Source: Acidobacteriota bacterium (GTDB lineage Bacteria; Acidobacteriota; Vicinamibacteria; Vicinamibacterales; CAVVIG01). From it: a stretch of DNA of 64,000 bases. How positions within the stretch are numbered: position 1 is the stretch's first letter; each line of letters starts with the position of its first letter. The stretch spans positions 1,546-65,545 of the forward strand of contig QHWJ01000345.1 in the NCBI GenBank assembly GCA_003222535.1. The letters run 5' to 3'. Below the pieces are notes generated by a model, which searched no databases, had not been told where the DNA came from, and worked only from the letters and a program-made list of their open reading frames with translations. A program made the position numbers and the translations under genes. Positions 1-64,000 of this stretch are shown piece after piece.

Positions 1-288
1 GCCGCGCGGCGCGACGGCGTTTCGAAAATCCGGATGGGCCGGGACGGCGTCCAGTTCTTTCTGATCCTGCTGAAAGTGATCACGATCTTCAGCCCGCTGC
101 GCCTCTTCCTGCCCATGAGCGCTGCGGCGTTCCTCATCGGTGCCGGATACGCGGTGTGGACGATCATCACGCAGTCGCACGTGACGAACTCGTCGGTGCT
201 GCTGATTCTGCTGAGCGTGGTCATCCTGCTCGTAGGGCTCGTCTCCGAACAGATCTCGTCGCTGCGGTTCGAAGGCCGCCAATCATGA
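1..288 (+). CDS. C-terminal fragment of a GT2 polyprenyl-phosphate glycosyltransferase (ArnC/GtrB-like); 5' end lies outside the window
   Basis: The frame is open from base 1. The tail GVSKIRMGRDGVQFF followed by two hydrophobic helices and SEQISSLRFEG resembles the membrane-anchor end of ArnC-type GT2 enzymes. Its stop overlaps the next start (ATGA at 285-288). Confidence 0.55.
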   Translation, partial: AARRDGVSKIRMGRDGVQFFLILLKVITIFSPLRLFLPMSAAAFLIGAGYAVWTIITQSHVTNSSVLLILLSVVILLVGLVSEQISSLRFEGRQS

Positions 289-1016
289 CGCTTCCGACAG
301 CGCTCGTGGTCGTGCCGACCTACAACGAACGCGACAATCTGCCCCTCCTCGCCACAGCCCTGATGCAGTACCCGAACGTCAGCCTGCTGGTGGTCGACGA
401 TGAGTCGCCCGATGGAACGGGCGCGGTCGCCGACGCGCTCGCGCGCCAGTATCCGGAACGGATCGAAGTGCTGCACCGGAAGACACACCGGGGGCTCGGG
501 CGCTCCTACATCGATGGCATCGCGTCGGTGCTCGATCGTCCGGTCGACGTCATTTGCCAGATGGACGCCGATCTGTCGCACGACCCCCGGCATCTCCCCG
601 ATCTCATTGCGGCCAGCGTGCACGCCGACGTGGTCATCGGCTCGCGGTACGTGCCGGGAGGCGCGGTCGTGAACTGGCCGCGCCGGCGCCGGCTGCTGAG
701 CCGGGTCGCCAATGGGTACATCCGCCTGGTGACGCGTTTGAGCCCGCGCGACTGCACGAGCGGTTATCGCTGCTGGCGGCGCGAGGCGCTCGCCTCGGTT
801 CCGCTCGCCCGCTTCACATCGGACGGTTATTCGTTTCTGGTCGAGATGCTGTACGCGGCGACCGCCGCCGACCTGCGGTTCGCGGAAGTGCCGATCACGT
901 TCGTCGAGCGGCGGCTGGGCGAATCGAAGCTGACCCGGGCCGTGCTGTTCGAATCGGCCATCACGCCATGGCGGCTCATCGCGTCGCGAAACACGCGGCG
1001 CCCGGCGGCGCGTTGA
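285..1016 (+). CDS. GT2 polyprenol-monophosphate mannosyl/glycosyl transferase (DPM1/Ppm1-like)
   Basis: MTLPTALVVVPTYNERDNL, VVDDESPDGT and QMDADLSHDP are classic GT2 DPM1-like motifs. The internal ATG at 285 was chosen over the ORF-track start at 156 because of the ATGA overlap with the upstream stop. Confidence 0.85.
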   Translation: MTLPTALVVVPTYNERDNLPLLATALMQYPNVSLLVVDDESPDGTGAVADALARQYPERIEVLHRKTHRGLGRSYIDGIASVLDRPVDVICQMDADLSHDPRHLPDLIAASVHADVVIGSRYVPGGAVVNWPRRRRLLSRVANGYIRLVTRLSPRDCTSGYRCWRREALASVPLARFTSDGYSFLVEMLYAATAADLRFAEVPITFVERRLGESKLTRAVLFESAITPWRLIASRNTRRPAAR

Positions 1017-1050
1017 CCCCCTTTTCGTGCTATGGTTCAGGGGCCTTTTC

Positions 1051-1857
1051 ATGTCCGCCGCCCCCGCCGAAAAACCCGCGGGTCTGAGTGTCTTCTTCCC
1101 GGCGTACAACGACAGCGGCACCATCGCGAGCATGGTGATCCGCGCCGTGAAGACCGCCTCGGAGCTGACACCGGACTTCGAGATCATCGTCGTCGACGAC
1201 GGCAGCGCCGACGGCACGGCCGAAATCGCCGACGAGCTCGCGCGCACCTACCCGCAGGTGCGGGCCGTTCATCATCCGACCAACCGCGATTACGGTGCCG
1301 CCCTGCAGACCGGATTCCGATCCGCCATCAAGGAATTCATCTTCTATACCGATGGCGATGCACAGTACGACCCGGCGGAGCTGGCGGCGCTCTGGCGCAG
1401 CATGACGCCGGACGCGGATCTCGTGAACGGCTACAAGATCAGCCGCGCCGATCCGCTGCACCGCATCCTCATCGGACGGATCTACCACCACATCGTCAGC
1501 CTCCTGTTCGGCCTGAAGCTGCGCGACGTCGACTGCGATTTCCGCCTGCTGCGACGCGCCATTTTCGAGCGCATCAACCTCGAAAAGACGAGCGGGATCA
1601 TCTGCGTCGAGATGATGAAGAAGATTCAGGACGGCGGCTTCCGCATCGTCGAGGTGCCGGTGCGTCACTACCACCGCGCGTTCGGCAAGTCCGCGTTTTT
1701 CAATTTCCGGCGCCTGTTCAGGACCGGCAGGGACCTGCTGGTGCTCTGGGGCGAGCTCGTGGTCCGCCGCAAGCACCTGCGGCCCGGCATCACTCCGCTC
1801 GCCAGGACCACGGCCGACCCGGCCGACCGCGTCTATCCGAGTCCGCCGCGGCCGTGA
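1051..1857 (+). CDS. glycosyltransferase family 2
   Basis: LSVFFPAYNDSGTI, IIVVDDGSADGT and YTDGDAQYD are GT2 DxD-type motifs. The start could be 1027 (GTG) or 1051 (ATG). Confidence 0.8.
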   Translation: MSAAPAEKPAGLSVFFPAYNDSGTIASMVIRAVKTASELTPDFEIIVVDDGSADGTAEIADELARTYPQVRAVHHPTNRDYGAALQTGFRSAIKEFIFYTDGDAQYDPAELAALWRSMTPDADLVNGYKISRADPLHRILIGRIYHHIVSLLFGLKLRDVDCDFRLLRRAIFERINLEKTSGIICVEMMKKIQDGGFRIVEVPVRHYHRAFGKSAFFNFRRLFRTGRDLLVLWGELVVRRKHLRPGITPLARTTADPADRVYPSPPRP

Positions 1858-2879
1858 CCGCGGAGTACCGCGAGCTCTACCGCGACCGCGCCGTGATGAT
1901 CACCGGCGGCCTCGGGTTCATCGGCAGCAACCTCGCGCGCCGCCTGGTCGAGCTCGGCGCCGACGTGTTGCTCGTGGACTCGCTCATCCCGGACTCCGGC
2001 GGCAACCTGTTCAACATCGACGGCATCGCCGATCGGGTGCGCGTCAACGTGGCCGACATCCGCCAGCAGACGACGATGAACCATCTCGTCCGCGATCGCG
2101 ACGTCATCTTCAGCCTCGCGGGCCAGGTGAGCCACATCGACAGCATGCGGGACCCGTACACGGACCTCGAGATCAACTGCCGGAGCCAGCTCACCGTTCT
2201 CGAGGCGTGCCGCAACCACAACCCGAAGGTGAAGGTCGTCTTCGCCGGTACGCGCCAGGTGTACGGGCGCCCCGACTCTCTTCCGGTCGATGAGAGCCAT
2301 CTCGTGCGCCCGACCGACGTCAACGGGATCAACAAGGCGGCCGGCGAGAACTACCATCTCGTCTACAACAACGTGTTCGGCGTGAGCGCGTGCTCGCTCC
2401 GGCTGACCAACGTGTACGGGCCGCGTCAGCTCATCAAGCACGATCGCCAGGGCTTCATCGGCTGGTTCATCAGGCTTGCGATCCAGGATCAGGCCATCCA
2501 CATCTACGGTGACGGCTCGCAGCTCCGCGATTTCGTCTACGTGGACGACGCCGCCGACGCGTTCCTCCGGGCGGGCGCCAGCGACGCATGCAACGGCGAG
2601 GTGTTCAACGTGGGCGGCGACGAGCCGATCAGCCATCGCGATCTCACGGCGCTGCTCATCAAGGTGGCCGGCCGAGGCTCCGTGAAATACGTCGAGTGGC
2701 CCGCCTCGAAGAAGGCGATCGACATCGGCAGCTTCTATGCTGATTCGACGAAGTTCAAGCGCACCACCGGCTGGACGCCGGCGGTCTCTCTCGCGGACGG
2801 CCTGCGCCGGACCGTCGAGTTCTATCGCGCACACTTCAGCGAGTACGTCCCCGACGAGCCGGAAGCGGAGCGCCTGTGA
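1854..2879 (+). CDS. NAD-dependent sugar epimerase/dehydratase (SDR, extended)
   Basis: VMITGGLGFIGSNL is a Rossmann motif and the body is SDR-like (YGPRQ, GDGSQLRDFVYVDD). A GTGA overlap with the upstream stop sets the start at 1854. The long ORF-track N-terminus (1032) is the out-of-phase tail of another gene. Confidence 0.85.
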   Translation: MTAEYRELYRDRAVMITGGLGFIGSNLARRLVELGADVLLVDSLIPDSGGNLFNIDGIADRVRVNVADIRQQTTMNHLVRDRDVIFSLAGQVSHIDSMRDPYTDLEINCRSQLTVLEACRNHNPKVKVVFAGTRQVYGRPDSLPVDESHLVRPTDVNGINKAAGENYHLVYNNVFGVSACSLRLTNVYGPRQLIKHDRQGFIGWFIRLAIQDQAIHIYGDGSQLRDFVYVDDAADAFLRAGASDACNGEVFNVGGDEPISHRDLTALLIKVAGRGSVKYVEWPASKKAIDIGSFYADSTKFKRTTGWTPAVSLADGLRRTVEFYRAHFSEYVPDEPEAERL

Positions 2880-3982
2880 CGCCGCTCCGCATTCCGTTCC
2901 TATCGCTCGTGCCGGGCGAGGATGCGGCGGACGTGAGAAGCGCGATCGACCGCGTCATTGCCCGTGGATGGTTCGTGCTCGGGCCCGAGGTCGAGGCGTT
3001 CGAACAGGAATTCGCGGCCGCGTCGGGTGCAGCCTGCGCCGTCGGCGTCGGGACTGGCACCGATGCGATCGCCCTCGTGCTGCGCGCGCTCGGCGCCGGC
3101 GCCGGCGACGAGGTGATCACCACTCCCTTGTCGGCCGCTTACAGCGCGCTGGCCATCATGATGGCCGGCGCGCGGCCGGTGTTTGCCGATATCGACCCGG
3201 CCCGCATGACGATCGATCCCGGGCAGATCGCCCGCGCGGTGTCGCCGCGCACGCGGGCACTGCTGCCGGTTCACCTGTACGGGCAACCGGCCGACATGGC
3301 GGCGATCGAGCGCATCGCCGCACGGCACAACCTGGCGATCGTCGAGGACTGCTGCCAGGCGCACCTCGCAACCGCGGGCGGACGGCCGGTCGGCACCATC
3401 GGCGTCGCTGGAGCGTTCAGCTTCTACCCGACCAAGAATCTCGGCGCGCTGGGCGACGGCGGAGCCATTGTCACGAACGATCGCGCGCTGGCCGACCGGC
3501 TCAGGCGGCTGCGAAACGGCGGCCAGACCGACCGGTATCATCATCGGGAACCGGGCATCAATTCGCGGCTGGACGAGATGCAGGCCGCGATTCTGCGCGC
3601 ACGGCTACCGCGGCTCCGGAACTGGACCGAGCGTCGTCGCGCGCTCGCGGCGCGTTACCGCAGCGGGCTCGCCGGCAGCCCCGTGACGGTGCCGCCGGAG
3701 CTCGACCCCGGCCACGTCTATCATCTGTTCGTCGGAAGAAGTGGAGCGCGACGCGATCTGCAGGCGCACCTCGCCGCCAGCGGGATCGAGACGCTGATTC
3801 ATTATCCGGTGCCGATTCCCCGTCAGCCGGCCATGGCGGCGGTCGACCCGGCGGAGTGCCCTGTGGCCGCACGCGTCTGCGACGAGATTCTGTCGCTCCC
3901 GCTTCACCCCGCCTTGCACGACGACGAGGTCGACGCCGTCGCGGCCGCGGTGCGCGTCTTCGAGCCGCGGACAGCGTCCTGA
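2876..3982 (+). CDS. DegT/DnrJ/EryC1/StrS family PLP sugar aminotransferase (ArnB-like)
   Basis: WFVLGPEVEAFEQEFA, SFYPTKNLGALGDGG and INSRLDEMQAAIL are hallmark DegT-family motifs. GTGA overlap with the upstream gene. Confidence 0.9.
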   Translation: MTPLRIPFLSLVPGEDAADVRSAIDRVIARGWFVLGPEVEAFEQEFAAASGAACAVGVGTGTDAIALVLRALGAGAGDEVITTPLSAAYSALAIMMAGARPVFADIDPARMTIDPGQIARAVSPRTRALLPVHLYGQPADMAAIERIAARHNLAIVEDCCQAHLATAGGRPVGTIGVAGAFSFYPTKNLGALGDGGAIVTNDRALADRLRRLRNGGQTDRYHHREPGINSRLDEMQAAILRARLPRLRNWTERRRALAARYRSGLAGSPVTVPPELDPGHVYHLFVGRSGARRDLQAHLAASGIETLIHYPVPIPRQPAMAAVDPAECPVAARVCDEILSLPLHPALHDDEVDAVAAAVRVFEPRTAS

Positions 3983-3995
3983 AAGGACATCACGA

Positions 3996-4958
3996 GTGCG
4001 AGCGTTGATAACCGGCGGGGCCGGGTTCATCGGGTCCCATCTCTCCGAGATGTTGATCGAGCAGGGGCACGAGGTGCTCATCCTCGACAACCTGTCGACC
4101 GGCTCCATCGACAACATCGCCCACCTCAAAGGTCGGCCGGGGTTCGAGTATTTCATCGACAGCGTGAACAACGAGCCGCTGCTCGCCGAGCTGATCGATC
4201 GCAGCGACGTGGTGTTCCATTTCGCCGCAGCGGTCGGCGTCAAGCTGATCGTCGAGCAGCCGGTTTACACGATCGAGACCAACGTGCACGGCACCGAGGT
4301 GGTGCTCAAACACGCCAACAAGAAAAAAAAGCTCGTGGTGATCGCGTCGACGTCCGAGGTGTACGGCAAGAGCGAGGACGTGCCGTTCCGGGAGGATTCG
4401 GATCTGGTGTTGGGCCCGACGCCGAAGCACCGCTGGGCGTACGCCTGCAGCAAGGCGATCGACGAGTTCCTCGCGCTCGCCTACTGGAAGGAACGCAAGC
4501 TCCCCGTCATCATCGTGCGCTTCTTCAACACGGTCGGCCCGAGGCAATCGGGACAGTACGGAATGGTGATCCCCAATTTCGTCCGGCAGGCGCTCGCCGG
4601 CGAGCCCATCACGGTGTTCGGCGACGGCCAGCAGCAGCGGGCCTTCACGCACGTCACCGACGTCGTGGGTGCGTTGCTGAAGCTGGTGGCCGAACCCAGG
4701 GCGATCGGGCAGGTCGTCAATATCGGCAACTCGGAAGAAATCACCATCGAGCATCTGGCGGAGCGGGTGCGGGACCTCAGCGGCTCGAAGTCGCTCATCA
4801 AGTTCATCCCCTACGACCAGGCCTACGAGTCCGGGTTCGAGGACATGCCGCGGCGCGTCCCGGACCTGACCCGCGTCGAAGGGCTCATCGGTTACGCCCC
4901 GAAACACCAACTGGACGAGATCCTGGCCCAGGTCATTGATTATTTCCGCAGGAAATAG
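3996..4958 (+). CDS. NAD-dependent epimerase/dehydratase, UDP-glucuronate decarboxylase / ArnA-C-terminal-like
   Basis: ALITGGAGFIGSHL, STSEVYG and RWAYACSKAIDE (YxxxK) are present. AAAGGA lies upstream of the GTG start. Confidence 0.85.
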   Translation: MRALITGGAGFIGSHLSEMLIEQGHEVLILDNLSTGSIDNIAHLKGRPGFEYFIDSVNNEPLLAELIDRSDVVFHFAAAVGVKLIVEQPVYTIETNVHGTEVVLKHANKKKKLVVIASTSEVYGKSEDVPFREDSDLVLGPTPKHRWAYACSKAIDEFLALAYWKERKLPVIIVRFFNTVGPRQSGQYGMVIPNFVRQALAGEPITVFGDGQQQRAFTHVTDVVGALLKLVAEPRAIGQVVNIGNSEEITIEHLAERVRDLSGSKSLIKFIPYDQAYESGFEDMPRRVPDLTRVEGLIGYAPKHQLDEILAQVIDYFRRK

Positions 4959-5006
4959 CCAGCTGGGCTGCGATTGGGCAGGATGCGCGTATACTGGTTT
5001 TACACC

Positions 5007-5762
5007 ATGAACATCTCGAAAGCGAAGACCCTGAAGCGGCTGGCGCTTTGCGCGGCCACATATCTGCTCGCAGCCTCCACGGCCTCAGCGGAAGTGCACC
5101 TGACAATGCAGAACGGGCGGGTGTCGATCGTCGCAAAGGACGCGACCCTCCGCCAGATTCTCACGGAGTGGGCGCGCGTCGGTCAGACGACCATCGTCAA
5201 CGTCGAGCGGATCCCCGGCGGGCCGGTGTCGCTCGAATTGAACGACGTGACCGAAGGGCAGGCGCTCGAAGTCCTGCTGCGGCCTATCAGCGGCTACATC
5301 ACCGCGCCGCGTCCGGTCGAAGCGGCCAACCTGTCGCGCTACGATCGCATCATCGTCATGCCGACGCTCGCGGGCGCGCGCGCGCCGGTGGCCGCGACGA
5401 CCCCGCCGCCGGTCTTCCAGCAGGCACCGCAGTTCAATCCGCCGCCGCCCGCGGACGATGATGACGATCAGACTCCCGCGACCAACGTCGTCGTGCCGAA
5501 TCCGGGCCGCGGCCCCGTGTTCAACACGTTCCCGCAACCGCAGATGGTGAATCCGCAGACCGGCGTGCCCGGTCAGCCGGTGGTCGGCGGCGTGGTGCAG
5601 ACGCCGAACCAGCCTCCAACGCCGACGATGCCTCCCAGCGCATTCCCCACCGCGCCGTTTGGCGGCGTCGCCGTTCCGGGGATGGTCGCCCCGCCGCCGC
5701 CCCCGCAACCCGGTCAGCCTGGCGCGCCCGGGCAGCCCGTGCGTCGGCCAGGCGGTCAATAG
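5007..5762 (+). CDS. secreted protein with an STN-like N-terminal domain and a proline-rich tail
   Basis: A signal-like segment KRLALCAATYLLAASTASA is followed by VSIVAKDATLRQILTEWARVGQ...GQALEVLL (Secretin/TonB N-terminal-like pattern). A PPPP/QP-rich C-terminus follows. The function is unknown. Confidence 0.55.
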   Translation: MNISKAKTLKRLALCAATYLLAASTASAEVHLTMQNGRVSIVAKDATLRQILTEWARVGQTTIVNVERIPGGPVSLELNDVTEGQALEVLLRPISGYITAPRPVEAANLSRYDRIIVMPTLAGARAPVAATTPPPVFQQAPQFNPPPPADDDDDQTPATNVVVPNPGRGPVFNTFPQPQMVNPQTGVPGQPVVGGVVQTPNQPPTPTMPPSAFPTAPFGGVAVPGMVAPPPPPQPGQPGAPGQPVRRPGGQ

Positions 5763-5765
5763 CAC

Positions 5766-6218
5766 TTGCCTCTGGTCGACGACATGACCGCGGCGATCGC
5801 CGACGCGATGCGCAAGCACGATCCGATTCGGCTGAGCGCGCTTCGCATGTTGAAGGCGGCGCTGATGAATCGAGAGGCCGAACGCGGCCGCGCGCTGGAC
5901 GACGGCGAGTCGCGGCAGGTCGTCGCCTCGCTCGTCAAGCAGCGGAAAGATTCCATCGAACAGTTCACAAAAGGCGGACGACCGGATCTCGCCGACAAGG
6001 AAGCCGCCGAGATCCGCGTGCTCGAAGCCTATCAGCCGCCCGCCGCCGATCCGGCGGCGATCGACCGCGCCGTCGCCGACGCGATCCGGGAGACGGGCGC
6101 GACATCGCCCAAAGACATGGGCCGCGTGATGAAGGCGGCCATGGCCAGGCTGGCGGGACAGAGCGTGGACGGCAAAGCCGTCAACGAGCTCGTGCGTGAG
6201 AAGCTGGCCGGACGCTAA
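5766..6218 (+). CDS. yqeY: GatB/YqeY domain protein
   Basis: The N-terminus aligns by length with YqeY family proteins (xxLxxxxxxDxxxAMRxxD, LSALRMLKAAL), then DSIEQFTKGGRPDLADKEAAEIRVLEAY. TTG start at 5766. Confidence 0.85.
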   Translation: MPLVDDMTAAIADAMRKHDPIRLSALRMLKAALMNREAERGRALDDGESRQVVASLVKQRKDSIEQFTKGGRPDLADKEAAEIRVLEAYQPPAADPAAIDRAVADAIRETGATSPKDMGRVMKAAMARLAGQSVDGKAVNELVREKLAGR

Positions 6219-6228
6219 ACTTTTTTTC

Positions 6229-6323
6229 AGAGGCGTCCGTCTAACCTTGCGAGACGGCACAAACAGCCTCTCATCCATCCTCCTTTAGGCCCTTCCCGCA
6301 AACGCGACGAAGGGCCTTTTTTT
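6229..6323 (+). ncRNA. candidate small RNA / structured 3' UTR behind yqeY
   Basis: Nested helices (agaggc 6229-6234 / gcctct 6266-6271 enclosing ccgtct / agacgg) are followed by the unpaired segment CAUCCAUCCUCCUUU (6272-6286). A strong intrinsic terminator comes next. Confidence 0.3.
6287..6323 (+). terminator. Rho-independent terminator
   Basis: A 9-bp GC-rich stem (aggcccttc 6287-6295 / gaagggcct 6309-6317) is followed by a 7-T run. Confidence 0.8.
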
Positions 6324-6825
6324 GTCCGCTTCCGAACACCCTTCGCGCCCGCCGTCGGGCAGAGGCTCACACCGAAGAGTCGCATCCGGCCTTCGTGAGC
6401 AGCTTCGCGTCAATGCGTTCGCGAGCGTCGCGCTCCTGCGCGTGATTGGATTTCAACGGCTGGCGCTCGAGAAATCCATCGCGGCGATCATGAATGCGCC
6501 GCGCTGCTGTGGATGCCGCGCCGCCGGCTCGGGTGGATCGAGGGCGAACGCCTGCTGGCGACGCTCGTCAAAATTACATAGTCCGCAGTATTGATGGGTG
6601 TCGCGGCCAGCGTCATTCAACCCGCGATGGATCGCACCCGCACGGTCCGCGACTGGCCGCGCTGGCGATTCGGCTCACCGCCATCTGCGGCAGCATGGTG
6701 TCGAGGAATTCGGCGGCGCGTCGAGCTGATTCCGGGACGGGTACGAAAGTTGCTGACTGAATGAAGGCCTGGGCGACAGACAGTCGCCGCTCCGTCCGGA
6801 TGTAGTACGATTCCTGTCCGCACCA

Positions 6826-7569
6826 ATGCGCCGAAACTCTTCACTGTACGCCTCTTCCTTCTCATTCGGTCCGGGTCCGCTTTCGACGGCCCTGAAAGCG
6901 CTGATCGGCGCGAACGTCGTCATGTTTCTCGGGCAGTTCTTTTTCTCGATCGTGACGGACGTGCTCGGCCTGCGCCCCATCTTCGTCGTGCGGTACTTCT
7001 GGGTCTGGCAGCTCGCCACATACATGTTTCTGCACGGTGGGATTTTCCACATCGTGTTCAACATGCTCGCCCTCTGGATGTTTGGGACGGAACTGGAACG
7101 GATCTGGGGGACGCGGTACTTCCTGAAGTTTTATCTCGTCACCGGCGTCGGCGCAGGCGTGCTCACGGTGCTGTTCTCGCTGCTGCCCTTCGAATTCGCT
7201 CAGAGCGTCCACCGCTCGAACGTCATCGGCGCGTCGGGAGCGATCTACGGCCTGTTGCTGGCGTACGCCTTGTACTTTCCGGATCGGCCCATCTACATGT
7301 ATTTCGTGTTCCCGATCCCGGCGAAAATCTTCGTCGCGATCATGGGCGCGATCGCGTTCTTTTCGTCGCTGAGCGATGCAGGCGGCGTCGCCAACGCGAC
7401 ACACCTGGGCGGTCTGCTGGTCGCCTACCTCTTCCTCAAAGGCGCACGGCTCCACCCGATGTCAGAAGTGAAATACCGCTACCTTAAATGGAAGATCAAC
7501 CGCGTACGCAAGAAGTTCGATGTGTACTCGGGCGGCCGTGCGGACGACTACGACCGCCGTGTGCACTAG
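6826..7569 (+). CDS. rhomboid family intramembrane serine protease
   Basis: HGGIFHIVFNMLALWMFG and GASGAIYGLLLAY (GxSG) are present within a multi-TM profile. Confidence 0.9.
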   Translation: MRRNSSLYASSFSFGPGPLSTALKALIGANVVMFLGQFFFSIVTDVLGLRPIFVVRYFWVWQLATYMFLHGGIFHIVFNMLALWMFGTELERIWGTRYFLKFYLVTGVGAGVLTVLFSLLPFEFAQSVHRSNVIGASGAIYGLLLAYALYFPDRPIYMYFVFPIPAKIFVAIMGAIAFFSSLSDAGGVANATHLGGLLVAYLFLKGARLHPMSEVKYRYLKWKINRVRKKFDVYSGGRADDYDRRVH

Positions 7570-8045
7570 GAGAATCTCTTTGATCGTTCGGCACGCGGCA
7601 GTCCTGAAGACCGGATGCTCCACGGCAGCCGCACGCCTCCCACAGCCAGCGCCAGCGTAGATCCCAGCACCGGCAGGCCGTAGCCGCTCGTCAGGATGCT
7701 GTACTTGAACAGCGCGCCGCTGGCGAACTGGAAGTTCAGCGCCATGAAGAACGCGACCAGCGCGAACAGCGGCGTCCAGAAGCCGGCCACCATCGCCGCA
7801 CCGGACGTGATCTCGCCGAGCGGCACGAGCCGCGCGAAGATCGTCGAGTACGGCATCGCCACGCGCTCGAGGTACTGGTGGCTCCACGATCCGGCCGGCA
7901 CGGCCTGCGACCAGTCCGCGAGCTGGCTCGCCAGCAGCGACGTGTCGGTCAACCAGCGGATCTTGCCGAGCCCTTCGAAGATGAAAAAGATCCCGATGCA
8001 GATCCGCAGAATCGACAGCCCCGTGCCCTGACGATCCATCGCCAT
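7566..8045 (-). CDS. DoxX family membrane protein
   Basis: LSILRICIGIFFIFEGLGK is present with four hydrophobic helices (DoxX/TQO-small-subunit-like). Confidence 0.7.
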   Translation of the reverse strand: MAMDRQGTGLSILRICIGIFFIFEGLGKIRWLTDTSLLASQLADWSQAVPAGSWSHQYLERVAMPYSTIFARLVPLGEITSGAAMVAGFWTPLFALVAFFMALNFQFASGALFKYSILTSGYGLPVLGSTLALAVGGVRLPWSIRSSGLPRAERSKRFS

Positions 8046-8060
8046 CGCGTCCTCTTCGCT

Positions 8061-10253
8061 TTACGACCCGGGCTGCAGCGTCTTCGCCGCGCGCTCGAGC
8101 GCGCGAATGACGATCTTCGCCTGCTCTGCGGCGCGCGTGTAGTTGCCGGAGTCGACGGCTTCGCGCACCCCTGGAATCGTCTTCACCCCGTACCCGGTGT
8201 AGAGGCCCGGCGCATAGATCACGTGACGGTACCACGGACGATCCGGCAGCCCGGCGGGCTCGATCAGGTCGCGCTCGGCCATGATGAGCGCGCGGTTGAT
8301 CCGAGCCATCGCGCCGGCCGTGTTCATCTGGCCGGGGGCCGATCCGCCGCCCAGCAGCGTCTCGCCGGTCGAGCGGAGGCTCGCGCCGGCCTTCGCAAAC
8401 GCCTCCGCCGCCGCTTTCATCCCCGCGAAGTCGACGCTCTTGGAACCGTCCGGTGACGCGTGGCTCGCCTGCAGCTCGATCTCGGCGATGTACTCGAGGA
8501 TCTGGCCGCCGTAGGCTTCGTAGTCGAACGGGAGCACCTCGGCGTCGGCGAGGCGCAGCAGCGCGACGCCTGTCACTTGCGCCGCGAGCACGCTGTACTT
8601 GAACTGCGGATCGACGTACTTCTTGAACCAGGTCGGGTTGTCGTACGTCGAGTGATAGCTGCCGTCGCCGCCGCGATCGTTGAGGCCCATGTCGATCGAC
8701 GGGATGCCGACGTGATCGAGGAACGCCGTGTAGTCCGATCCCGATCCCAGGGCGCCGACGGCCGGCGTCTTCAGCGGCGGCTGACCGTCGCGCGCGGGCG
8801 CCTGCTCGCGCGACCGTTCGAGCCACAGGTCGTACAGCGTCTTCGATTGGCCCTCGGGCTGTATCGATTGCGCCAGCTCGTGGACGAACGGGCTGAGCGA
8901 GTGGACCGCGCTGCTGCTGAAGTTCAACCCGCCGGCGCCGGCGTCCCGATTGACGTACACCGCAGCTTTCGCTTTCAACTCTTCCGTCAGGTCCTCCACC
9001 CACTCGGTCGAACCGAGCAGTCCCTGCTCTTCGCCGTCCCAGCTGACGAAGAGCACGCTTCGCCGCGGCCTCCACCCCTTCTTCATCATGTCGCTCATCG
9101 CACGCGCGACGGCCATCATCGAAACGTGACCGCTCACCGAATCCGACGCGCCGAACGTCCACGCATCGCGGTGCGATCCGACGATGATCCATTCGTCCGG
9201 CGCGACCGAGCCGGCCATCCTGCCGACGACGTTGATCAGGCGGCGCTGGCCGTAGTCCATCCGCAGGCTCATGTGAACCTTCGCCGGGCCGGGACCGATG
9301 TGATACGTGATCGGCAGCGCGCCGCGCCACGCCTCCGGAGCGACCGGACCTTTCAGCCGCTTGAGCAGCTCGACACCGTCGCGATAGGACAGCGGCTGCA
9401 CGGGAATCGGCGCGAAGGTCTCGATCTTGTCCATCGGCAGGCGCTCGACGCCCGGCTTCGACGGACGACCGGGCGTCGACGGATCGCCGGGATATCTCGG
9501 CATGTCCATCACACTGCCGCGCTGAATCATCCCCCAGCCGCGGAACGGGCCGTCGGGATACACCTCGCCCTGGAAGTAGCCGTCCTCGTGCGGGTCCGAA
9601 TAGATGATGCAGGCGATCGCGCCGTGCTCGGACGCGACTTTCGGCTTGATGCCGCGCCAGCTGCCGCCGTAGCGCGCGAGGACGATTTTGCCCTTCACCT
9701 CGATGCCCAGCTTCTGCAGCGTCTCGTAGTCGGCCGGGATGCCGAAGTTCACGTAGACGATCTCGCCCGTCACGTCGCCCGACGGCGAATAGGCGTTGTA
9801 CGCCGGCAGGATGCCCGGCTTGTCGGCCCACTGATCGCCGCGGATCTTCTCCTCCTCGACCTGCAGCTTGATTGGGTCCGGCGCGACGATGTCGATGCGA
9901 CGCTGGCCGGGCCAGGGGAGCAGCACGCTGTACTCGTACTTGGTCGCGTCGAGGCCGAACGACTTGAACGCGTCGGCCACGTAGTCGGCCAGCTTGATCT
10001 CGTACGGCGAGCCGGTGTGATGCGGCTCGGCCGTCATGACGTCGAAGTCGGCCTCCGCCAGCTTCGGCGAGGGAGCGGCCTTCATCTCGCGTTCGCGCGC
10101 CGTTTCAGCCGCGCTCGACGCAGCCGAAAACCCCCGGATGCGCGCAGGAGCATTCCCCTGGCCCGAGCCTGGTCCCGAGGCTTGCGCCGATAACCAGGTG
10201 ACGCCGGCCGTCGCGGCACAGAACGCCAGCACCGGAACGCCGAAACGACACAT
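8061..10253 (-). CDS. M28 family metallopeptidase with PA and transferrin-receptor-like dimerisation domains (glutamate carboxypeptidase II-like)
   Basis: GSHRDAWTFGASDSVSGH and WDGEEQGLLGSTEW (M28 zinc ligands) are present, with a C-terminal TfR-like dimerisation region. The start was reset to the ATG at 10253, which has AAGGAGGG upstream and a signal peptide MCRFGVPVLAFCAATAG. Confidence 0.85.
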   Translation of the reverse strand: MCRFGVPVLAFCAATAGVTWLSAQASGPGSGQGNAPARIRGFSAASSAAETAREREMKAAPSPKLAEADFDVMTAEPHHTGSPYEIKLADYVADAFKSFGLDATKYEYSVLLPWPGQRRIDIVAPDPIKLQVEEEKIRGDQWADKPGILPAYNAYSPSGDVTGEIVYVNFGIPADYETLQKLGIEVKGKIVLARYGGSWRGIKPKVASEHGAIACIIYSDPHEDGYFQGEVYPDGPFRGWGMIQRGSVMDMPRYPGDPSTPGRPSKPGVERLPMDKIETFAPIPVQPLSYRDGVELLKRLKGPVAPEAWRGALPITYHIGPGPAKVHMSLRMDYGQRRLINVVGRMAGSVAPDEWIIVGSHRDAWTFGASDSVSGHVSMMAVARAMSDMMKKGWRPRRSVLFVSWDGEEQGLLGSTEWVEDLTEELKAKAAVYVNRDAGAGGLNFSSSAVHSLSPFVHELAQSIQPEGQSKTLYDLWLERSREQAPARDGQPPLKTPAVGALGSGSDYTAFLDHVGIPSIDMGLNDRGGDGSYHSTYDNPTWFKKYVDPQFKYSVLAAQVTGVALLRLADAEVLPFDYEAYGGQILEYIAEIELQASHASPDGSKSVDFAGMKAAAEAFAKAGASLRSTGETLLGGGSAPGQMNTAGAMARINRALIMAERDLIEPAGLPDRPWYRHVIYAPGLYTGYGVKTIPGVREAVDSGNYTRAAEQAKIVIRALERAAKTLQPGS

Positions 10254-10272
10254 CACTGCCCTCCTTGGCGGG

Positions 10273-10635
10273 CTAGCGGTGGAAATAATCGTCAGTGTGA
10301 TCGAGCCAGTCCTGGCGAATCGGGCTGAACACATCGAGCTCGAAAGTATCCTCGAGCGCCTCGGCCTGGTGCTCGACCCGCGACGGGATGTGCAGCAACT
10401 CGCCTTCGCGTACGATGATCTCATCGCCGCCGATCAGGAACTTCAGCGCGCCCTCCAGGATGTAGGTCATCTGCTCGCTCTCGTGCGAGTGCATCGGTAC
10501 GAGGCAGCCGCGCTTCAAGTAGATCTGCGCGAGCATCTCGCGCTCGCCCGTCACGACCTTGCGCGATAGCATTTCGGTGACTTTTTCGAGCGCGATCTCG
10601 TCCCATCGATGCAGACGAACCGTCCGGGTGCTCAT
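10273..10635 (-). CDS. cupin domain protein
   Basis: [22 protein letters not shown]...LHIPSRVEH is a two-motif cupin signature. Internal ATG at 10635 chosen. Confidence 0.75.
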
Positions 10636-10664
10636 GAGGTGGAGCATATACCAACAGGTCCCGA

Positions 10665-10673
10665 TGCTATAAT
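10665..10673 (+). promoter_or_regulatory. extended -10 promoter element (TGcTATAAT) for the E1 gene
   Basis: A perfect TATAAT at 10668-10673 is preceded by TGn. Only 10 nt lie between it and the ATG at 10684, and there is no SD. Confidence 0.45.
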
Positions 10674-10683
10674 CGGGCTCCGC

Positions 10684-12804
10684 ATGAAGGCCGTTCTCAA
10701 CGGGCGAGAGCCGCAGTTGTTCGACGGACTCGCTCGCGAGGATCTGCTCGCCGTCTACCGGTGCATGCTCCTGTCGCGCAAACTGGACGACAAGGAAATC
10801 CAGCTCAAGGGCCAGAGCCAGATCTTTTTTCAGATCAGCGGCGCCGGACACGAAGCGGTGCTTGTGGCCGCGGGCCTCACGCTCAAACCGGCGTACGACT
10901 GGTTCTTTCCGTACTATCGCGATCGGGCGCTGTGCCTGCAGCTCGGGGTCACGCCGCTCGAAATGCTGCTGGCGGCGGTCGGCGCGAAGGACGATCCGGC
11001 TTCAGGCGGGCGCCAGATGCCGTCGCACTGGGGCCACGCGGCGTTCAACATCGTCTCCGGTTCGAGCCCGACCGGCACGCAGGTCCTGCACGCCGTCGGC
11101 GCCGCGGAAGCGGGCGTCATCTACGGCCGCGTGCCCGAGATTCCCGATCGGGAGTCGCGATTCCACGCAGACGAGATTACGTACGTCTCGCTCGGCGAGG
11201 GCGCGACGAGCGAAGGCGAGTTCTGGGAGGCGCTCAACAGCACGTGCATCAAGCAGCTCCCCGTGCTCTTCCTCGTCGAGGACAACGGCTACGCGATCTC
11301 GGTGCCGGTCGAAGTGCAGACGGCGGGTGGCGACATCTCGCGACTCGTGCGATCGTTTCCCGGGCTCCACGTCGACTCGATCGACGGCACCGACTTCTTC
11401 GCCAGCCTGCGCGCGATGCGCGAGGCGACCGCCTACGTGCGCGCGCGCAAGGGCCCGGCCTTCGTGCATGCACGGGTCATCCGTCCGTACTCGCACTCGC
11501 TGTCCGACGACGAGAAGCTGTACAAGCCGCCGGCCGAGCGCGCGGCGGAAGCGCGACGCGATCCGATCGTGCGCTTTGCGGATCTCCTGAAGCTGAACGC
11601 CCTCGCGACCGACGAGGATCTGGCGGCGATGGCCGCCGACGTCGAGCGCGAAGTCACCGAGGCGGCGCTGAAGGCGCTCGCCGCGCCGAAGCCGGCGAAG
11701 GACACCGCCGAGCTGTGGGTGTACTCGCCCGACGTCGATCCCACCTCCGCCGCGTTCGAGACGCCTGCGCGTCCCGAAGGCAAGGCCGAAACGATGGTGT
11801 CGGCGATCAACCGCACGCTCAAGGACGAGATGGCGCGCGACGCGCGGATCGTCGTCTTCGGCGAGGATGTCGCGGACGCCAGCAAGAAGGACGCGCTGCC
11901 GCTCGTGCCCGGCAAGGGCGGCGTCTTCAAGCTCACGCACGGCCTGCAACGGCTCTACGGCGACGACCGCGTCTTCAACTCGCCGATCGCCGAAGCCAGC
12001 ATCGTCGGCCGCGGGATCGGGATGGCGACGCGCAAGCTGAAGCCGGTCGTCGAGATCCAGTTCTTCGACTACATCTGGCCGGCGATGATGCAGATCCGCG
12101 ACGAGTTGACCGTGATCCGGTATCGATCGGGCAACACGTGGTCGTGCCCGATGGTCATCCGCGTCCCGATCGGCGGGTACCTGCGCGGCGGCGGGCCGTA
12201 CCACAGCCAGTCGGGAGAGAGCATCTTCGCGCACTGTCCCGGCCTTCGTATCGCGTATCCGTCCAACGCCGTCGACGCGGCGGGGCTCCTGCGGACGGCG
12301 ATTCGCTGCGACGACCCGGTTCTGTTCCTCGAACACAAACACCTGTACCGCCAGACCTACAACAAGGGTGAATATCCCGGCAGGGACTTCATGATCCCGT
12401 TCGGCCGCGCGAGCCTGCGCCGCGCGGGCGATCACGTCATCGTCATCACCTGGGGCGCGCTCGTGCAGCGGTCGCTGCTGGCGGCGCATCAGGCGGAAAA
12501 AGATCACATCAGCGTTGCCGTCCTGGACCTCCGGACGCTGGTCCCGTACGACTGGGCGGCGATCGCCGCTCACGTGAAGCGGACGAACCGCGTCGTCGTC
12601 GCTCATGAGGATCAGATGGTGTGCGGATTCGGCGGCGAGATAGCGGCGCGGATCGCCGGCGAGCTGTTCGAGCACCTCGACGCGCCGGTGAAACGCGTCG
12701 GCGCGCTGAGCACACCGGTGGCGTACTGCCCGGACCTCGAAGAAGCCATCCTCCCGCAGTCTGCCGACGTGCTGAAGGCCATTCGCGAAACCGCCAGGTA
12801 CTGA
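10684..12804 (+). CDS. 2-oxoacid dehydrogenase E1 component, fused alpha/beta subunits (ThDP-dependent)
   Basis: The N-terminal half has SGAGHEAV...[15 protein letters not shown] (E1 alpha ThDP motif). The C-terminal half is E1 beta/transketolase-like (VFGEDVAD...[12 protein letters not shown]). Confidence 0.9.
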
Positions 12805-12854
12805 CCGCTGAGCTCATGGCGCGACAAGCTCACCAAGAGCGCTGGAGGCCGATC

Positions 12855-12929
12855 TTGAACGGCGGACACGTTCACGTCGAGCGCGTGGGAGGCCGACCGT
12901 TGAACGGCGGGCACGCTCACCATGAGCGC
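12855..12929. repeat. 45-bp-period direct duplication
   Basis: ttgaacggcggacacgttcacgtcgagcgc (12855-12884) is repeated as ttgaacggcgggcacgctcaccatgagcgc (12900-12929). Confidence 0.7.
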
Positions 12930-13006
12930 CCGGCCTGAGCCCTTCGAGTCTCCGCTCGTCCTGAGCGTGTCGAAGGACGAGCAGCTTGCTCAGGACGGGC
13001 CCGTCA
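12914..13006. repeat. dispersed ~95-nt palindromic (REP/MITE-like) element, copy A
   Basis: About 85% identical by eye to 59447-59540. Both read gctcaccatgag..cctgagcccttcga..ccgctcNtcctgagcNtgtcgaaggaNgag..gctcaggac and contain the internal hairpin ctcNtcc/ggaNgag. Confidence 0.75.
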
Positions 13007-13017
13007 GAGGACGAGCC

Positions 13018-14139
13018 GTGCGCGGGCTCTGCGTGCTTTGCGGTATCTGTCTTCTGACGACGTCGCCCGCGGCGCTGAAACCCGACGTCCTCCGATCGTC
13101 GGCCGCCGTCCCGGCGCACATCGCCGGGCGGTTTCGCGAACCCACCGGCTTTCAGCAGTCATCATCAGGCCAGTACTTCGTGTTCGATCGTCGCGCGCAC
13201 GCGGTCTACGGCCTCGACGCCCAGCGGTCCAGCTCGTGGGAAATCATTCAGATCGGAGCCGAGCCGGGGCGCATCATCGAACCGACGGCGTTCGCGGTCG
13301 AGCCGAACGGAACCTTCGTGGTCGCGGACGCGCCGAACAACCGCGAGCGCATCCAGGTTTTCACGCCGGCCGGCTTTCGGATCGGCGGATTCCTCGTCCC
13401 CGGGCGGGTGAAAGCGCGTGTGATGATCGAGAACGCGGTGTTGAACGGCATCGGATCGCTGCAATACACCGGCACCTCGATTCTCATGTCGCTGCCCGAG
13501 ACCGGCGCACTCATCACCGAATACGCCCTGAACGGCGGCGTGAACCGGACCTTCGGCCGTTTGCGCCGGACGGGCCACGAGGACGACCGCGACGTGCATC
13601 TCGCGCTGAACAGCGGGATCCCGCTCGTCGACCCGAACGGCAGCTTCTTTTTCGTGTTTCAGACGGGCGAACCGGTGTTCCAGAAGTACGACGCCGCCGG
13701 ACAGCTGGTGTTCGAACGGCACGTCGAAGGACGCGAGATCGATCAGCTCGTCGGCCGGCTGCCCACCGAATGGCCGGCGCGGCACACGAGCGAGGGCGAA
13801 TTGCCGCTGGTGAGGCCGACGATTCGGACGGCGACGGTCGATCGCACGGGCCGTCTGTGGATCGCGTTCGTCGTGCCCTACACGTATGTCTACGATGGCG
13901 AAGGCGACAAGACCCGAACCGTCCAGTTCCGCGGCGCCGGCCTCATTGCACCGAACAGCCTGTTCTTCGGGAAGAACGGCCAGGTGCTCGTCACACCGGG
14001 GCTGCTCGAATTCGAGCCCGAGGGCGCAGGAAGAGCACGAGGAGCAGGATCGCCGGGACAGCTGAGGTTCCCCATCCAGCCGGTCCAGCCCGTCCAGCCG
14101 ATCCCGCCCGTTCCACCCATCCCGCCAACGGCTTCGTGA
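13018..14139 (+). CDS. secreted beta-propeller-like hypothetical protein (NHL-like repeats)
   Basis: After a hydrophobic leader come repeated blade-like segments (FVFDRRAHAVYGLD, FVVADAPNNRERIQVF, FFFVFQTGEPVFQKYD, LWIAFVVPYTYVYD). The ORF-track N-terminus (12922-13017) is a translated REP element, so the start is uncertain. Confidence 0.5.
   Translation: MRGLCVLCGICLLTTSPAALKPDVLRSSAAVPAHIAGRFREPTGFQQSSSGQYFVFDRRAHAVYGLDAQRSSSWEIIQIGAEPGRIIEPTAFAVEPNGTFVVADAPNNRERIQVFTPAGFRIGGFLVPGRVKARVMIENAVLNGIGSLQYTGTSILMSLPETGALITEYALNGGVNRTFGRLRRTGHEDDRDVHLALNSGIPLVDPNGSFFFVFQTGEPVFQKYDAAGQLVFERHVEGREIDQLVGRLPTEWPARHTSEGELPLVRPTIRTATVDRTGRLWIAFVVPYTYVYDGEGDKTRTVQFRGAGLIAPNSLFFGKNGQVLVTPGLLEFEPEGAGRARGAGSPGQLRFPIQPVQPVQPIPPVPPIPPTAS
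14073..14126 (+). repeat. six tandem 9-mers (NNTCCAGCC-like) encoding PIQPVQPVQPIPPVPPIPP
   Basis: catccagcc ggtccagcc cgtccagcc gatcccgcc cgttccacc catcccgcc lies at the 3' end of the propeller gene, just before the GTGA junction with the ABC ATPase. Confidence 0.7.
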
Positions 14140-15080
14140 TCGCCGCGACTCGCCTGACCCGCCGCTTCGGCTCACGCACCGTGGTCAACGACATCACGTT
14201 CGCGGTGTCTCGCTCTGAAATCGTCGCGCTGCTGGGCCCGAACGGGGCCGGCAAGACCACCACACTGAGAATGCTGGCGGGGCTGATCGCGCCGACCAGC
14301 GGCTCGGTGGCGATTGACGGCGTGCAGCTCACGAAGGCGGCGGGGACGTCGCTGCGCCGCCGCATCGGGTTTCTCACCGAGGCCCCCGGTCTCTGGGATC
14401 GGCTCACCGTTCGCGAGAACCTGCGCATCTACGCCGGCCTTTACGATCTTGCGCACGCCGAACAGACGATCGACCGCGCGCTCGAGATGTTCGAGCTGAC
14501 CGACTGCCGATCGGCGCGCGCCGCTGAACTGTCGAAAGGCATGCGGCAAAAGGTCGCGCTGGCCCGCGCCCTCCTGCACGATCCGGCGATCCTGCTGCTC
14601 GACGAGCCGTCGTCCGGGCTCGATCCCGAGGTGATGCGAATGGTCCGCCGGCTGCTCGAGGAGCGGCGGGCCGCCGGCTGCTCGATCCTCGTGTCGACGC
14701 ACAATCTCGACGAGGCCGAGCGTCTGGCGGATCGCGTCGCCGTGCTCCACGAGCGGCTGCTGGCGATCGATCGGCCGTCGGCGCTGCGGCAGCGGCTGAC
14801 GACCGGGCGCCTGATCGTCCGCGTATCCGGCGATCCGTCCTCCTACATCGAGACAGTGCGAGCGCTCGGACCCGGCTTCACGGACCCGGCGATCGAAGGG
14901 GCGGCGCTCATCCTTCGCGTCGCGGACCTCGACCGGCAGGCCCCCGCCCTGGTGGCGGCGCTGGTCGCCGGCGGCGCGCGGATCCTCGAGGTCCGCGCGG
15001 AGATCCCCGCGCTCGAGGACGTCTATCTTCATCTCGTGGGCGAGACGTCAGAAGTCAGAAGTCAGAAGTCTGAAGTCTGA
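14136..15080 (+). CDS. ABC transporter ATP-binding protein (ABC-2/DrrA-like)
   Basis: GPNGAGKTTT (Walker A), LSKGMRQKVALA (signature) and ILLLDEPSSGLD (Walker B) are present. The GTG at 14136 overlaps the upstream stop (GTGA). Confidence 0.9.
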   Translation: MIAATRLTRRFGSRTVVNDITFAVSRSEIVALLGPNGAGKTTTLRMLAGLIAPTSGSVAIDGVQLTKAAGTSLRRRIGFLTEAPGLWDRLTVRENLRIYAGLYDLAHAEQTIDRALEMFELTDCRSARAAELSKGMRQKVALARALLHDPAILLLDEPSSGLDPEVMRMVRRLLEERRAAGCSILVSTHNLDEAERLADRVAVLHERLLAIDRPSALRQRLTTGRLIVRVSGDPSSYIETVRALGPGFTDPAIEGAALILRVADLDRQAPALVAALVAGGARILEVRAEIPALEDVYLHLVGETSEVRSQKSEV

Positions 15081-15085
15081 CGTTC
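15044..15085. repeat. heptamer-built hairpin (GTCAGAA)3(GTCTGAA)2
   Basis: acgtcagaAGtcaga ... tctgaAGtctgacgt forms an inverted pair. It encodes the ATPase tail SEVRSQKSEV and contains its stop codon. Confidence 0.7.
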
Positions 15086-15098
15086 AAGTGCGATAACG

Positions 15099-15893
15099 AT
15101 GAGGCGGATTCGAACGCTCATCACGAAAGAGTTCCTCGACCTGGCGCGGAACCGCACGGCGCTGCTGCCGGTGGTGATCGTGACCGTGCTGTCGCTCGTG
15201 CTGCCGTTCGGCATCGCCGTCGGCGTCCCGGCGATGACGGGCCACGGTCTGGGCGAGGACGCCGATCTTTTGAGAGTGAGCGTGGCGGTCGGGTCCGGCG
15301 AGGCGCTCTCGAGCGACGCGCGTATCCAGCTCTTTCTGTTCCAGCAGTTCCTGATGCTGTTCCTGCTCACGCCGATAACGGGAGCGATGGCGCTGGCTGC
15401 GCATGCGATTGTCGGCGAGAAGCAGGCGCGCACGCTCGAGCCGTTGCTGGCCACCCCGATCACGACGTTCGAGCTGCTGGCCGCCAAGGTGTTCGGTGCG
15501 CTGATCCCGACGCTTGCCATCTCCCTCGCAGGTCTGGCGCTCTATTTCGCGGGGATCCTGGCGTTCGCCTTGCCCGGGGTGGCGGCCGCGATGGCCAGCG
15601 CCCGGACGCTGATGCTCGTCGTGCTGGTGGCACCGGCGGCGGCGCTCGTCTCCCTGCAGTCGGCGATCCTGATCTCGTCGCGCGCGAACGATCCGCGCAC
15701 CGCGCAGCAGTTCGGGGTCCTCATCATCATCCCGCTGGCCGGGGTCCTGGTCGCGCAGTTCACCGGCTCCTTGTGGCTGTCGGCCGCCGCGCTCGGGCTG
15801 CTCGGTCTGGGCCTGCTCGGCGTCTGGCTTCTCCTGACGCTTCTCAGCGTCGCGGTCTTCGATCGAGAAGCGATCTTGACGCGGTGGAGGTGA
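15099..15893 (+). CDS. ABC-2 type transporter permease
   Basis: It has six predicted hydrophobic helices and follows the ATPase by 18 nt. Confidence 0.7.
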   Translation: MRRIRTLITKEFLDLARNRTALLPVVIVTVLSLVLPFGIAVGVPAMTGHGLGEDADLLRVSVAVGSGEALSSDARIQLFLFQQFLMLFLLTPITGAMALAAHAIVGEKQARTLEPLLATPITTFELLAAKVFGALIPTLAISLAGLALYFAGILAFALPGVAAAMASARTLMLVVLVAPAAALVSLQSAILISSRANDPRTAQQFGVLIIIPLAGVLVAQFTGSLWLSAAALGLLGLGLLGVWLLLTLLSVAVFDREAILTRWR

Positions 15894-16000
15894 CACGCGA
15901 ACCCTCGACGTAGCGCGAGGCTTTCAGCCGAGCGGCCCCCCCCCGCGGCTCGCCTGAAGGGCCCGCCCTCCGATGGCGACGCTTGACAGCGCGACCGCAA

Positions 16001-16020
16001 CTGAATGACCATTCATTCAG
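16001..16020. promoter_or_regulatory. perfect inverted repeat CTGAATGA-N4-TCATTCAG, candidate TetR/FadR operator
   Basis: The two 8-bp arms are exact reverse complements. It is the only such palindrome in the 390-bp gap upstream of the TetR and beta-oxidation genes. Confidence 0.5.
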
Positions 16021-16283
16021 TCATGGCATTGAACGCGGCGGTCCGACGACCTCGCCCGGGGAACCCGGGCACACCGCCCGGCCCTGGCAGTCCGTGGGGC
16101 AAGTCCATCGTTGCACCGAGAGCGGCGAGGCGCCCGTCTGGCAAGGCGCGACGACCGAGAACCGGGGCCCCCGCCGCGCCTGGTTTGCGCGGTGGGGTGG
16201 CAATACCGGGAGTATTTGAGGGAGGAGCAACGCCGCCGGACCCGGGGTCCCCAACGCGGCAGCCGCGTTGGGGTGGAGGCGGG

Positions 16284-16895
16284 ATGCAGCGCCGCTCGAA
16301 TGCAGAGGGAGTTGCACCACGGGCTGCCAAGCGTGACGCCATCCTGCGCGCCGCCATCGACGTCTTCGCCGGGCGCGGATACTTCAACGCCCAGGTCGCG
16401 GACGTCGCCCGCGCCGCGGGCATCGCGGCCGGCACGGTGTACCTCTACTTCAAGAGCAAGGACGACCTGCTCGTCTCGATTTTCGAGCGGAGCATGCGCG
16501 AAGGCCTGGCCGAGGGACGCGCCGCGGTCGCCGACCTCACCGACCCGGGCGCGCGGCTTCGGCGCCTGGCCCGCGGTCACCTCGCGCGCCTGGGGCACGA
16601 CCGCAACCTCGCGATCGTCTTCCAGGTGGAGCTGCGGAGCTCGATAAAATTCATGGAGCGCTTTTCGGCGACGCTGCTGCGCGACTACCTCGGCCTCATC
16701 CGCGAGGCGATTGCCGATGGCCAGCGCGAGGGGCTGTTTCGCGCCGACCTCAAGCCCACCTCCGCCGCGAAGATGCTGTTCGGCGCGCTCGACGAGATGG
16801 CGACCAACTGGATCCTGAGCCGGCGGCGCTATTCACTCGAGGCTGACGCCGACGCGGTGGTCGACCTCTTCATCAACGGCGCCCGGCCACGATGA
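16284..16895 (+). CDS. TetR/AcrR family transcriptional regulator (FadR-like by context)
   Basis: RDAILRAAIDVFAGRGYFNAQVADVARAAGIAAGTVYLYFKSKDDLL is a TetR HTH. GGAGG lies 5 nt upstream of the ATG at 16284. ATGA overlap with the next gene. Confidence 0.85.
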   Translation: MQRRSNAEGVAPRAAKRDAILRAAIDVFAGRGYFNAQVADVARAAGIAAGTVYLYFKSKDDLLVSIFERSMREGLAEGRAAVADLTDPGARLRRLARGHLARLGHDRNLAIVFQVELRSSIKFMERFSATLLRDYLGLIREAIADGQREGLFRADLKPTSAAKMLFGALDEMATNWILSRRRYSLEADADAVVDLFINGARPR

Positions 16896-19060
16896 TCACG
16901 CGAGCGATGGCCGTGCTCGGCGCCGGCACGATGGGTGCGCAGATCGCCGCGCACGTCGCGAACGCCGGCGTCCCGGTCGTGCTGCTGGACCTGACCGCCG
17001 ACATCGCTCGCGACGGGCTGAAGCGCGCGCGCGCACTGAAACCCGACCCGTTCTTCACCGCGGACGCCGCGGCGCTCGTCGCGACTGGCGGCTTCGACGG
17101 CGACCTGTCGAAGCTCGCCGCGGTCGACTGGATCACGGAAGCGGTCGTCGAGCAGCTCGAAGTGAAACGGGCGCTGCTCGAACGTGTCGATGCCGTGCGC
17201 CGGCCGGGCACCATCGTCACGTCGAACACGTCGGGGATCTCGATCGCCGCGATGGCAGAAGGACGGAGCGACGATTTCCGCAGGCACTGGCTCGGCACGC
17301 ACTTCTTCAACCCGCCGAGATACCTCCGGCTGCTGGAAATCATCCCGACCCGCGAGACTGATCCCTCAGTGGTCGAGCGCGTGTCGCACTTCGCCGATCA
17401 CCGGCTCGGCAAGGGAGTGGTCGTCGCGAAGGACACGCCGGGTTTCATCGCGAACCACATCGGCGTCTACGGCGTAATGCAGATCCTCCGGGTCCTCGAG
17501 TCGGGCCAGTACACGATCGAGGAGATCGACGCGATCACCGGCCCGGCGATCGGACGGCCGAACAGCGCGACGTTCCGCACCATGGACATCGCCGGCATCG
17601 ACATCCTGGCGCACGTTGCGAAGAACCTGCATCTCGAGCTGCCCACGATCGTGTCCGCGCTGGTCGAGCGCGGATGGATTGGCGAGAAAGCGGGTCAGGG
17701 GTTCTACAAGCGTGACAAGACCGCCACCGGCTCCGGGATTCTCACGCTCGACCCGGCAACGCTGACGTATCGAGCCAGGCAGTCGCCGAAGCTGCCGTCG
17801 CTCGACGCCGCGCGGTCGATCGAAGACCCCGCGGAACGCATCAAGACCCTCTTCAACGGACGTGACAAGGTCGGTCAGTTCCTGCGCGACACGCTCAGGC
17901 CCACGCTCGAATACACGGCCAGGGTGGCGCCCGACATCGCGTATTCGACCGACGACATCGACCACGCGATGCAGTGGGGGTTCGGATGGGAGATCGGGCC
18001 GTTCGCCATCATGAACGCGATTGGCGTCGGCTCCGGCCCTGAAGGTCGCCAGTCCGATCTGCAGATTCTCAAGGCCGCCAAAGATTGCAACCGCGTCGTC
18101 AGGAAAAACGCGGGCGCCAGCCTCGTCGACATCGGCGACGGCGTGCTCGCCCTCGAGTTCCACTCGAAGATGAACGCCATCGGCGGCGATACCGTGCAGA
18201 TGATGCACGCCGGCGTGAAGGAAGCCGCCACGAACTTCGAGGCCCTCGTCGTCGGCAACGACGCGCCCAACTTCTCCGCGGGCGCGAACCTGATGCTCCT
18301 GCTGCTCGAAGCGCAGGAAGGCAACTGGGACGACATCGACCTGATGATCCGCGCATTCCAGGGAGCGACGCAGGCGCTTCGCTACGCCGACGTCCCGGTG
18401 GTCGTCGCGCCGGCGGGCTTGACGCTCGGGGGCGGCTGCGAGATTGCGCTCCACGGCGATCGCGTGCAGGCCGCCGCCGAAAGCTACATCGGGCTGGTGG
18501 AAGCCGGCGTCGGGCTCATTCCCGGAGGCGGTGGAACGAAGGAGATGCTGGCGCGCGCGGTCGAAGGCCTGCCGGCGACACACGCCGATCTGCTGCCCTT
18601 CGTCCAGCGCGTCTTCGAAACGATCGCGTTGGCGAAGGTCTCGACCAGCGCCGCTGACGCCAGACGCCTTGGCTTCCTGGACGAGGCGGATCGCGTGACG
18701 ATGAATCGCGAGCGGGTGATGGCGGATGCAAAAGCGTACGCGCTCGACCGCGTGCGCGAAGGATACCAGCGGCCGACGCCGCGAACGGCGATTCCGGTCG
18801 GCGGGCAGGGCGTCCTCGCGGCGCTCAAGCTCGGGGTCCACCTCGCGTGGCGCGCGGGACACATCAGCGATCACGATGCGGTGGTCGGACGCGCGCTCGC
18901 GAGCGTGCTGGCCGGCGGGTCGCTGCCGCATCGGACGACAGTCGGCGAGCAGTATCTCCTCGACCTCGAACGCGAAGCGTTCCTCGAGCTCTGCGGCGAG
19001 CGTAAAACGCTGGAGCGAATCCAGCACACGCTGAAGACGGGCAAGCCGTTGAGAAACTAG
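16892..19060 (+). CDS. 3-hydroxyacyl-CoA dehydrogenase / enoyl-CoA hydratase fusion (FadN/FadJ-like)
   Basis: The N-terminus has an NAD-binding motif VLGAGTMGAQIA. 3HCDH motifs follow (HFFNPPRYLRLLE), and the C-terminal region is crotonase-like (FSAGANLMLLL, GGGCEIALH). Confidence 0.9.
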   Translation: MITRAMAVLGAGTMGAQIAAHVANAGVPVVLLDLTADIARDGLKRARALKPDPFFTADAAALVATGGFDGDLSKLAAVDWITEAVVEQLEVKRALLERVDAVRRPGTIVTSNTSGISIAAMAEGRSDDFRRHWLGTHFFNPPRYLRLLEIIPTRETDPSVVERVSHFADHRLGKGVVVAKDTPGFIANHIGVYGVMQILRVLESGQYTIEEIDAITGPAIGRPNSATFRTMDIAGIDILAHVAKNLHLELPTIVSALVERGWIGEKAGQGFYKRDKTATGSGILTLDPATLTYRARQSPKLPSLDAARSIEDPAERIKTLFNGRDKVGQFLRDTLRPTLEYTARVAPDIAYSTDDIDHAMQWGFGWEIGPFAIMNAIGVGSGPEGRQSDLQILKAAKDCNRVVRKNAGASLVDIGDGVLALEFHSKMNAIGGDTVQMMHAGVKEAATNFEALVVGNDAPNFSAGANLMLLLLEAQEGNWDDIDLMIRAFQGATQALRYADVPVVVAPAGLTLGGGCEIALHGDRVQAAAESYIGLVEAGVGLIPGGGGTKEMLARAVEGLPATHADLLPFVQRVFETIALAKVSTSAADARRLGFLDEADRVTMNRERVMADAKAYALDRVREGYQRPTPRTAIPVGGQGVLAALKLGVHLAWRAGHISDHDAVVGRALASVLAGGSLPHRTTVGEQYLLDLEREAFLELCGERKTLERIQHTLKTGKPLRN

Positions 19061-19073
19061 ACGGCGACCCTGA

Positions 19074-19123
19074 CCGCCTCCGCCAAGGCTACGGCGGTCC
19101 GCCGAAGCGTTCCGCGAAGGCGG
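19074..19123. repeat. dispersed 50-nt element, copy 1
   Basis: ccgcctccgccaaggctacggcggtccgccgaagcgttccgcgaaggcgg is the near-exact reverse complement of 54735-54784. Confidence 0.75.
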
Positions 19124-19172
19124 AAAGGGTCGCCTACATTTGATCGCCTGAAAGGGTCGCCCTACATTTGAT
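19123..19172. repeat. direct repeat gaaagggtcgcc(c)tacatttgat x2
   Basis: The copies are at 19123-19144 and 19150-19172. The second copy contains the TTG/ATG start of the next ORF. Confidence 0.7.
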
Positions 19173-19838
19173 GCAGATCATCGACCGCGGAAGCGGACCT
19201 CCGCTCGTGCTGATTCCAGGCCTTCAAGGCCGTTGGGAATACCTGCGCCCCGCCGTCGACGCGCTGTCCGCGTTCTTTCGCGTGCTGACGTTCTCGCTGG
19301 ACGGTGATGATTTCGATGGGTACGCGCGGCAGGTGGCCGCAGCGTTGTCCGGGAAGGGGATCGAACGCGCGACCATCTGCGGCGTGTCGTTCGGCGGCCT
19401 GATCGCCCTCCGCTTCGTGGCGCAGCATCCGTCGCGGGCGAACGCGCTGATTCTCGTGTCGACGCCGTCGACCGGTTTTCATCTGCGCCGCCGGCAGATC
19501 CGCGCGCTCGCCGTCTGCTCTCATTGGCCGCGGTTCGTACGCTGATCAGCGCTCCCGTGTCCCTGTCCGGAATGGCGGCGCGGGCGCGGCTCATCTCAAC
19601 CGTCGACATGAGGCCCGACTGCGAACGGATCGCCGCGCCGACGCTCATCGTGACCGGCGAGCGCGATCTCGATCATGTGGTGCCGGTCGAGGGCGCCGCC
19701 GAGTACCTGCGGCTGATTCCGAATGCGCGCGCCGTCGTGCTGGAGCGGACCGGGCATCTGGGCTCGATTACGCGTCCGGACGCGTTTGCCTCGCTGCTGC
19801 GCGAGTTCGTCGAAGAGCAACGGCATGCCGCTGCATGA
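19168..19838 (+). pseudogene. alpha/beta hydrolase split over two reading frames
   Basis: ORF 19168-19545 carries the HG-like loop and nucleophile elbow GVSFGG. ORF 19524-19838, one frame back, carries APTLIVTGERD and the catalytic-His region ERTGHLG. The two halves together make one ~225-aa hydrolase. Confidence 0.6.
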
Positions 19839-20493
19839 GATTCCGGGCCCGGCCGGCCGGCTCGAAGCGCTCCTCGACGAGCCCGCATCGCGCGGCATCG
19901 GCGCCGACGGCCGGCTGGAGATCGGGCACACCGAAGGCCTGCGAGCGGCGGTCGTGTTCGGCCACCCGCACACCGGATACGGCGGCACGATGCACACGAA
20001 GGTCGTCTATCAGGCGGCCAAGGCGCTCAGCCGCATCGGCTGCGCGGTACTGCGCTTCAATTTTCGCGGCGCCGGTGCGAGCGCCGGCGGGTTCACCGAC
20101 GGACCGGGGGAGATGGACGACTTTCGCGCCGCGCTTGATTTCATGCGCGATCGCTATCCGGACGCCGTGATGTGGGCGGCCGGCATGTCGTTTGGCGCCT
20201 GGATCGCGTTGACCGTTGGCGCCGAGGATCCGCGCGTCTCGACGCTGATTGGCATCGCGCCACCGATCGCACGGTACGATTTCACCTCCGTCGAGCGGAG
20301 CACGACGCCGAAGTTCTTCATCCAGGGCGAGCTCGACGAGATCTGTCCGTTGAAGGTCATGCGCGAGTTCTACGCGCGCGCCGCAGAGCCGAAAGAGCTG
20401 GTCGTCATTGACGGGGCGGACCATCTGTTCGACGGGAAGGTCGCCGAGGTCGCAGACGCGATTGAAGATTTGCTGGAAGACTGGTCCCTCTGA
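19825..20493 (+). CDS. alpha/beta hydrolase (short, YqiA/dienelactone-hydrolase-like)
   Basis: [15 protein letters not shown] and AAGMSFGAW (GxSxG) are present, with a C-terminal DGADHLF. ATG at 19825. Confidence 0.75.
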
Positions 20494-20515
20494 AGCCGGA
20501 CCCCGAGAGGTTCGT

Positions 20516-21678
20516 ATGCATGATGCCGTGATCGTGTCAGCGGTGCGCACAGCGGCCGGCAAAGCGCCGGGCGGAACGCTGCGCGGCACGCGGCCCGACG
20601 AGCTCGCGGCGGCGGCCATGGCCGAAGCCCTGAAGCGGGCGCCGGGAATCGAGCCGCGCGAGATCGACGACGTGATTCTCGGGTGCGCGATGCCGGAGGC
20701 CGAACAGGGCATGAACGTCGCGCGGATCGCAAGCCTGCGCGCCGGCATCCCGGTCGACGCGTCCGCCGTCACCGTCAACCGCTTCTGCTCATCCGGATTG
20801 CAGGCGATCGCGTATGCCGCGGAGCACGTGATGTGCGGCTTCGCGTCGACGATCCTCGCCGGCGGCACCGAATCGATGAGCCTCGTGCCGATGGGCGGCC
20901 ACAAGATCGCGCCGAACCCGACGCTGATCGATCGGTATCCCGACGTGTACCTGAGCACCGGCCTCGTCGCGGAAAACCACGCGCGCGAATCGGGCATCTC
21001 GCGCGCCGAACAGGACGCTTTTGCACTGCGCAGCCACCAGCGGGCGCTCGCGGCGATTGACGGAGGACGGTTCGCGGAAGAAATCGTGCCGGTGACGGCG
21101 ACGGTGGTCGACAGCGGCCCCTTTTTGCGGGAGATCACGTTCGCGATCGACGAGGGCCCGCGACGCGATACCTCGGCCGAGGCGCTCGCGAAGCTGCGGC
21201 CCGCATTTCACGCCGCCGGGACGGTGACCGCCGGCAACTCGTCGCAGACGAGCGACGGCGCCGCGGCGGTCATCGTCACGTCGGCCGCGCGCGCGACGGC
21301 ACTCGGCCTGGCGCCGATGGCGCGCTTCGTGACGTTTGCGACCGCCGGCGTCGAGCCGGAGCGCTTCGGCATCGGGCCCGTACCGGCGATTCGCAAGGCG
21401 CTGAAACTGGCCGGCCTCACGCTCGGCCAGATCGACCTCATCGAGCTCAACGAAGCGTTCGCCGCGCAGGTGCTCGCGTGCCTCAGGGCGCTGCCCATCG
21501 ACCCCGATCGGCTGAACGTGAACGGTGGCGCGATTGCGCTCGGGCATCCGCTCGGCTGCACCGGCGCCAAGCTGACGACAACGCTGCTGCATGAGATGAA
21601 GCGCCGCAACGCGCGGTATGGAATGGTGACCATGTGTGTGGGCGGCGGCATGGGTGCCGCCGGCATTTTTGAGAGAAT

Positions 21679-21682
<4 letters not shown>
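20516..21682 (+). CDS. acetyl-CoA C-acyltransferase (thiolase)
   Basis: [12 protein letters not shown] (active-site Cys), [25 protein letters not shown] and CVGGGMG are present. Confidence 0.95.
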
Positions 21683-23475
<1,793 letters not shown>

Positions 23476-23493
23476 GGTCGCGTTGGGTCCTGC

Positions 23494-23728
23494 AGGTCGG
23501 GTGGGTCGGGTAGGTCGGGTGGGTCGGGCTTGCCCGCCGTAGCTCGCATCGGCCAAGGCGCGTGAGCGAAGGCGGGTGGGTCAGGTAGGTCGAGTAGGTC
23601 GCGTGGGTCAGGGCGGTCGCGTGGGCCAGGTAGGTCGAGGGGTCAGGTACTTCGAGTAGGTCTGGTGGGTCGGGTAGGGGTAGGTGGGTCGAGTAGGTCA
23701 GGTGGGGCAGGGAGGTCGGGTGGGTCAA
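23494..23728 (+). repeat. degenerate hexamer/dodecamer array (GGTSGGGTRGGT-like), G-rich on the + strand
   Basis: There are two blocks (23494-23530 and 23571-23728). The core GGGTGGGTCGGGTAGGTCGGGTGGGTCGGG at 23499-23528 has six G3 tracts. The array ends one base before the ATG of the next gene. Confidence 0.85.
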
Positions 23729-24400
23729 ATGCTTCTGAAACGGAGGAAGGCGCGTTGGTTCGTCGGGCCCTCACTACATGGCCTGCCAGCGCTATCCGCC
23801 CTACCCGCCCTCGCGGCGGCCTGTCTCCTGGTCTCGTGCAGCCCAAGGCCGCCCGAGCCGAAAGACTATACGGCCAGGCTGGCGGCCGATCGTGCGGCGA
23901 AGGATGCGGCCTTCCAGAGCGGCTCGGATCCGGTTCCCGCCGCACGGCACGCCGAGTTGCTGCCGCTCGCGTACTTTCCGATCGATCCCGGATACGACGT
24001 GCCGGCGGTGCTCAAAACCACCGACGACCGCACGGTGTTCCAGATGCCGACATCGAGCGGCGCCCCGCGGGACATGCGGCGTGTCGGATCGCTCGAATTC
24101 ACGCTGAAGGGCCAGGCCTTGAAGCTGACGACCTTCGTGGAAGTGGCCACGCCCACTCACCTGTTCGTGGCGTTCAGCGATCTGACCAGCGGCAACGAAA
24201 CGTACCCGGCCGGCCGCTACGTCGATATCGATCGCAACAGCACCGGCATTTACGAGATTGACTTCAACCGCGCGTACAACCCGTACTGCTACTACAACCC
24301 CACGTACGAGTGTCCGTACCCACCCCCGGAAAACCGCCTGAAAATCCCGGTACGAGCGGGAGAACGAATGAAGAGGTCTGAAGTTGGAAGTCTGAAGTAA
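23729..24400 (+). CDS. DUF1684 family lipoprotein
   Basis: A lipobox-like AACLLVSC is followed by FPIDPGYDV...LTSGNETYPAGRYVD...FNRAYNPYCYYNPTYECPYPPPENRL, as in DUF1684. Confidence 0.85.
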   Translation: MLLKRRKARWFVGPSLHGLPALSALPALAAACLLVSCSPRPPEPKDYTARLAADRAAKDAAFQSGSDPVPAARHAELLPLAYFPIDPGYDVPAVLKTTDDRTVFQMPTSSGAPRDMRRVGSLEFTLKGQALKLTTFVEVATPTHLFVAFSDLTSGNETYPAGRYVDIDRNSTGIYEIDFNRAYNPYCYYNPTYECPYPPPENRLKIPVRAGERMKRSEVGSLK

Positions 24401-24463
24401 GAAGAGAAGTAAGAAGCAAAGCAGACTTCGTATTTCAGACTTCAGACTTCAGACTTCAGACTT
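24374..24463. repeat. heptamer-built hairpin (TCTGAAG)n ... (CAGACTT)n
   Basis: The left arm is gaggtctgaagttggaagtctgaagtaagaag. The right arm is cagacttcgtatttcagacttcagacttcagacttcagactt. The element spans the stop of the DUF1684 gene and ends 2 nt before the HAD ATG. Confidence 0.8.
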
Positions 24464-24465
24464 GC

Positions 24466-25146
24466 ATGTCTTTGCGTGCCATCGTCCTTGACTTCGACGG
24501 CGTGATCGCGAACAGCGAGCCGCTGCACTTCCAGGCGTTCCGGGACGTCCTCGCCGAGGAAGGCGTCACCCTGACGGAGGGCGACTACTACGCACGGTAT
24601 CTCGGCTTCGACGATGTCGCGGCGTTTCAGGCGATCGCCGTGGCCTGCGGCGGCGCGTGGACGACGGCGCACATCGGGGAGCTCGCCGCGCGGAAAGCAG
24701 CCCGGCTCGAATCGCTCGAGTGCGAGGTGTCGATATTGTTTCCGGGCGCCGCCGGCGCGGTGCGTCGCGCGTCCGCGGCGGTGCCGATCGCGATCGCATC
24801 CGGCGCGCGCGGCGTCGAGATCCGCCGCGTCCTCGATCGTGAAGGTCTCGCGGCGTGTTTCACGGCGATTGTCGCCGCCGGGGACACGGCCGCCGGCAAG
24901 CCGGAGCCGGATCCCTATCTGCGTGCAGTGACGCTCCTTGCACCGGCCTGCGGCGGCCACCTCGCCGCATCCGAGTGCGTGGCGATCGAGGATTCGCATT
25001 GGGGCCTGGAGTCGGCGCGCGCCGCCGGATTGCGAACGGTCGCCGTCACGCACACCTACGAAGCGGCCGCGCTGGCGAGCGCCGATCTGGTGATCGCCTC
25101 CCTCGACGAGCTGGATCTGCGCGCTTTGGCCCGCCTCTGTTCCTGA
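24466..25146 (+). CDS. HAD family hydrolase (beta-phosphoglucomutase-like)
   Basis: IVLDFDGVIANSEPLH (DxDG), GKPEPDPY and EDSHWGLESARAAG are present. Confidence 0.85.
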   Translation: MSLRAIVLDFDGVIANSEPLHFQAFRDVLAEEGVTLTEGDYYARYLGFDDVAAFQAIAVACGGAWTTAHIGELAARKAARLESLECEVSILFPGAAGAVRRASAAVPIAIASGARGVEIRRVLDREGLAACFTAIVAAGDTAAGKPEPDPYLRAVTLLAPACGGHLAASECVAIEDSHWGLESARAAGLRTVAVTHTYEAAALASADLVIASLDELDLRALARLCS

Positions 25147-25345
25147 AACCGGGTCAAGCGCGAACATCAATCCAAACAGTTGGATTCAGGCCTGTTTTTG
25201 CATCTTTCTTAGCGTCCTTCCATCTTTACCCGCCGCTCGCCAGCCGGAGATACTGGCTTACATCCGGACACTGGGTCGATTGGATACAGCGTACGGCTGC
25301 GGGATTTGATCGCAATCGATCTCGACTTTTCAGGAGGAGAACGGG

Positions 25346-28184
25346 ATGAAACTTCGTTTTATCGCTCTCGCGGCGCTCGCGCTCTTCATCACGAGCGGAG
25401 AGGCGGGCGCGCAGATTCAGGGCGGCAACCTGACCGGCGTGATCAAGGACGACCAGGGTGGTGTGCTGCCGGGCGTCCTGGTCACGGCGCAGGGTGTCGA
25501 CGCGACGCGAACCTTCACGACGGAATCGAACGGCGAGTTCCGTTTCCTCAACCTGGCGCCAGGTCCGTACAAAGTGACGGCCGTTCTGCCGGGCTTCACG
25601 ACGCTCGTGCGCGAGGGCATCGTCGTCGCGGTCGGCAAGAACGTCGAGCTTCCGATGACGCTCAAGATCGCGGCGGTCGCTGAAACGATCACCGTGAGCG
25701 GCGAGTCGCCCGTCATCGACACGAAGGCGACCGGCACGGCGACCAACTTCACCTCCGACGAGCTCACGAAGATCCCGACGTCGCGCGATCCGTTCGCGCT
25801 CATGCGCTCGGTCCCCGGCGTGCTGGTGGACCGCGTGAACATCGGCGGCAACGAGACCGGCCAGCAGTCCAACTTCGCCTCCAAGGGCACGCGCCCGCAG
25901 GACGCCGTCTGGACACTCGACGGTATCGTCGTCACCGACATGGCGGCGACCGGCGCCTCGCCGACGTATTTCAACTTCGACAACTTCGAAGAGATCCAGG
26001 TGTCGACGGCGGGCCAGGACATCAAGCAGCCGACCGGCGGCATGGGGCTGAACTTCGTGGTCAAACGGGGCACGAACCAGTTCCATGGCGGCGTGCGGGG
26101 CTACTTCGACAGCGAGGGCATGGAGAGCGACAACGTACCCGCGGAGCTGCGCGCGGCTGGTGTAACGCACGCCACGACGGATCACAACAAGCAGATCTCC
26201 GACTACGGCCTGGACATAGGCGGCCCCATCCTGAAGGACAATGCCTGGTTCTACGGCTCGTACTCGATTCAGGACATCCGGCTCGTTCGCCGCGCGGGCG
26301 CATTGGTCGATCGCACGCAGCTCAAAAACCCGAATATCAAGCTGAACTGGCAGGCCACCAAGAGGGACATGGTGAGCTTCCTGTATCTCGACGGCTTCAA
26401 GATCAAGGACGGCCGCAGCCCGGCGACAGCCGGCATCAACTTCGACGCGCCGACGGCGACCTACCACCAGGACAACGCCTATGCCGATACGCTGCTTCAC
26501 GGCCTCTGGAAGCTCGCCGACGACCGCGTCATCGGTTCGAACATGTTCCTGTCGGCGAAGTACGCGTACTACAACACGGGATTTGTCCTGGATCCGATCG
26601 GCGGCCTCGACCTGCAGGCGGGCCGGAGCTTCACCACGGCCCAGTCCTTCGGCTCGATCAATCAGAGCCTCAACGTCCGGCCCCAGAAGGTGGCCAACAT
26701 CGACGCCAATTCATTTCTGAACGCAATGGGGGCGTCGCACGCTGTGAAATACGGATTGCGTCTACCGGCAGGGATCGGGTGGCAATCGCGCCGACTACCT
26801 CGATTTCTACGCCGGCGACACGATCACCCGGAACCGCGTCACCGTGGACGTCGGGATTCGCTACGACCGCCAGTGGGGCAAGGCGCTGCCGTCGAACACG
26901 CTGGCGAACGCGGCGTTCCCAAACGTCGTGCCCGGCATCGTGTTCTCCGGATACGACGCGCCGTTCACCTGGAACAACTTCTCGCCGCGCGCGGGCGTGA
27001 CGTATGCTCTCGATCAGGCGCACAAGACCGTGGCGCGGGCAAGCTACGCCGGCTACTCGGGACAACTCAACACCGCCGCGGTCGGCTACGTGAATCCGAC
27101 GTCGACCGCGGGGTATGCCGCGTACCGCTGGGCCGACACGAACGGCGATCATCTCGCGCAGGCGAACGAGGTGAACCTCAATCAGTTCATCACGGCCGCC
27201 GGCGGCTTCAACCCGGGCAGCCCGACCGCCGTCACCTCGGCGAATCGGATCGATCCGAATCTGAAAGCGCCACGGACGCAGACCGTTGTAGCAGGCATCG
27301 ATCGCGAGCTGAGGCCCAACCTGGCGCTGCAGCTGAACTACAGCTACACCCGGACGTCGAGCCTGTTCGGCAACTTCACCGGTCCGAACACGCCTCGAGT
27401 GGGTGTGACGCTCGCCGACTACACCCCAGCGCCAATCGGCTTCGCTGGCACGCTCCCTGACGGCACGCCGTATAACGTGACCACCTACATCCCGAGCGCC
27501 GCGAAGATCGCGACCGGCGGAAACGGCTTCCTCCTCACGACGATTCCTGACTTCTACACCGACTACCATGGCGTCGAAGTCAGCGTCGTGAAACGGCTGT
27601 CGAACAGGTGGATGGGCCGCGTCGGGTTCTCATGGAACAACGCCCGCGAGCACTTCACGTCGCCGGCGGGCCGCTACGACACGAACGGCAATCCGACGCC
27701 GACGACGACAGAACCTCTCGTGGATGGGGGGCAGTTCGTCCCGCAGGCGGGCGCCAGCGGTCTGACGTCGTACATCAACGCCAAGTGGCAGTTCAACGCG
27801 AACGGACTCTATCAGGCCCGATACGGCATCGAGGTCAGCGCGAATGTCTTCGGCCGGCAGGGCTACCCGTTCCCGCTCTTCCGCCAGAGCGCTTCGGCCA
27901 TCACGAGCGCCGGCGCCATGGGCGCGGACTCGGGTCTGCAAGTGCTCGTCACGCCGACAATGGACTACTTCCGATACGACAACCTGTGGGATACCGACCT
28001 TCGTGTTGCGCGCGCGTTCAAGTTCCAGCGATTGAACGTGCGCGCGATCGGCGATCTGTTCAACCTGCTCAACGCAAACATGGTACTCGTCAGGAACAAC
28101 AACCTCGCGTCAACCTCATTCAACGCAATCTCGCAGAACCTCAGCCCGCGGATTTTCCGCGTCGGCCTTGTCGTCGGGTTCTAA
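25346..28184 (+). pseudogene. TonB-dependent receptor with N-terminal CarboxypepD_reg domain, interrupted by a +1 frame change near 26762
   Basis: AGGAGG lies upstream and a signal peptide is present. GVIKDDQGGVLPGVLVTAQ marks CarboxypepD_reg and a plug follows (DELTKIPTSRDPFALMRSVPGV). The terminal F (RVGLVVGF) is in the second frame. The frames join as ...SHAVKYGLR | YRQGSGGNRADYLDFYAGD... Confidence 0.7.
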
Positions 28185-28206
28185 TGCGTTTCGGAGGTTT
28201 GTTTCA

Positions 28207-28235
28207 GGGCGGGGCGGCCGGCCCCGCCCTTTTTT
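28207..28235 (+). terminator. Rho-independent terminator of the receptor gene
   Basis: The stem gggcggggc / gccccgccc has a 5-nt loop and is followed by TTTTTT. Confidence 0.85.
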
Positions 28236-28261
28236 GTTATCCTGACCCCGGAACCGGTGAG

Positions 28262-29170
28262 TTGATCAAAGAGCATCTCGTTCACGCGTTCGCACACGCC
28301 GCCCTCAGCCCCGATCCCGATCTCGCGGTGGCGGCGCTGATGATCGCGCGCGTCGAGTACCCCAGGCTCGACGCCGGACTCTATCTCGATCGGCTTGATG
28401 CCATCGGCCGCGAGGCCGGACGCCGGGTCGCCGCCGCGGGGGCCGCGACCCGCGATGCGCCCCCGGATGTGGATGCCGACCGTTACGCCCAGGTGATGGC
28501 ATTGAACGACTACCTGTTCGACGAGATGCGCTTCGTCGGCAACCAGGAGCAGTACGAAGATCCGCGCAACAGCTTCCTGAACGAGGTGCTCGATCGTCGC
28601 ACGGGGATTCCCATCACGCTCGCCCTGCTCTACATGGAAGTCGCCAGGCGGGCGGGCCTCCACGTCGAAGGCGTCAACTTCCCGGGGCACTTTCTGCTTC
28701 GGTGTCCGGCCAGACGAGGCCTGCGATACGCCGAGGATCTCATCATCGACGCGTTCCACGGCGGCGCGGTGCTCTCGCGGGAGCTGCTTCGGCACCAGGC
28801 CGGTGCGCGCGAAGACGAGGAAGATCCGGCGCGGTACGAGTCGCGCCTGCTGCCCCACGCGACCAAGCCGCAGATCCTGTCGCGGATGCTGATCAATCTC
28901 AAGCGGGCCTACGTGCGGATGCTGTCGTTCCCGCAGGCGCGCGACGTCACCGAGCTGCTCGTCGCCGTGGATCCGTCGGCGATCAACGAGCTGCGCGACC
29001 GCGGATTGCTGGCGTACCATCTGAAGGATTTTTCAGCCGCGCTCCGCGATCTCCAGGCGTTCCTCCAACTCACGTCGACCGTCAAGCTGGACTACGACGA
29101 GCGCAAGGATCGCGCGCAAATCTGGGAACATGTGAAGACGCTTCGCAAGAGGGTGGCTTCGCTCAACTGA
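28262..29170 (+). CDS. SirB1/YchA-like transglutaminase-like + TPR protein
   Basis: NSFLNEVLDRRTGIPITLALLYMEVARRAGL...GVNFPGHFLL is followed by a TPR-like tail. The TTG start at 28262 lies downstream of the terminator. The ORF-track start (27608) is an artefact. Confidence 0.7.
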   Translation: MIKEHLVHAFAHAALSPDPDLAVAALMIARVEYPRLDAGLYLDRLDAIGREAGRRVAAAGAATRDAPPDVDADRYAQVMALNDYLFDEMRFVGNQEQYEDPRNSFLNEVLDRRTGIPITLALLYMEVARRAGLHVEGVNFPGHFLLRCPARRGLRYAEDLIIDAFHGGAVLSRELLRHQAGAREDEEDPARYESRLLPHATKPQILSRMLINLKRAYVRMLSFPQARDVTELLVAVDPSAINELRDRGLLAYHLKDFSAALRDLQAFLQLTSTVKLDYDERKDRAQIWEHVKTLRKRVASLN

Positions 29171-29181
29171 GGCTCCGCCTC

Positions 29182-29277
29182 GTCATGGCTGATGCTTACA
29201 TCCGCTTGTCATGGCTGATGGCTAATGGTCCGGGCACTCCATAGACCATAGCCATTAGCCATCAGCGATCAGCCATG
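29182..29277. repeat. heptamer-built hairpin (TGGCTRA)n ... (GCCATYA)n
   Basis: gtcatggctgatggctaatggtc (29208-29230) pairs with gaccatagccattagccatcagcgatcagccatg (29245-29277). It lies between two convergent genes, and the stop of the minus-strand gene sits in the right arm. Confidence 0.8.
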
Positions 29278-29954
29278 GTGCGAACGCGTTTCCGGCCCTC
29301 CGGACACTCTTCCAGCAGAGGACACACCGAGCAGTGTGGGTCCCGCTCCGTGCAGGTCGCGGCACCGTGGTGCGAGAGGTAGCTGAACGCGCGGCGAAAT
29401 GCGTCGACCGATCGCGGCAGCTCGCAGGTGAGGGCCTCCTGAACCGATCGGGCCTGCTTCCGGAAATCATCGCTCGCGTCGCCGTAACCGAGCCGCCGGC
29501 CGACCCGGCTGACGCGCGCGTCGACCGGCAGAATGGGATGATCGGCGGCAAAGAGGAGCATCCGATGGGCACCACTCTCGCCAAGCTGGGGCAACGGCTT
29601 GAGCGCGCGGCGCGCGGCGGCGAGCGGGCCGCGGATGACGGCGGGCAGGCTCGGTGAGCGGCGGAACAGGTCGACGCCGGTTCGAAGGGCGCGCAGCCGG
29701 TTCTCGGCGTACGGTCCGGCCAGGGCGACGCTCTCCTCGAGTTTTTTCTGCGGCGCACGCCACATCGCGTCCGGAGTCAGCGCGCGAATCCGCTTGAGCG
29801 CGGTCAACGCCGCGTCCCGCTTGCGCGGCGTCGAGTGCACCGACAGCACTTCCCACACGAACAGTGTGAACGGATCCCTGGGCGGCGTCGGCAGCGGGCC
29901 GTAGAACTTCCGCAGCGCATCCAGCGTGTCCTCGAGCCTCGACACGGGGGACAC
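29262..29954 (-). CDS. HhH-GPD / endonuclease III-like protein with a 4Fe-4S loop
   Basis: LPQLGESGAHRMLLF (HhH) and a C-terminal CTERDPHCSVCPLLEEC cysteine cluster are present. Confidence 0.65.
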   Translation of the reverse strand: MSPVSRLEDTLDALRKFYGPLPTPPRDPFTLFVWEVLSVHSTPRKRDAALTALKRIRALTPDAMWRAPQKKLEESVALAGPYAENRLRALRTGVDLFRRSPSLPAVIRGPLAAARRALKPLPQLGESGAHRMLLFAADHPILPVDARVSRVGRRLGYGDASDDFRKQARSVQEALTCELPRSVDAFRRAFSYLSHHGAATCTERDPHCSVCPLLEECPEGRKRVRTMADR

Positions 29955-29974
29955 TGTACTTCAGCTGTGCGGTG

Positions 29975-31345
29975 TTATCGTGTCGCGGCGATCTCTTCGT
30001 ACAGGATAGCCGCCGAGATAACACCGCCGTGAAAATTGCCCGCGTCGAGCTTCTCGTTCGGCGCATGCGCGTTCTCATCCGGCAGGCCTACTCCGAACAG
30101 GACCGACGGCAGCCCCAGTTCTTCCTGGAAGGTGGACACCACTGGAATCGATCCGCCTTCACGCGTGAACACCGGCTTCCGGCCGAAGCCTTTTTCGATG
30201 GCGCGGCCGGCGGCCTGGACGAATGGATTGTCGTAGGCGGTCATCCACGGCTTCCCGCCGTGCATCCGCGTGATCTTCAGCTCCACGGTCTTCGGCGTGA
30301 TGTCCCGCACGTGCGCCTCGAACAGCTCCGCGATCTTGTCCGGATGCTGGTTCGGCACGAGCCGCATGCTGACCTTCGCCATCGCGACGGCCGGGAGCAC
30401 CGTCTTCGCGCCCTCACCCGTAAACCCTGAGAGGAGCCCGTTCACTTCGAACGTCGGCCGCGCCCAGGTGCGCTCGAGCGTCGTGTAGCCGGTTGCGCCG
30501 AACAGCTTCGGGATGCCGAAGTCGTTCCTGAACTTCTTCTCGTTGAACGGCAGCGACGCCCACGCCTTCCGCTCTTCCTCCTGAAGCGGCGCCACATCGT
30601 CGTAGAAGCCGGGAATCCGGATCCGGCCGCCACGGTCCTTCATCTGGGCGATCATCTGCGACAGGACGAACGCCGGGTTCGCGACGGCGCCGCCGAACGA
30701 TCCCGAGTGCAGGTCGGTGCTGCTGCCGCGCAGGTCGATCTGGAAGTACACGAGACCTCGGAGGCCGTAGCAGATCGACGGCACGCCGCGCGCGAACATC
30801 GGCGAGTCGGAGATGACAACGACGTCCGCCTGCAGCTCGTCCTTGTGCGCGCGGATGAAGTCGTCCAGGTTTGCGCTGCCGACCTCTTCCTCGCCTTCGA
30901 GGATGAACCGCATGTTCGCCGGCAACCGTGCGTTCTGCTTCAAGTGCGCTTCGACCGCCTTGAAGTGCATGAAGACCTGTCCCTTGTCGTCGGCCGACCC
31001 GCGCGCGTAGATCTCGCCGTCGCGCACCGTGGCCTCGAACGGCGGCGATTCCCAGAGCTCGAGCGGATCCACGGGCTGCACGTCATAGTGGCCGTAGAAC
31101 AGAATCGTCGGCGCGCCGGGCGCCCCGAGCCAGTCGCCGTAGACGACCGGGTTGCCGGGCGTGGCGACGAGCCGGACGTTCTGCAGACCGATCCGTCGCA
31201 TCTCGTCGGCGCACCAGTCGGCGCAGCGCCGCACGTCGCCGGCATGCTGGGGCAGCGCGCTGATGCTCGGAATCGCGAGGAACGACTTCAGCTCCTCGAG
31301 ATACCGTTCGCGGTTGACGTTGATGAAATCGATGACGTTGTCCAT
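29975..31345 (-). CDS. M20 family dipeptidase
   Basis: LFYGHYDVQP, RGSADDKGQ and ILEGEEEVGS are present, with a C-terminal GLPDENAHAPNE. ATG at 31345. Confidence 0.9.
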   Translation of the reverse strand: MDNVIDFINVNRERYLEELKSFLAIPSISALPQHAGDVRRCADWCADEMRRIGLQNVRLVATPGNPVVYGDWLGAPGAPTILFYGHYDVQPVDPLELWESPPFEATVRDGEIYARGSADDKGQVFMHFKAVEAHLKQNARLPANMRFILEGEEEVGSANLDDFIRAHKDELQADVVVISDSPMFARGVPSICYGLRGLVYFQIDLRGSSTDLHSGSFGGAVANPAFVLSQMIAQMKDRGGRIRIPGFYDDVAPLQEEERKAWASLPFNEKKFRNDFGIPKLFGATGYTTLERTWARPTFEVNGLLSGFTGEGAKTVLPAVAMAKVSMRLVPNQHPDKIAELFEAHVRDITPKTVELKITRMHGGKPWMTAYDNPFVQAAGRAIEKGFGRKPVFTREGGSIPVVSTFQEELGLPSVLFGVGLPDENAHAPNEKLDAGNFHGGVISAAILYEEIAATR

Positions 31346-31361
31346 GCCCACAGTCACTCCG

Positions 31362-32165
31362 TCAGGTGGCGGCCGCGGTGTCGGCGCCGACGACTGCCAC
31401 CGGAAGCTCGAGATGAAATCGAAATCCGCCATTCACCGGATGCTTGATTTCGAGCGATCCGCCGTGAGCCTGGACGATCTGCCGGCAGGCCGCGAGATCG
31501 CTCGACCATGCCGGTTCGTCGCCGTCGTCAGCCGCGCGATCGTCGACCTCGATGACGAGGCGTTCATCACCGTGCAAGGGATCGCCGCGCCGCGTGGCCA
31601 GCCTCACCGCCACCGACTCGCGCCCCGCGAGCGACGAGCGGGCTGTGGGGCGTGCCAGCAGCGTCGCCAGCACTTTCTCGAGCTGGCGGCCATCCACGTA
31701 CATCAGGGGGAGACGGTCGGCCAGCGCCAGGTGCAAGCCGACACCCGAGGCGTCGAGCTCCCGCCGCATCCCGCCGACGGCGCGGGCGACCAGCTCGTTG
31801 ATGTCCTGCCACCGGCGCTTCAGCGCCGACGCTTCGGTGAACGCGAGCAGATTGCGGACGATGCCCGCCGCACGCGTAGCGTTCTCCTGGATCTCGCGCA
31901 GGGCGGTGGCGGACGCGGCCCCGAGCCCGCCCGCCGCGATCATCAACTCGGTGTTCCCGATGACGCCCTGCAGCGGGCCCTTGAGTTCCTGCGCGAGGCC
32001 GGACATGAGCTGGCCGACATGAGCGAGCTGCTGGTGCTCGCTGACCTGGGCGCGGGTCGCGGCGAGCTGCTCCCGAAGCTGCGCCTGCGCCCGCCGCCAC
32101 CTCAGGTCGCGGACGATCAGCAGCGCGACCAGGGCCACCGCCACCGAGATTCCTACAGCGTCCAT
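31362..32165 (-). CDS. membrane-anchored histidine-kinase-like protein with degenerate catalytic motifs
   Basis: It has one N-terminal TM helix. A DHp-like segment LMSGLAQELKGPLQGVIGNTEL carries Q where the phospho-acceptor H is expected. The GHKL-like tail lacks recognisable N, G1 and G2 boxes. Confidence 0.65.
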   Translation of the reverse strand: MDAVGISVAVALVALLIVRDLRWRRAQAQLREQLAATRAQVSEHQQLAHVGQLMSGLAQELKGPLQGVIGNTELMIAAGGLGAASATALREIQENATRAAGIVRNLLAFTEASALKRRWQDINELVARAVGGMRRELDASGVGLHLALADRLPLMYVDGRQLEKVLATLLARPTARSSLAGRESVAVRLATRRGDPLHGDERLVIEVDDRAADDGDEPAWSSDLAACRQIVQAHGGSLEIKHPVNGGFRFHLELPVAVVGADTAAAT

Positions 32166-32968
32166 CGACCGTCTTCGTTCGCGGCGCGCCCGTCCGTCCT
32201 CAGCTTTTCGAGGTGGGCCCGTACGTTTTCCCGCGCGGCCGGCATCAGTGCCGGCGCGAGACCATCATAGATGGATTCGGCAATGGCCTGCACGGTGTCG
32301 TGGCCCGCGCGAAGCGCGTCGAGGACCTGCCGCTCGCGCTGGCGGCGATGTTCGAGGTACCCGAGGAGCACGGTCCGCGGATCGTCGATGGCCGGACCGT
32401 GTGCCGGCAGCAGCCGCCGCGGGGCGAGGGTGAGGAGGCGCTCGAGCGACGCAAGGTATTGCGCGAGATCGCCGCCGCGGCTCCAGTGAATCATGACGCT
32501 GCTGCCCTGCGCGACGAGATCGCCGGTGAAGATGGTCCCGCTTGGCCGGTGCCAGAACGCCATGTGGTCCGGCGAGTGCCCCGGCGTGTGCAGCGCCGTC
32601 AACGGCTCTTCAGCGGCGACGATCACGTCTCCGTCGCCTGCCGATCGCCACGCCACGCCATACTGCGCGTCCTCTTCCGGCCACGGGTACTTGGTGAAGA
32701 CCGCTTCAGGAAACGCGGCCGCGATCGCCGGCGCGCCGCCGGCATGATCGCGGTGACCGTGCGTCACGAGGACCCTCTCGAGCCGCGCGCTGCGCGCGTC
32801 CAACGTCCATGTGAGCTCTTCCAGATGCGCCGATTCGCCGACGCCCGCATCGATCAAGCCCGCCGATCCTTCGCCGCCGATCAGAAGGTACGTGTTGTTG
32901 CCCGGGCCGGTCATCGGGCCCGGGTTGTGGGCTGTGAGCAGCTGCGGCTCGAAGCGGGTCACAAACAC
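32153..32968 (-). CDS. MBL-fold metallo-hydrolase
   Basis: VLVTHGHRDHAGG and TPGHSPDH are present. The GTG start abuts the TAG stop of the upstream gene. Confidence 0.85.
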   Translation of the reverse strand: MFVTRFEPQLLTAHNPGPMTGPGNNTYLLIGGEGSAGLIDAGVGESAHLEELTWTLDARSARLERVLVTHGHRDHAGGAPAIAAAFPEAVFTKYPWPEEDAQYGVAWRSAGDGDVIVAAEEPLTALHTPGHSPDHMAFWHRPSGTIFTGDLVAQGSSVMIHWSRGGDLAQYLASLERLLTLAPRRLLPAHGPAIDDPRTVLLGYLEHRRQRERQVLDALRAGHDTVQAIAESIYDGLAPALMPAARENVRAHLEKLRTDGRAANEDGRWTL

Positions 32969-34306
32969 CTAGAAACTATATCGAACCGCGGCCGCGACGT
33001 GAGAATTCCGATGGTATTGGCCGAGGAAGTCGTCGCTGTGGCCGGTGACGAGGACGGCTGTGACGGTGCCGCGCCAATGAGGGCCGCGTGCCTGCGAGTA
33101 CTCCGCCTTGCCGTACTCGCCGTGGAGGTTCTGGCGGATGGCGCTCTCGAATGCCAGGCTGCGGTTTGGATCGATCGTGTAGGACGCACGCGCCACGAGC
33201 GACCGCGTCATGCCGCGATCTGGAGCAAACGTGAGCGCGGGGCGGCGGACGGTGATGGCTTCGCCCGCGTAGCCGCCGGCGATCATCCACTCACCCGTCT
33301 GCCGCTCGACTTGCATCACGTACAGAACGTACTCGTCCGTCGCCGGCGACGATGACGTGAAATAACCGAGTTCGCCTTTGAGCGTGAACCACCGCGTCGG
33401 CACGGCCGCGTCAGCGCCGTACGTCCGGATCGCGGGATAGGTGCGGCGGATCACGATGTACGGAGAGCTCGCGGAGCACGCAGAGCACGTCTTCTCCGCG
33501 GTCTTTACCGTCTCTCGGCTCGACGTCGTGGCGACGTCGATGTTCGGCAAGTGGTTGAAGCCGTTGAAAAACGACAACGAGTACTCGAACCCGGACCCGG
33601 TGTGGCCCCATCGCAGACCGGTTTCGCGTCCATCCGGCAGCACCGATCCGGCGTCCACGATCGGAATCGGCGCCGCGTCAGCCGGCACGACGGTCCACCG
33701 CTGGTTTGCGAGCGGCACGCGGCTCGGGGTGAAGCGCGGCACCCAGACGGCCTCGAGCGTCTCGTTCTCGATCTGCGCGACGCCGCGAACGCCGGTCACG
33801 GCGAGAAACCCGGCGTCGACCACATTGGTGAAGTCGCGCGGCGCGAAACGGTCGGTCGGGTTGATGATGTCCGCCTTGCCCCACCGGATGAACTGCTTGC
33901 CGGCGTCGACGGTGAACGGCCCGCGCGTGAGCGTCGCGGTCAGGCGGCGGATGGAGGCGCGTGGCCTCCTGGCGCTGCGGTCGTCGAGATCGAGGCGCCA
34001 TCTCTCGTCGACCTGGTCGTGCGAGTTGGCTCGCAGATCGAGTGCGCCCCCAAGCTGCATCCACGGCACCGGCTTGAAAAACACCTCCTCGCGGAGCAGC
34101 AGGTCGCCGACGGCACGAGTCGGATCGTTGGACGCCTGTTGCGGAAACAGGAGCCCGCGGCCTTCGACGAAACCGCGCCCGGTCAGCGCCTGCGCCGACG
34201 TCTCTGCGCACCACAGCATTCGAACGCCGTCATATCTCGAGGACAAGAGGGACGCGAGGCACACGAAGGTGATTCGGCACCAGCGCGAGAGGGGCGGTCG
34301 CCGCAT
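32969..34306 (-). CDS. outer-membrane beta-barrel protein (DUF1302/porin-like), function unknown
   Basis: A signal-like N-terminus is present, with alternating beta-strand patterning throughout and an aromatic C-terminal end ...AAAVRYSF. The ATG at 34306 was chosen; the upstream part of the ORF track is Arg-rich junk. Confidence 0.6.
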   Translation of the reverse strand: MRRPPLSRWCRITFVCLASLLSSRYDGVRMLWCAETSAQALTGRGFVEGRGLLFPQQASNDPTRAVGDLLLREEVFFKPVPWMQLGGALDLRANSHDQVDERWRLDLDDRSARRPRASIRRLTATLTRGPFTVDAGKQFIRWGKADIINPTDRFAPRDFTNVVDAGFLAVTGVRGVAQIENETLEAVWVPRFTPSRVPLANQRWTVVPADAAPIPIVDAGSVLPDGRETGLRWGHTGSGFEYSLSFFNGFNHLPNIDVATTSSRETVKTAEKTCSACSASSPYIVIRRTYPAIRTYGADAAVPTRWFTLKGELGYFTSSSPATDEYVLYVMQVERQTGEWMIAGGYAGEAITVRRPALTFAPDRGMTRSLVARASYTIDPNRSLAFESAIRQNLHGEYGKAEYSQARGPHWRGTVTAVLVTGHSDDFLGQYHRNSHVAAAVRYSF

Positions 34307-34328
34307 GGTAACGACGCTTCGCCTCAAA

Positions 34329-34363
34329 CCGCCGAGTGACGATGAGCGGTCGGTCCGCGAATC
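34329..34363. repeat. dispersed ~33-nt element, copy 1
   Basis: ccgccgagtgacgATgagcggtcggtccgcgaAtc recurs at 61884-61917 as ccgccgagtgacgCgagcggtcggtccgcgaCtc, in the same orientation. Confidence 0.65.
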
Positions 34364-34410
34364 TTCGTTACCAGGCGGCCGCTGTGCGGCTGCTAAGACA
34401 GCTTCTATCA

Positions 34411-35193
34411 CTACTGTCTTCGAATCGCCTGCAGCGTGAAGTCCTCGTCCTTGAGCGGCAGGTTGTATTCCAGCTTCTCGAGCGTCATCCGCGTGCGAGT
34501 GCCGCGCTTGAGGTCCGACATCTCGAGCAGCCGGGCGGTCCATATGCCCTGCACGTTCTGAAAACCGGAGTAGTTCAGGCGGCGCACGACCAGGTCCTTC
34601 ACGTAGCTCTCGATCCGCGCGAACGCGTAGTTGTCTTTCCGGATCCACACGATCGATCGCGTGTACTGCGACGACCTGGATTCCCGCGGGGTCGACTGAA
34701 TCTTCCAGCAGGCGGCCCCGTCCACGGCTTCCTCGCCGCCGAGCGCGTACTCGTACTGGCTGACGTCCCGCTCCTCGAGGTCCTCGAAGCTGAAATCGGT
34801 GCCGAAGAATCTCGTCGAGCGGTCCTGCAGCGCGATCCGGCGGTCGCGCTCGATGGCCGGCGTCCACATCCACTGGTCCGACGCGCGGTCGGGATGGTTG
34901 ACCACGAGGAGCGCCACGCCCTTCACTTCCGCGGGCAGCGTGAAACGCAGCACGACCCTGCTCTGCCCGTGCGAGCCGAGCCGCTCGAGGGTCCACCGTT
35001 TGTCACTGATCCTGCCGTTGTGGTCGAACACCTGCAGCAGCCCTTCGTAGCGCTGCGACCTGGCGTCGGTGCGCTTTTGCGCTTCCTCGACGATCTGACG
35101 GGCGTTGTCGGCTGCGTTCATTGGATATCGCCAGGCTGCGAAGAGTGCCACGCAGACGAACAGCGTTTTTCCTGGCCGACCTGGCCGACCCAC
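34411..35193 (-). CDS. LolA-like outer-membrane lipoprotein-sorting protein family (PF17131-like)
   Basis: WMWTPAIERDRRI, FFGTDFSFEDLEERD and the body length are typical of LolA_like proteins. The start is uncertain: the GTG at 35193 gives the signal peptide MGRPGRPGKTLFVCVALFAAWRYPMNA. Confidence 0.7.
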   Translation of the reverse strand: MGRPGRPGKTLFVCVALFAAWRYPMNAADNARQIVEEAQKRTDARSQRYEGLLQVFDHNGRISDKRWTLERLGSHGQSRVVLRFTLPAEVKGVALLVVNHPDRASDQWMWTPAIERDRRIALQDRSTRFFGTDFSFEDLEERDVSQYEYALGGEEAVDGAACWKIQSTPRESRSSQYTRSIVWIRKDNYAFARIESYVKDLVVRRLNYSGFQNVQGIWTARLLEMSDLKRGTRTRMTLEKLEYNLPLKDEDFTLQAIRRQ

Positions 35194-35252
35194 CCGACCT
35201 ACCTGACCCACCCGACCTGCCTCGCCTACCTGACCCACCTGACCCACCTGCC
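35171..35252 (-). repeat. degenerate hexamer array, G-rich on the minus (sense) strand
   Basis: The plus strand reads cctggccgacctggccgacccacccgacctacctgacccacccgacctgcctcgcctacctgacccacctgacccacctgcc. It is the same family as 23494-23728. It begins 2 nt from the permease stop codon, and the chosen LolA-like start (35193) lies within it. Confidence 0.85.
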
Positions 35253-35254
35253 CT

Positions 35255-37807
35255 TCACTCATATTCCAGCGCCTCGACGAGCGATCCGTGCACCGCCGAT
35301 TCCGCCGGCCAGATCGCCGCGATGAACGCAGCGCTCAGAATCGTCGGCACCAGCGCGAGCACGGTCCCAAACGGGAACGCGTAGTCCAACCGCATGCCCA
35401 CGATGTCGCGATGCACGATCTGCAGGATGTAGTAGAGATTGACCGCGCCCAGCGAGAAGCCGAGTGCGAGGCCGAGCGTGCCGATGCCGAGCGCCTCCAG
35501 CCAGATGGTCCGGCGGATCTGACCGTGCAGTCCGCCCACGGCCCTCAGCACGCCCAGTTCCCGGCGTCGATCGGTGATGGACACGGTCAAGGTGTTCACG
35601 ATGCCGAGAATCGCGACGAGCACCGCAACGGCGATCTGCACGGACGTGAGCCCGAACCATTGGTCGGTGATCTTCAGGATGTAGCCCTTGAGCTCGGCGT
35701 TCGTCAGCACGAACACCTGCCGCTGGCCCGCGTACCGTTCGAGAATCCGCCGGCGGACGTCCGGCACCCGGGCGCCCGGCTTCACGTACACGCGAAACGC
35801 GTTCAAGGAGTCGTCGTCCCAGTACCGCACGAACACGCTGCGGTCCATGAGGATTGTGCCCTGCTGGTCCGAGTAGTCGACGATGATGCCCGCGATCGGC
35901 AGACGGATGAGGCCATTGGGGGCGGGAATGTCGAGCCGCTCACCGAGCGTGAGATGCTTGAGCTGCGCCAGATTGTCGGACACCATCAGGCCTTCCCCGG
36001 CCGCGGTCCGCCGGTACATCTCGTCAGCATTTCCCTCGACCGGTGCCCGGCGCGCCGTCTGGGCAATGCTGGCCATCTCGACGGCCACGACCATCACGGG
36101 CGTCTTACGAAACACGACCCGCGCTTCGCGCACCATCTGCACGCGCTCGACTCCCGGAATCGCCGCCACCTCGGGCGCCATCGTGGCCGGAAACCGAATC
36201 GTGCGGACGGTGATGCTGTGCGACGGCATGATGAACAGGTCCGGATTGAGGGTCGTGTTCATCCAGTCGATGATCGAGTCGTAGCTGGCGCGCGCCATGC
36301 CGGCAAACGCCACGACCAGCGCGAGCGAGAGCATGAGCGCGGCGACGCTCGCTGACGTCCGTCGCGGCGACTGAATCAGGCTGTCTGCGGCGAGAGCACC
36401 TTCGACCGGCCGCAGCCACTTCAGCACCGGCCGAATGGCTTTTGCCATCGCCAGCGACAGCAGCGGGCTGACGAGCAGCGCGACGACAATGGCGAGCACG
36501 TACCCCGTGTAGAAGACCGGCCGCGATCGGCCGATGGAGAGGCAGACGATCGACACGGCACCAAGCACCAGCGCGAGGATCGTCCGCAGGCGGCTTTCTC
36601 CCGCCGACAAGACCTGATACTTGCCCTTCTGAAGCGCCTGGACGGGATCGACGCGGGCCGCGTTGCGCGCGGGAATCGCAGCCGCCACGATGCTGGTCGT
36701 GACACCGATGCCGAGCGCCAGCACGAGCAGCGCCGGACTCGCGGACAACTCGCCGGCGTGCTGCGCCACGCCGTAGGAATCGCCAATCAGCGTCGCGATC
36801 GACGCCGCAATGGCTCTGGCGATCAGGATGCCGAAGGCGAGACCACCGAGCGAGCCGACCACGCCGGTGACGGCGCTTTCGCCGAGGAACAGCCATCGAA
36901 TCTGCCCGCCAGTGGCGCCGAGCGCGCGCAGAATTCCGATTTCAGCGCGCCGCTCGGTCACCGCAATGGCGAACGAGTTGTAGATGATGAACATCCCGAT
37001 GAAGAGCGCGAACAGGCTCGAAATGCCCACCATCATCGAATAGGCCGCCAGCATGTCCTCGAATTGCCGGCCGCGGCCCGACGGCGGCTCGACCTGGAAG
37101 CCCGGACCGAGCATCGCGCTCAGCTCCTGCTCGCAGTCCTTCAGTGTGCGCCCGGGCCTCACCGCGAGGTCGATCCGATCGAACGTGCGGCCGCGTCCGA
37201 ACATCTTCTGCGCCGCGTAGATGTCCATGATCGCCAGGTTGCCGCCGAAGGCGCTCGCCAGCCCTGACGATTTCATGACGCCGCGCACGGTGAACGACTG
37301 CTCGCCTTCCGCCGTGCCGAGCGTCAGACGGCCGCCGACGGTGATGTGGTTCCTCCCGGCGAGCTCTTTCGAGAGCATGATCGAGTCGGGCTGGGCGAGA
37401 AAGACGAGGGGATCGTCGACGAGCGCCTCGTCGCCGCTCTCGAGGTCGTAGTCGCGCAGGGTGCGGTCCCCCGTCATGTCGATGCCGAGCACGAGCAGGC
37501 TGCCCTGGCCGTTGAGATTCGTGTCGACGACCGCTTCGATCACCGGAACCGCCACGCGCACGGTCGGCGCGGCCTGCACCTTCTCCAGCACCCCTTCGTT
37601 GAATCCGGCCTCTCCGGCCGTGACCTCCAGCTCGGTCTTCCCCGCAATGCGGTCGACCGTCCGCGAAAACGCAAACAGCACACTCGAGTTCGCGGTGTGC
37701 ATGCCGACGAACACGGCGACGCCGAGCACGATGCCGCCGGTCGTCAGCGCCGTCCGGAGCACGTGCTTGCGGAAATACGGCCAGCTGATCAGCCCGAGCA
37801 GAATCAT
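35255..37807 (-). CDS. ABC transporter permease, double FtsX/MacB-type (850 aa)
   Basis: There are two FtsX domains (ERRAEIGILRALGATGGQI and DRRRELGVLRAVGGLHGQI), each preceded by a large periplasmic segment. Confidence 0.9.
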   Translation of the reverse strand: MILLGLISWPYFRKHVLRTALTTGGIVLGVAVFVGMHTANSSVLFAFSRTVDRIAGKTELEVTAGEAGFNEGVLEKVQAAPTVRVAVPVIEAVVDTNLNGQGSLLVLGIDMTGDRTLRDYDLESGDEALVDDPLVFLAQPDSIMLSKELAGRNHITVGGRLTLGTAEGEQSFTVRGVMKSSGLASAFGGNLAIMDIYAAQKMFGRGRTFDRIDLAVRPGRTLKDCEQELSAMLGPGFQVEPPSGRGRQFEDMLAAYSMMVGISSLFALFIGMFIIYNSFAIAVTERRAEIGILRALGATGGQIRWLFLGESAVTGVVGSLGGLAFGILIARAIAASIATLIGDSYGVAQHAGELSASPALLVLALGIGVTTSIVAAAIPARNAARVDPVQALQKGKYQVLSAGESRLRTILALVLGAVSIVCLSIGRSRPVFYTGYVLAIVVALLVSPLLSLAMAKAIRPVLKWLRPVEGALAADSLIQSPRRTSASVAALMLSLALVVAFAGMARASYDSIIDWMNTTLNPDLFIMPSHSITVRTIRFPATMAPEVAAIPGVERVQMVREARVVFRKTPVMVVAVEMASIAQTARRAPVEGNADEMYRRTAAGEGLMVSDNLAQLKHLTLGERLDIPAPNGLIRLPIAGIIVDYSDQQGTILMDRSVFVRYWDDDSLNAFRVYVKPGARVPDVRRRILERYAGQRQVFVLTNAELKGYILKITDQWFGLTSVQIAVAVLVAILGIVNTLTVSITDRRRELGVLRAVGGLHGQIRRTIWLEALGIGTLGLALGFSLGAVNLYYILQIVHRDIVGMRLDYAFPFGTVLALVPTILSAAFIAAIWPAESAVHGSLVEALEYE

Positions 37808-38562
37808 GGCTGATCCTCGGGACGGCCCCGGCGCCGGCGCACGTCTTCGACGATGCGGCCGTCGCGGAGCGCGATGGTGCGCTCGCAGCTCCGCGCGACG
37901 TCCATGTCGTGTGTGACGATGACGACGGTCGATCCGAGGCGGCTATGGACGTCGCGGATGAGCGTCAGGATCTCTTCGCCGCTGCGTGTGTCGAGATTCC
38001 CGGTCGGTTCGTCCGCCAGCAGGATCGGCGGGTAGATCGACAAGGCACGCGCGATTGCCACGCGCTGGCGCTCGCCGCCGGAGAGCTCCTCGGGCAGATG
38101 CTGAAGCCGGTGGCCAAGCCGGACGAGATTCAGGAGCTCCCGGGCGCGGTCGTCGACTTTCTTGCGCGGCCAGCCCCGCAGGTGCAGCGGCAGGCCGACG
38201 TTTTCCACACAGGAGAGCGTCGGCAGCAGGTTGAAGAATTGAAAGACGAATCCGATCTTGTCCCGGCGCACTCTCGTCAGCCCATCGTCGGACAGATCGG
38301 CGAGCGGCGCGCCGTCGATGCTGACCTGGCCCGAGGTCGGCCGATCGAGACCACCGATCAGATTGAGGAGCGTCGATTTGCCGGAACCCGAGGGCCCGAT
38401 GATGGAGACGATCTCGCCGCGTGGAATGGCGAGGCTGACGAGGTCGAGCGCGACGACGTCGCGCGCGCCGCCGAACTTCTTGGTGACCAGGTGCAACTCG
38501 ACCATCGCCGGCGCAGTACGCGTGTCTGCAGCGGAGGCGGCGGCCCCGGTGGCGGTGGTCAT
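37804..38562 (-). CDS. ABC transporter ATP-binding protein (MacB/LolD type)
   Basis: GPSGSGKSTLLN, LSGGERQRVAIARAL and ILLADEPTGNLD are present. There is a 4-nt overlap with the permease. Confidence 0.95.
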   Translation of the reverse strand: MTTATGAAASAADTRTAPAMVELHLVTKKFGGARDVVALDLVSLAIPRGEIVSIIGPSGSGKSTLLNLIGGLDRPTSGQVSIDGAPLADLSDDGLTRVRRDKIGFVFQFFNLLPTLSCVENVGLPLHLRGWPRKKVDDRARELLNLVRLGHRLQHLPEELSGGERQRVAIARALSIYPPILLADEPTGNLDTRSGEEILTLIRDVHSRLGSTVVIVTHDMDVARSCERTIALRDGRIVEDVRRRRGRPEDQP

Positions 38563-38567
38563 GGCGC

Positions 38568-38597
38568 ATTATGTGAATAGTTTCACAAGATTGTCAA
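38568..38597 (-). promoter_or_regulatory. sigma70-like promoter of the ABC operon: TTGACA -18 nt- CATAAT, 5 nt before the ATG
   Basis: The minus strand reads tTTGACAatcttgtgaaactattcaCATAATgcgccATG. There is no SD between the -10 element and the start codon. Confidence 0.55.
38572..38587. promoter_or_regulatory. perfect TGTGA-N6-TCACA palindrome (CRP/FNR-family consensus)
   Basis: tgtgaatagtttcaca lies in the promoter spacer and overlaps the -10 hexamer. Confidence 0.5.
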
Positions 38598-38652
38598 ATA
38601 TCGTTTGGAATCGCGCTGTTTTGAACGCCCACACGGAGCGCGGCTAGATGCC

Positions 38653-38795
38653 TCAGGTACCGCCGAACCCGATCGTGACCTGATCGTTCTCGACGATCAC
38701 CGGAACGGCGCGGCGCCCCTTGCTGTACCCGAGCATGCGCTCGAGCTCGCGGCTTGCGTGTGTGGTCAGGTGTCCTTGCCGTAGATCGTGACCAT
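38653..38795 (-). pseudogene. glutaredoxin-like small ORF with an in-frame TGA at the first redox-Cys position and a frame change
   Basis: AAGGGAG lies 6 nt upstream of the ATG at 38795. The ORF reads MVTIYGKDT-TGA-PHTQA, and one frame back it continues RELERMLGYSKGRRAVPVIVENDQVTIGFGGT-stop at 38653. Confidence 0.45.
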
Positions 38796-38890
38796 GTTCA
38801 CTCCCTTCAACAATGCAACGCGGCTGCGAGCAATAGAGGGCGCCGCGCATCAGCGGCTCGTTCGCGACGTTCAGCCGAGGCGAGCCCCTC

Positions 38891-39000
38891 CGCTGAGGCG
38901 CGATGAACGTTTCTTACGGTAGACAGTCCCTTTCGTGCTTTTCGTGCTTTCGTGCATTTCGTGCTTTTCGCGGTGTGGTTTTAGGATACTCGCCTCAGCG
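38891..39000. repeat. (TTTCGTGC)n array flanked by a 10-bp inverted repeat
   Basis: tttcgtgcttttcgtgctttcgtgcatttcgtgcttttcg occupies 38931-38970. The flanks cgctgaggcg (38891-38900) and cgcctcagcg (38991-39000) are inverted. Confidence 0.75.
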
Positions 39001-39092
39001 CGTGTCATGCCCGACACCCCGGGCGAGGCCCGCGTCTTCCCGGGAGTCGGCATGGCAAGCGCGGCAGCCTCATCGTAGAATACCCGACCACC

Positions 39093-40703
39093 GTGGCCCT
39101 GCCCACAACGACCACCGAAACGTTCACGGCGGAAGAAATGCGCGCGCTGGCGCCGTACTTCACGAACACGGATCGGCCCGTCTTCGCGCTGACGAACCTG
39201 CCGGAAACGGTGAAGGGCGCGCTCTTCGCCCGCTACTCACGATCGGCGAAGTCGGTGCGCCGGCTGTTCCTCGACGAGTTCATCGGCAAGGTTGGCGCGA
39301 ACGCGGCTGGACAGGCGAGCACGGCCGGCACGGAACGCGCCGACAAGCTGTATGCGCGCGTGCTCGGCGACTACGGAGACGACTCGGTCGCGCAGCTCGG
39401 CGGCGCCCACATCGCGTGCGAAGGCGTGTCGAACGTGCTGACGAAAGTGCTCGAGTGGGGCCGCCTGATGGCGTATCTCGAGCAGTCGACGCGGTATGTG
39501 CCGTACACCGATCGGCGGAACGGCCGCTGGAACTATCACGTGCCGGCGGAGATCGAGCGTTCACCTCTTCACGAGGCCTTCCTCCGCACGCTCGATCACG
39601 CGTTCGACACCTACGCGCGGTGGATTCCCTTGATGGAAGCGCACTTCCGCGCGAAGTACCCGAAGTCGCCGGAGGATTCCGACGCTGTCTACAAGTCGGT
39701 GATCCGCGCCAAGGCGCTCGACACGCTGCGCGGACTGCTGCCGGCGGCGACCTTGTCGAACGTGGGGCTGTTCGGCACGGGCCAGGCGTTCGAGGCGCTG
39801 CTCCTTCGCATGTTCGCGCACCGGCTCGAGGAGGTCCGCGGCTGCGCACAGCTGATGCTGACCGAGCTCCGTCAGGTGATTCCGGCGTTCCTCGCGAGGC
39901 TCGATCAGCCGGATCGCGGCGGCCGCTGGACCGACTACATCGCGGATACGCGCCGCGCCTTCGAAGCCCTCACCCAACCGCTCCTGAGCGACACGATCGC
40001 CGAGCCGCGGGGCGAGGTGACGCTCACCGACTTCGATCCGGAGGGCGAGACGAAGGTTGTCGCCGCGGCCCTGTATCCGGCGTCGGCGCTTCCAGACGAT
40101 CAGCTGCTCGCGCTCGCGCGCCGCCTGAGCGCCGACGATCGGACCGCCATCCTCCGCGCCTATGTCGGCGGCCGCGCGAACCGCCGCCACAAGCCCGGCC
40201 GCGCCTTCGAGCGCACCAGCTATCGCTTCGACGTGCTCGCCGATTACGGCGCGTTCCGTGATCTGCAGCGCCACCGGCTGCTGACGATCGAGTGGCAGCC
40301 GCTCAGCGCGCGGCATGGATACACGGAGCCGGAGGCGATCGAGGAGGCCGGCGCGGTCGCGGACTGGCGGGCGGTGATGGGTCAGTCAGCGGATCTCTAC
40401 GAGCGCTTGTGCGCGAACGGCCTCCGCGACATCGCGCCGTACGCCGTCGTGATGGCGTATCGCGTGCGGTTCTACATGGACATGAACGCGCGGGAAGCGA
40501 TGCACGTCATCGAGCTCCGCACGTCCCCGCAGGGCCATCCGTCGTACCGGCGGGTCTGTCAGCTGATGCACCGCGCGATCGCCGACGAGGCCGGGCATCG
40601 CGCGATTGCCGACGCCATGCAGTTCGTGGATCACTCGGAGGTGGAGCTCGAACGCCTGCACTCGGAACGCCAGATGGAGAAAAAGCGTCGGGCGACCGGC
40701 TGA
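39093..40703 (+). CDS. ThyX (Thy1) superfamily protein, long tandem-domain form
   Basis: KGALFARYSRS lies near the N-terminus and AFRDLQRHRLLT (RHR motif) in the C-terminal half. At 536 aa it is about twice the length of canonical ThyX. GTG start. Confidence 0.7.
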   Translation: MALPTTTTETFTAEEMRALAPYFTNTDRPVFALTNLPETVKGALFARYSRSAKSVRRLFLDEFIGKVGANAAGQASTAGTERADKLYARVLGDYGDDSVAQLGGAHIACEGVSNVLTKVLEWGRLMAYLEQSTRYVPYTDRRNGRWNYHVPAEIERSPLHEAFLRTLDHAFDTYARWIPLMEAHFRAKYPKSPEDSDAVYKSVIRAKALDTLRGLLPAATLSNVGLFGTGQAFEALLLRMFAHRLEEVRGCAQLMLTELRQVIPAFLARLDQPDRGGRWTDYIADTRRAFEALTQPLLSDTIAEPRGEVTLTDFDPEGETKVVAAALYPASALPDDQLLALARRLSADDRTAILRAYVGGRANRRHKPGRAFERTSYRFDVLADYGAFRDLQRHRLLTIEWQPLSARHGYTEPEAIEEAGAVADWRAVMGQSADLYERLCANGLRDIAPYAVVMAYRVRFYMDMNAREAMHVIELRTSPQGHPSYRRVCQLMHRAIADEAGHRAIADAMQFVDHSEVELERLHSERQMEKKRRATG

Positions 40704-40713
40704 GTATCCAGAG

Positions 40714-40893
40714 TCCTCGGTTCTTGGTGCTTTGTGCTTCGTCCGTCCAAGGTCCTTAGTACTCCATTTCACAAGTACGGCGACGTATTTCGTGACGGCG
40801 ATCGGTGCCCTATTTCAGAAACGCTGTACTAAGGACCAAGGCCGGACCACGGACCAGGAACGGACCGGGCACCAAGAACAAAGGACCAAGGAC
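40714..40893. repeat. long hairpin built from GGTCCTT/AAGGACC-like heptamers
   Basis: The left arm ...ggttcttggtgctttgtgcttcgtccgtccaaggtccttagtac pairs with the right arm gtactaaggaccaaggccggaccacggaccaggaacggaccgggcaccaagaacaaaggaccaagg. It lies between convergent genes. Confidence 0.75.
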
Positions 40894-40925
40894 GTCGCGT
40901 TCACATCGAGTTTGTGAGACAGGTT

Positions 40926-41453
40926 TCAGTCCTTGGCCCAATAGCGGGAATACTCGTCGAGGAACGTCAACGACGCGAACGACCGCATCCGATCGAAGAA
41001 CAGCACCCCGTCAAGGTGGTCGGTCTCGTGCTGGATGACGCGGGACGGAAAATCGTGGACGCGCAGCTCGATGCGGTCCCCCTTCCTGTCCAGGGCGCGG
41101 ACCGTGATTTCCCGCGCGCGGGGGACGCGGCCCCGGATGTTGGGGATGCTCAGGCAGCCTTCCCAGTCTTCGAGGACATCGCCGCCGACGATCGTGATTT
41201 CGGGATTGACGATCGCGAGCGGCTCGGCCTCGTTCTCGCCGTTCTCCCCGTTGTCGAGCGACGCGACGAACAGGCGCAGGCCCTCGTGCACCTGCGGCGC
41301 GGCGAGACCCACGCCGCGGTACTCGCTCATCGTATCGATCATGTCGTCGATCAGCTTTTGGATCGCCGCGCTCTTGAGCTCGGTTTTCTCGAGCGGACGC
41401 GCCATAGTGCGCAGCACCGGATGCCCCATGCGCGCGACTTTCAGAATGGACAT
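40926..41453 (-). CDS. def: peptide deformylase
   Basis: GVGLAAPQV, EGCLSIP and HETDHLDG are present. Confidence 0.95.
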   Translation of the reverse strand: MSILKVARMGHPVLRTMARPLEKTELKSAAIQKLIDDMIDTMSEYRGVGLAAPQVHEGLRLFVASLDNGENGENEAEPLAIVNPEITIVGGDVLEDWEGCLSIPNIRGRVPRAREITVRALDRKGDRIELRVHDFPSRVIQHETDHLDGVLFFDRMRSFASLTFLDEYSRYWAKD

Positions 41454-41462
41454 ATCCTTCGA

Positions 41463-41470
41463 ATTATACT
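41463..41470. promoter_or_regulatory. back-to-back -10-like hexamers in the 28-bp def/NUDIX divergent gap
   Basis: The minus strand has TATAAT (41468-41463) 9 nt before the def ATG. The plus strand has TATACT (41465-41470) 11 nt before the NUDIX ATG. Confidence 0.35.
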
Positions 41471-41481
41471 GGCACCTTTAA

Positions 41482-41931
41482 ATGTCCGTTCTGCATCCGC
41501 ACGACGAGTCGCACGCCTATCAGTTCTGTCCGCGGTGCGGCGGTCCGCTCGAGCGGCGGCTGCTCAAGTCCGCCGAACCCGAGCGCCCCGTCTGCACACG
41601 CTGCGGCTTCGTCTTCTACCTCGATCCGAAGATCGCCGTGGGCACGATTATCAACACGACGAATGGCCGGCTGGTGCTCGTGAAACGTGCGATCGAGCCC
41701 GGGTACGGCAAGTGGGTGTTTCCGGGCGGCTACGTCGACCGTGGCGAATTGCTGACCCTGGCCGCGATCCGGGAAGCGCGCGAAGAATGCGGCCTCGACG
41801 TCCGGCTGGAGGGTCTCGTCAACATCTACTCCTACCCCGGCCGCGCACCCGTCATCGTCGTCTACGCGGCGACGGCAATCGGCGGAGCGATGTGCGATCT
41901 GAGCGGCGTGCGGCACCCGATTCCGGTCTAG
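41482..41931 (+). CDS. NUDIX hydrolase with an N-terminal zinc ribbon
   Basis: CPRCGGPL...CTRCGF is present, with the Nudix box GGYVDRGELLTLAAIREAREECGL. Confidence 0.85.
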   Translation: MSVLHPHDESHAYQFCPRCGGPLERRLLKSAEPERPVCTRCGFVFYLDPKIAVGTIINTTNGRLVLVKRAIEPGYGKWVFPGGYVDRGELLTLAAIREAREECGLDVRLEGLVNIYSYPGRAPVIVVYAATAIGGAMCDLSGVRHPIPV

Positions 41932-42058
41932 AGTGGCCTAGCCGCAGGCTGGCCTGTCTTCTGCAGCCATCTCATACAGCTTTCAGTTTCCGTCGAAGAA
42001 TCAACAGTATGCTCTTGCGGACCGCGCAGAGATGTGCGCGCCCGCACAGGTTTGTAAG

Positions 42059-43399
42059 ATGAACAGCCCGCTGTCTCTGATCGGCGCGCTCGCCGCCGCG
42101 GCTGTGGTCACGGTTGGCTGTGGCTTCGAGCATTCACGTAGCGTGCTCGGGCCGAGCTCGACCGACGGCGCCGCGAGCGGCAACACGAACACGCCAACGG
42201 GCCCGTCGCTCGTCGGCGCGTGGACCTCGAACACCCTCGCGACGCTCGCAAGTCCCGGCAGCTGCGGCAACTTCCAGTACCAGATCATGAGTCAGACGAC
42301 GACGGTGATTGCGGGCACCTTCTCGGGCGTCTGCGGCGGGGGCATCACTATCTCCGGTACTGTGACGGGAGTGCTCAGCGGGACGTCGGTGGCGCTGACG
42401 GTCACCGGTACCGCCAGCATCGCTGGCGTTCAGAGCTGCGCCGTTTCGCTGAGCGGGACGGGCACGATCCAGGACAACGGCTACACGCTCGTCGCGCCCT
42501 TCACGGGGACGACGTGCCTGGGCCCGGTGAGCGGGACGGAAGTGTTGCGCCGGCCGCAGCCTGCAGTCCAGGTCACGTTCGATTCGCCAACGCCGGTGTC
42601 GCCGGCGCCGAATGCGTTCATCTCCAGTCTGCGTCCGACGTTTACCGTGGCCAACCCGCCGCGGTCAGGACCCGTCGGCTCGGTCTCCTATCGGATTGAA
42701 GTGGCCAGCGACGAAGCGTTCTCGAGCATATTCGAAACGTGGACTGTCGCCGAGCAGCCGAATCAAACGTCCTTCGATACGCCAAAGGATCTCGCGAACA
42801 GCAAGGTCTATTACTGGCACGTACGCGCCTCTGATCCGACGACGACCGGCCCGTGGTCGCGGACGCTGGCGTTGCAGGTGCAAGATGCACCGGCGCCGAG
42901 CAACTCCGGGCAGGACGCCATCGACCTGCATCAGGCGACAGTGAGCGGCGGCTCGCCGGGCGACGTCGCGAACTGGCCGGTCACCGCACGGCTCTCCGTG
43001 CTCGACTTTCAATCAAGCGGCGTCGCGGTGCAGTTCACGAAGAAGGACGGCCCTGGCCGCTGGCCCGATGTCGTCCCGCCAGGCTGGGACGGCGCGCTCC
43101 AGTACACGCTGTGGATGGTCGTGAACGTCGACGGCCACTGGTATACCGCCGGAGGCGTGGAGTATTGGTACGGGCTCGGACGGAGTGGCGGCCAACCGTC
43201 GCGATTCACCTCAAACTGGTATTACAGCGCGGAGGTCTGGGGGCCGCTTGCGAGGCATCAGCCCTCGCCGGGTGAACAGGTCGGCTTCTTCGTCACGGCG
43301 GGAGACGCGCGGGCGAAGGACGTCCGGGCCGTTACTGAGCGTTCAAACGTCGTGATGGTTCCGTTCCCGAGCGATGGCGGCGCGTATTATCCCTTCTAA
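42059..43399 (+). CDS. lipoprotein of unknown function
   Basis: The lipobox is AAAVVTVGC. The N-terminal domain is Thr/Gly-rich, an Ig-like middle follows (YYWHVRASD), and the ~190-aa C-terminal domain is unassigned. Confidence 0.6.
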   Translation: MNSPLSLIGALAAAAVVTVGCGFEHSRSVLGPSSTDGAASGNTNTPTGPSLVGAWTSNTLATLASPGSCGNFQYQIMSQTTTVIAGTFSGVCGGGITISGTVTGVLSGTSVALTVTGTASIAGVQSCAVSLSGTGTIQDNGYTLVAPFTGTTCLGPVSGTEVLRRPQPAVQVTFDSPTPVSPAPNAFISSLRPTFTVANPPRSGPVGSVSYRIEVASDEAFSSIFETWTVAEQPNQTSFDTPKDLANSKVYYWHVRASDPTTTGPWSRTLALQVQDAPAPSNSGQDAIDLHQATVSGGSPGDVANWPVTARLSVLDFQSSGVAVQFTKKDGPGRWPDVVPPGWDGALQYTLWMVVNVDGHWYTAGGVEYWYGLGRSGGQPSRFTSNWYYSAEVWGPLARHQPSPGEQVGFFVTAGDARAKDVRAVTERSNVVMVPFPSDGGAYYPF

Positions 43400-43520
43400 G
43401 AAGGGCTGAAGAGTCGAGACTCGAGGGCTCGGGGCTGAGGGGAACCTCGGTCCCGGGCTCTTGCTGGTTGCGCTCGAAGTCCTCTGCCGTGAGCCCGGTT
43501 TTTCTCCTATACTGAGGCCC

Positions 43521-45299
43521 ATGAAGTACCTGACCTCTGCCGCCTTCATCATTCTGCTCGCAGCCGTGTTCGGCTCCGACACAGCAGCGAAGGGCAAACA
43601 GGCGCCGGCACGGGAGCCGGACATGTGCACCGTTCCGCCGGGTGCGCAGCCGCTGCTGCCCGCGAGGCTGTTGCCGGGGATGGGCGTCACCAGGAACTTT
43701 CCCGTGACGACGACGTCCGAGGAAGCCCGACAGTTCTTCCTGCAGGGCGTGTCGCAGATTCACTCGTTCTGGTTCCAGGAATCGGAGCGATCCTGCACGC
43801 AGGCGCTGCAGTCCGACCCGAACATGGCGATGGCGTACTGGTGCATCGCGTTGAGCGCCGCCGGCGACTACCGTCCCGCGTTCCAGTTGATGCGTGACCC
43901 GTCGGGCGGGGGTCCGCGTGGCGGCAGCGCACCGGCGGAGCCGGGCGCCGAGGCGGTGGCGCGCTCGACCAGCGGCGCCGCGCTCGACCCGCAGGTTCGC
44001 GCCCGGGAAGCGATCGGCAGGGCGATGGCGCTTCGCGACAACGTCACGCCGCGCGAGCGGCTCTACATCGAAGCGCAGGCGGCTCGCCGGGCTCCCGGCC
44101 CCAAGGATGCCGCCGACGCGGCCTACATCACCGGTCTTCGCAAGCTCGTCGCCGCTTACCCTGGCGATCTCGAAGCGAAGTCGATGCTCGGTCTCGCGAT
44201 CGACAACGGGTTCGAGTCGGTCAGCAAGGCCCCGCGCGCGCACACGATGGAAGCCATCGCGCTCCTCGAAGAGGTGGTCGCAAAGGACGACACGCATTTC
44301 GGCGCGCATCACTACCTGATTCACGCGTACGAAGGCAGCAAGATGCCGGAAAAGGCCTGGCACGCGAACCAGCGCTATGCAGGGCTCGTCACGAACATCC
44401 CACACGCGCTCCACATGCCGGGTCACATTTACGCGCAGAGCGACAAGATCCAGGAAGCGATCTCGGCCTTCTCGGCGGCCGCGGCCAACGAGCAGAAATG
44501 GATCGCGTCCGACACGCTCTATCCGACCGGGCACTACGGCCACAACGTCCACTTCCTGATTCACGCGCTGAACCTGGGCGGCCGCTACGACGATTCGATG
44601 AAATGGGTGCAGGATCTCTTTACCTACAAGGAAAACCCGCGCGAACGCAACGGGAACAACCAGCGCGGCGTCTGGCGGCAGGGCTACTTCGGGCTGATCA
44701 AGAGCGTCGTCCGCTTCGAAAAATGGAATGAGATTCTCGACGGCAAAACGATCCCTGTGTACGACAAACCCGAGCAGCAGGCGTGGCGCCACTGGGCGAT
44801 GGGGCTGGCGTACTCGGCCACGGGACAGCCGGACAAGGCGAAAGCGACCGCCGCCGACATGCGGAAAGATCTGGACGAGGTGACGTCCTCGAAGGAACCG
44901 ATCGGCATCGCCCTGCAGGAGCTCGAAGCGACCATCGCGGCCCGGGGCGGCGATCGCAGGAAGGCGTACGACCTGTACCACAAAGCGGCGGACCGCGAGG
45001 CGGCGATGATGTACACGGAGCCGCCGGCGTATCCGCGACCGGTCGTGGAAGGATGGGCGAACGTCGCGCTGGCGCTCGGTGACCATGCGACCGCCGAGAA
45101 GGAGTACCGCGAAGCGCTCGGCCGCGAGCCGGGCAGCGGTCGCGCGTTCTTCGGGCTCGCCGCAGCGCTCGACGGCCTCGGCAAAACCAGCGACGCACGC
45201 GAGGTGCGCGGCCGCGCGGCCAAGGCCTGGGCCAACGCCGACGCGAACCTGCCGCAGGTGCAGCAGCTCAAGACGTCGACCGCGGCGCCGCAGCAATAA
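43521..45299 (+). CDS. secreted TPR-repeat protein
   Basis: The signal peptide is MKYLTSAAFIILLAAVFG. Repeated helical TPR-like segments follow. Confidence 0.7.
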   Translation: MKYLTSAAFIILLAAVFGSDTAAKGKQAPAREPDMCTVPPGAQPLLPARLLPGMGVTRNFPVTTTSEEARQFFLQGVSQIHSFWFQESERSCTQALQSDPNMAMAYWCIALSAAGDYRPAFQLMRDPSGGGPRGGSAPAEPGAEAVARSTSGAALDPQVRAREAIGRAMALRDNVTPRERLYIEAQAARRAPGPKDAADAAYITGLRKLVAAYPGDLEAKSMLGLAIDNGFESVSKAPRAHTMEAIALLEEVVAKDDTHFGAHHYLIHAYEGSKMPEKAWHANQRYAGLVTNIPHALHMPGHIYAQSDKIQEAISAFSAAAANEQKWIASDTLYPTGHYGHNVHFLIHALNLGGRYDDSMKWVQDLFTYKENPRERNGNNQRGVWRQGYFGLIKSVVRFEKWNEILDGKTIPVYDKPEQQAWRHWAMGLAYSATGQPDKAKATAADMRKDLDEVTSSKEPIGIALQELEATIAARGGDRRKAYDLYHKAADREAAMMYTEPPAYPRPVVEGWANVALALGDHATAEKEYREALGREPGSGRAFFGLAAALDGLGKTSDAREVRGRAAKAWANADANLPQVQQLKTSTAAPQQ

Positions 45300-45308
45300 C
45301 GACGCGTG

Positions 45309-45364
45309 CGTAGGGCACCGCTGACGTAGGGCACCGCTGACGTAGGGCACCGCTTTAGCGGTGC
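45309..45364. repeat. 16-mer tandem repeat x3 ending in a hairpin
   Basis: cgtagggcaccgctga occurs three times (the last copy is diverged). The hairpin is ggcaccgc-ttta-gcggtgcc at 45345-45364. Confidence 0.8.
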
Positions 45365-45411
45365 CTCTCGAACGGCGGGTCTTTCGGGTCCACCCTCTTC
45401 TATTTGTCTTT

Positions 45412-46314
45412 CTATCTATCGAGAACCGCGCCGACCAGATCGCCGAGTTGCCGCGGCGTGAAGTCCTTGCCTTCGACCGTCGCCGCAAGCCGGCCTTCGC
45501 GATCGATGACGGCGGTCTGCAGCGAGTGCGTGATCAGCCCTTCCTCCGCCCAGTACTGAATCCCGAACGCGTTGCAGACGCGCTCGATCTTCGCGGCGTC
45601 GCCGGTCAGGAAGTGCCAACCCGGCCCGCCGGCGCGCTGCGATGCCGCGTAGCGCGTCAGGACCTGCGGCGTGTCGTACTTCGGATCGAAGCTGATGGTC
45701 AGCAGCACGAGATCCCGACCCATCCGCGCGGAGAACCGTTCGCGAACGGCTCGGAAATTCTCGATCATCCTCGGGCAGTAGTCGGGCAACGGACAGCGCG
45801 AGTAAATGAAGGTGACCGCGACGACCTTGCCCTTCAGCGACGAGAGCGCCATCAAAGCGTTGGACTGATCAGTCAGCTCGAAGTCCGGCACCGGCGACCC
45901 GACGGGCACCAGGACCGGCGTGGCCGGCGTCTGCTGCAGGCCCGCATCGACCGCGGCGGCCGACGTCACCTCGACGCGATCGACCCAGGAGCGACCGCCC
46001 GCGCCACGCTTCACGGCCAGCCGGAATCGCACCCGATCGCCGGGCTTCAGCGCCACCTCGCGCGCGGCGCCCTTCAAGTCGAACGGCATCGTCATCGCGT
46101 CCATGAACCCGGGAAACGCGTCGTGCGAGATCGTGACGATGGACCCGGGCTGATCGACGCGGAGGATGAGGCCCGTGGAGGAGTAGTGCTGCGCGCACGC
46201 GGCCGCGCCAACACCAAATGCAACCACGAAGACACGAAACAACGCCGAAACACACGAAGAAAACCATTTAACTCTTTTTCGTGTCTTCGTGCTTTCGTGG
46301 TCCCGGTAGCTCAC
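45412..46314 (-). CDS. SCO1/SenC family copper chaperone with an N-terminal CusF-like domain
   Basis: FIYSRCPLPDYCP (CxxxC) sits in a thioredoxin-fold body. MDAMTMPF lies in the N-terminal domain. The start is ambiguous: 46314 (ATG), or 46242 (TTG, giving MFRVFVVAFGVGAAAC). Confidence 0.8.
   Translation of the reverse strand: MSYRDHESTKTRKRVKWFSSCVSALFRVFVVAFGVGAAACAQHYSSTGLILRVDQPGSIVTISHDAFPGFMDAMTMPFDLKGAAREVALKPGDRVRFRLAVKRGAGGRSWVDRVEVTSAAAVDAGLQQTPATPVLVPVGSPVPDFELTDQSNALMALSSLKGKVVAVTFIYSRCPLPDYCPRMIENFRAVRERFSARMGRDLVLLTISFDPKYDTPQVLTRYAASQRAGGPGWHFLTGDAAKIERVCNAFGIQYWAEEGLITHSLQTAVIDREGRLAATVEGKDFTPRQLGDLVGAVLDR
46216..46301. repeat. heptamer-built hairpin (CACGAAR)n ... (YTTCGTG)n
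   Basis: aaatgcaaccacgaagacacgaaacaacgccgaaacacacgaagaaaa pairs with tttttcgtgtcttcgtgctttcgtggt. It shares the lead-in aaatgcaaccacgaa with 54598. Confidence 0.8.
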
Positions 46315-46317
46315 CGT

Positions 46318-47769
46318 TCAGTCTGAGAGCCCTTCCGCCTTCTTCTCGGCGGCGGTGATTTTTCCGCCCGCGGCGACGACTTCCGACTCGCGGTCGAGGA
46401 CGAGCTGCGGCACCGGCACGCATCGCGAGACGACCTCGGCCGTGTCGTTGATCTTGAGCTGGCGCATCAGGAACAGGAAGCGATCTTCGAGGGACTGGCC
46501 GATCGCACTGCGCCTTTCGTCGCTGATGCCCCACATGCGCGGCTTGAAGGGCCCGATGGCCTTCTTGCGGGCCTTGTAGATGAACTGCTCCTCGGTGTCC
46601 CTGGGCTTGCGCTCTTCGAGGGCGTTCTCGCGGATCCAGGCGTACATCTCGGCCTTGAGGTCGGCCGGGAACTGAGCGTGCTCGTAGACCATGTTCTGGA
46701 AATCGGTCGCGAGGTGAATCTCGCAGGCGCCCGCGCGCGGGAAGGCGTCGAAGGCCTCCGGCGGCAGCGTCGACGCGCCGTGCTGCACTGCCCCGCCGAG
46801 ACCGTAGTCCTTGCGCGCCACGTGCGACAGCTCCTCGAGCGTCTTGAGATCGATCTTGACGTCGGTGCGCACGGTCCCATCGGCGTTGATGAAGCCGCCG
46901 TGCGCCGTCCCGGTCTGTACGCTGATCTTGCTCAACCCGACGAGCGTGGCGCCCCGCCTCTTCAGCGCGGCGTTGTAGCCGTCCATGTACGCGTGCAGTT
47001 CGTGAACGTCCGAGTTCTTGCCGCCGACCTCGCCGATTTCTCCACCGACCGAGACGATGATGCCCGATGGCTGATGCTTGCGGATGAACGCCGTGAACTC
47101 GGCCGCCAGGTTCACGTTCACCTCCTGCTGCTCGGCCAGCGTCGGCTTGTCGAGGTCGACGAGCGTCGAGGTGTCGATGTCGATGTTGTAGAAGCCGGCG
47201 GCGATCTCCTCCTTGATCAGCGCGCGCAGCCCGGCGAGCTCCTGGTCGCGATCGGGACTGTTGTATTTCTTCGCATTGGTCTGGACGTGATCGCCCTGAA
47301 TGAACAGCGGGCCGGAAAAGCCCTCGCGCAGCGCCGCACCCAGGACCACGGCGACGTACTCGTGGGGCCGCTGCTCGGTGTACCCGATTTCCGAGCGCGC
47401 GATCTCGAAGATGAAGGCGCCGGCTTTCAGCTGCTTCGCGGCACGGACAACGGCGCGCGCGGTGTCGTACGACATCGCGCGCACGTTGATCGCCGGCACG
47501 GTGAAGCCGCCGGCGTCGCCGCGGCCCATGGCCATGTAGAGGTCGTGGATCGAGGCCGGCCGGATGCCGGCTGCCGCCGCAAGGCTGCGGACGATCCAGC
47601 GCGCGGTCCCGCGAAGCTCGGCGTCCTGGCCGAACACCGACGTCCACACGAGACGGTCCACAAGGGCGCCGGTGACCGCCCCGGTGTCGCTGACGCTGAC
47701 GCGGTCGCTCAAGACGGTGGCCGCCGGCTTGACGGCGTCGCTCATCTCTCTCAGGGATTGGAACGTCAT
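46318..47769 (-). CDS. class II fructose-bisphosphate aldolase family protein (long form)
   Basis: FTVPAINV, IQGDH and GTAHG-type motifs (SVQTGTAHGG) are present. Confidence 0.8.
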   Translation of the reverse strand: MTFQSLREMSDAVKPAATVLSDRVSVSDTGAVTGALVDRLVWTSVFGQDAELRGTARWIVRSLAAAAGIRPASIHDLYMAMGRGDAGGFTVPAINVRAMSYDTARAVVRAAKQLKAGAFIFEIARSEIGYTEQRPHEYVAVVLGAALREGFSGPLFIQGDHVQTNAKKYNSPDRDQELAGLRALIKEEIAAGFYNIDIDTSTLVDLDKPTLAEQQEVNVNLAAEFTAFIRKHQPSGIIVSVGGEIGEVGGKNSDVHELHAYMDGYNAALKRRGATLVGLSKISVQTGTAHGGFINADGTVRTDVKIDLKTLEELSHVARKDYGLGGAVQHGASTLPPEAFDAFPRAGACEIHLATDFQNMVYEHAQFPADLKAEMYAWIRENALEERKPRDTEEQFIYKARKKAIGPFKPRMWGISDERRSAIGQSLEDRFLFLMRQLKINDTAEVVSRCVPVPQLVLDRESEVVAAGGKITAAEKKAEGLSD

Positions 47770-47785
47770 GGAGGAGCTCCAATGG

Positions 47786-47828
47786 TAGGGGTTAGGGCTT
47801 ATGGCAAAGGGCTTAGGGCTTAGGGCTC
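47786..47828. repeat. (GGGCTTA)n heptamer array
   Basis: taggggttagggcttatggcaaagggcttagggcttagggctc lies between the thiI stop and the aldolase start. It shares ggcttatggcaa with 59900. Confidence 0.75.
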
Positions 47829-49038
47829 AAAGACTCCCTGGCATGACGTCTGATATCTGTGCAGCCGAGTATTGTACCACCGGGAATCGAAAGTCCTCCA
47901 CGGACGCGGCGGCCACGGCCGAGGCGACCATGGCATCGACGGGAAGCGCCAGCTCGGCCTGTTCGACCTGGGCGAGCCTCGCGCGCGTCGCTGGATGGCG
48001 CGGCGTGAACAGCGTGCAGCAATCCTGGTCGGGAATGTTCGAGATGGGCAGCGTGCCGATCCGTCCCGCTTCCGCGGTGATCTCGTCCTTGTCCATCCCC
48101 ACGAGCGGCCGCAGGATCTCGAGTGCCGTCGCCTGCGCGATGGCCGTCATGTTTTCGACCGTCTGCGACGCCACCTGCCCGACGACTTCCCCCGTCACCA
48201 GCGCGCGGGCATGCGCCCGCCGCGCCAGGCGCTCGGCGATACGCAGCATCAGACGCCGATAGATCACGACGCGCAGCTCGGGCGCCACGGAGAGGACGAT
48301 CTGCTGCTGCAGCTCGCCGAACGGCACCATGATCAGGCGCGATCGGAGCTGATGGGTCGTGAGCAGCGCGGCGATCTCGCGGACCTTCTCCTGGGACGCG
48401 CGCGACAGAATCGGGTAGCTGTGAAAATGAATCAGCAGCACCGGGCAGCCGCGGCGCATCATGCGATACGCGGCGACGGGGGAATCGATGCCGCCCGACA
48501 GCAGGCACGCCACACGGCCGCTCGTTCCCGTCGGCATGCCGCCCGCGCCCGGCTCTTTGCCGAAGAAATAGAACGCGCCGTCCGGCAGCATCTCGATGTG
48601 CACGGTAAGGGCGGGGTGCTCGAGATCGACGCGCCAGCCCCTCGCCTGCTTGATGATCCCGCCCACTTCGCGTTCGACCTGCGGCGACGTGAACGGCAGC
48701 CGCTTGTCGGAACGCGTGGCCGAGACGCGGAACGAGTCGGCCTCACGGCCGCCCAGGTCGGTGAGAATTGCGGACGACAGCGCGCCGAAGTCGTGCGGGC
48801 CCCGATTGGCGTACGAGAAGTTCGCGATGCCGAACACCCGCCGCAGCCGATCCCGCACCTCGTCCCACGGCGTGTCCGGTCGCAGCTCGAGCTCGATGCG
48901 ACCGGTAACCGATCGCACGGCCGCCACGTGCAGCCCCGCGAGCGCGCCTTTGATATTGCGCACGAGCAGCTGAATGAACCACGGGCGGTTCTTGCCCTTC
49001 AGCGCAAGTTCCTTGTAGTGAACAACGATCGACTTCAT
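47827..49038 (-). CDS. thiI: tRNA 4-thiouridine(8) synthase ThiI
   Basis: MKSIVVHYKELALKGKNRPWF (THUMP region) and LLSGGIDSPVA (PP-loop) are present. ATG at 49038. The ORF-track N-terminus is translated repeat. Confidence 0.9.
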   Translation of the reverse strand: MKSIVVHYKELALKGKNRPWFIQLLVRNIKGALAGLHVAAVRSVTGRIELELRPDTPWDEVRDRLRRVFGIANFSYANRGPHDFGALSSAILTDLGGREADSFRVSATRSDKRLPFTSPQVEREVGGIIKQARGWRVDLEHPALTVHIEMLPDGAFYFFGKEPGAGGMPTGTSGRVACLLSGGIDSPVAAYRMMRRGCPVLLIHFHSYPILSRASQEKVREIAALLTTHQLRSRLIMVPFGELQQQIVLSVAPELRVVIYRRLMLRIAERLARRAHARALVTGEVVGQVASQTVENMTAIAQATALEILRPLVGMDKDEITAEAGRIGTLPISNIPDQDCCTLFTPRHPATRARLAQVEQAELALPVDAMVASAVAAASVEDFRFPVVQYSAAQISDVMPGSL

Positions 49039-49040
49039 GA

Positions 49041-49196
49041 ATCTGGTAATTGGGTAATTGGGTAATCTGGTAATCTGGTAATTGGATTGGGTAATTGGGG
49101 TCATTGATTGGGTAATTGATTGGTTGATTGATTGGTTGATTGAGCCGTCAATCGTCAAATTCAATCACCCGATTACCAGATTACCCGATTACCAGA
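49041..49196. repeat. composite array: (GGTAATY)n, (TTGATTGG)n, then inverted (GATTACC)n
   Basis: ctggtaattgggtaattgggtaatctggtaatctggtaattgg is followed by gattgggtaattgattggttgattgattggttgattg. Then comes cccgattaccagattacccgattaccag. The array fills the hpnE-thiI gap and includes the hpnE stop. Confidence 0.85.
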
Positions 49197-50559
49197 TGCA
49201 AAGCTCCGCCGCGCGGTGTCCCGATCTGACCGCGCTCTCGATGGTCGCCGGCAGACCCGTATCGATCCAGTCGCCGGCAAGGAAGAACCCTTTCACGCCC
49301 GTTTCGGTCGACGGCCGCGCGGGCGCTCCGGGCGCGAGCGAGAACGTCGCGCGAGGCTCGCGCACGACGCTCGCCCGCAGCAGACGCGCGCTGCGCACCT
49401 CGGGCAGCGCCTCCAGCAGCTCGTCGTGCGCGACTTGAATCAGCTCGTCGTTGGATCGCGCCAGGATCGACGCCGCACCGCTCGACACCAGCGACAGATG
49501 CGACGCCTCGTCTCCAAACACGAGGCGCTTGTCGAAGACCCATTGCATCGCGCGGCCGGGGAGGCCGATGAACGGCTCGTCCAGCACGCGGCGATCGAAC
49601 CAGAGATTGACGGTCACGATGGGAGACGACGGCAAGCGTCTCGCGCGATCGAGGAGATCGCGAAGCGCAGGCGGCTCGCGTTCGAACAGCTCGGGAAACG
49701 CGAACCACGGGACCGACGAGATGACGCGGGTCGCGGTCCACCGCTCGTCGCCGGATTCGACGGCCGCCACCTCACCACCCCCGTCGCCGTCGTCGCTCAC
49801 GACAACCTTCGCGAGCGCACCAGTGCGGACCGTTCCTCCGTGGCGCTCGATGTACTCACGCGCGGGCTCCGCGTACATCAGGTGGAGCGGTTTGGTCGGA
49901 AGGGCGATGGCGGCGGCTTGGGCGTCGTCCCCGAGCATCTCCGCGAGCACCCGCGCGAAGGTGGGCGCCGCGGCCTGATCCGGCGGCTGATTGAGCGCCG
50001 CGAGCGCCAGCGGGGTCCACAGCATCTCACGAATGCGCGGCGTCTGGCCGTTTCGCACGAGCCAGCCCTCGACCGTCTCTCCCGGCGACGCCGCTTTCAT
50101 GGTCGACCCCGGCCGGAGCTCTCGGCGCGCGTGCTTCAATGGCGTCGCCATCCCCAGCGCGGACAGACGATCCCGCCACGAAAGCGCCTCCCACTCGAGC
50201 ACCCCGGCGACGAGATGGAACGGTGCCGGCAGCGCCGGACATGCGAGGCGCGTGCGCCGCAGGGCGCGATCGATCATCGTCACCGCGAGCTGCGGATCGA
50301 GGCGCACGTTGTCCAGCGCGCCGACGTCGCGCAGGAACGCGAAGGTCTCGGTATAGCACCCGAGCAGAACGTGCTGTCCGTTGTCCACGAGCTCGCCCGT
50401 CTCGCGGTCGGGAAACGCGGTCGCGCGTCCCCCGAGGCGTCCACGCGCTTCGAGCACGAGCACGCGCGCGCCGCCCCGGGTGAGGCGGGAGGCGGCGCTC
50501 AGGCCGGCAAAGCCGGCGCCGATGACGATGACGTCGAAGCGGGTCAGGTCCACAGCCAT
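49189..50559 (-). CDS. hpnE: hydroxysqualene dehydroxylase (FAD amine-oxidase/phytoene-desaturase fold)
   Basis: VIVIGAGFAGLSAA...LEARGRLGGR is present, and the gene lies directly downstream of two squalene/phytoene-synthase genes. Confidence 0.8.
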   Translation of the reverse strand: MAVDLTRFDVIVIGAGFAGLSAASRLTRGGARVLVLEARGRLGGRATAFPDRETGELVDNGQHVLLGCYTETFAFLRDVGALDNVRLDPQLAVTMIDRALRRTRLACPALPAPFHLVAGVLEWEALSWRDRLSALGMATPLKHARRELRPGSTMKAASPGETVEGWLVRNGQTPRIREMLWTPLALAALNQPPDQAAAPTFARVLAEMLGDDAQAAAIALPTKPLHLMYAEPAREYIERHGGTVRTGALAKVVVSDDGDGGGEVAAVESGDERWTATRVISSVPWFAFPELFEREPPALRDLLDRARRLPSSPIVTVNLWFDRRVLDEPFIGLPGRAMQWVFDKRLVFGDEASHLSLVSSGAASILARSNDELIQVAHDELLEALPEVRSARLLRASVVREPRATFSLAPGAPARPSTETGVKGFFLAGDWIDTGLPATIESAVRSGHRAAELCIW

Positions 50560-51368
50560 TGCCTCAGCGCGATGAGCGCCTGCCGCGGGCGCGGCACGCG
50601 GGCGCGCGCCGTGAACACGTCGTGCCCGCTGCGCTCGATGCGGGTGAGCGTTTCCGAATACACCGCGCGCATGATTTCAGCGGCGACGAGCCGCCTGCGA
50701 TCTTCGGGGGGCAGCGCGTCCTTCGCGCGCCTGTAGAAGTCCCGCGCGCGGCGGCACTCGAACTCGATGAGGCGCCGGACCGGTTCGGTCACGACGCCGG
50801 CGGCAAGGTCCTCGACGGCGCAGCCGTGCGCCCGCAGATCTTCGAGCGGCAGGTACACCCGCCCGCGCTCGAGATCGCCCTTGACGTCCCGCAGGATGTT
50901 CGTCAGCTGCAGCGCCACGCCGAGATTCAGCGCGTACTCGCGGGCGCCCGCGGTGCGGCAGCCGAAGATGCGGATGCAGATCATGCCGACGGCGGACGCC
51001 ACGCGACGGCAGTACTCGAAGACATCCGGGAATGTCTCGTAGCGCGTGATATCGAGATCCATCGCGACGCCGTCGATGACGTCCTCGAACGCCTGGCGCG
51101 GCAGATCGAATGGCGCGATGAACGGCTGCAGCCGGCGCCCCTGATCCGTCGACGGCGTCCGGCCGTCGAAGGCGCGCGCGAGCTCGTCACGCCAGAACCG
51201 CACGGCCTGCCGCCCGGCCGGCAATCCGCCCCCGACGCCTTCAACCCGCGGCGCCTCGTCCACCGCATCGTCCACTGCGCGGCAGAAATCCCAGACGGCG
51301 ACGATCGCCCGCCGCTCGCCGGGGGGCAGCACCAGAAACGAATAGTAGAAGCTCGTCTTGCGCGCCAT
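50544..51368 (-). CDS. hpnD: presqualene diphosphate synthase
   Basis: SFYYSFLVLP, FCRAVDDAVDE and YCRRVASAVG...LQLTNILRDV are present. The ATG shares one base with the hpnC stop (TGATG). Confidence 0.85.
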   Translation of the reverse strand: MARKTSFYYSFLVLPPGERRAIVAVWDFCRAVDDAVDEAPRVEGVGGGLPAGRQAVRFWRDELARAFDGRTPSTDQGRRLQPFIAPFDLPRQAFEDVIDGVAMDLDITRYETFPDVFEYCRRVASAVGMICIRIFGCRTAGAREYALNLGVALQLTNILRDVKGDLERGRVYLPLEDLRAHGCAVEDLAAGVVTEPVRRLIEFECRRARDFYRRAKDALPPEDRRRLVAAEIMRAVYSETLTRIERSGHDVFTARARVPRPRQALIALRQWLWT

Positions 51369-52303
51369 CACACGCGTGAGGGCCAGCGCGAGGCCCTCCA
51401 GAGAATGAGCGGGACGTCGCGTGCGCCGAGCGTCGGGCGGCACGTCAGCAGCGCGGCGGCCGCCCGCTCGACGTGCTCGAGCATGCGCGCGCCGCCGAGC
51501 CAGGTGAAGCGAAGCTCGTATCGCAGGCGCCCCCGCACCGCGTCGCACACCTCGCGCCCAGCCTCGAAGCAGTTGCGTGTTTCGGCCACGCACTGACGGA
51601 GCGCTGCGATCCACGATTCGTTCAGCCATGGGCCGTTCAGATCCATCTCGCGGGCCCTGCAGGCGGCCGTCACGTCTCGCGGCACGTAGAGCCGGCCTGC
51701 GATCCAGTCGCGACCGAAGTCCTGCCAGAAGTTCGTGAGCTGCAGCGCGGTGCACAACGCGTCCGCGGATCGATCGAGCCCCTCGTCCCGGTACCCGGCA
51801 ATCCGCAGCACGAGCCGTCCCACCGGATTTGCCGATCGTCGGCAGTAGTCGAACAGCTCGGCCCACGAATCGTAGCGCGTCGTCATGGTATCCTGACCGA
51901 ACGCGCTCAGCAGATCGTCGAACAGCGCGATCGGCAGATCGAGCGAGCGGATCGAATGCGCGAGCGCGGCGACGATCAAATCATCGCGATCGCGCGGCGG
52001 CTCGGCCGATCGTTCGGCCGCCATGGCCGCGCCGAGCCGCCGCTGCCACGCGTCGAGCCGCTCGAGCCGGTCGGCGGCGGGCGCCGTGCCCTCGTCGGCG
52101 ATGTCGTCCGCGCGGCGCGCGTACGCGTAGACCGCGGCCACGTGAGGGCGCATCGGCGGAGGCAGAAGGCGCGAGGCCACGGGAAAATTCTCGTAATGCG
52201 ACCGGGCCAGCGCCTCGCACGCCGCGTAGGCCCGCGCGAGGTCGGGATGTGATGACGGCGTGATGGGGTGACGAAGTGAAGGAGCGAGGGCAGGCGGCGA
52301 CAC
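51368..52303 (-). CDS. hpnC: hydroxysqualene synthase
   Basis: HYENFPVASRLLP, YARRADDIADE and YCRRSANPVG...LQLTNFWQD are present. GTG start, with uncertainty. Confidence 0.85.
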   Translation of the reverse strand: MSPPALAPSLRHPITPSSHPDLARAYAACEALARSHYENFPVASRLLPPPMRPHVAAVYAYARRADDIADEGTAPAADRLERLDAWQRRLGAAMAAERSAEPPRDRDDLIVAALAHSIRSLDLPIALFDDLLSAFGQDTMTTRYDSWAELFDYCRRSANPVGRLVLRIAGYRDEGLDRSADALCTALQLTNFWQDFGRDWIAGRLYVPRDVTAACRAREMDLNGPWLNESWIAALRQCVAETRNCFEAGREVCDAVRGRLRYELRFTWLGGARMLEHVERAAAALLTCRPTLGARDVPLILWRASRWPSRV

Positions 52304-52346
52304 GTCGCCGTCACGTTACCACGTCACGCCACCGGCACGTCACTCC
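52298..52346. promoter_or_regulatory. cluster of ACGT-core repeats incl. CACGTCAC x2 in the hpnC / 52355 divergent gap
   Basis: The cluster reads acacgtcg, tcacgtta, CACGTCAC (52320-52327), CACGTCAC (52336-52343). The two exact copies are 16 nt apart. Confidence 0.4.
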
Positions 52347-52354
52347 CTCTGGCC

Positions 52355-52852
52355 TTGCAGATGCGTGACGTTTTCGCCGCCGCGGCCGCTTTCATTCTGC
52401 TCCTCGTCGCGGCCAGCCTGGCGACGACGCTGCAGACGTATCGCCGGCGGCGGCTGCGCGCGCGCGACTCCGAGCGGGCCCTGGGGCGCACGATCATCGC
52501 CGAGATCCCGGCGGGCGACGGCCTGGTCCTGTTCAGCGAGGACGCGGTGCGGTTTTACCACGGCGAGCGCTCCATCGACAAAGATCTCGTCGTCGCGGCT
52601 CGAGTGCTGATCAACGGCTCGCCCATCGCGGCCTGCGTGTCGCGCCGGCATCCCGGCGAGGCGCTGAGGCAGGCCACGAGCTTCGAGGATCGGCCGGACG
52701 GCATTGAGCGCGACCGGTGGGACGTCGCCATCGAGACGGCGACAGGAACGGTGCTCGTCGAGTGCGGCGCAATTCGCGAGCGCGTATCCCAGGAGCTTGC
52801 GCGGTCGGTGTTCGACGCGGTGAAACGCGATCTGGAGCGGAGAGATCGCTGA
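52355..52852 (+). CDS. hypothetical single-pass membrane protein
   Basis: It has one N-terminal TM helix (FAAAAAFILLLVAASLATTL) and then a ~130-aa soluble domain. I recognise no family. Confidence 0.5.
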   Translation: MQMRDVFAAAAAFILLLVAASLATTLQTYRRRRLRARDSERALGRTIIAEIPAGDGLVLFSEDAVRFYHGERSIDKDLVVAARVLINGSPIAACVSRRHPGEALRQATSFEDRPDGIERDRWDVAIETATGTVLVECGAIRERVSQELARSVFDAVKRDLERRDR

Positions 52853-52917
52853 ATTTGGAATTTGGAATTCAGAATTTGGAATTCGGTCACGCATTCCAAA
52901 TTCCAAATTCCAAATTC
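52851..52917. repeat. heptamer-built hairpin (GAATTTG)n ... (CAAATTC)n
   Basis: gaatttggaatttggaattcagaatttggaattcg pairs with attccaaattccaaattccaaattc. It lies between convergent genes and starts inside the stop codon of 52355-52852. Confidence 0.85.
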
Positions 52918-52930
52918 TTACTTCTTAATT

Positions 52931-53467
52931 TCACCACTCTGTCTCCGTCACTCCCGCGCGGTGATTGATGACCCGTGCGAGGACGAAGAGCAGGTCGGAC
53001 AGGCGATTCACGTACCGGAGCAAGACCGGATCGATCGGCGGATGGAGCGCGACGATGCGGCGTTCCGCGCGACGGCAGACGGTGCGTGCGACGTGGAGCG
53101 CCGCGCCGGCGGAGGTGCCTCCAGCCAGAATGAAGCGGCGAAGCGGCGGCAGTTCTTCCTCGAGCCGATCGATCAGCTCTTCGAGCCGGACGATATGGGC
53201 GTCGTCGATCACCGCTTTGGTGACGCGCGGGGCCAGCCTGTCGGAAGGATCGGCGAGCTGGGCTCCGAGGGCGAACAGATCGCGTTGGAGCGCGAGGAGC
53301 TCCTCGTCCAGCGTGGGATCGAGCGATGACGCGCGGACAAAGCCGAGCCAGGCGTTGAGCTCGTCGACCTCGCCATAGGCGTCGACGCGCGCGTCGTCTT
53401 TGCGAGCGCGTGTGCCGTCGAAGAGCGACGTCTCGCCGGCGTCGCCCGTGCGCGTGTAGATTTTCAC
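52931..53467 (-). CDS. ATP:cob(I)alamin adenosyltransferase, PduO type
   Basis: MKIYTRTGDAGETSLFDG...RVDAYGEVDELNA is the canonical PduO N-terminus. Confidence 0.9.
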   Translation of the reverse strand: MKIYTRTGDAGETSLFDGTRARKDDARVDAYGEVDELNAWLGFVRASSLDPTLDEELLALQRDLFALGAQLADPSDRLAPRVTKAVIDDAHIVRLEELIDRLEEELPPLRRFILAGGTSAGAALHVARTVCRRAERRIVALHPPIDPVLLRYVNRLSDLLFVLARVINHRAGVTETEW

Positions 53468-53484
53468 GGGACGGATTATACGAA

Positions 53485-54183
53485 ATGGCCGTCAGGAAGA
53501 AGGTCCGCCGCGCGCTGCCGCTCCCGGTGCCATCCGATCGCCGCCGGTTCCGCCGCCGCCTGCTGTCGTGGTACCGGCGTCACGGCCGCGATCTGCCCTG
53601 GCGGAAGACCGACGACCCGTACCATATCCTGGTGTCCGAGATCATGCTGCAGCAGACGCAGGTCGACCGGGTGCTGCCGAAATACGCCGAGTGGCTGGAC
53701 AAGTACCCGTCGATGGCGGCGCTGGCGGCGGCGCCCGAGCGGGAGGTGACCGAGACGTGGTACCCGCTGGGCTACAACATCCGTCCACGCCGTCTCCAGT
53801 CAATCGCGCGCGAAGCCGTCGCGAGCTACGGCGGTCGGCTGCCGCCAGACGAAGCGACGCTGCTGTCGTTCAAGGGCATCGGGGCTTACACGGCAGGAGC
53901 CATTCGCAGCTTCGCGTTTCGCGAGCGCGCGGCGATTGTCGACACGAACGTCGCGCGGGTGCTCTTCCGCGTCTTCGTCGCCGAGGGCGATCCGAAGAGC
54001 CCCTGGATGAAGCGTCATCTCTGGACGCTGTCCGAAACACTCGTGCCGTCGCGTCACGTGTTCGATTTCAATCAGGCGTTGATGGATTTCGGTGCGATGG
54101 TCTGCGTCGCGCGGAATCCGAAGTGCCTCATCTGCCCGATGGCAAAGAGCTGCCGGGCCTATCCGTTCGCTCCGGGCACATGA
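53485..54183 (+). CDS. A/G-specific adenine glycosylase-like (MutY catalytic domain only)
   Basis: WYRRHGRDLPWR, YHILVSEIMLQQTQV, GIGAYTAGAI and the FeS loop CVARNPKCLICPMAKSC are present. It has no C-terminal NUDIX-like domain. Confidence 0.8.
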   Translation: MAVRKKVRRALPLPVPSDRRRFRRRLLSWYRRHGRDLPWRKTDDPYHILVSEIMLQQTQVDRVLPKYAEWLDKYPSMAALAAAPEREVTETWYPLGYNIRPRRLQSIAREAVASYGGRLPPDEATLLSFKGIGAYTAGAIRSFAFRERAAIVDTNVARVLFRVFVAEGDPKSPWMKRHLWTLSETLVPSRHVFDFNQALMDFGAMVCVARNPKCLICPMAKSCRAYPFAPGT

Positions 54184-54563
54184 CGACGATTGTCGTCGCC
54201 GCCGCGGTCGTCGAGCGGGACGGCCGGTTTCTGGTCACGAAACGGCCGAAGGGCGCCCACCTCGAGGGATGCTGGGAATTCCCCGGTGGCAAATGCGACG
54301 CCGGCGAGGCGCTCACTCTGTGTCTCGCGCGCGAGCTTCTCGAGGAGCTCGACGTCAACGCTCGAATCGGCGAGGAACTGCTTACGACGACTTACACGTA
54401 TCCGGAGCGCGCCGTCCAGCTGCATTTCTTCCGTTGCGAGCTGTTCGCGGAGCCGCGGCCTCAGCTCGATCAGGAGATGCGGTGGGTACCTCGCGAGGAG
54501 TTGGCGGCGCTCGAGTTTCCTCCGGCGGACGCCGAGTTGATTCGCAGGCTGATGCAGGTCTGA
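54180..54563 (+). CDS. MutT-type NUDIX hydrolase
   Basis: WEFPGGKCDAGEALTLCLARELLEEL is the Nudix box. ATGA overlap with the glycosylase gene. Confidence 0.85.
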   Translation: MTTIVVAAAVVERDGRFLVTKRPKGAHLEGCWEFPGGKCDAGEALTLCLARELLEELDVNARIGEELLTTTYTYPERAVQLHFFRCELFAEPRPQLDQEMRWVPREELAALEFPPADAELIRRLMQV

Positions 54564-54570
54564 GCCACTC

Positions 54571-54735
54571 GGACGGTCTGGAGACCGTCCCCTACCGTCT
54601 AAATGCAACCACGAAAACACGAAGATCCACGAAGAACGCGAAGAAGACTTTGTACAAAGAATTCTTCTTCGTGATCTTCGTTGGCTTTCGTGCCTTCGTG
54701 GTTGTATTTGGACTCTCCGGTAGGGGACGGTCTTC
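54571..54735. repeat. ~165-nt near-perfect hairpin with (CACGAAR)n / (YTTCGTG)n arms
   Basis: The outer arms are ggacggtctggagaccgtcccctaccg / cggtaggggacggtcttcc. The inner arms are aaatgcaaccacgaaaacacgaagatccacgaagaacgcgaagaag / cttcttcgtgatcttcgttggctttcgtgccttcgtggttgtattt. The loop is actttgtacaaagaatt. Confidence 0.85.
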
Positions 54736-54784
54736 CGCCTTCGCGTAAAGCTTCGGCGGACCGCCGTAGCCCTGGCGGAGGCGG
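54735..54784. repeat. dispersed 50-nt element, copy 2 (inverted relative to 19074-19123)
   Basis: ccgccttcgcgtaaagcttcggcggaccgccgtagccctggcggaggcgg abuts the ygfZ stop. Confidence 0.75.
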
Positions 54785-55795
54785 TCAGACCGTCCCGGCA
54801 GTGACGAACGGCAGCGTCGTGACTTCCGCGCTCGCGTCTGCGACTGTCAGCTTCGTTCCGGGCTCGACGAAATCGCGGTGCACGTACCCGAGCGCGATCG
54901 GCCGGTTCAGCGCCGGCGACCGCGTGCTGCTCGTCACCCGGCCGACCTCGCGATCGCCGCTGCGAATCACGGCACCGGGTGCCGGCACCTGCCGGCCGTC
55001 GATCAGCAGACCGACCAGCTTGCGCGCCACGCGGCCATGCCCGCGGTGCAGCACGCGGATCACGACCTCCTGCCCGACGTAGCAGCCTTTCGTGAAGCTG
55101 ATGGCGCGCGACTCGATGCCGGCCTCGAGCGGGATCGTGTCATCGCCCATGTCGCGGCGAAACAGCGGCACGCCCGACTCGATGCGGATGGCTTCGGCGG
55201 CCGGCTCGTCGGCCTCCACGACGTCAACGGCGCCGAGCGCCGTTTTGAGCGCGCCGGCCTGCTCGCGTTCCACGTACACGTCGTAGCCGGGTTCGCCGGT
55301 GTCGGTGACGCGCGCGACAATCGCGGTGCCGCCGCCCCAGGGCGCACGAAGATTGCCGTGCTCCGCGAGATCGCGCAGCCGCTCGGCGGAGAGACCCGTC
55401 ACGACGCCTGCAATCGCCTGCGCCGCCCGAGGGCCGACCACCGCGATCTGCGCAAACGTGTCCGTCGCGTCGCCGAGCTGCACGTCTTCCGTGAAGATGA
55501 ACTGATCGAGCTTCGCCAGCACGCCGTCCTTGACGTCGCCGGCCATCGTCAACAGCATGACGTCGCCGAGCTCGTAGACATGAAGATCCGCGATCATCCG
55601 GCCCTGCGCGGTGAGATACGCGGCGTAGCAGCCCTGCCCCGCCTTCAGCGCGACGACATCGTTGGTGAGGAGGCCCTGGAGATACGCCGCGCGGTCCGCG
55701 CCGGACACCACGATCCGTCCGCGACCGGACCGATCGATGAGCGCCGCGCGGTGACGGGCGGCGTCGTACGCGGCGGGGGAAACAGCTGGAATCAT
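54785..55795 (-). CDS. ygfZ: folate-binding YgfZ / GcvT-like protein
   Basis: AALIDRSGRGRIVVSGADRAAYLQGLLTND and the C-terminal KGCYVGQE motif are present. Confidence 0.85.
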   Translation of the reverse strand: MIPAVSPAAYDAARHRAALIDRSGRGRIVVSGADRAAYLQGLLTNDVVALKAGQGCYAAYLTAQGRMIADLHVYELGDVMLLTMAGDVKDGVLAKLDQFIFTEDVQLGDATDTFAQIAVVGPRAAQAIAGVVTGLSAERLRDLAEHGNLRAPWGGGTAIVARVTDTGEPGYDVYVEREQAGALKTALGAVDVVEADEPAAEAIRIESGVPLFRRDMGDDTIPLEAGIESRAISFTKGCYVGQEVVIRVLHRGHGRVARKLVGLLIDGRQVPAPGAVIRSGDREVGRVTSSTRSPALNRPIALGYVHRDFVEPGTKLTVADASAEVTTLPFVTAGTV

Positions 55796-55812
55796 GATGC
55801 TATGCTGAAGGC

Positions 55813-57489
55813 ATGCCGACGTCCCATTCTATCCGCGCGATGCTGGCCGCGCTGGCCCTGCCGCTCGCCGCCGCGGCCCAGCAGCCGCCGGTCCCGCCGG
55901 CGCTGCAGGAAGCGGGCGCGACGAGCTTCACGATCTTCCTTGGTGGCGCGCCGATCGGAACGGAACAGATCGCGGTCAACCGCCTGGCGGCCGGCTGGAC
56001 GATCGCCAGCACCGGACGACTGGGCGCGCCGATCGACATCGTCGCCCGGCGCCTGCAGGTGCGATACACACCGGAGTGGCGGGCCGTCGAGCTCACGCTC
56101 GATGCCACGGTCAGAGGACAGGCGCAAACCATCCGGACAGTCGTCGAAGGCACGACGGCGAAGAGCGACCTCGTCGTGGCCGGACAGGCGACCGGGAAGA
56201 CCGATACGGTCGATCCGGATGCGCTTCTGCTGCTGCCGACCGGCTTTTTCAGTCCATATGAAGCCCTCGCCGCGCATTTGAGGACGGCCGCGGCCGGCAG
56301 CGAGATGCCCGTGTACCTCGTGCCCCAGGGGTCGATCCGGGTGCGCATCGGCGAGTCATCCGGCGAACAGATTCAGACGGCGGCACGAATGGTTACGGCG
56401 CGGCGCACGCACATCACGCTGGTGCTGACGGCCGCTCAGATCGATGCGGATCTCTGGACCGATGACGCCGGCCGGATGATCCGGTTCAGCGTCCCCGCGC
56501 AATCGCTCGAAGTCGTGCGGGAGGACATCGCCGCGGTCTCGTCGCGCAGCGTGACCATCTCGAGGCCGAACGACGAGCAAGTGAATATTCCGAGCAATGG
56601 ATTCTCCCTCGTCGGCACGCTGTCGAGGCCGGCGCAGGCGGGCGGCACGCGTCTGCCCGCCGTCGTGCTGGTCGGCGGCAGCGGACCTGCCGATCGCGAC
56701 AGCGTCGTGTTCGGCGTCCCGGTTCTCGGCCAGATCGCCGGAGCCCTCGCCGACGCCGGTTTCATCGTCGTCCGTTACGACAAGCGCGGCATCGGGCAGA
56801 GCGGCGGCCGCGCCGAGTCGGCCTCGCTGGCCGATTACTCGGAGGATGTGCGCGCGACGATCAAGGTGCTGGCGGACCGGAAGGACGTGGATCCGAAGCG
56901 CATCGCCGCGATCGGCCACAGCGAAGGCGGGCTCGTCGCGTTGATGGCCGCGGCAAAGGACAAGCGCATCGGGGCCGTCGGCCTGATCGCCACGCCGGGA
57001 ATCACCGGCGCCGACATCGTGCTCGCGCAGCAGCAGCGGTTGCTGAGCCGCATGAAGCTGACGCCCGAGGAGAAGCAGGCGAAGGTGGACGCGCAGAAGA
57101 AAATCCATGAGGCGGTGATGACCGGGAAGGGGTTGGAGCTGCTGCCGCCTGACGTGCGACGCAGCGTCGACAACGCGGAGTTCCAGAGCCTGCTCATGAG
57201 CGATCCGGCGAAGCTTGTGCAGGACGTGCGGCAGCCGCTGCTCGTCGTGCAGGGCGAGCTCGATACGCAGGTCGAGCCCGAGAACGCCGACAAGCTCGAG
57301 GCGCTCGCGCGGAAACGCAAGAACGCGCCGCCCGTCGAGGTCGTGAAAGTGCCCGGCATCAACCATTTGCTCGTGCCGGCGACGACCGGCGAAGCCGACG
57401 AGTACGGCACGCTCAAGGACAAGCAGGTCAGCCAGGTGGTCACTCAGGCGATCGTCACGTGGCTCAAGAAGACGCTCCCGACGCGCTGA
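55813..57489 (+). CDS. secreted alpha/beta hydrolase with an N-terminal beta-rich domain
   Basis: A signal peptide is present, with IGHSEGG (GxSxG) and a C-terminal PGINHLL. Confidence 0.8.
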   Translation: MPTSHSIRAMLAALALPLAAAAQQPPVPPALQEAGATSFTIFLGGAPIGTEQIAVNRLAAGWTIASTGRLGAPIDIVARRLQVRYTPEWRAVELTLDATVRGQAQTIRTVVEGTTAKSDLVVAGQATGKTDTVDPDALLLLPTGFFSPYEALAAHLRTAAAGSEMPVYLVPQGSIRVRIGESSGEQIQTAARMVTARRTHITLVLTAAQIDADLWTDDAGRMIRFSVPAQSLEVVREDIAAVSSRSVTISRPNDEQVNIPSNGFSLVGTLSRPAQAGGTRLPAVVLVGGSGPADRDSVVFGVPVLGQIAGALADAGFIVVRYDKRGIGQSGGRAESASLADYSEDVRATIKVLADRKDVDPKRIAAIGHSEGGLVALMAAAKDKRIGAVGLIATPGITGADIVLAQQQRLLSRMKLTPEEKQAKVDAQKKIHEAVMTGKGLELLPPDVRRSVDNAEFQSLLMSDPAKLVQDVRQPLLVVQGELDTQVEPENADKLEALARKRKNAPPVEVVKVPGINHLLVPATTGEADEYGTLKDKQVSQVVTQAIVTWLKKTLPTR

Positions 57490-58883
57490 CGCACCCCTGC
57501 CTTGAACGTGCGCTCGATCTCGCGCGCGAGTACATCGCTTCTCGATCCGCTCGTCCCGTCTGGCCGACGACCACTCTCGACGAGCTCCGCGGCGCGCTTG
57601 GGGGTCCGCTGGCCGCCGATCCGATCGACTCCACGGCCGTCATCGAGGCGCTCGCCCGCTGGGCAGAGCCCGGGCTCGTGACGACCACCGGACCCCGCTA
57701 CTTCGGCTTCGTGACCGGCGGCGCCCTGCCGGCGACGGTCGCGGCCGAGTGGCTCACCGCGGTCTGGGATCAGCCGGCGGGTCTCTACGTCCTCTCCCCC
57801 GCCGCGGCCGTCGTCGAAGAGGTGGCCGGGGCGTGGCTGATCGCTCTGCTCGGGCTGCCGGAGGGAGCCAGCGTCGGCTTCGTCACGGGCTGCCACATGG
57901 CGAACTTCACGGCGCTCGCGGCGGCACGTCACGAGCTGCTGCGCCGCGCCGGCTGGGATGTCGAGGCGGACGGTCTGCAGGGCGCGCCCCTGCTGCGCGT
58001 CATCGTCGGCGACGAAGTGCACGTGTCGGTAGTCGGCGCGCTGCGGATGCTCGGGATCGGCTCGCGTCAGGTCGTCCGCGTTGCGGCCGACGATCAGGGA
58101 CGGATACGGCCGGACGCGCTCGCCGCCGCGCTCGACGGCGGCCAGGTTCGCGGAAGTCCAACGATTGTCTGCGCGCAGGCGGGCAACGTGAACACCGGAG
58201 CGTTCGATCCGATCGACGCGATTGCCGACATCACGACCCGATACAAGGCCTGGCTGCACGTCGACGGCGCGTTCGGCCTGTGGGCGGCTGCGAGCGGGGC
58301 GCTGAAGCACCACGTCCGCGGCGTCCAGCGCGCCGACTCGTGCGCGACCGACGCGCACAAGTGGCTGAACGTACCGTACGACTCCGGCCTGGTGTTCGTC
58401 GCGCATCCGGCTGCGCATCGCGCGGCGATGAGCCTCAGCGCGGCGTATCTCGTGCGATCGCCGGATGAGCCGCGCGAACCAATGGACTGGACACCCGAGG
58501 CGTCTCGCCGCGCCAGAGGGTTTGCGGTGTATGCCGCGCTGCGCTCGCTCGGGCGGAGCGGTGTGGAGGATCTTGTCGATCGCTGCTGCCGGCTGGCACG
58601 TCGCTTCGCGGATCGCCTCCGCGAAGCGCCGGCGATTGAGATCCTCAACGACGTCGTGTTGAACCAGGTGCTCGTCCGTGTCGTACCGCCGAACGCTGAC
58701 GCGGACGCTGCGACACGCGAGACGCTGCGGCTCGTGCAGGAAGAACGCGTCTGCTGGCTCGGCATCACCCGCTGGCACGGCAACGACGCGATGCGAATCT
58801 CGGTTTCAAACTGGTCGACGACCGAAGAGGACATCGATCGCTCGGCCGAGTCGATTATCCGGGCCGCACGTCTTCAGGGCTGA
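57459..58883 (+). CDS. PLP-dependent decarboxylase (group II, aspartate aminotransferase fold)
   Basis: [13 protein letters not shown] (PLP Lys) and HVDGAFG are present. The GTG start overlaps the upstream gene by 31 nt, so the start is uncertain. Confidence 0.85.
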
Positions 58884-59347
58884 AGAGCGAATCCCTGGAC
58901 GGCCCGCAGCGCGTCCTCGTACCGCAGAGCCTCGATCGGATCGAGCCGGGACGCTTTGAGGGCGGGCAGCAGGCCGCTGACGAGGCCGACGATCATCAGG
59001 ATCGCCGACGTGATCGCCACGAGTTGCACCGACAGCACGAGGTGGATATCGGTCACCCGGCTGGCGTCGTCCAGGAGCTCGGCGAGAAACGGCCGCGGGC
59101 TGAGCAGCCACACGAGCCCCCACGACACCGCGATGCCGACGCCGCCGCCGGCAAACGTCGTCGCCAGGCCCTCGAGCAGGAACTGAAGCAGAATCTCCCG
59201 GCGCTTCGCGCCAAGCGCCTTGCGCACGCCGATCTCACGCGTTCGCTCCTGGACGTTCACGAACATGATGTTCATGATCCCGACGCCGCCGATGGCGAGC
59301 GTGAGAACGCCGATTCGACAGCTGGACGAGGGCCGGACACCGGAAGT
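58874..59347 (-). pseudogene. 3' remnant of a MacB/FtsX-type ABC permease
   Basis: Only the last FtsX domain is present: [36 protein letters not shown]...[10 protein letters not shown]. An in-frame TGA lies at 59348-59350 and there is nothing permease-like upstream. Confidence 0.7.
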
Positions 59348-59446
59348 TCAACACAACGGCCGGCACCTCCCGGCTTTTCAGCTGTCGCTGAACCTTGAGA
59401 GCTGAGACGCGGGAACGTTTAACCGCGGACCACGCTGGTTCGACGA

Positions 59447-59540
59447 GCTCACCATGAGGCGCTCATCCTGAGCCCTTCGACTCGCCGCTCATCCTGAGCC
59501 TGTCGAAGGATGAGCCGCTCGCTCAGGACAGGCCTGTCGA
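59447..59540. repeat. dispersed ~95-nt palindromic (REP/MITE-like) element, copy B
   Basis: See 12914-13006. Both copies have the same orientation. Confidence 0.75.
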
Positions 59541-59562
59541 AAGCCAGACTTTCACCACGGGC

Positions 59563-59571
59563 TGTTAAGAT
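59563..59571 (+). promoter_or_regulatory. extended -10-like element TGtTAAGAT, 8 nt before the FHA ATG
   Basis: ctgttaagatacgcgtcaATG has no SD. Confidence 0.35.
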
Positions 59572-59579
59572 ACGCGTCA

Positions 59580-59864
59580 ATGTGGATCCTGCGGAGCGCC
59601 GAGACCGAGACGACGTTTCGCCTGCGATCCGGCGCCGTCAAGACCGTCGGCCGCGCGCCGCGCGCCGACTTCGTCGTCCATGCCGCCCTTGTCTCGCGCC
59701 TGCACTGCCGGCTGACCGCCACCGACGACAATCTCGAAGTGGTGGATCTGACGAGTACGAACGGCACGTTCGTCAACAACAGACGCGTCGAAAAGGCGCA
59801 TCTGTCGGCGGGCGATCGTCTTCGCGTGGGACGCGTGGAGTGGATCGTCATGGCTGAGGGCTGA
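59580..59864 (+). CDS. FHA domain protein (stand-alone, 94 aa)
   Basis: VGRAPRADFVV...VSRLHCRL...DLTSTNGTFVNNRRV is the FHA signature. Confidence 0.85.
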   Translation: MWILRSAETETTFRLRSGAVKTVGRAPRADFVVHAALVSRLHCRLTATDDNLEVVDLTSTNGTFVNNRRVEKAHLSAGDRLRVGRVEWIVMAEG

Positions 59865-59954
59865 GGGCTGAGGCAGCTCGTCATGGCCGAGGGCTAATGG
59901 CTTATGGCAATGGTGGATGGTTCCGTCTTTCGGCCATCAGCCATCAGCCATGAC
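59847..59954. repeat. heptamer-built hairpin (GGCTGAG/GGCTAAT)n ... (GCCATCA)n
   Basis: gtcatggctgagggctgagggctgagg...gtcatggccgagggctaatggcttatggcaatgg pairs with ggccatcagccatcagccatgac. Both convergent genes stop inside it. Confidence 0.8.
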
Positions 59955-60587
59955 AAGAAACGGATTGGTGCGGCGCTCGTGGCCGATGGTGGTGTCGGGT
60001 CCGTGTCCCGGATGAACGATGGCATCGTCGCCGAACGGGAAGAGGACCGTGCGGATCGAGGAGATCAGCGTGTTGAAATCGCCTCCCGGCAGATCCGTGC
60101 GGCCGATCGCGCCGGCAAACAGCGTGTCGCCGACGAACAGCTCCTTCGCCGTTCGGCCTTTTTTGCCGACCTGGAGACAGACGCCGCCGGGGCAATGACC
60201 CGGCGTGTGGTGCGGCCGCACTTCGCAGGCGCCGAACACGATGACGTCGCCCGGCGTGTAGAACACGTCGATCGGCGGCTGGGGCTCGACCGTCAGGCCA
60301 AACATCGCCCCCGACTCGACGGCGCGCTCGTAGAGAAACAGATCGTCCCGATGCAGGTAGACGGGCGCGCCGAGGAGTCGCTTCGCGGCCGCCACGCCGG
60401 TGACGTGATCGACGTGGGCGTGGGTCAGCAGAATGTGCCGGATCGCCAGCGCGTTGCGCCCGGCGAACGCCAGCAGGCCTGCCACCTCGTCGCCGGGATC
60501 AACGAGCACGGCGTCCCTGGTCTCTTCACAGCCGACCACGAAGCCGTTCTTGAAGAATGGGCCGACGGCCTGACTCTCAATTATCAT
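59937..60587 (-). CDS. MBL-fold hydrolase (glyoxalase II-like)
   Basis: ILLTHAHVDHVTG, TPGHCPGG and GDTLFAGAIGRTD are present. Confidence 0.9.
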   Translation of the reverse strand: MIIESQAVGPFFKNGFVVGCEETRDAVLVDPGDEVAGLLAFAGRNALAIRHILLTHAHVDHVTGVAAAKRLLGAPVYLHRDDLFLYERAVESGAMFGLTVEPQPPIDVFYTPGDVIVFGACEVRPHHTPGHCPGGVCLQVGKKGRTAKELFVGDTLFAGAIGRTDLPGGDFNTLISSIRTVLFPFGDDAIVHPGHGPDTTIGHERRTNPFLVMADG

Positions 60588-60595
60588 GGTCGCCG

Positions 60596-60949
60596 ATGAT
60601 CTTAGCCGTACTCGACGACCTCATGTTCACCTCGAAGATCAAGACCGCCGCGAGCCAGCTCGGCGTGGCGGTCACGTTCGCGCGATCCGCTGACGCGGCG
60701 CTCGGTGAGATGCGAAAGGCATCGCCGACGCTGGTGATCTTCGACCTCAATAACGCCCGCATCGATCCGCTTGGCATCGTCGCGATGATGAAACAGGATG
60801 CGGCGCTGGCGTCCATTCCCACGATCGGATACGCGTCTCACGTGCAGACCGAGATCATTGCGGCCGCGCGTCAGGCGGGCGTCGGCGAAGTGATGGCGCG
60901 GTCCGCCTTCACGCAACAGATCGGCGAGATCCTGGGAGGGCACCGCTGA
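60596..60949 (+). CDS. stand-alone receiver (CheY-like) domain protein, partly degenerate
   Basis: ILAVLDD and LVIFDLN (acceptor Asp) are present. The conserved T/S position is S and the conserved K position appears to be R (EVMARS). Confidence 0.6.
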   Translation: MILAVLDDLMFTSKIKTAASQLGVAVTFARSADAALGEMRKASPTLVIFDLNNARIDPLGIVAMMKQDAALASIPTIGYASHVQTEIIAAARQAGVGEVMARSAFTQQIGEILGGHR

Positions 60950-60988
60950 AGCGGCGCCCCACGTACCGCTGACGCGGCGTCCAACAGG

Positions 60989-61895
60989 GTGACGCAGCCG
61001 ATGACGCTCGTCGACGTGTTTCGCGCCCGCAAGCGGATTGCGCCGCACGTCCGACCGACGCCGCTCCTGCGATGCGTTCAACGCGGTGATGGCCCGGCTC
61101 GAGCGGCCGGGCGGCGCGCCTCCGCAGCTGGTCACCGCGTCGGCCGGCAATCACGGCCGCGCGCTCGCCGCGGCCGCCGAAACGTTCCGTCTCCCGCTGA
61201 TCGTCTTCACGCCTGCCGACGCGCCGAAAACGAAGCTGGAGGCCATCCGGCGCCATGGCGCCGAGTTGCGCGCCGACGGCCGTGACTACGACGATGCCGA
61301 GCGGCGTGCGAAAGCCTTCGCGACCGACGCCGGCGCCGCGTTCATTTCGCCCTACAACGACGCCGACGTCATCGCCGGCGCGGCGACCGTCGCGCTTGAA
61401 ATCTTCGAAGATGCGCCCGGCACCGATGCGCTGGTCGTGCCCATCGGCGGCGGGGGGTTGATCAGCGGCGTCGCGACCGTGGCCAAAGCCATCGAGGCGC
61501 GCACCGAAGTGATTGGGGTCGAGGCGGACGTGTCGTGTGCATTTCAGACGAGCGTTCGGGCCGGCCGTCTCGTGGAGATCGTGCCGGGCGCCACGCTCGC
61601 CGACGGCCTCGGCGGCAACCCTGACCCCGAAACGATCACCTTCGCCTTCATCCAGCGGCTCGTCGATCGCATCGTCACCGTCAGCGAGGACGACCTGTCA
61701 GCCGCGATCGCCGGCCTCGCGGCGACAGAACATCTCGTGGCCGAAGGCGCGGGCGCCGCCGGGGCCGCGGCACTGGTCGGGAAACGCATCGATGTCCGCG
61801 GCCGCCACGTTGCGGTGATCGTGTCGGGCGGCAATATCGATCGGGCGCGGCTCGCATCGCTGCTGAGCAACGACGCTTCTCAATCCGCCGAGTGA
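60989..61895 (+). pseudogene. threonine/serine dehydratase (PLP fold type II) with an internal deletion plus frame change
   Basis: Frame A reads MTLVDVFRARKRIAPHVRPTPLL (to ~61069). Frame B then reads DAFNAVMA...VTASAGNHG...PIGGGGL...SGGNID. About 26-30 residues are absent, including the SFK PLP-lysine motif expected between TPL and RGAFN. Confidence 0.7.
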
Positions 61896-61917
61896 CGCGA
61901 GCGGTCGGTCCGCGACT
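61884..61917. repeat. dispersed ~33-nt element, copy 2
   Basis: See 34329-34363. Confidence 0.65.
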
Positions 61918-62039
61918 CAGGGCTTGACAACAACACGGTTGATCCAGGCGGCTCCGCGCATTGTGGAGATGGGCGGCAATCGTGCGAAACGGTCCGCCGT
62001 CCTATTCCGGGAACGCCATATTGGTTCGAACCTTCGTCG

Positions 62040-62336
62040 GTCACCGCGAGCGAGGCGAAGAGCGAGTTCGGGCGCGTTTTGGAGATGGCCGTCCAGGGCG
62101 GCGCCGTTGTGATCACGAAGCACGACGCCCCCAAGGCCGTGCTGATCTCGGTTGAGGATTTCAACGCTCTATCGCGGGCGACCGAGACGAGGCTTGATAC
62201 ATTGAGCCACGAATTCGACGCGCTTCTTGCTCGAATGCAGACACCCAGAGCGCGGTTGGGAATGAAATCGGCGTTTTCAGCCTCAGCGAAACAGTTAGGA
62301 AAGGCTGCGGTAGCGGCGGCTCGAAGGCGTGGCTAA
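62040..62336 (+). CDS. Phd/YefM family antitoxin (start codon unresolved)
   Basis: VTASEAKSEFGRVLEMAVQGGAVVITKHDAPKAVLISVEDFNAL is a canonical Phd fold start. The first in-frame ATG (62079) would cut off beta-1 and alpha-1, and no canonical start lies in frame upstream. Confidence 0.65.
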   Translation, partial: VTASEAKSEFGRVLEMAVQGGAVVITKHDAPKAVLISVEDFNALSRATETRLDTLSHEFDALLARMQTPRARLGMKSAFSASAKQLGKAAVAAARRRG

Positions 62337-62351
62337 GGGCCGGGGATCAGG

Positions 62352-63206
62352 GTGCTGGAGCGCGTCATCACCGCAGAGGCCAACGAGCATCCGCAGTCAG
62401 AGGCCTGCGTCCCGTGGTGGAGTTTTTCGAAAACTGTTCTCGCTGCCGCGGCGCTGGTCCTCGTCAGCCGGCGCCGCATCGATCTCGACGGGCCGATCGC
62501 CGGCGCGCCATACACGCTCCGACAGCTGCTGCAGCACACTTCAGGGCTTCCTGATTACGGCCCGATTCCCGAGTACCACGCTGCGGTTGCTGCGCGCGAG
62601 CAGCCGTGGTGCGTCGATGAGCTGCTTCGTCGCGCGAACGCGTCGACGCTGCTCTTCAAGCCCGGCGAGCGATTCGCCTACTCGAACATCGGCTACTTGT
62701 TTGTACGCCAACTGATCGAGCGCGTGGCCGATGCCAATCTGAACACCGCGCTCAGGGCGCTGGTCTTCGATCCACTGGGGATCGAGGGCGCGTTCGTCGC
62801 GAGCACCGTGGAGGAGTTTGACCGGATCGTCTGGAGGAACGCCCGCGGGTACGACCCGCGCTGGGTGTATCACGGGTGCGTCATCGGATCGCTGTGGTGG
62901 GCGGCGGTCTTTCTTCATCGCCTGATGCACGGTGAGCTGCTAGGTCCGGAACCCAAGCGCGCCATGCTCGAACCGCGCCCCTACGACGCGGACGGAGATC
63001 CGCCGCCCGGCTACGGGCTCGGAGTAATGTGTGAGGATAGCGCGCGCGGCCGTCTTGCCGGCCACGCGGGCTCTGGTCCCGGCAGTACGGTTGTTGTGTT
63101 CTCGTTTCTCGATCTGACGACGCCGAGGACGTTAGCAGCGGCAGTGGATGTCGACGACCCCGACACGTTCCCGAAACTCATCGAACATCTTGGAACGCTC
63201 GTTTAA
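62352..63206 (+). CDS. beta-lactamase-family serine hydrolase (short form)
   Basis: SFSK (SxxK), YSNIGY (YxN) and HAGSGPG (HxG) occur in the right order. GTG start, 15 nt after the Phd stop. Confidence 0.75.
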   Translation: MLERVITAEANEHPQSEACVPWWSFSKTVLAAAALVLVSRRRIDLDGPIAGAPYTLRQLLQHTSGLPDYGPIPEYHAAVAAREQPWCVDELLRRANASTLLFKPGERFAYSNIGYLFVRQLIERVADANLNTALRALVFDPLGIEGAFVASTVEEFDRIVWRNARGYDPRWVYHGCVIGSLWWAAVFLHRLMHGELLGPEPKRAMLEPRPYDADGDPPPGYGLGVMCEDSARGRLAGHAGSGPGSTVVVFSFLDLTTPRTLAAAVDVDDPDTFPKLIEHLGTLV

Positions 63207-63849
63207 CCGCAGGGCGAGGCGTCGTCCGTGCATCTATGTGCTCGCTGGAACGAACGGCGCCGGCAACAGCAGTGTAGCCGGCGCGATGTTCCGCCAATCC
63301 GGCGCAGACTACTTCAATCCTGACGAAGCGACAGGGCGGATTCTGGCCGGCAATCCAGGCATTTCGACGGCGGAAGCCAACAGTGCTGCCTGGCACGAGG
63401 GGAAGCGGCTTCTGGAATACGCAATTGCCGAACGTCTGGACTTCGCACTCGAAACCACGCTTGGAGGACATACCATCACCGCGCTTCTCCAGAAGGCGTT
63501 GGCGGCGGGAATCGAGGTGCGCATTTGGTTCGTGGGACTGAGCAGTCCCGAGCTGCATATCGCGCGTGTTCGAGCGAGGGTTGCTCGAGGCGGACACGAT
63601 ATCCCGGAAGAGAAGATTCGTGAGCGCTACGACCAGAGTCGGATCAATCTGATTGAGTTGATGCCGAAAGTCACCGAGCTGAGAGTTTACGACAACAGCA
63701 CTGAAGCGGATCCACACGCTGGCCGACCTCCCCAGCCGATGCTGATCCTTCACCGAGCCGAGCGGAAAATGGTCGAGATGATTGACCTGCCCAAGACACC
63801 TGATTGGGCCAAGCCTCTGGTCGTCGCAGCGATCAAGCTTGTCAAATGA
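63190..63849 (+). CDS. zeta-toxin / COG4185-like P-loop kinase family protein with an atypical Walker A
   Basis: VLAGTNGAGNSS (GxxGxGKS/T with N at the Lys position), YFNPDE, ETTLGG, VRARVARGGHDIPEEKIRERY and RVYDNS are present. A TTG start is proposed at 63190; the ORF track starts at 63148. Confidence 0.7.
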   Translation: MERSFNRRARRRPCIYVLAGTNGAGNSSVAGAMFRQSGADYFNPDEATGRILAGNPGISTAEANSAAWHEGKRLLEYAIAERLDFALETTLGGHTITALLQKALAAGIEVRIWFVGLSSPELHIARVRARVARGGHDIPEEKIRERYDQSRINLIELMPKVTELRVYDNSTEADPHAGRPPQPMLILHRAERKMVEMIDLPKTPDWAKPLVVAAIKLVK

Positions 63850-63855
63850 GCTCAC

Positions 63856-63983
63856 GTTCGCCTGACCGATGACGAACGCCGCACGTTGGAACAGCGTGCC
63901 GACCAGGAAGCACGAACCGTCAGCAATACGTTCGCAAGCAGTTGCGGGACGTGCTCAGCAAGGAAGGAGCGTTACGTGCCTGA
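63856..63983 (+). pseudogene. ribbon-helix-helix (CopG/antitoxin-like) ORF readable only across frame changes
   Basis: One frame reads VRLTDDERRTLEQRADQEARTVS. An adjacent frame continues QYVRKQLRDVLSKEGALRA-stop. The only nearby ATG (63846) is in the second frame and hits a stop after 8 codons. Confidence 0.4.
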
Positions 63984-64000
63984 GCGGCACGTTGGACTTC

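What the first reader, a model, noticed from the sequence alone, without database searches (positions are those of the whole stretch)
23494..23728. 235-nt G-quadruplex-prone hexamer array on the sense strand, ending one base before a lipoprotein start codon
Between the acyl-CoA dehydrogenase stop and the DUF1684 ATG the + strand is a degenerate (GGTSGG/GTRGGT)n array. Its core GGGTGGGTCGGGTAGGTCGGGTGGGTCGGG (23499-23528) has six G3 tracts with loops of 1, 2, 6, 1 and 2 nt. That meets the usual G3+N1-7 rule. More GGG tracts follow up to 23728. Because the G-rich strand is the mRNA-sense strand, an RNA G4 could form in the 5' leader right against the ribosome-binding region.
Basis: partly seen in the sequence, partly recalled or inferred. 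Interest (0 to 1): 0.6.

Follow-up and report, generated by a model that had tools for sequence, protein, structure and literature searches.

The report
Nine-base repeat array with embedded hairpin
The G-rich stretch between two genes of this soil acidobacterium is one copy of a fast-changing 9-base repeat family with a tRNA-trailer-like hairpin inside it, so its G-quadruplex potential looks like a side effect of its composition.

Summary
The G-rich array is real, and three stretches in it meet the G3+N1-7 quadruplex rule. Its period is 9 nt (GGTRGGTCN), not 6.

The array is one of about 160 such arrays in this 8-Mb Vicinamibacterales genome. They lie on both strands and in every type of intergenic gap, and some sit in frame inside genes. 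The family occurs in 33 of 118 genomes of the taxonomic family, patchily within genera, and in none of about 185 genomes of sister families.

Only 36% of the arrays carry a canonical quadruplex motif. Near-identical strains from soil metagenomes differ at this very locus in unit number, in hairpin number (1 to at least 3) and in the "core" quadruplex run. There is no enrichment upstream of signal-peptide genes. There is a 2:1 sense-strand bias.

The hairpin shares its core and fold, with compensatory changes, with hairpins that directly follow the CCA end of at least seven tRNA genes.

I read the feature as a hypervariable mosaic repeat, like the G-rich repeat families of Xanthomonas and Nostoc and like REP/BIME elements. 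No driver gene was found: RAYT, PF13366 and GIY-YIG were all tested and all negative. This scan had already noted related heptamer arrays in the same genome.

The parts
21679..23475 (+). Upstream gene, an acyl-CoA dehydrogenase. Its TAG stop (23473-23475) runs straight into the first degenerate repeat unit (TAGGGTC).
   Evidence: Pfam Acyl-CoA_dh_N/M/1/C; sequence. The ACAD-DUF1684 gene order is conserved across the order.
23484..23528 (+). Left nonamer block of about 5 units (TGGGTCCTG, CAGGTCGGG, TGGGTCGGG, TAGGTCGGG, TGGGTCGGG).
   Evidence: TRF period 9, 3.8 copies, 92% matches; register printout; PQS and G4Hunter 1.83. This block differs in near-identical strain L085.
23527..23578 (+). 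52-nt hairpin module: GGCTTGCCCGCC-GTA-GCTCGC-loop-GTGAGC-GAA-GGCGGGTG. The inserted part proper is about 23529-23575, placed between two nonamer units.
   Evidence: RNA fold -35.6 kcal/mol, z = -2.7. There are 24 copies in the genome, always in the same orientation within nonamer arrays. It shares an invariant core and covarying stems with the trailers of 7 tRNA genes. No Rfam match.
23575..23727 (+). Right nonamer block of 17 units of GGTRGGTCN with some decayed units. It contains quadruplex motifs at 23667-23688 and 23704-23724.
   Evidence: TRF period 9 (17 copies) and period 18 (8.4 copies); register; PQS. It is identical in L085 but replaced by other arrangements in L087 and L088.
23710..23715 (+). 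Shine-Dalgarno-like GGGAGG, formed by a degenerate repeat unit. It lies 13 nt before ATG 23729 and 4 nt before the in-frame GTG 23720.
   Evidence: Sequence. GGGAGG also precedes the start in L087 and L088. Its function is inferred.
23729..24400 (+). Downstream gene, a DUF1684 protein with a lipoprotein-type signal peptide (...LAAACLLVSC).
   Evidence: Pfam DUF1684, E = 1.5e-42; translation. In L085 the start is GTG at the same position.
23792..23811 (+). C-rich nonamer remnant (CTATCCGCCCTACCCGCCC) inside the signal-peptide codons. It is a partial inverted partner of the G-rich array.
   Evidence: TRF period 9. Inverted repeats I1, I2 and I4 are 71-92% complementary. The fold that pairs them is not significant (z = -0.9). 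In relatives the full C-rich arm encodes the DUF1684 N-terminus and forms strong hairpins.
35171..35250 (-). Second array of the same family in the window. It is G-rich on the minus strand, which is the sense strand of both flanking genes, and it starts 2-3 nt after the stop of gene 35255-37807.
   Evidence: TRF; pattern search; sequence and ORFs.

Best explanation
The feature is one locus of a lineage-restricted, high-copy, hypervariable mosaic repeat. Its body is a tandem array of 9-nt units, GGTRGGTCN. A 48-52-nt GTAG-tagged hairpin module has been inserted between two units.

The hairpin is a relative of the hairpins that directly follow the CCA end of several tRNA genes in this genome and its relatives.

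The arrays grow, shrink and reshuffle quickly. I infer replication slippage and unequal recombination between units, and duplication of blocks made of nonamers plus a hairpin. The family has spread to about 160 sites by a mechanism whose enzyme, if there is one, was not found.

At this site the array fills an intra-operon spacer. It abuts the upstream stop codon and supplies the SD-like sequence of the downstream lipoprotein gene. It is therefore probably transcribed as part of the mRNA (inferred).

Its G-quadruplex potential follows from its base composition. It is not a conserved feature of the family or of this locus. Any effect on DUF1684 expression is most likely a by-product of repeat turnover, not a dedicated G4 switch.
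For: - Period 9 and the two-block-plus-hairpin anatomy.
- Family size: 161 arrays with at least 3 core hits, 12.6 kb in all, on both strands, 23 of them at contig ends.
- Control: 361 three-unit matches against 0 for the reversed control pattern.
- Distribution: 33 of 118 genomes and 17 of 43 genera of the family, patchy within genera (for example g13 5/13, with counts from 0 to 177). No match in about 185 genomes of 18 sister families.
- All spacer types are used: 90 co-directional, 18 convergent, 15 divergent.
- In-frame arrays sit inside real genes. They encode (VGQ/VGR)n, which hits the Pfam Collagen model, or (GGSGRS)n. In one sulfatase two translated hairpins are also present.
- Hypervariability at this exact locus among strains with 90-98% DUF1684 identity: a different left block, 1 to at least 3 hairpins, different unit counts.
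- The orthologous junction in other genera carries the same family (G012, G020), other arrays, a REPIN, or nothing.
- Hairpin: 24 copies, in fixed orientation relative to the nonamers. It shares an invariant GCCG-W-AGCTC...GAGCGAAGG core with 7 tRNA trailers. 84% of cells are paired, 8 pairs show compensatory change, and 0 of 500 shuffles do as well. 17 of the 29 best hits in other genomes abut a tRNA gene, and 3 more abut tRNA fragments.
- A second interrupting module, GGAGCGCGAAGGCTTCAGCCGAGCG, also has a fixed orientation: 82 cases against 5.
- The G4 motif is not a family trait: 58 of 161 arrays have one, and GTAGGTC units outnumber GTGGGTC units 388 to 200.
Against: No dispersal enzyme was identified, so 'mobile' is an inference from copy number, patchiness and insertion into coding sequences.

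The 2:1 sense-strand bias (p = 0.002) is not expected for a purely neutral element. Nor is the habit of starting right after stop codons (14 of 60 sense arrays lie within 12 nt of the stop). Both features match the Xanthomonas and Nostoc G4 repeats (PMC4692102), so some RNA-level or transcription-linked constraint is possible.

Several genera keep an array or an inverted-array hairpin at this same junction. That could reflect function, not only a hot spot.

My gene calls come from a home-made codon-bias caller that uses longest-ORF starts, so distances to start codons are unreliable.
Confidence: 0.72

Rival explanations
1. The G-rich array folds into RNA (or non-template DNA) G-quadruplexes in the 5' leader. 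These block or tune ribosome access to the DUF1684 start, acting as a dedicated cis-regulator.
For: There are three canonical PQS on the sense strand. The last one (23704-23724) overlaps the SD-like GGGAGG and ends 5 nt before the ATG. G4Hunter reaches up to 2.0. Nonamer arrays hold 90 of the genome's 518 PQS in 0.16% of its DNA. There is a 2:1 sense-strand bias. Related G-rich repeat oligos fold into G4 in vitro in other bacteria (PMC4692102).
Against: G3 tracts are absent from 64% of the arrays. The core run is not conserved in strains with 90-98% identity. The family also occurs in convergent gaps and inside genes. There is no four-unit preference and no signal-peptide enrichment. Shuffled sequences of the same composition score as high. 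The authors of the closest precedent could not find a regulatory role either (PMC4692102, Discussion).
Confidence: 0.08
2. A contingency or translational-control element. The G-rich array pairs with the C-rich nonamer remnant inside the signal-peptide codons and encloses the SD and start. Changes in repeat number, or ribosomes terminating at the ACAD stop, then alter how much lipoprotein is made.
For: At the same junction in other genera, inverted arrays bracket the DUF1684 start and form very stable hairpins: G017 z = -7.4, G024 z = -4.0, G020 z = -2.45, G007 z = -2.2. The two arms differ between genera but stay complementary within each genome. In the window the MFE fold pairs 23665-23690 with 23790-23815 around the start. 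Copy number varies between strains.
Against: In this genome the pairing is weak (71-92% over 12-31 nt) and the fold is not better than shuffles (z = -0.9). Many relatives have no array at the junction. Array hairpins occur at many unrelated junctions in this lineage (and earlier notes of this scan), so bracketing a start codon may be incidental. Most repeat-associated genes are ordinary metabolic genes, not surface or phase-variable genes.
Confidence: 0.1
3. A protein-recognition platform. The phased GTRGGTC words, or the GTAG-tagged hairpin, are binding or cleavage sites for a sequence-specific protein. Candidates are a RAYT-type transposase, an Ssn-like single-strand nuclease, a PF13366 nuclease or a nucleoid protein. 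That protein would maintain and spread the family.
For: The strict 9-nt phasing and the conserved GT[AG]G word recall the GTAG tag that RAYTs cleave (PMC3733652). The patchy, high-copy distribution is typical of enzyme-driven repeats. The orientation between nonamers and both hairpin modules is fixed. In this genome, heptamer arrays do bracket PF13366 genes.
Against: The single RAYT of this genome is flanked by a different REP (GTRG-N-GTCCGGCTTCAGCCGGAC). RAYT presence does not track nonamer-rich genomes: G011, G018, G257 and G259 have none. All PF13366 genes in six genomes are flanked by heptamers only. The four GIY-YIG genes are not flanked by nonamers.
Confidence: 0.1

Closest known systems
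Abundant G-rich quadruplex-forming simple sequence repeats of Xanthomonas (GGGAATC) and Nostoc (GGGGA(C/T)T), Rehm et al. 2015, PMC4692102
   Same: Both are short (6-9 nt) G-rich units in tandem, with hundreds of loci scattered over the genome. Both lie mainly in non-coding DNA between co-oriented ORFs. In both, the G-strand is on the sense strand just after stop codons. Both vary widely in number and sequence between close relatives, both have formal G4 potential, and neither has a demonstrated function.
   Different: Here the unit is 9 nt, not 7. Only about a third of the arrays have four G3 tracts, and there is no preference for four units. The arrays are interrupted by hairpin modules. Several arrays are in frame inside genes. 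The distribution is confined to part of one Vicinamibacterales family.
REP / BIME mosaic elements and GTAG-tagged REPs with RAYT transposases (Di Nocera et al. 2013, PMC3733652)
   Same: The embedded module is a GTAG-tagged imperfect palindrome present in many copies. It combines with other short motifs in fixed relative orientation to form mosaics, like BIMEs. This genome also has a classical GTAG/GTGG REP family of about 270 copies and a RAYT.
   Different: The bulk of the element is a direct tandem array, not palindromes. The RAYT is flanked by a different REP, and its presence does not correlate with the nonamer family. The hairpin has a second, outer stem and shares its core with tRNA trailers.
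Intergenic TAACTGA direct-repeat sets of Beggiatoaceae, Cyanobacteria and Bacteroidetes (MacGregor 2015, PMC4679880)
   Same: Both are one specific short word repeated directly at more than 100 intergenic loci. Both have a patchy phylogenetic distribution with no known spreading mechanism. Both often lie next to start codons.
   Different: The TAACTGA sets are AT-rich heptamers, mostly of 2-6 copies, lying just upstream of start codons. The nonamer arrays are GC-rich, reach more than 20 units, and tend to start at stop codons.
Rickettsia palindromic elements (RPE). This comparison rests on my own knowledge of Ogata et al. 2000; I did not re-read the paper here.
   Same: Both are repeat elements that insert in frame into protein-coding genes and are tolerated as extra peptide segments. 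Here the examples are a sulfatase, a sortilin/BNR protein and an M16 peptidase.
   Different: RPEs are 100-150-nt palindromic elements, not 9-nt tandem arrays. No sequence relationship was seen.
Hairpin elements abutting tRNA CCA ends, and E. coli tyrT RtT repeats (Rfam RF00391). These are leads from earlier notes of this scan, e1-1558701 and e1-3192963.
   Same: The hairpin module's relatives begin directly after the CCA end of tRNA genes (7 tRNAs here; 17 of 29 best hits in relatives). They use the tRNA 3' end as part of the outer stem.
   Different: At the locus under study there is no tRNA, and the module sits between nonamer units. There is no Rfam match. No sequence relation to RtT was tested.

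Membership tests
G-rich quadruplex-forming SSR families (Rehm et al. 2015 type) | Tandem G-rich unit of 6-9 nt, dispersed at many loci, mostly non-coding | tested here: met
   Unit of 9 nt. 161 arrays, 123 of them in intergenic gaps, 15 inside called genes and 23 at contig edges.
G-rich quadruplex-forming SSR families (Rehm et al. 2015 type) | Every array supplies at least four G3 tracts, and four units are preferred | tested here: not met
   Only 58 of 161 arrays have a G3+N1-7 motif. The numbers of arrays fall steadily with size: 36, 29, 26, 14 and 10 arrays with 3, 4, 5, 6 and 7 core hits.
G-rich quadruplex-forming SSR families (Rehm et al. 2015 type) | G-strand on the sense strand close behind stop codons, and between aligned ORFs | tested here: met
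   90 of 123 intergenic arrays lie in co-directional gaps. Sense to antisense is 60:30. The median stop-to-array distance is 24 nt for sense arrays. Both arrays in the window follow this rule.
G-rich quadruplex-forming SSR families (Rehm et al. 2015 type) | G4 folding shown in vitro, and repeats transcribed | not testable with these tools
REP / REPIN-RAYT systems | GTAG-tagged imperfect palindrome of 20-40 nt in high copy | tested here: inconclusive
   The hairpin carries GTAG followed by the palindrome CTCGCG...CGCGAG and has 24 copies. It is 52 nt long with two nested stems, and it makes up only a fifth of the feature.
REP / REPIN-RAYT systems | A RAYT gene flanked by the same repeat, or co-occurrence of RAYT with the repeat | tested here: not met
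   The RAYT at C216 is flanked by GTCCGGCTTCAGCCGGAC REPs. Nonamer-rich genomes G011, G018, G257 and G259 have no PF01797 match.
PF13366 (GxxExxY) nuclease cassettes with inverted word arrays (earlier finding of this scan) | Arrays of the word bracket a PF13366 gene in inverted orientation | tested here: not met
   8 PF13366 loci in this genome and 15 in five nonamer-rich relatives are flanked by heptamers (CACAGAG, CACGAAA, CACAAAG and others). None is flanked by GTRGGTC.
Ssn-type GIY-YIG nuclease with cognate repeat (PMC11893778) | A small GIY-YIG gene associated with the repeat | tested here: not met
   The 4 PF01541 loci have no nonamer arrays in their flanks.
tRNA-trailer (CCA-abutting) hairpin module | Shared sequence core and covarying stems with the hairpins after tRNA genes | tested here: met
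   Alignment A2 has 17 invariant columns. 84% of cells are paired, 8 pairs show compensatory change, and 0 of 500 shuffles do as well. The tRNA-Met trailer at C308 scores 55.6 bits with the array-built model.
tRNA-trailer (CCA-abutting) hairpin module | Lies directly 3' of a tRNA gene | tested here: not met
   There is no tRNA at 23400-23800. The module lies between nonamer units. No tRNA ending in GACCYACC exists in 117 of 118 family genomes, so the nonamer is not a copy of a resident tRNA end.
Known structured RNA families (Rfam 15) | Covariance-model match | tested here: not met
   Only chance-level hits (E >= 0.23, all far below gathering scores) in 22500-24800, both strands.

The most novel reading that the evidence does not exclude
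The nonamer arrays and their hairpin modules may form one active, enzyme-driven mosaic element of a kind not yet described. In this reading, a hairpin that normally sits exactly behind the CCA end of tRNA genes treats the C-strand nonamer (...GACCCACC|C) as a mimic of a tRNA 3' end. It then lands in, and is co-amplified with, the arrays. The arrays themselves would be laid down or maintained by an unidentified lineage-specific protein. In several genera, inverted arrays keep their complementarity around the DUF1684 start, so that the repeat has been drawn into signal-peptide coding and possibly into translational control.
Probability: 0.12. Interest if true: 0.65.

Novelty: new variant of a known kind. 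Interest (0 to 1): 0.38.

Why it matters
Dispersed short-unit repeat families are a long-noticed and still unexplained feature of some bacteria, including the cyanobacterial STRR sequences, the Xanthomonas G4 repeats and the Beggiatoa TAACTGA sets. This locus gives a clean case study for three reasons.

- The family is confined to part of one acidobacterial family and is patchy between congeneric species. That makes the search for a driver gene by phylogenetic profiling tractable.
- It shows repeats being absorbed into genes, as collagen-like Gly-X-Y linkers, signal-peptide codons and a ribosome-binding site.
- It links tandem arrays to hairpins that otherwise mark tRNA 3' ends.

For genome annotation it is also a warning. 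Quadruplex-motif hits in such genomes mostly report repeat composition (17% of all motifs lie in 0.16% of the DNA). These arrays also break assemblies and create spurious ORFs on the C-rich strand.

Tried and rejected
- **Hexamer periodicity:** rejected. TRF and the spacing histogram give 9 nt.
- **An 18-nt unit with alternating GTGGGTC and GTAGGTC:** rejected. The alternating fraction is 0.43 against 0.45 expected.
- **Protein-coding reading of the minus-strand ORF 23390-23728:** no Pfam hit. The C-rich strand is open in all frames.
- **Rfam:** nothing.
- **Sigma-70 promoter or canonical intrinsic terminator in the spacer:** none found.
- **RAYT as driver:** rejected. It has different flanking REPs and shows no co-occurrence with the family.
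- **PF13366 cassettes as source of the nonamers:** rejected in six genomes.
- **GIY-YIG or Ssn-like gene:** rejected.
- **Genes lying between inverted nonamer arrays:** they are ordinary genes (by my own reading of the translations, a DNA glycosylase, a phosphatase, a DJ-1 family protein and a superoxide dismutase), not a mobile-element gene.
- **Nonamer as an exact copy of a resident tRNA 3' end:** rejected. There is no tRNA ending in GACCYACC in 117 of 118 genomes. Only the 6-mer CC[CT]ACC is shared with the two tRNA-Val ends.
- **Enrichment upstream of signal-peptide genes:** none.
- **Long-range mRNA hairpin around the start in this genome:** not significant.
- **Look-alikes in earlier scan notes, by sequence:** none.

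Full report
**What is there**

The spacer between an acyl-CoA dehydrogenase gene (21679-23475) and a DUF1684 lipoprotein gene (23729-24400), both on the + strand, is entirely repetitive and 51% G. Tandem Repeats Finder reports periods of 9, 18 and 27 nt, not 6. Written in a 9-nt register, the sequence reads as GGTRGGTCN units.

The array is not continuous. A left block (23484-23528, about 5 units) and a right block (23575-23727, 17 units) flank a 52-nt hairpin (23527-23578). The hairpin folds at -35.6 kcal/mol, z = -2.7.

Two more canonical motifs follow, at 23667-23688 and 23704-23724. G4Hunter gives 1.83 for the core. The two-unit pattern occurs 15 times in the window against 0.04 expected. 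Four of those hits lie in a second array at 35171-35250. That array is again G-rich on the sense strand of its flanking genes and again starts just after a stop codon.

**It is a family, not a local device**

The window lies in an 8.06-Mb, 65% GC draft genome of 450 contigs. Its relatives are soil Vicinamibacterales (Acidobacteriota) MAGs.

The core GT[AG]GGTC clusters into 161 arrays of at least 3 hits, the largest with 21 hits, 12.6 kb in all, equally on both strands. Spacing between cores is 9 nt 588 times, 18 nt 145 times and 27 nt 36 times.

With a home-made codon-bias gene caller (5,706 genes, 84% coding), the arrays fall as follows:

| Location | Arrays |
|---|---|
| Co-directional gaps | 90 |
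| Convergent gaps | 18 |
| Divergent gaps | 15 |
| Contig ends | 23 |
| Inside called genes | 15 |

Several of the in-gene cases are real in-frame insertions with Pfam domains on both sides:
- a Sortilin/BNR protein carrying (VGR/VGQ)x19, which hits the Collagen model;
- an M16 peptidase carrying (GGSGRS)n;
- a sulfatase-TPR protein in which two copies of the hairpin itself are translated as GLPAVARIEEARAKVGG.

**Taxonomic spread**

Three consecutive units occur in 33 of 118 genomes of the same taxonomic family (17 of 43 genera). The reversed control pattern gives no hits. Counts within a genus range from 0 to 177. A four-unit pattern was found in none of about 185 genomes from 18 sister families of the order. 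This patchy, high-copy, species-level pattern is what expanding or mobile repeats show. It is not what a conserved regulatory motif shows.

**The locus itself is unstable**

The ACAD-DUF1684 gene order is conserved across the order. The junction holds different things in different genera:
- the same nonamers (G012, G020);
- other G-rich arrays paired with an inverted C-rich arm that runs into the DUF1684 N-terminal codons (G017, G024, G007, G002);
- unrelated 7-8-nt arrays;
- a REP doublet;
- nothing.

Soil-metagenome contigs of much closer strains also differ at this locus:

| Contig | DUF1684 identity | State of the junction |
|---|---|---|
| L085 | 98% | Same hairpin and an identical right block. 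Different left block, without the six-tract core, and different DNA upstream |
| L088 | 95% | One hairpin, other unit counts |
| L087 | 90% | At least three hairpins, each separated by about six nonamers |

Contigs tend to end in the array. So the feature turns over at strain level, in steps of single units and of blocks made of nonamers plus a hairpin.

**G-quadruplex reading**

Nonamer arrays hold 90 of the genome's 518 canonical motifs in 0.16% of its DNA. Even so, only 58 of 161 arrays have such a motif, and GTAGGTC units outnumber GTGGGTC units 388 to 200. Dinucleotide shuffles of the array score as high on G4Hunter. There is no preference for four units. That preference was the main argument for G4 selection in Xanthomonas and Nostoc (PMC4692102).

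Genes whose 5' side faces an array are not enriched for signal-peptide-like N-termini (39% against 38%).

What remains is a 2:1 bias for the G-strand on the sense strand in co-directional gaps (60:30, p = 0.002). It is partly confounded with local GC skew. Sense arrays also tend to begin close to the upstream stop. Both traits were described for the Xanthomonas and Nostoc repeats, whose function also remains unknown.

No sigma-70-like promoter lies in the spacer, so the array is probably inside the mRNA.

**The hairpin**

An nhmmer search and a covariance model built from the copies find 24 copies in this genome. Twenty-two of them are embedded in nonamer arrays, always in the same orientation.

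In other genomes of the family the model's best hits are weaker hairpins. In 17 of 29 cases these abut a tRNA gene, and in 3 more they abut a tRNA fragment.

In this genome at least seven tRNA genes (Leu-tag, Gln-ctg, Gly-ccc, Thr-ggt, SeC, Met, Ser-cga) are followed directly after CCA by GCC-TTCGCTCGC-loop-GCGAGC-TTCGGC-TGGCAAGCC. Read on the C-rich strand, this is the same module as the array hairpin.

An alignment of four array copies with the seven trailers has an invariant GCCG-W-AGCTC...GAGCGAAGG core. In it, 84% of cells are paired and eight pairs show compensatory change. None of 500 shuffles does as well, and slid controls pair at 31-42%. So the fold is maintained, and the module is older and wider than the nonamer family.

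A second short module, GGAGCGCGAAGGCTTCAGCCGAGCG (254 copies), also interrupts or borders arrays in a fixed orientation, 82 cases against 5. The overall picture is a mosaic, as in enterobacterial BIMEs.

**Search for a driver**

- The only RAYT gene is flanked by a different, classical GTAG/GTGG-tagged REP of about 270 copies. RAYT presence across the family does not follow nonamer abundance.
- PF13366 nuclease genes were linked to heptamer arrays by earlier notes of this scan. They are indeed flanked by inverted heptamers here and in five nonamer-rich relatives, but never by nonamers.
- GIY-YIG genes are not associated with nonamers either.
- The idea that the C-strand unit GACC[CT]ACCN copies a resident tRNA 3' end failed. 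No such tRNA occurs in 117 of 118 genomes.

The driver, if any, is unknown.

**Possible local effects**

The array supplies the SD-like GGGAGG (23710-23715). An in-frame GTG at 23720 and the ATG at 23729 both lie at its edge.

A C-rich nonamer remnant (23792-23811) inside the signal-peptide codons can pair with the array around the start, but the fold is no better than shuffles (z = -0.9). In four other genera the equivalent inverted arrays form strong hairpins (z = -7.4 to -2.2) with the start codon in or near the loop. The C-rich arm there encodes part of the signal peptide (my translation of the sequences). This keeps a translational-control reading alive at low probability.

**Verdict**

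The G4-riboregulator interpretation is at best a minor possibility.

The feature is a new variant of a known kind of bacterial repeat, the dispersed G-rich short tandem repeats and REP/BIME-like mosaics. The same scan had already met related heptamer arrays in this genome. The new points are:
- the nonamer family and its narrow, patchy distribution;
- the embedded tRNA-trailer-type hairpin with covariation support;
- the in-frame collagen-like insertions.

Noticed in passing
G000 C27, C57, C69, C275, C290, C308, C422 (tRNA 3' flanks); loci L058, L061, L066-L077, L080, L082, L084: At least seven tRNA genes of this genome, and many in related genomes, are followed directly after CCA by a conserved hairpin (GCC-TTCGCTCGC-loop-GCGAGC-TTCGGC-TGGCAAGCC). 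Its outer stem uses the tRNA 3' end. There is no T-run after it and no Rfam match.
   Followed up: partly
G000 C14:51135-54470, C78:4711-6426, C404:2408-4807, C428:22617-24578: Nonamer arrays lie in frame inside real genes (Sortilin/BNR, M16 peptidase, sulfatase-TPR). They encode Gly-X-Y runs that hit the Pfam Collagen model, or GGSGRS linkers. In the sulfatase, two hairpin modules are translated as GLPAVARIEEARAKVGG.
   Followed up: partly
G000 C216:39800-40500 and about 270 sites genome-wide: A classical REP family, GT[AG]G-N-GTCCGGCTTCAGCCGGAC, often occurs as inverted doublets. It flanks the genome's single RAYT (PF01797) gene on both sides, a textbook REPIN-RAYT arrangement in an acidobacterium.
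   Followed up: partly
window about 15914 (C63:17459) and 254 sites genome-wide: A third dispersed 25-nt module, G[GT]AGCGCGAAGGCTTCAGCCGAGCG, occurs singly, in tandem and as inverted doublets. It is often joined to nonamer arrays in a fixed orientation.
   Followed up: partly
loci L011 (G017), L012 (G024), L023 (G007), L026 (G020): ACAD-DUF1684 junction: In four other genera, inverted arrays with genus-specific units but matching arms bracket the DUF1684 start codon. The C-rich arm encodes part of the lipoprotein signal peptide. The arms therefore change in concert.
   Followed up: partly
window 24371-24463, 15043-15077, 47786-47827, 49040-49197, 52851-52917, 59852-59951: Many other intergenic arrays of 7-8-nt units (AGAAGTC/CAGACTT, TAGGGCT, GGTAATTG, GAATTTG/ATTCCAA, GGCTGAG) occur, several as inverted pairs. 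Nearly every longer spacer in the window is repeat-filled.
   Followed up: no
G000 C341:4500-5500: A small GIY-YIG gene is flanked by GGCTGAG-type arrays on one side and CCGCCCTCCGCCTGA repeats on the other. It may be an Ssn-like pair of nuclease and repeat.
   Followed up: no
L059, L065, L072 (relatives): The hairpin module sits next to truncated 3' halves of tRNA-Lys, as left by integrase-mediated insertion into tRNA genes. The module seems to travel with duplicated tRNA ends.
   Followed up: no

What the first reader, a model, noticed from the sequence alone, without database searches (positions are those of the whole stretch)
54571..54735. 165-nt hairpin made of inverted (CACGAAR)n heptamer blocks; same family at 46216 and 38931
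Directly behind the MutT stop lies a near-perfect palindrome. Its arms are not random sequence. They are tandem 7-mers (ccacgaa aacacgaag atccacgaag aacgcgaag) mirrored by cttcttcgtg atcttcg ttggctttcgtg ccttcgtgg. A second copy at 46216-46301 shares the lead-in aaatgcaaccacgaa. A one-armed array (TTTCGTGC)n at 38931-38970 sits between its own 10-bp inverted flanks.

These are not CRISPR arrays, because they have no spacers. They are not canonical intrinsic terminators either, because they lack a U-tract. They are far longer and more regular than ordinary REPs. A repeat whose two arms can each grow or shrink by slippage, yet stay complementary, needs an explanation. Candidates are concerted evolution, a dedicated nuclease or transposase, or selection for an RNA/DNA cruciform.
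Basis: seen in the sequence. Interest (0 to 1): 0.7.

Follow-up and report, generated by a model that had tools for sequence, protein, structure and literature searches.

The report
Repeat-built palindrome family in soil Acidobacteria
The hairpin is real and is one copy of a high-copy repeated palindrome scattered between the genes of soil Acidobacteria; I found no Rfam family or paper describing it, and each arm is three or four copies of a conserved CACGAA motif.

Summary
Window 54571-54735 folds into a very stable imperfect hairpin (-108.5 kcal/mol, z = -11.8) between the convergent NUDIX and GCV_T genes, and five independent assemblies carry the identical sequence.

It is not a free microsatellite. 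It is one copy of a dispersed extragenic palindrome family: AAATGCAAC-(CACGAAR+N)x3-4-loop-(N+YTTCGTG)x3-4-GTTGCATTT. More than 100 copies at unrelated loci turned up in soil metagenomes and in Acidobacteria subdivision 6 (Vicinamibacteria) MAGs.

- A model built from those copies recovers 54601-54708 and, independently, 46216-46307.
- 38931-38972 is a one-armed relative.
- Copies face gene 3' ends about 2:1, with a median of about 35 nt after a stop codon, and also sit inside a nuo operon.
- There is no target-site duplication, no U-tract, no Rfam family and no recurrent neighbouring transposase.
- The CACGAA cores are near-invariant, while the spacers vary freely and do not covary. Sequence is therefore constrained, not just pairing.

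Separately, the window holds about 10 hairpins or arrays built from other 7-9-nt units. These change by whole units, in one arm only, between strains about 99.8% identical.

Best reading: a REP-like element that makes 3'/intercistronic RNA stem-loops. The factor that recognises it and the way it spreads are unknown.

The parts
54601..54709 (.). Core family element, cap to cap. The palindrome reads the same way on both strands.
   Evidence: Covariance model R1, built from 21 copies, scores it 63.0 bits (E 3.6e-14) on the plus strand and 57.2 bits on the minus strand. Inverted repeat I1.
54601..54609 (+). Left cap AAATGCAAC.
   Evidence: Sequence. Invariant in the 21 aligned copies, although the search pattern required it. 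The boundary is sharp, with unrelated flanks beyond it.
54610..54642 (+). Left arm with four cores: CACGAA at 54610, 54618 and 54628, and CGCGAA at 54637. Periods are 8, 10 and 9.
54643..54667 (.). Purine-rich inner stem and central palindrome CTTTGT|ACAAAG (dyad between 54653 and 54654). This is the apical loop region.
   Evidence: Inverted repeat I3; fold.
54668..54700 (+). Right arm with four cores: TTCGTG at 54668, TTCGTT at 54677, and TTCGTG at 54687 and 54695.
54701..54709 (+). Right cap GTTGTATTT. The family consensus is GTTGCATTT.
54582..54597 (.). Left half of the perfect 16-bp GC-rich clamp AGACCGTCCCCTACCG. It contains CTACCG.
   Evidence: Inverted repeat I2; CGGTAG/CTACCG association.
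54718..54733 (.). Right half of the clamp, CGGTAGGGGACGGTCT.
   Evidence: Inverted repeat I2.
54571..54580 (.). Outer inverted repeat GGACGGTCTG. It pairs with 54786-54795 and also forms a mini-hairpin with 54582-54590.
   Evidence: Inverted repeats I5 and I7; fold of 54555-54800.
54786..54795 (.). Partner of the outer inverted repeat, CAGACCGTCC. It overlaps the last codons and stop codon of GCV_T.
   Evidence: Inverted repeat I5.
54735..54784 (.). Second, GC-rich hairpin (CCGCCTTCGC...GCGGAGGCGG) that fills the rest of the intergenic region.
   Evidence: Inverted repeat I11; fold.
54180..54563 (+). NUDIX (MutT-like) gene, 127 aa as called in public assemblies. Its stop lies 8 nt before the structure.
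54785..55795 (-). GCV_T-family (aminomethyltransferase / YgfZ-like) gene, convergent with the NUDIX gene.
46216..46309 (.). Second family copy. It has the left cap, three good cores plus one degenerate core, three right cores, and the variant right end GGTCCCGGTAG. It overlaps the 5' end of the SCO1/CusF ORF.
   Evidence: 59.8 bits (E 2.6e-13) with model R1, and this copy was not in the training set.. The same GTCCCGG right end appears in 6 metagenome copies.
38917..38972 (+). One-armed relative: CGGTAG, then AGACAGTCCC, then five TTCGTG/TTCGCG cores with periods 9, 8, 9 and 9, ending in GT.
   Evidence: Population alleles have 5 or 4 units.

Best explanation
The hairpin is one copy of a dispersed, high-copy extragenic palindromic element (REP/BIME-like) of Acidobacteria subdivision 6 (Vicinamibacteria).

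**Architecture.** The element is modular: a 9-nt cap AAATGCAAC, three or four copies of a CACGAA(R) core each followed by 1-3 free bases, a variable loop, and then the mirror image ending in GTTGCATTT. In this copy it sits inside a local GC-rich clamp.

**Shown here.**
- The family exists and has this architecture.
- It lies between genes, with a bias towards gene 3' ends.
- There is no target-site duplication.
- The cores are constrained in sequence.
- The copy number per arm is constrained.

**Inferred.**
- When transcribed from either flanking gene, the element folds into a long, imperfect RNA duplex. That duplex would act like REP stem-loops do, as a barrier to 3'-5' exonucleases or a substrate for RNase III-type processing. 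At convergent junctions such as this one it would act as a bidirectional transcript-end structure, rather than as a canonical U-tract terminator.
- The repeated core is the recognition site of a sequence-specific protein that binds or mobilises the element. This would be analogous to RAYT (REP-associated tyrosine transposase) with REPs, but it has not been identified.

**Separate class.** The neighbouring hairpins built of other 7-9-nt units are ordinary fast-slipping microsatellites that happen to be arranged as inverted pairs.
For: **Family and architecture.**
- The genome hits are overwhelmingly gp6/Vicinamibacterales MAGs, with many copies per genome.
- Census of 109 copies: modal 3 units per arm, period 8 (181 of 238), median distance between the arms 23.5 nt, median span about 87 nt, 74 two-armed and 35 one-armed.
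- Model R1 recovers both two-armed window copies and nothing else above E = 0.05.

**Sequence constraint.**
- In 21 copies, the cores that the search pattern did not require are 95-100% conserved. The 7th base and the spacer are free and do not covary, and there are 0 compensatory pairs.
- Across phyla, the two arms share identical spacers in only 9 of 20 and 7 of 20 cases.

**Not a free microsatellite.** Run lengths are 3 units: 141 against 4 units: 13. The AGACTTC control from this window has a smooth distribution instead.

**Location.**
- Element sides face gene 3' ends 117:63 and 138:69.
- Convergent versus divergent contexts are 56:12.
- The median distance from stop codon to element is 34-36 nt.
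- The target fills a convergent junction.
- Three copies lie between nuoE/F, nuoF/H and after nuoK.

**Structure.**

**Insertion-like history.**
- The orthologous site in a relative with 69% protein identity has only a 9-bp hairpin.
- At 46216, two strains with about 99.8% identical flanks carry a different sequence instead.

**Functional precedent for long heptamer-armed RNA hairpins.** The hmw1A 5'-UTR of H. influenzae, which RNase III cleaves (PMC12721329).
Against: - No transcript data exist, so the RNA-level function is pure inference.
- No binding or mobilising protein was found. The top recurrent neighbours among 2016 flanking ORFs are ordinary paralog families, and no transposase domain appears among the genes called across about 14.5-64 kb of the window (the first ~14 kb has no domain annotation).
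- The classical REP hallmarks are not family features: neither the 20-40 nt size nor the GTAG/CGTC head.
- The search patterns fixed the cap and two cores, so part of the apparent conservation is ascertainment bias.
- Gene contexts come from a crude GC3-based ORF caller. An earlier, cruder version gave a weaker 3' bias.
Confidence: 0.6

Rival explanations
1. Pure mutational by-product. Under this reading the arms are microsatellites that arose in place by replication slippage. The palindrome arose by intrastrand template switching or fold-back synthesis. No sequence-specific factor is involved and no copying between loci takes place.
For: - The window is full of 7-9-nt arrays and inverted array pairs with unrelated units.
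- These gain or lose whole units between strains about 99.8% identical.
- The one-armed CACGAA array at 38931 itself varies by one 9-nt unit.
- Exact (AGACTTC)x3 arrays occur in more than 111 loci across bacteria and archaea.
- Heptamer SSRs are reported as over-represented in many bacteria (PMC4692102).
Against: - More than 100 copies at unrelated loci share the same 9-nt caps, the same core and the same count of about 3 units.
- Spacers differ between units of one array, so slippage has not homogenised them.
- The run-length distribution is pinned at 3, unlike the AGACTTC control.
- The target copy is invariant in five assemblies.
Confidence: 0.12
2. [quoted passage not shown] Under this reading the caps plus the core arrays are terminal inverted repeats carrying multiple transposase-binding sites, and a DDE (classical cut-and-paste type) transposase encoded elsewhere mobilises the element.
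For: - The ends are sharp and conserved, and the flanks are unrelated.
- The distance between the arms is variable, from 2 to 107 nt and up to about 250 nt in other phyla.
- There is a presence/replacement polymorphism at 46216.
- Sub-terminal repeated binding sites are typical of several transposon families (my own knowledge).
Against: - There is no target-site duplication: at most 4 of 14 matches for 2-mers across 25 offset combinations.
- Copies are heterogeneous in spacers and loops rather than near-identical.
- No transposase recurs in 1.3 Mb of flanks.
- No pair of arrays bracketing a transposase-sized ORF was seen.
- The 46216 polymorphism is a replacement, not a clean insertion.
Confidence: 0.1
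3. Dedicated transcription terminator. Under this reading the hairpin is a U-tract-less, bidirectional intrinsic terminator for the convergent NUDIX and GCV_T genes, and the family is the lineage's standard terminator.
For: - All six non-overlapping convergent junctions in the window carry a repeat-built hairpin: 29210, 40727, 45309, 52851, 54571 and 59847.
- The family has a 2:1 bias towards gene 3' ends and sits a median of about 35 nt after stop codons.
- In lower-GC phyla the CACGAAG modules are flanked by an A-rich tract outside the cap, which reads as a T-rich tract on the other strand.
Against: - There is no U-tract here. The consensus scan predicts nothing for the long hairpin, only one short internal stem at 54626-54642 on the minus strand.
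- Copies sit between cistrons of a nuo operon.
- Several window hairpins end 3 nt before a start codon: 24463 before 24466, and the ThiI start.
- Conservation of core sequence without covariation is not what a pure structure signal predicts.
Confidence: 0.25
4. DNA-level binding array. Under this reading the inverted triplets of CACGAA are operator, centromere-like or nucleoid-protein sites on double-stranded DNA, and the hairpin potential is incidental.
For: - The cores are conserved in sequence while the spacers are free, and the arms are not strictly complementary.
- The modules occur singly, head-to-head and tail-to-tail.
- Heptad arrays in direct and inverted orientation are the binding sites of the omega repressor of plasmid pSM19035 (my own knowledge).
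Against: - Periods of 8-10 bp vary within one element, which does not keep the sites on one face of the helix.
- Hundreds of copies next to unrelated housekeeping genes, with a bias towards 3' ends rather than promoters, do not look like a regulon.
- No candidate protein was found.
Confidence: 0.12

Closest known systems
REP / BIME / REPIN elements (repetitive extragenic palindromes of Enterobacteria and Pseudomonas, mobilised by RAYT Y1 transposases)
   Same: - High-copy imperfect palindromes with a consensus.
- Extragenic, concentrated just after stop codons and between cistrons of operons.
- No target-site duplication.
- Able to form RNA stem-loops.
- Different elements occupy the same intergenic site in different strains.
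   Different: - This family is about 87-110 nt long, not 20-40 nt.
- The arms are three or four iterations of a hexamer core with free spacers.
- The cap is AAATGCAAC, not a GTAG or CGTC head.
- No RAYT (REP-associated tyrosine transposase) was found or could be tested.
- The host is Acidobacteria subdivision 6.
H. influenzae hmw1A 5'-UTR heptamer SSR hairpin (ATCTTTC)n, processed by RNase III (PMC12721329)
   Same: - A long RNA hairpin whose arm is a short tandem repeat, immediately next to a gene.
- Repeat number is polymorphic. This holds for the window's other-unit hairpins and for the 38931 array.
- It offers an experimentally supported mechanism: a dsRNA substrate that tunes expression.
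   Different: - It is a single locus, with a perfect heptamer array on one arm and a G-rich partner on the other.
- It acts as a phase-variation device in a pathogen.
- The CACGAA family is dispersed, has both arms repeated, and holds its copy number near 3.
Intergenic heptamer repeat families (Xanthomonas GGGAATC, Nostoc/Calothrix STRR and GGGGAYT, Beggiatoaceae/Microcystis TAACTGA; PMC4692102, PMC4679880)
   Same: - Hundreds of intergenic arrays per genome.
- Conserved positions plus free positions within the unit.
- Occasional inverted pairs that could form stem-loops.
- Arrays abutting start codons.
- Length differs between close relatives.
   Different: - Those families are mainly one-stranded direct arrays with 2-26 units.
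- They are interpreted as G-quadruplexes or translational leaders.
- They have no conserved terminal caps and no fixed triplet architecture.
MITEs such as Correia/NEMIS or Nezha
   Same: - Small size.
- Terminal inverted repeats.
- Dispersed in intergenic regions.
- They can alter the ends of neighbouring genes.
   Different: - MITEs make target-site duplications, and their copies are near-identical with a conserved interior.
- Neither feature is seen here.
Inverted DNA-uptake-sequence pairs of Neisseria that double as terminators (my own knowledge)
   Same: A short motif that is selected for its sequence is placed as an inverted pair behind genes, where it also makes a hairpin.
   Different: - In Neisseria it is a single 10-12-mer per arm and is tied to natural competence.
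- No link to DNA uptake is known here.

Membership tests
REP/BIME-like extragenic palindrome | Located outside coding sequence, preferentially behind gene 3' ends or between cistrons. | tested here: met
   - The target lies between convergent stop codons.
- Family element sides face gene 3' ends 117:63 and 138:69, with a median of 34-36 nt after the stop codon.
- Copies lie within a nuo operon.
REP/BIME-like extragenic palindrome | Many dispersed copies sharing a consensus. | tested here: met
Flanks are unrelated, and individual MAGs carry many copies.
REP/BIME-like extragenic palindrome | Imperfect palindrome able to form a stem-loop. | tested here: met
   z = -11.8. The consensus structure has 24 pairs.
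REP/BIME-like extragenic palindrome | Unit size of 20-40 nt. | tested here: not met
   Median span is about 87 nt. This copy is 109 nt cap to cap, or about 165 nt with the clamp.
REP/BIME-like extragenic palindrome | Conserved GTAG or CGTC head tetranucleotide. | tested here: not met
   - The family cap is AAATGCAAC.
- CGGTAG abuts all three window copies (p < 5e-5).
- CGGTAG is absent near CACGAA arrays in other genomes.
REP/BIME-like extragenic palindrome | A cognate RAYT (REP-associated Y1 tyrosine transposase) gene in the genome. | not testable with these tools
   - Only 64 kb of the genome is available.
- None of the 10 largest clusters among 2016 flanking ORFs is a transposase family.
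MITE | Terminal inverted repeats. | tested here: met
   The caps AAATGCAAC / GTTGCATTT plus the mirrored core arrays.
MITE | Target-site duplication flanking each copy. | tested here: not met
   14 strictly capped copies were examined. No k = 3-5 duplication was found. For k = 2 the best result was 4 of 14, over 25 offset combinations.
MITE | Parent insertion sequence with the same ends. | tested here: inconclusive
   None was seen in 1.3 Mb of flanks or between widely spaced arrays. Whole genomes were not searchable.
Intrinsic (Rho-independent) terminator | GC-rich stem directly followed by a U-tract. | tested here: not met
   The right flank reads GTTGTATTTGGACTCTCC. The consensus scan places no terminator at the long hairpin, only a short internal stem at 54626-54642 on the minus strand.
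Intrinsic (Rho-independent) terminator | Produces transcript 3' ends. | not testable with these tools
   No RNA data were available.
Heptamer/short-period microsatellite (SSR) | Head-to-tail copies of one unit at a fixed period. | tested here: not met
   Periods are 8, 10 and 9, and the spacers differ. TRF reports only a 19-nt period at 1.9 copies here.
Heptamer/short-period microsatellite (SSR) | Unit-number polymorphism between close strains, with a smoothly decaying copy-number spectrum. | tested here: not met
   - The target is identical in 5 assemblies.
- The family is pinned at 3 units, unlike the AGACTTC control.
- Exception: the one-armed 38931 array has alleles of 5 and 4 units.
CRISPR array | Direct repeats separated by unique spacers of similar length. 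| tested here: not met
   The cores are 1-4 nt apart and the arms are inverted.
Any Rfam family | Scores above the gathering threshold. | tested here: not met
   There were 0 hits in the window and 0 hits in 18 loci carrying canonical hairpins. Below threshold only generic miRNA-type hairpin matches appeared.

The most novel reading that the evidence does not exclude
The CACGAA(G) triplet module is the cis-site of an unidentified sequence-specific nucleic-acid-binding or mobilising factor that is shared far beyond Acidobacteria.

Modules of exactly three cores, at an 8-9-nt period and with a conserved outer 'AC' cap, occur singly and as inverted pairs in many groups. These include Methylococcales, Verrucomicrobia, Planctomycetes, Desulfobacterota, Chloroflexi and Betaproteobacteria. 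Similar triplets with a weaker cap also occur in viral contigs, though many of those may be coding repeats.

If this reading is right, the element would define a new class of extragenic element. It would be specified by an array of a hexamer core rather than by a hairpin, and it would have its own machinery.
Probability: 0.2. Interest if true: 0.8.

Novelty: new variant of a known kind. Interest (0 to 1): 0.55.

Why it matters
Vicinamibacteria are among the most abundant soil bacteria and are barely tractable, and their non-coding DNA is essentially unannotated.

- **Annotation.** A defined, model-searchable family (caps plus a core triplet) explains a recurrent class of AT-rich islands in these GC-rich genomes. 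It marks gene ends. It also causes gene-caller errors, because ORFs are extended through the stop-free arrays, and it coincides with scaffold breaks.
- **An unknown factor.** The cores are conserved in sequence while the paired spacers are not. This points to an unknown protein partner that a pull-down experiment could identify.
- **Strain markers.** The accompanying hypervariable 7-9-nt hairpins provide natural strain-level markers. They also offer a system for studying hairpin-coupled slippage outside pathogens.
- **New protein ends.** One copy supplies the hydrophobic core of a lipoprotein signal peptide. This is a concrete case of a repeat element creating a new protein end.

Tried and rejected
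- **Rfam.** Gathering threshold on the window and on 18 loci, and E-value mode on the element, gave only spurious miRNA-like hits.
- **Literature.** Searches by topic and by literal sequence (TCACCACGAAG and similar) found only primers and general SSR/REP papers. The Mrazek 2007 PNAS paper is not held.
- **BLAST of a consensus hairpin against plasmids.** No match.
- **Hit counts as evidence that CACGAA is special.** Those hits are mostly 9-nt coding repeats. Only the cap, the inverted-partner rate (20/120 against 0-1/120) and the run-length spectrum discriminate.
- **Cross-phylum presence of a unit as evidence of a shared factor.** Weakened, because exact (AGACTTC)x3 is also found across the tree.
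- **parS-like reading of TTTCAC...GTGAAA caps.** Rejected, because the G at position -7 is not enriched.
- **CGGTAG as a family-wide GTAG tag.** Rejected outside this genome.
- **Target-site duplications.** None found.
- **Transposase next to or between arrays.** None found.
- **Orthologous-site comparison for arms changing in step.** Relatives lack the element altogether.
- **First gene-context tally.** It used a cruder neighbour rule and was replaced.
- **One look-up failed.** The 598-aa ACAD ORF is not on record.
Full report
**1. Observation**

The sequence at 54571-54735 is as described.
- The repeat finder gives 54-nt arms (54597-54650 / 54660-54713) that are 80% complementary. A perfect 16-bp GC-rich clamp (54582-54597 / 54718-54733) and an outer 10-bp inverted repeat (54571-54580 / 54786-54795) enclose them.
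- As RNA the plus strand folds at -108.5 kcal/mol, against -53.0 +/- 4.7 for shuffles (z = -11.8). The minus strand gives z = -11.6.
- The whole 221-nt gap is structured and also holds a second GC-rich hairpin at 54735-54784. The gap lies between the NUDIX stop (54563) and the convergent GCV_T stop (54785).
- Clusters of CACGAA occur 9 times in the window against 0.04 expected, and only at 38932-38963, 46225-46299 and 54610-54700.
- The units are not strict heptamers. They are a CACGAA(R) core plus 1-4 free bases, with periods of 8, 10 and 9.
- The same sequence is present in two NCBI MAG assemblies and two JGI metagenome contigs, so it is not an assembly artefact.

**2. Organism and surroundings**

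- The GCV_T protein's best relative among GTDB species representatives is 69% identical. That relative and the next-best ones are Acidobacteriota/Vicinamibacterales MAGs.
- Identical proteins occur in MAGs GCA_003222505.1 and GCA_003223755.1 and in soil metagenomes.
- Window GC is about 66%.
- A low-GC scan and TRF showed that the target is not alone. About ten further AT-rich hairpins or arrays are built from other 7-9-nt units:

| Window position | Unit |
|---|---|
| 15043 | AGAAGTC |
| 23495 and 35176 | GGTGGGTCR |
| 24371 | GTCTGAA |
| ~29210 | GGCTGAT |
| 40727 | AAGGACC |
| 45309 | 16-mer |
| 47786 | TAGGGCT |
| 49040 | GGTAATTG |
| 52851 | GAATTTG |
| 59847 | GGCTGAG |

- All six non-overlapping convergent gene junctions in the window carry one of these hairpins (gene calls).

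**3. Two different phenomena**

(a) *Other-unit arrays are classic slipping microsatellites.* Near-identical population contigs (about 99.8% identity) differ from the window almost only at these elements, and by whole units.
- One unit of 7 nt is missing from the right arm of the 52851 hairpin and from the 47786 array.
- There are 8- and 12-nt unit changes in the 49040 hairpin.
- The right arm of the 24371 hairpin gains 7 nt, and the 9-mer array has five length alleles.
- The left arm of the ~29210 hairpin has 2-3 to 7 units while its right arm is invariant.
- So the arms change independently, not in step.
- An exact (AGACTTC)x3 probe finds more than 111 loci across bacteria and archaea. Its copy-number spectrum decays smoothly (3:35, 4:31, 5:19 ... 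29) and it has no caps. This fits the reported over-representation of heptamer SSRs (PMC4692102).

(b) *The CACGAA elements behave differently.*
I estimate about 15 chance hits, assuming a collection of roughly 2 Tb.
- A census of 109 copies gives the architecture AAATGCAAC-(CACGAAR+N)x3-loop-(N+YTTCGTG)x3-GTTGCATTT:
  - units per arm: 3 units in 69 copies, 4 in 23, 2 in 14, 5 or more in 3;
  - period 8 in 181 of 238 intervals;
  - median distance between arms 23.5 nt, and median span about 87 nt;
  - 74 two-armed and 35 one-armed copies;
  - a minority right end GTCCCGG, as in the window's 46216 copy.
- The boundaries are sharp, the flanks are unrelated, and there is no target-site duplication.
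- A covariance model built from 21 copies scores 54601-54708 at 63 bits. It scores 46216-46307, which was not used for training, at 59.8 bits. Nothing else in the window scores better than E about 0.09.
- The three window copies additionally share an adjacent CGGTAG: 4 of the 12 occurrences in 64 kb abut them (p < 5e-5). This is a local feature that is not seen in other genomes.

**4. What is constrained**

- In the 21-copy alignment the predicted 24 base pairs show no compensatory change.
- The cores are 95-100% conserved, including cores that the search patterns did not fix.
- The 7th base and the spacers vary freely and do not covary: pair 17-100 reads GU10 / GC5 / AC4 / AU2.
- In other phyla the two arms share identical spacers in under half of cases.
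- Together with the pinned unit number, this indicates selection on the core sequence and on module size, not only on pairing.
- Caveat: the cap and two cores were required by the search, so those positions are ascertained.

**5. Where copies sit**

- With a GC3-based ORF caller, element sides face gene 3' ends 117:63 (metagenomes) and 138:69 (genomes).
- Convergent versus divergent contexts are 56:12.
- The median distance from stop codon to element is 34-36 nt.
- Copies also lie between nuoE/nuoF, between nuoF/nuoH and after nuoK in one contig, so they are not obligate terminators.
- There is no U-tract at the target.
- The orthologous site in the relative with 69% protein identity has only a 9-bp GC hairpin. 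More distant relatives have almost no spacer. The element was therefore gained in this lineage.

**6. Turnover at 46216**

- Eight of ten population contigs carry the window's CACGAA copy.
- Two contigs carry, between identical flanks, a different sequence: a GCAGAGT/GCTGATT heptamer array followed by an ordinary signal-peptide coding stretch.
- In the window allele, the minus-strand reading of the TTCGTG arm encodes SSCVSALFRVFVVAFGVGAAAC|AQ. This is a plausible lipoprotein signal peptide for the SCO1/CusF protein. The two alleles differ by 15 nt, so the reading frame is kept.
- This is a replacement, not a clean insertion, and it leaves no footprint.

**7. Wider distribution**

- A looser probe (three CACGAA at 7-9-nt spacing) finds modules in many phyla.
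- These modules have a non-ascertained outer 'AC' cap: base -1 is C in 120 of 151 runs, against 15% at internal positions.
- They contain almost exactly 3 units (141 runs against 13 with 4 units).
- An inverted partner lies nearby in 20 of 120 loci, against 0-1 of 120 for the scrambled controls.
- An A-rich tract lies outside the cap, equivalent to a T-rich tract on the other strand.

**8. Comparison with known systems**

- No Rfam family matches, and no paper describing the motif was found.
- In behaviour the family is closest to REP/BIME elements: extragenic, biased to 3' ends, present within operons, without target-site duplication, and palindromic. It fails the REP size and GTAG-head criteria, and a RAYT (REP-associated tyrosine transposase) could not be tested.
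- It fails the MITE test on target-site duplication and on copy homogeneity.
- The best experimental precedent for a repeat-armed long RNA hairpin next to a gene is the hmw1A 5'-UTR of H. influenzae, cut by RNase III.
- Inverted pairs of heptamer arrays have been noted in Xanthomonas.

**9. Verdict**

The 'arms slip yet stay complementary' puzzle dissolves.
- The element is best described as a new, architecturally unusual REP-like family of Vicinamibacteria.
- Its RNA-level role (a 3'/intercistronic stem-loop) and its recognition factor are inferred, not shown.
- Novelty: a new variant of a known kind. Interest is moderate, 0.55.

Noticed in passing
window 46216-46314 (minus strand); L205 19468-19560; L208, L210: The TTCGTG arm of the 46216 copy encodes the hydrophobic core and lipobox of the SCO1/CusF protein's signal peptide (…FRVFVVAFGVGAAAC|AQ). 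Two near-identical strains encode an ordinary signal peptide (VLIGCCSAVLALALSATAC|AQ) from unrelated sequence at the same place. A purine-rich arm followed by a pyrimidine-rich arm translates as a charged stretch followed by a hydrophobic stretch.
   Followed up: partly
window 29210-29275, 40727-40893, 45309-45375, 52851-52930, 54571-54796, 59847-59957: Every non-overlapping convergent gene junction in the window (6 of 6) is filled by a hairpin built from short tandem repeats. Each hairpin uses a different unit.
   Followed up: partly
window 23495-23727 (+) and 35176-35250 (complement): G-rich 9-mer arrays (GGTGGGTCR) read G-rich on the sense strand between co-directional genes. The first has five length alleles (296-386 nt between fixed anchors) among near-identical strains. 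They resemble the G-quadruplex-prone heptamer arrays of Xanthomonas and Nostoc.
   Followed up: partly
window 26757/8, 38748/9, 41896/7, 61073/4; also 58994-59081: Stretches of ordinary GC-rich, coding-like sequence differ in presence between the window and near-identical public contigs.
- At 26757/8, 38748/9 and 41896/7 the window lacks about 92, 60 and 96 nt that every aligned population contig covering the site carries (5 to 8 contigs per site).
- At 61073/4 it lacks 86 nt that L205, the only contig aligned across that point, carries.
- Conversely, L205 lacks 88 nt that the window has at 58994-59081.

These may be assembly deletions or real short deletions.
   Followed up: no
window 24371-24463 and 49040-49197: Two hairpins end 3 nt before a start codon: ATG at 24466, and the ThiI ATG (MKSIVVHYKEL, minus strand, about 49038). 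No Shine-Dalgarno sequence lies between. Gene callers extend ThiI by 22 codons into the array (425 aa against 403 aa).
   Followed up: partly
window 15043-15080 and 24373-24400: Heptamer arrays overlap the 3' ends of coding sequences. These are the ABC ATPase C-terminus (…SEVRSQKSEV*) and the DUF1684 C-terminus. The repeats therefore also write protein tails.
   Followed up: no
window 45309-45375: A 16-mer (CGTAGGGCACCGCTGA) is repeated 2.9 times. It is the tandemly triplicated left arm of a small hairpin, GGCACCGC-TTTA-GCGGTGCC. The adjacent AT-rich tract varies between strains.
   Followed up: no
L578 and L579 (metagenome scaffolds), at window ~29105-29359 and 40752-40836: Scaffold gaps (runs of N) fall exactly on the repeat hairpins, so short-read assemblers break there. 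L578 also appears to lack the aldolase-SCO1 segment altogether.
   Followed up: no
L649 1149-1227, 2577, 4546: Three CACGAA family copies sit between cistrons of a nuo (NADH dehydrogenase) operon: nuoE/F, nuoF/H and after nuoK.
   Followed up: yes
L234 (IMG/VR contig) 2024, 5113, 5676, 11083: A viral contig carries four co-oriented copies of a roughly 50-nt element. It reads AACCGATTT-NN-AACCACGAAA-NN-CACGAAAGACACGAAAA and is often followed by a small GC hairpin. This looks like a phage regulatory repeat that uses the same core triplet.
   Followed up: no
L174 1901-2072: A nested palindrome: a CACGGAA x3 hairpin lies inside a CACGAA x3 hairpin.
   Followed up: no
L612, L619, L648, L652, L654: Family variants. 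In some the cap plus one core is itself tandemly repeated (CACGAAGAAATGCAAC x3). One copy has about 10 CACGAAGAT units. So occasional runaway slippage does occur within the family.
   Followed up: no

Follow-up and report, generated by a model that had tools for sequence, protein, structure and literature searches.

Two convergent genes of unrelated function, one encoding an FHA-domain protein and the other an MBL-fold hydrolase, stop inside the two arms of a single heptamer-repeat hairpin in the DNA examined here (hereafter the window, meaning the whole 64,000-nt stretch analysed), and their products end in nearly the same residues. This raises the question of whether the repeat donates stop codons and short C-terminal tails to the genes that run into it, or whether the tail peptide or the position of the stop is itself selected.

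The hairpin and the genes that end in it

The FHA gene ends as GTC ATG GCT GAG GGC TGA (protein ...VEWIVMAEG*) and the MBL gene, on the minus strand, as GTC ATG GCT GAT GGC TGA (protein ...NPFLVMADG*). The left arm covers the FHA stop and the last four codons of that gene, and the right arm covers the MBL stop and the last five codons. The open reading frame ends and the arm coordinates thus agree with the initial annotation, which had placed both stops inside the arms of one hairpin and had described the two tails as matching. Coordinates of all features are given in Table 1.

Table 1. Repeat elements of the window and the genes adjoining them.
Feature	Position	Strand	Remarks
Transglutaminase-like/TPR gene	27608..29170	+	No overlap with sister element
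Sister hairpin, double head on left	29182..29277		Right arm gives tail MADR and stop 29262-29264
Endonuclease III / DNA-glycosylase-like gene, 230 aa	29262..29954	-	Weak NCBIfam matches
Single array, related unit (GGCTTAG/AGGGCTT)	47786..47828		Between thiI stop and start of next gene
thiI	47827..49164	-	Pfam ThiI 2.9e-67; tail ...MPGSL*
FHA-domain gene, 94 aa	59580..59864	+	ORF; Pfam FHA 2.2e-19
Outer left arm, head GTCAT and three GGCTGAG units	59847..59871		Holds FHA stop TGA 59862-59864
Inner (second) left arm, CTCGTCATGGCC GAGGGCT AATGGCT TATGGCA ATGG	59877..59913		Direct and inverted repeat
Loop and degenerate inner units	59914..59929		Shared with orthologous element of the closest relative (L031)
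Right arm, (GCCATCA)n and ATGAC	59930..59954		Holds complement of MBL stop 59937-59939
MBL-fold hydrolase gene, 216 aa	59937..60587	-	ORF; Pfam Lactamase_B 1.5e-24

In an inverted-repeat comparison the outer left arm and the right arm are 88% complementary, and the predicted RNA fold of the hairpin (-59.1 kcal/mol, z = -3.9) was equalled by none of 200 shuffles. The FHA stop (59862-59864) pairs in the predicted stem with 59939-59937, which is the MBL stop; the two stop codons are stem partners because both genes share one phase relative to the palindrome. The left side carries two tandem heads (at 59847 and 59880), which are spaced 33 nt apart and in frame with each other, and either of them is able to pair with the one right arm. 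The inner left arm is nearly a copy of the outer one (33 nt, in frame) and is without counterpart in the closest relative. The head GTCATGGCTGA is present in six copies within the 64-kb window, against 0.97 expected.

Rfam covariance models gave zero matches in 59500-60100 at E values up to 1. A terminator consensus scan found neither an intrinsic terminator nor a U-tract at the main hairpin, and coding sequence comes after both of its arms. The lack of a U-tract rules out a Rho-independent terminator here. The flanks of the hairpin (..GGATC / GTCATGG ... CCATGAC / AAGAA..) hold no direct repeat, which argues against a MITE with a target-site duplication, and by eye none was seen around the 35 hairpins listed for the genome.

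Two further repeats in the window touch gene ends. The sister element folds as a hairpin (z = -5.2) and supplies the tail ...RTMADR* of the minus-strand gene to its right, while the gene to its left ends at a native stop 11 nt ahead of the outer head of the element. The initial annotation was correct about this donated TMADR-stop, as judged from the end of the reading frame and the fold, but its naming of the product as an HhH-GPD protein is plausible rather than established: the protein has no Pfam match, and its NCBIfam matches to endonuclease III and DNA glycosylases are all below threshold. The array beside thiI is a single arm that forms no hairpin. It contains ggcttatggcaa, in common with the hairpin repeats, and the thiI stop (TGA, 47827-47829) shares two bases with it, confirming that a related array adjoins this stop.

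Tails of orthologues and of the same junction elsewhere

We compared the ends of the FHA, MBL and glycosylase-like proteins with those of orthologues from 30 same-family genomes and 77 metagenome contigs for MBL (~107 sequences), 30 sequences for FHA and 16 for the glycosylase-like protein. MBL orthologues are conserved up to NPFL and nearly all then carry unrelated tails of 0-12 residues (two have longer C-terminal extensions). For FHA orthologues conservation reaches GRVE(L)x(V) and for glycosylase-like orthologues CPEGxxR, and both are variable afterwards. Conservation thus ends at the repeat junction. Among the repeat-free orthologues of the three proteins, none shares the terminal residues found in the window, and the tails are therefore repeat-derived rather than ancestral coding sequence, which bears out the claim that the repeats donate stops and short tails to unrelated proteins. 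Judged from these sequences, the MA(D/E)G tails are a by-product of the repeat and do not appear to be a selected peptide.

The convergent FHA/MBL pair is syntenic throughout the family, with a stop-to-stop gap that ranges from overlapping genes to ~150 nt (one is ~1 kb). A GGCTGAT-family hairpin lies at this junction in eleven lineages (the source genome, reference genomes of two other genera, and eight contigs from metagenomes) with MBL identities of 71-93%. Both stops are within the arms in ten of the eleven, and in the remaining one (L108) only the FHA stop is. The MBL proteins of the eleven lineages end in VMADG (three cases), VMAKDG, VHG, VNG (two cases), VNS, QNG, RNG and RRAEG. The FHA proteins end in MAEG, MADG (three cases), RHG (two cases), MANG, MANS, AKG and ADG, and in L066 the FHA stop falls at the very start of the array to give ...MRPRPR*. 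There are thus eight distinct tails for MBL and, with L066 included, eight for FHA. Between lineages the junction of the repeat with the conserved protein core moves by 0-5 codons. Since frames and tails vary among lineages, the peptide is not conserved; as far as the alignments go, it is the DNA element that recurs or persists at this junction and not the peptide.

In ~95 other lineages the junction is empty or occupied by different elements. Several of the other elements supply the stop as well, among them (TGATTGC)n, (ACTCTGA)n and (GCCCTAA)n repeats and a REP-like CGCTCGGCTGAAAGCC element that produces ...(S/T)LG* tails in five lineages. On the MBL tree, which is poorly resolved, the GGCTGAT-family element occurs in one half only (12 of 56 rows versus 0 of 51). 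Within that half of the poorly supported tree it is scattered, and its distribution requires 10 changes against a mean of 11.5 after shuffling. The tree does not distinguish repeated gain at the junction from a single ancient origin with many losses. Among the lineages compared we found no near-identical empty site and no filled/empty pair with a target-site duplication.

An orthologous element with the same loop is present in the closest relative (L031, 93% MBL identity). Compared with that of the source genome, this element lacks the 33-nt second head, has one additional 7-nt unit in the right arm and has GAT for GAG in three units. Despite the difference in unit number, both proteins end in VMA(D/E)G in both genomes, because gain or loss of units in a uniform array leaves the first in-frame stop in place. 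The residue within the tail is set by the unit variant, with GAT, GAG, AAT and AAG giving D, E, N and K, respectively. We also considered a phase-variable simple-sequence-repeat contingency locus; the unit and 33-nt differences between these two genomes leave both protein ends as VMA(D/E)G, and we rejected it.

Dispersed hairpins, gene ends and PF05635 cassettes

The assembly of the source genome (8.06 Mb, 65% G+C, 450 contigs, 95% complete) shows a marked surplus of period-7 and period-8 arrays when analysed with Tandem Repeats Finder. It holds ~1,176 non-redundant arrays of at least three copies with scores of different units, one of which, CCCCAGT, we take to be the STRR1 unit. The GGCTRAK family accounts for at least 107 loci and 142 arms with the layout GTCAT(GGCTRAK)n, loop and inverted arm. 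Genome-wide, the outer end of an arm has the head consensus gTcAT ahead of the first GGCT (in its fuller form (C/T)YGTCAT). At the inner ends, the degenerate units GGCTATGG TYGATGG ... CCATCRACC ATAGCC recur among copies, and the inner core GGCTATGGTYGATGG ... CCATCRACCATAGCC is similar among them.

All 35 GGCTRAK hairpins of the genome have the polarity F...R and none is R...F. Polarity is equally strict in all other hairpin families, irrespective of whether their units carry a stop triplet. It does not hold in general that an incoming gene meets the strand with the stop: across these families the stop is on the facing strand in 15, on the other strand in 11, on both in 6 and on neither in 33. 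The dispersed GGCTRAK hairpins of this soil bacterium look selfish. We also considered a cargo gene lying between an F arm and an R arm that are 907 nt apart (C14) and rejected it, since by eye its sequence resembles an ordinary short-chain dehydrogenase and not a mobility protein.

To count gene ends we used a GC3-based choice of open reading frames, which gave an uncurated set of 6,799 genes (86% coding) and reproduces the genes of the window. An incoming gene end lies near 69 of the 142 GGCTRAK arms, and about a third of these genes (21 of 69) stop inside the array, at positions +5, +12 and +19 in 9, 10 and 2 cases, respectively. Four further genes stop in a partial unit at position -2 of an arm, and eight stop at -11, frequently as TGACGCTCGTCAT. 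The tails HG*, MA(D/E/N/K)G* and WLMADG* recur on unrelated proteins of this genome, with about ten of them ending in MA(D/E/N/K)G. Few genes use the frame that yields the longest tail (2 of 21, binomial p ~0.013), a depletion which suggests that the tails carry a small cost rather than a benefit. When all families with 7- or 8-nt units are taken together, 113 genes have their stop within an array, and 48 genes read through a stop-free array to end shortly beyond it. Overlap with a gene end is commoner among stop-carrying than among stop-free arrays (34% versus 22%, Fisher p = 0.001).

Some of these arrays flank a protein gene. The source genome has nine matches to PF05635, a family of small four-helix-bundle proteins named '23S rRNA intervening-sequence protein'. 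Inverted 7- to 14-nt arrays or their remnants lie on both sides of six of the nine genes, and the other three, of which two lie next to contig ends and one next to an N gap, show an array on a single side. The flanking arrays represent a different family at each gene (GGAATTT, GTCCTTG, GAGTTGGT, GATTGCAG, TAGTTAC, TTAGTCG and a 9-mer, GGTGGGTCG), and they belong to the array families of the genome itself. One gene (C370:9383-9754; 58.9 bits against a cut-off of 33.8) has a GGCTGAT arm with the head CTTGTCATGGCT and the upstream sequence CTTGTCATGGCTAATGGCT..., and it is preceded by CTTGTCATGGCTAATGGCTAATGGCTGATGG..., a stretch of this arm that bears the head of the main hairpin and even has it in doubled form. 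The right arm of this cassette is missing from the assembly, where it falls in an N gap at C370:9755-9759.

GGCTGAT-type arms are also found at PF05635 orthologues of 76-82% identity in seven other Vicinamibacterales/Acidobacteriota MAGs. Four of these have both arms (L136-L138 and L141) and three have one (L139, L143 and L144), the single arm being explained by a gene or locus that is cut. At 57-58% identity, homologues bear (GGCAGAT/GGCAAAT)n arms and retain the GTCATGG head, and those at 36-48% identity have unrelated arrays. The arms thus track the level of protein identity and co-vary with the protein. Dispersed hairpins and PF05635 cassettes have equal polarity, and the cassette arms are similar, at their inner ends, to the degenerate inner units of the hairpins. 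For AAGTCTG, CCCCAGT, AATCCGC and other large families, no PF05635 partner was detected in this 95%-complete, 450-contig assembly. Because arms like those of the main hairpin also flank a PF05635 gene, the hairpin looks like a gene-less copy of the cassette, and by this resemblance the element at 59847-59954 is most likely a copy that lost the gene by internal deletion.

Proposed origin, alternatives and known systems

We consider it probable that the hairpin is a gene-less copy of a dispersed palindromic element lying over gene ends that are unconstrained, and that the tails are by-products. The element consists of a head ((C/T)YGTCAT), a GGCTRAK heptamer array, degenerate inner units, a loop and the mirror image of these parts. 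The short hairpins would most likely be internal-deletion derivatives of the PF05635 cassette, comparable to MITEs with respect to insertion sequences and to REPs with respect to RAYT genes. Elements may settle or creep within intergenic space, and where convergent ends are tightly packed the tolerated space would extend only into the final few codons, which are free of constraint. The unit presents TGA or TAA on the strand facing an incoming gene. Since the unit contains TGA and its period of 7 is coprime to 3, every reading frame is closed by three units, and this closure can be read directly from the repeat. An invaded gene would then keep its conserved domain, gain one of three tails (HG*, MA(D/E/N/K)G* or WLMADG*) and be insensitive to subsequent gain or loss of units. 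The match between the FHA and MBL tails, like the pairing of their stops, follows from a fusion of both genes with the palindrome at one phase, and the tails may be neutral or slightly costly. The elements would have arisen at these sites by insertion rather than by growth in situ.

For genome annotation, this means that in this lineage repeat-derived codons probably close more than 100 genes per genome, whose final residues and stops are then not orthologous between relatives and are not to be read as functional motifs. The repeat is able to enter gene ends without damage because its TGA-carrying 7-nt unit is frame-proof, and the FHA/MBL pair offers a natural series of eleven lineages with more than 15 distinct repeat-derived tails over both genes.

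Alternatively, the position of the stops in the stem might be selected as a regulatory device that tunes the output of both convergent genes, either because a terminating ribosome melts the outer stem or because a cut by RNase III leaves a non-stop mRNA. Arrays do crowd gene ends in the source genome, where 419 stops are located up to 30 nt upstream of a 7- or 8-nt array in addition to the stops inside arrays, and the FHA/MBL junction is occupied in all of the lineages described above with both stops nearly always in the arms. The double head fits such a device in that the inner arm could pair while the outer one is covered by a ribosome. In E. coli, ribosomes stall and translation is reduced where a REP follows a stop by no more than 15 nt (Liang, Rudd and Deutscher 2015, cited in PMC12306157), RNase III cuts mid-stem in 23S rRNA intervening sequences with PF05635 ORFs (as described in a section of PMC4990558), and the non-stop idea has already been proposed for a MITE in Coxiella enhC (PMC5896051). 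However, the structure is dispensable, since at many orthologous junctions a hairpin is lacking or the two genes overlap, and the position of the stop within the stem varies between lineages. The absence of a U-tract leaves no canonical terminator. Both stops lie inside arrays at 12 of 157 convergent junctions, against ~10 expected from independent sides, and with double-stop junctions at this chance level we reject a special coupling of the two stops. We therefore regard a regulatory role as unlikely.

The arrays might instead grow independently from local seeds by replication slippage, with shared tails reflecting convergent expansion of heptamers. Heptanucleotides are the commonest long simple sequence repeats in many bacteria, for which polymerase slippage has been proposed (Mrazek 2007, as cited in part of PMC4679880), the source genome holds its many arrays in many different units, and unit number differs between it and its closest relative. 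Independent slippage does not predict, however, that all copies share a non-repeat head (GTCAT), a similar degenerate inner core and a strict polarity, nor that the arms enclose a cognate gene for a protein and vary with it from one genome to another, and we judge this explanation to be very improbable.

That MA(D/E)G is a selected C-terminal tag (a degron, for example, or a motif for sorting or interaction) spread by the repeat is hardly credible: although it ends about ten unrelated proteins and VMADG closes the MBL protein in three lineages, the DNA repeat and its phase fix the tails, orthologues with the same element family end in NG, HG, NS, RHG, ADG or MANS instead (VNG, VHG, VNS, RNG, RHG, ADG and MANG at this junction), all three frames are in use with only the longest tail depleted, stop-free families yield read-through tails (the 48 cases above) and repeat-free orthologues carry unrelated tails, so that the suggestion in the initial annotation that the peptide itself is selected is not supported.

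Returning to the gene-less copy of a dispersed element, one may ask what the PF05635 protein does. It could be the recognition or mobility factor of its own heptamer-armed hairpins, in a REP-RAYT-like manner, with gene-less copies persisting as a slippage-proof gene-end module. This proposal is tentative and, on balance, we doubt it. If true, the partnership would join the hairpins to a protein without known catalytic activity, and the gene-end module would combine an all-frame stop on both strands with a hairpin at the RNA 3' end, a reading that would help to explain the dominance of 7-nt units among bacterial intergenic simple repeats. In the papers searched, we found no link between PF05635 genes and dispersed heptamer hairpins. 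The link provides a testable handle on the unexplained excess of heptanucleotides in bacteria.

Stop donation by heptamer repeats is a phenomenon already published, and the more interesting part is the element family together with its cognate four-helix-bundle gene. Heterocystous cyanobacteria have abundant intergenic tandem heptamers (STRR), with several unrelated sequences per genome. Repeats of the types GGGAATC and GGGGA(C/T)T, reportedly described by Rehm in 2015 from Xanthomonas and Nostoc, are said to have been discussed in terms of G-quadruplexes or unknown roles. The genome studied here is like these in having several unrelated intergenic tandem heptamers. To our knowledge, the papers on STRR and GGGAATC-type repeats do not deal with stop donation or with a link to a protein-coding cassette.

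REP/BIME elements of E. coli and Pseudomonas are dispersed extragenic palindromes concentrated just after stops, and RAYT is a single-copy protein gene flanked by its own REPs. The partner here is a PF05635 four-helix bundle, whereas RAYT is an HUH Y1 transposase. The only PF01797 match in the source genome (C216:39994-40323) is flanked by the classical REP GTCCGGCTTCAGCCGGAC, and GGCTRAK arrays are absent within 1.5 kb of it. With the sole Y1 transposase gene bordered by GTCCGGCTTCAGCCGGAC REPs and by no GGCTRAK/GGCTGAT arrays, we reject membership of the hairpins in the REP/RAYT system.

TAACTGA heptamers form direct repeats in marine Beggiatoaceae, Cyanobacteria and Bacteroidetes (MacGregor 2015, PMC4679880). 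In the forward orientation they contain stop codons in all three frames, and they overlap upstream stops (PMC4679880). Both systems place tandem 7-nt units at gene boundaries (PMC4679880). The TAACTGA arrays, however, are direct and lie mostly just upstream of starts, with one of 170 sets inverted and no protein gene reported (PMC4679880), whereas the arrays described here are the arms of palindromes whose head and polarity are fixed and which have a cognate PF05635 gene.

A second parallel is with small mobile palindromes. In Coxiella, QMITE1 and QMITE2 overlap the 3' ends of functional genes and can supply C-terminal residues and the stop, and EnhC of the Dugway strain gained 33 residues from QMITE2 (PMC5896051). 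Enterobacterial RU/ERIC elements also overlap gene 3' ends and supply C-terminal residues, according to a section of PMC2759123. These MITEs and small mobile repeats are, like the hairpins, non-autonomous palindromes, and they cover the last 1-50 bp of functional genes (PMC5896051 and, in part, PMC2759123). MITEs have transposon-type terminal inverted and direct repeats and give tails of arbitrary length (PMC5896051 and the same section of PMC2759123), whereas the tandem-heptamer arms close every frame within 21 nt and so produce tails that are short and stereotyped.

A parallel in gene content is with the intervening sequences of 23S rRNA that carry an S23p/PF05635 ORF in Coxiella and Leptospira and are regarded as selfish (a section of PMC4990558). 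PF05635 also shares homology with Avd, a protein found in diversity-generating retroelements (PMC10053308). Like the cassettes, the intervening sequences have a small four-helix-bundle ORF bordered by inverted repeats and a long stem (PMC4990558, same section). They sit in helix 45 of 23S rRNA, and that section of PMC4990558 mentions neither tandem-heptamer arms nor gene-less copies. Unlike them, the cassettes described here lie between protein genes and are accompanied by about a hundred gene-less hairpin copies.

The FHA/MBL junction with and without its hairpin

At the 3' end of the FHA gene, which converges on the MBL-fold gene, a 33-nt stretch is nearly duplicated in frame (window 59845-59910); if the first TGA were read through, translation would add GLRQLVMAEG before reaching the second stop, TAA. 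The near-duplication is absent from L031, the closest relative (93% MBL identity). Several other relatives (L028, L054, L072, L074, L083, L087 and L105) have no hairpin between the convergent FHA and MBL genes, which overlap or abut, so this junction can do without the hairpin.

Stop and start codons at the ends of the GGCTRAK element

Across the whole source genome, the stop codon of eight genes lies exactly 11 nt ahead of the first GGCT, often as TGACGCTCGTCAT, a sequence that includes the small palindrome TGACG..CGTCA. The end of the GGCTRAK element may reach further outward and bring its own TGA.

The element's arms also bracket a gene for a PF05635 four-helix bundle, and in several Vicinamibacterales genomes the chromosomal position of this GGCTGAT-armed gene is conserved (Table). 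At one counterpart, L136, and apparently at L137 too, the other strand of the head GTCAT provides the start codon, ATG, of a gene running divergently, whose N-terminus (MTRITL...) resembles a signal peptide. The end of the element can therefore supply not only stops but also a start codon.

Other arrays in the source genome lie beside PF05635 genes. The 9-mer family GGTGGGTCA / GACCCACCT adjoins one at C309:10693-11004, where the contig end cuts off the other side of the gene. Around the partial gene on C204, the arm order looks opposite, the sole apparent polarity exception seen.

Table. Repeat-associated features in the window and its source genome
Feature	Position	Locus	Repeats	Counterparts
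Long array	window 23495-23727		9-nt unit, GGTGGGTCA / GACCCACCT	
Long array	window 35176-35250		9-nt unit, GGTGGGTCA / GACCCACCT	
PF05635 gene, partial	C204:37659-37823	L134	14-nt units on flanks, CGGCTGACAGCAGA	
PF05635 four-helix-bundle gene	C370:9229-9754	L130	GGCTGAT arms	L136-L138, L141
Y1/RAYT-like transposase gene (single in genome)	C216:39994-40323	L149	classical REPs on flanks, GTCCGGCTTCAGCCGGAC	

REP-like sequences at the FHA/MBL junction

The MBL stop codon of five lineages (L006, L044, L062, L070 and L095) shares bases with CGCTCGGCTGAAAGCCTCGCGC, a REP-like element unrelated to GGCTRAK, and the resulting tails match one another, ending in ...(S/T)LG*. With these, the MBL gene provides a second example of tails derived from a repeat. 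The REP type that flanks the Y1/RAYT-like gene occupies the gap between the FHA and MBL genes in other genera (L025 and L069).
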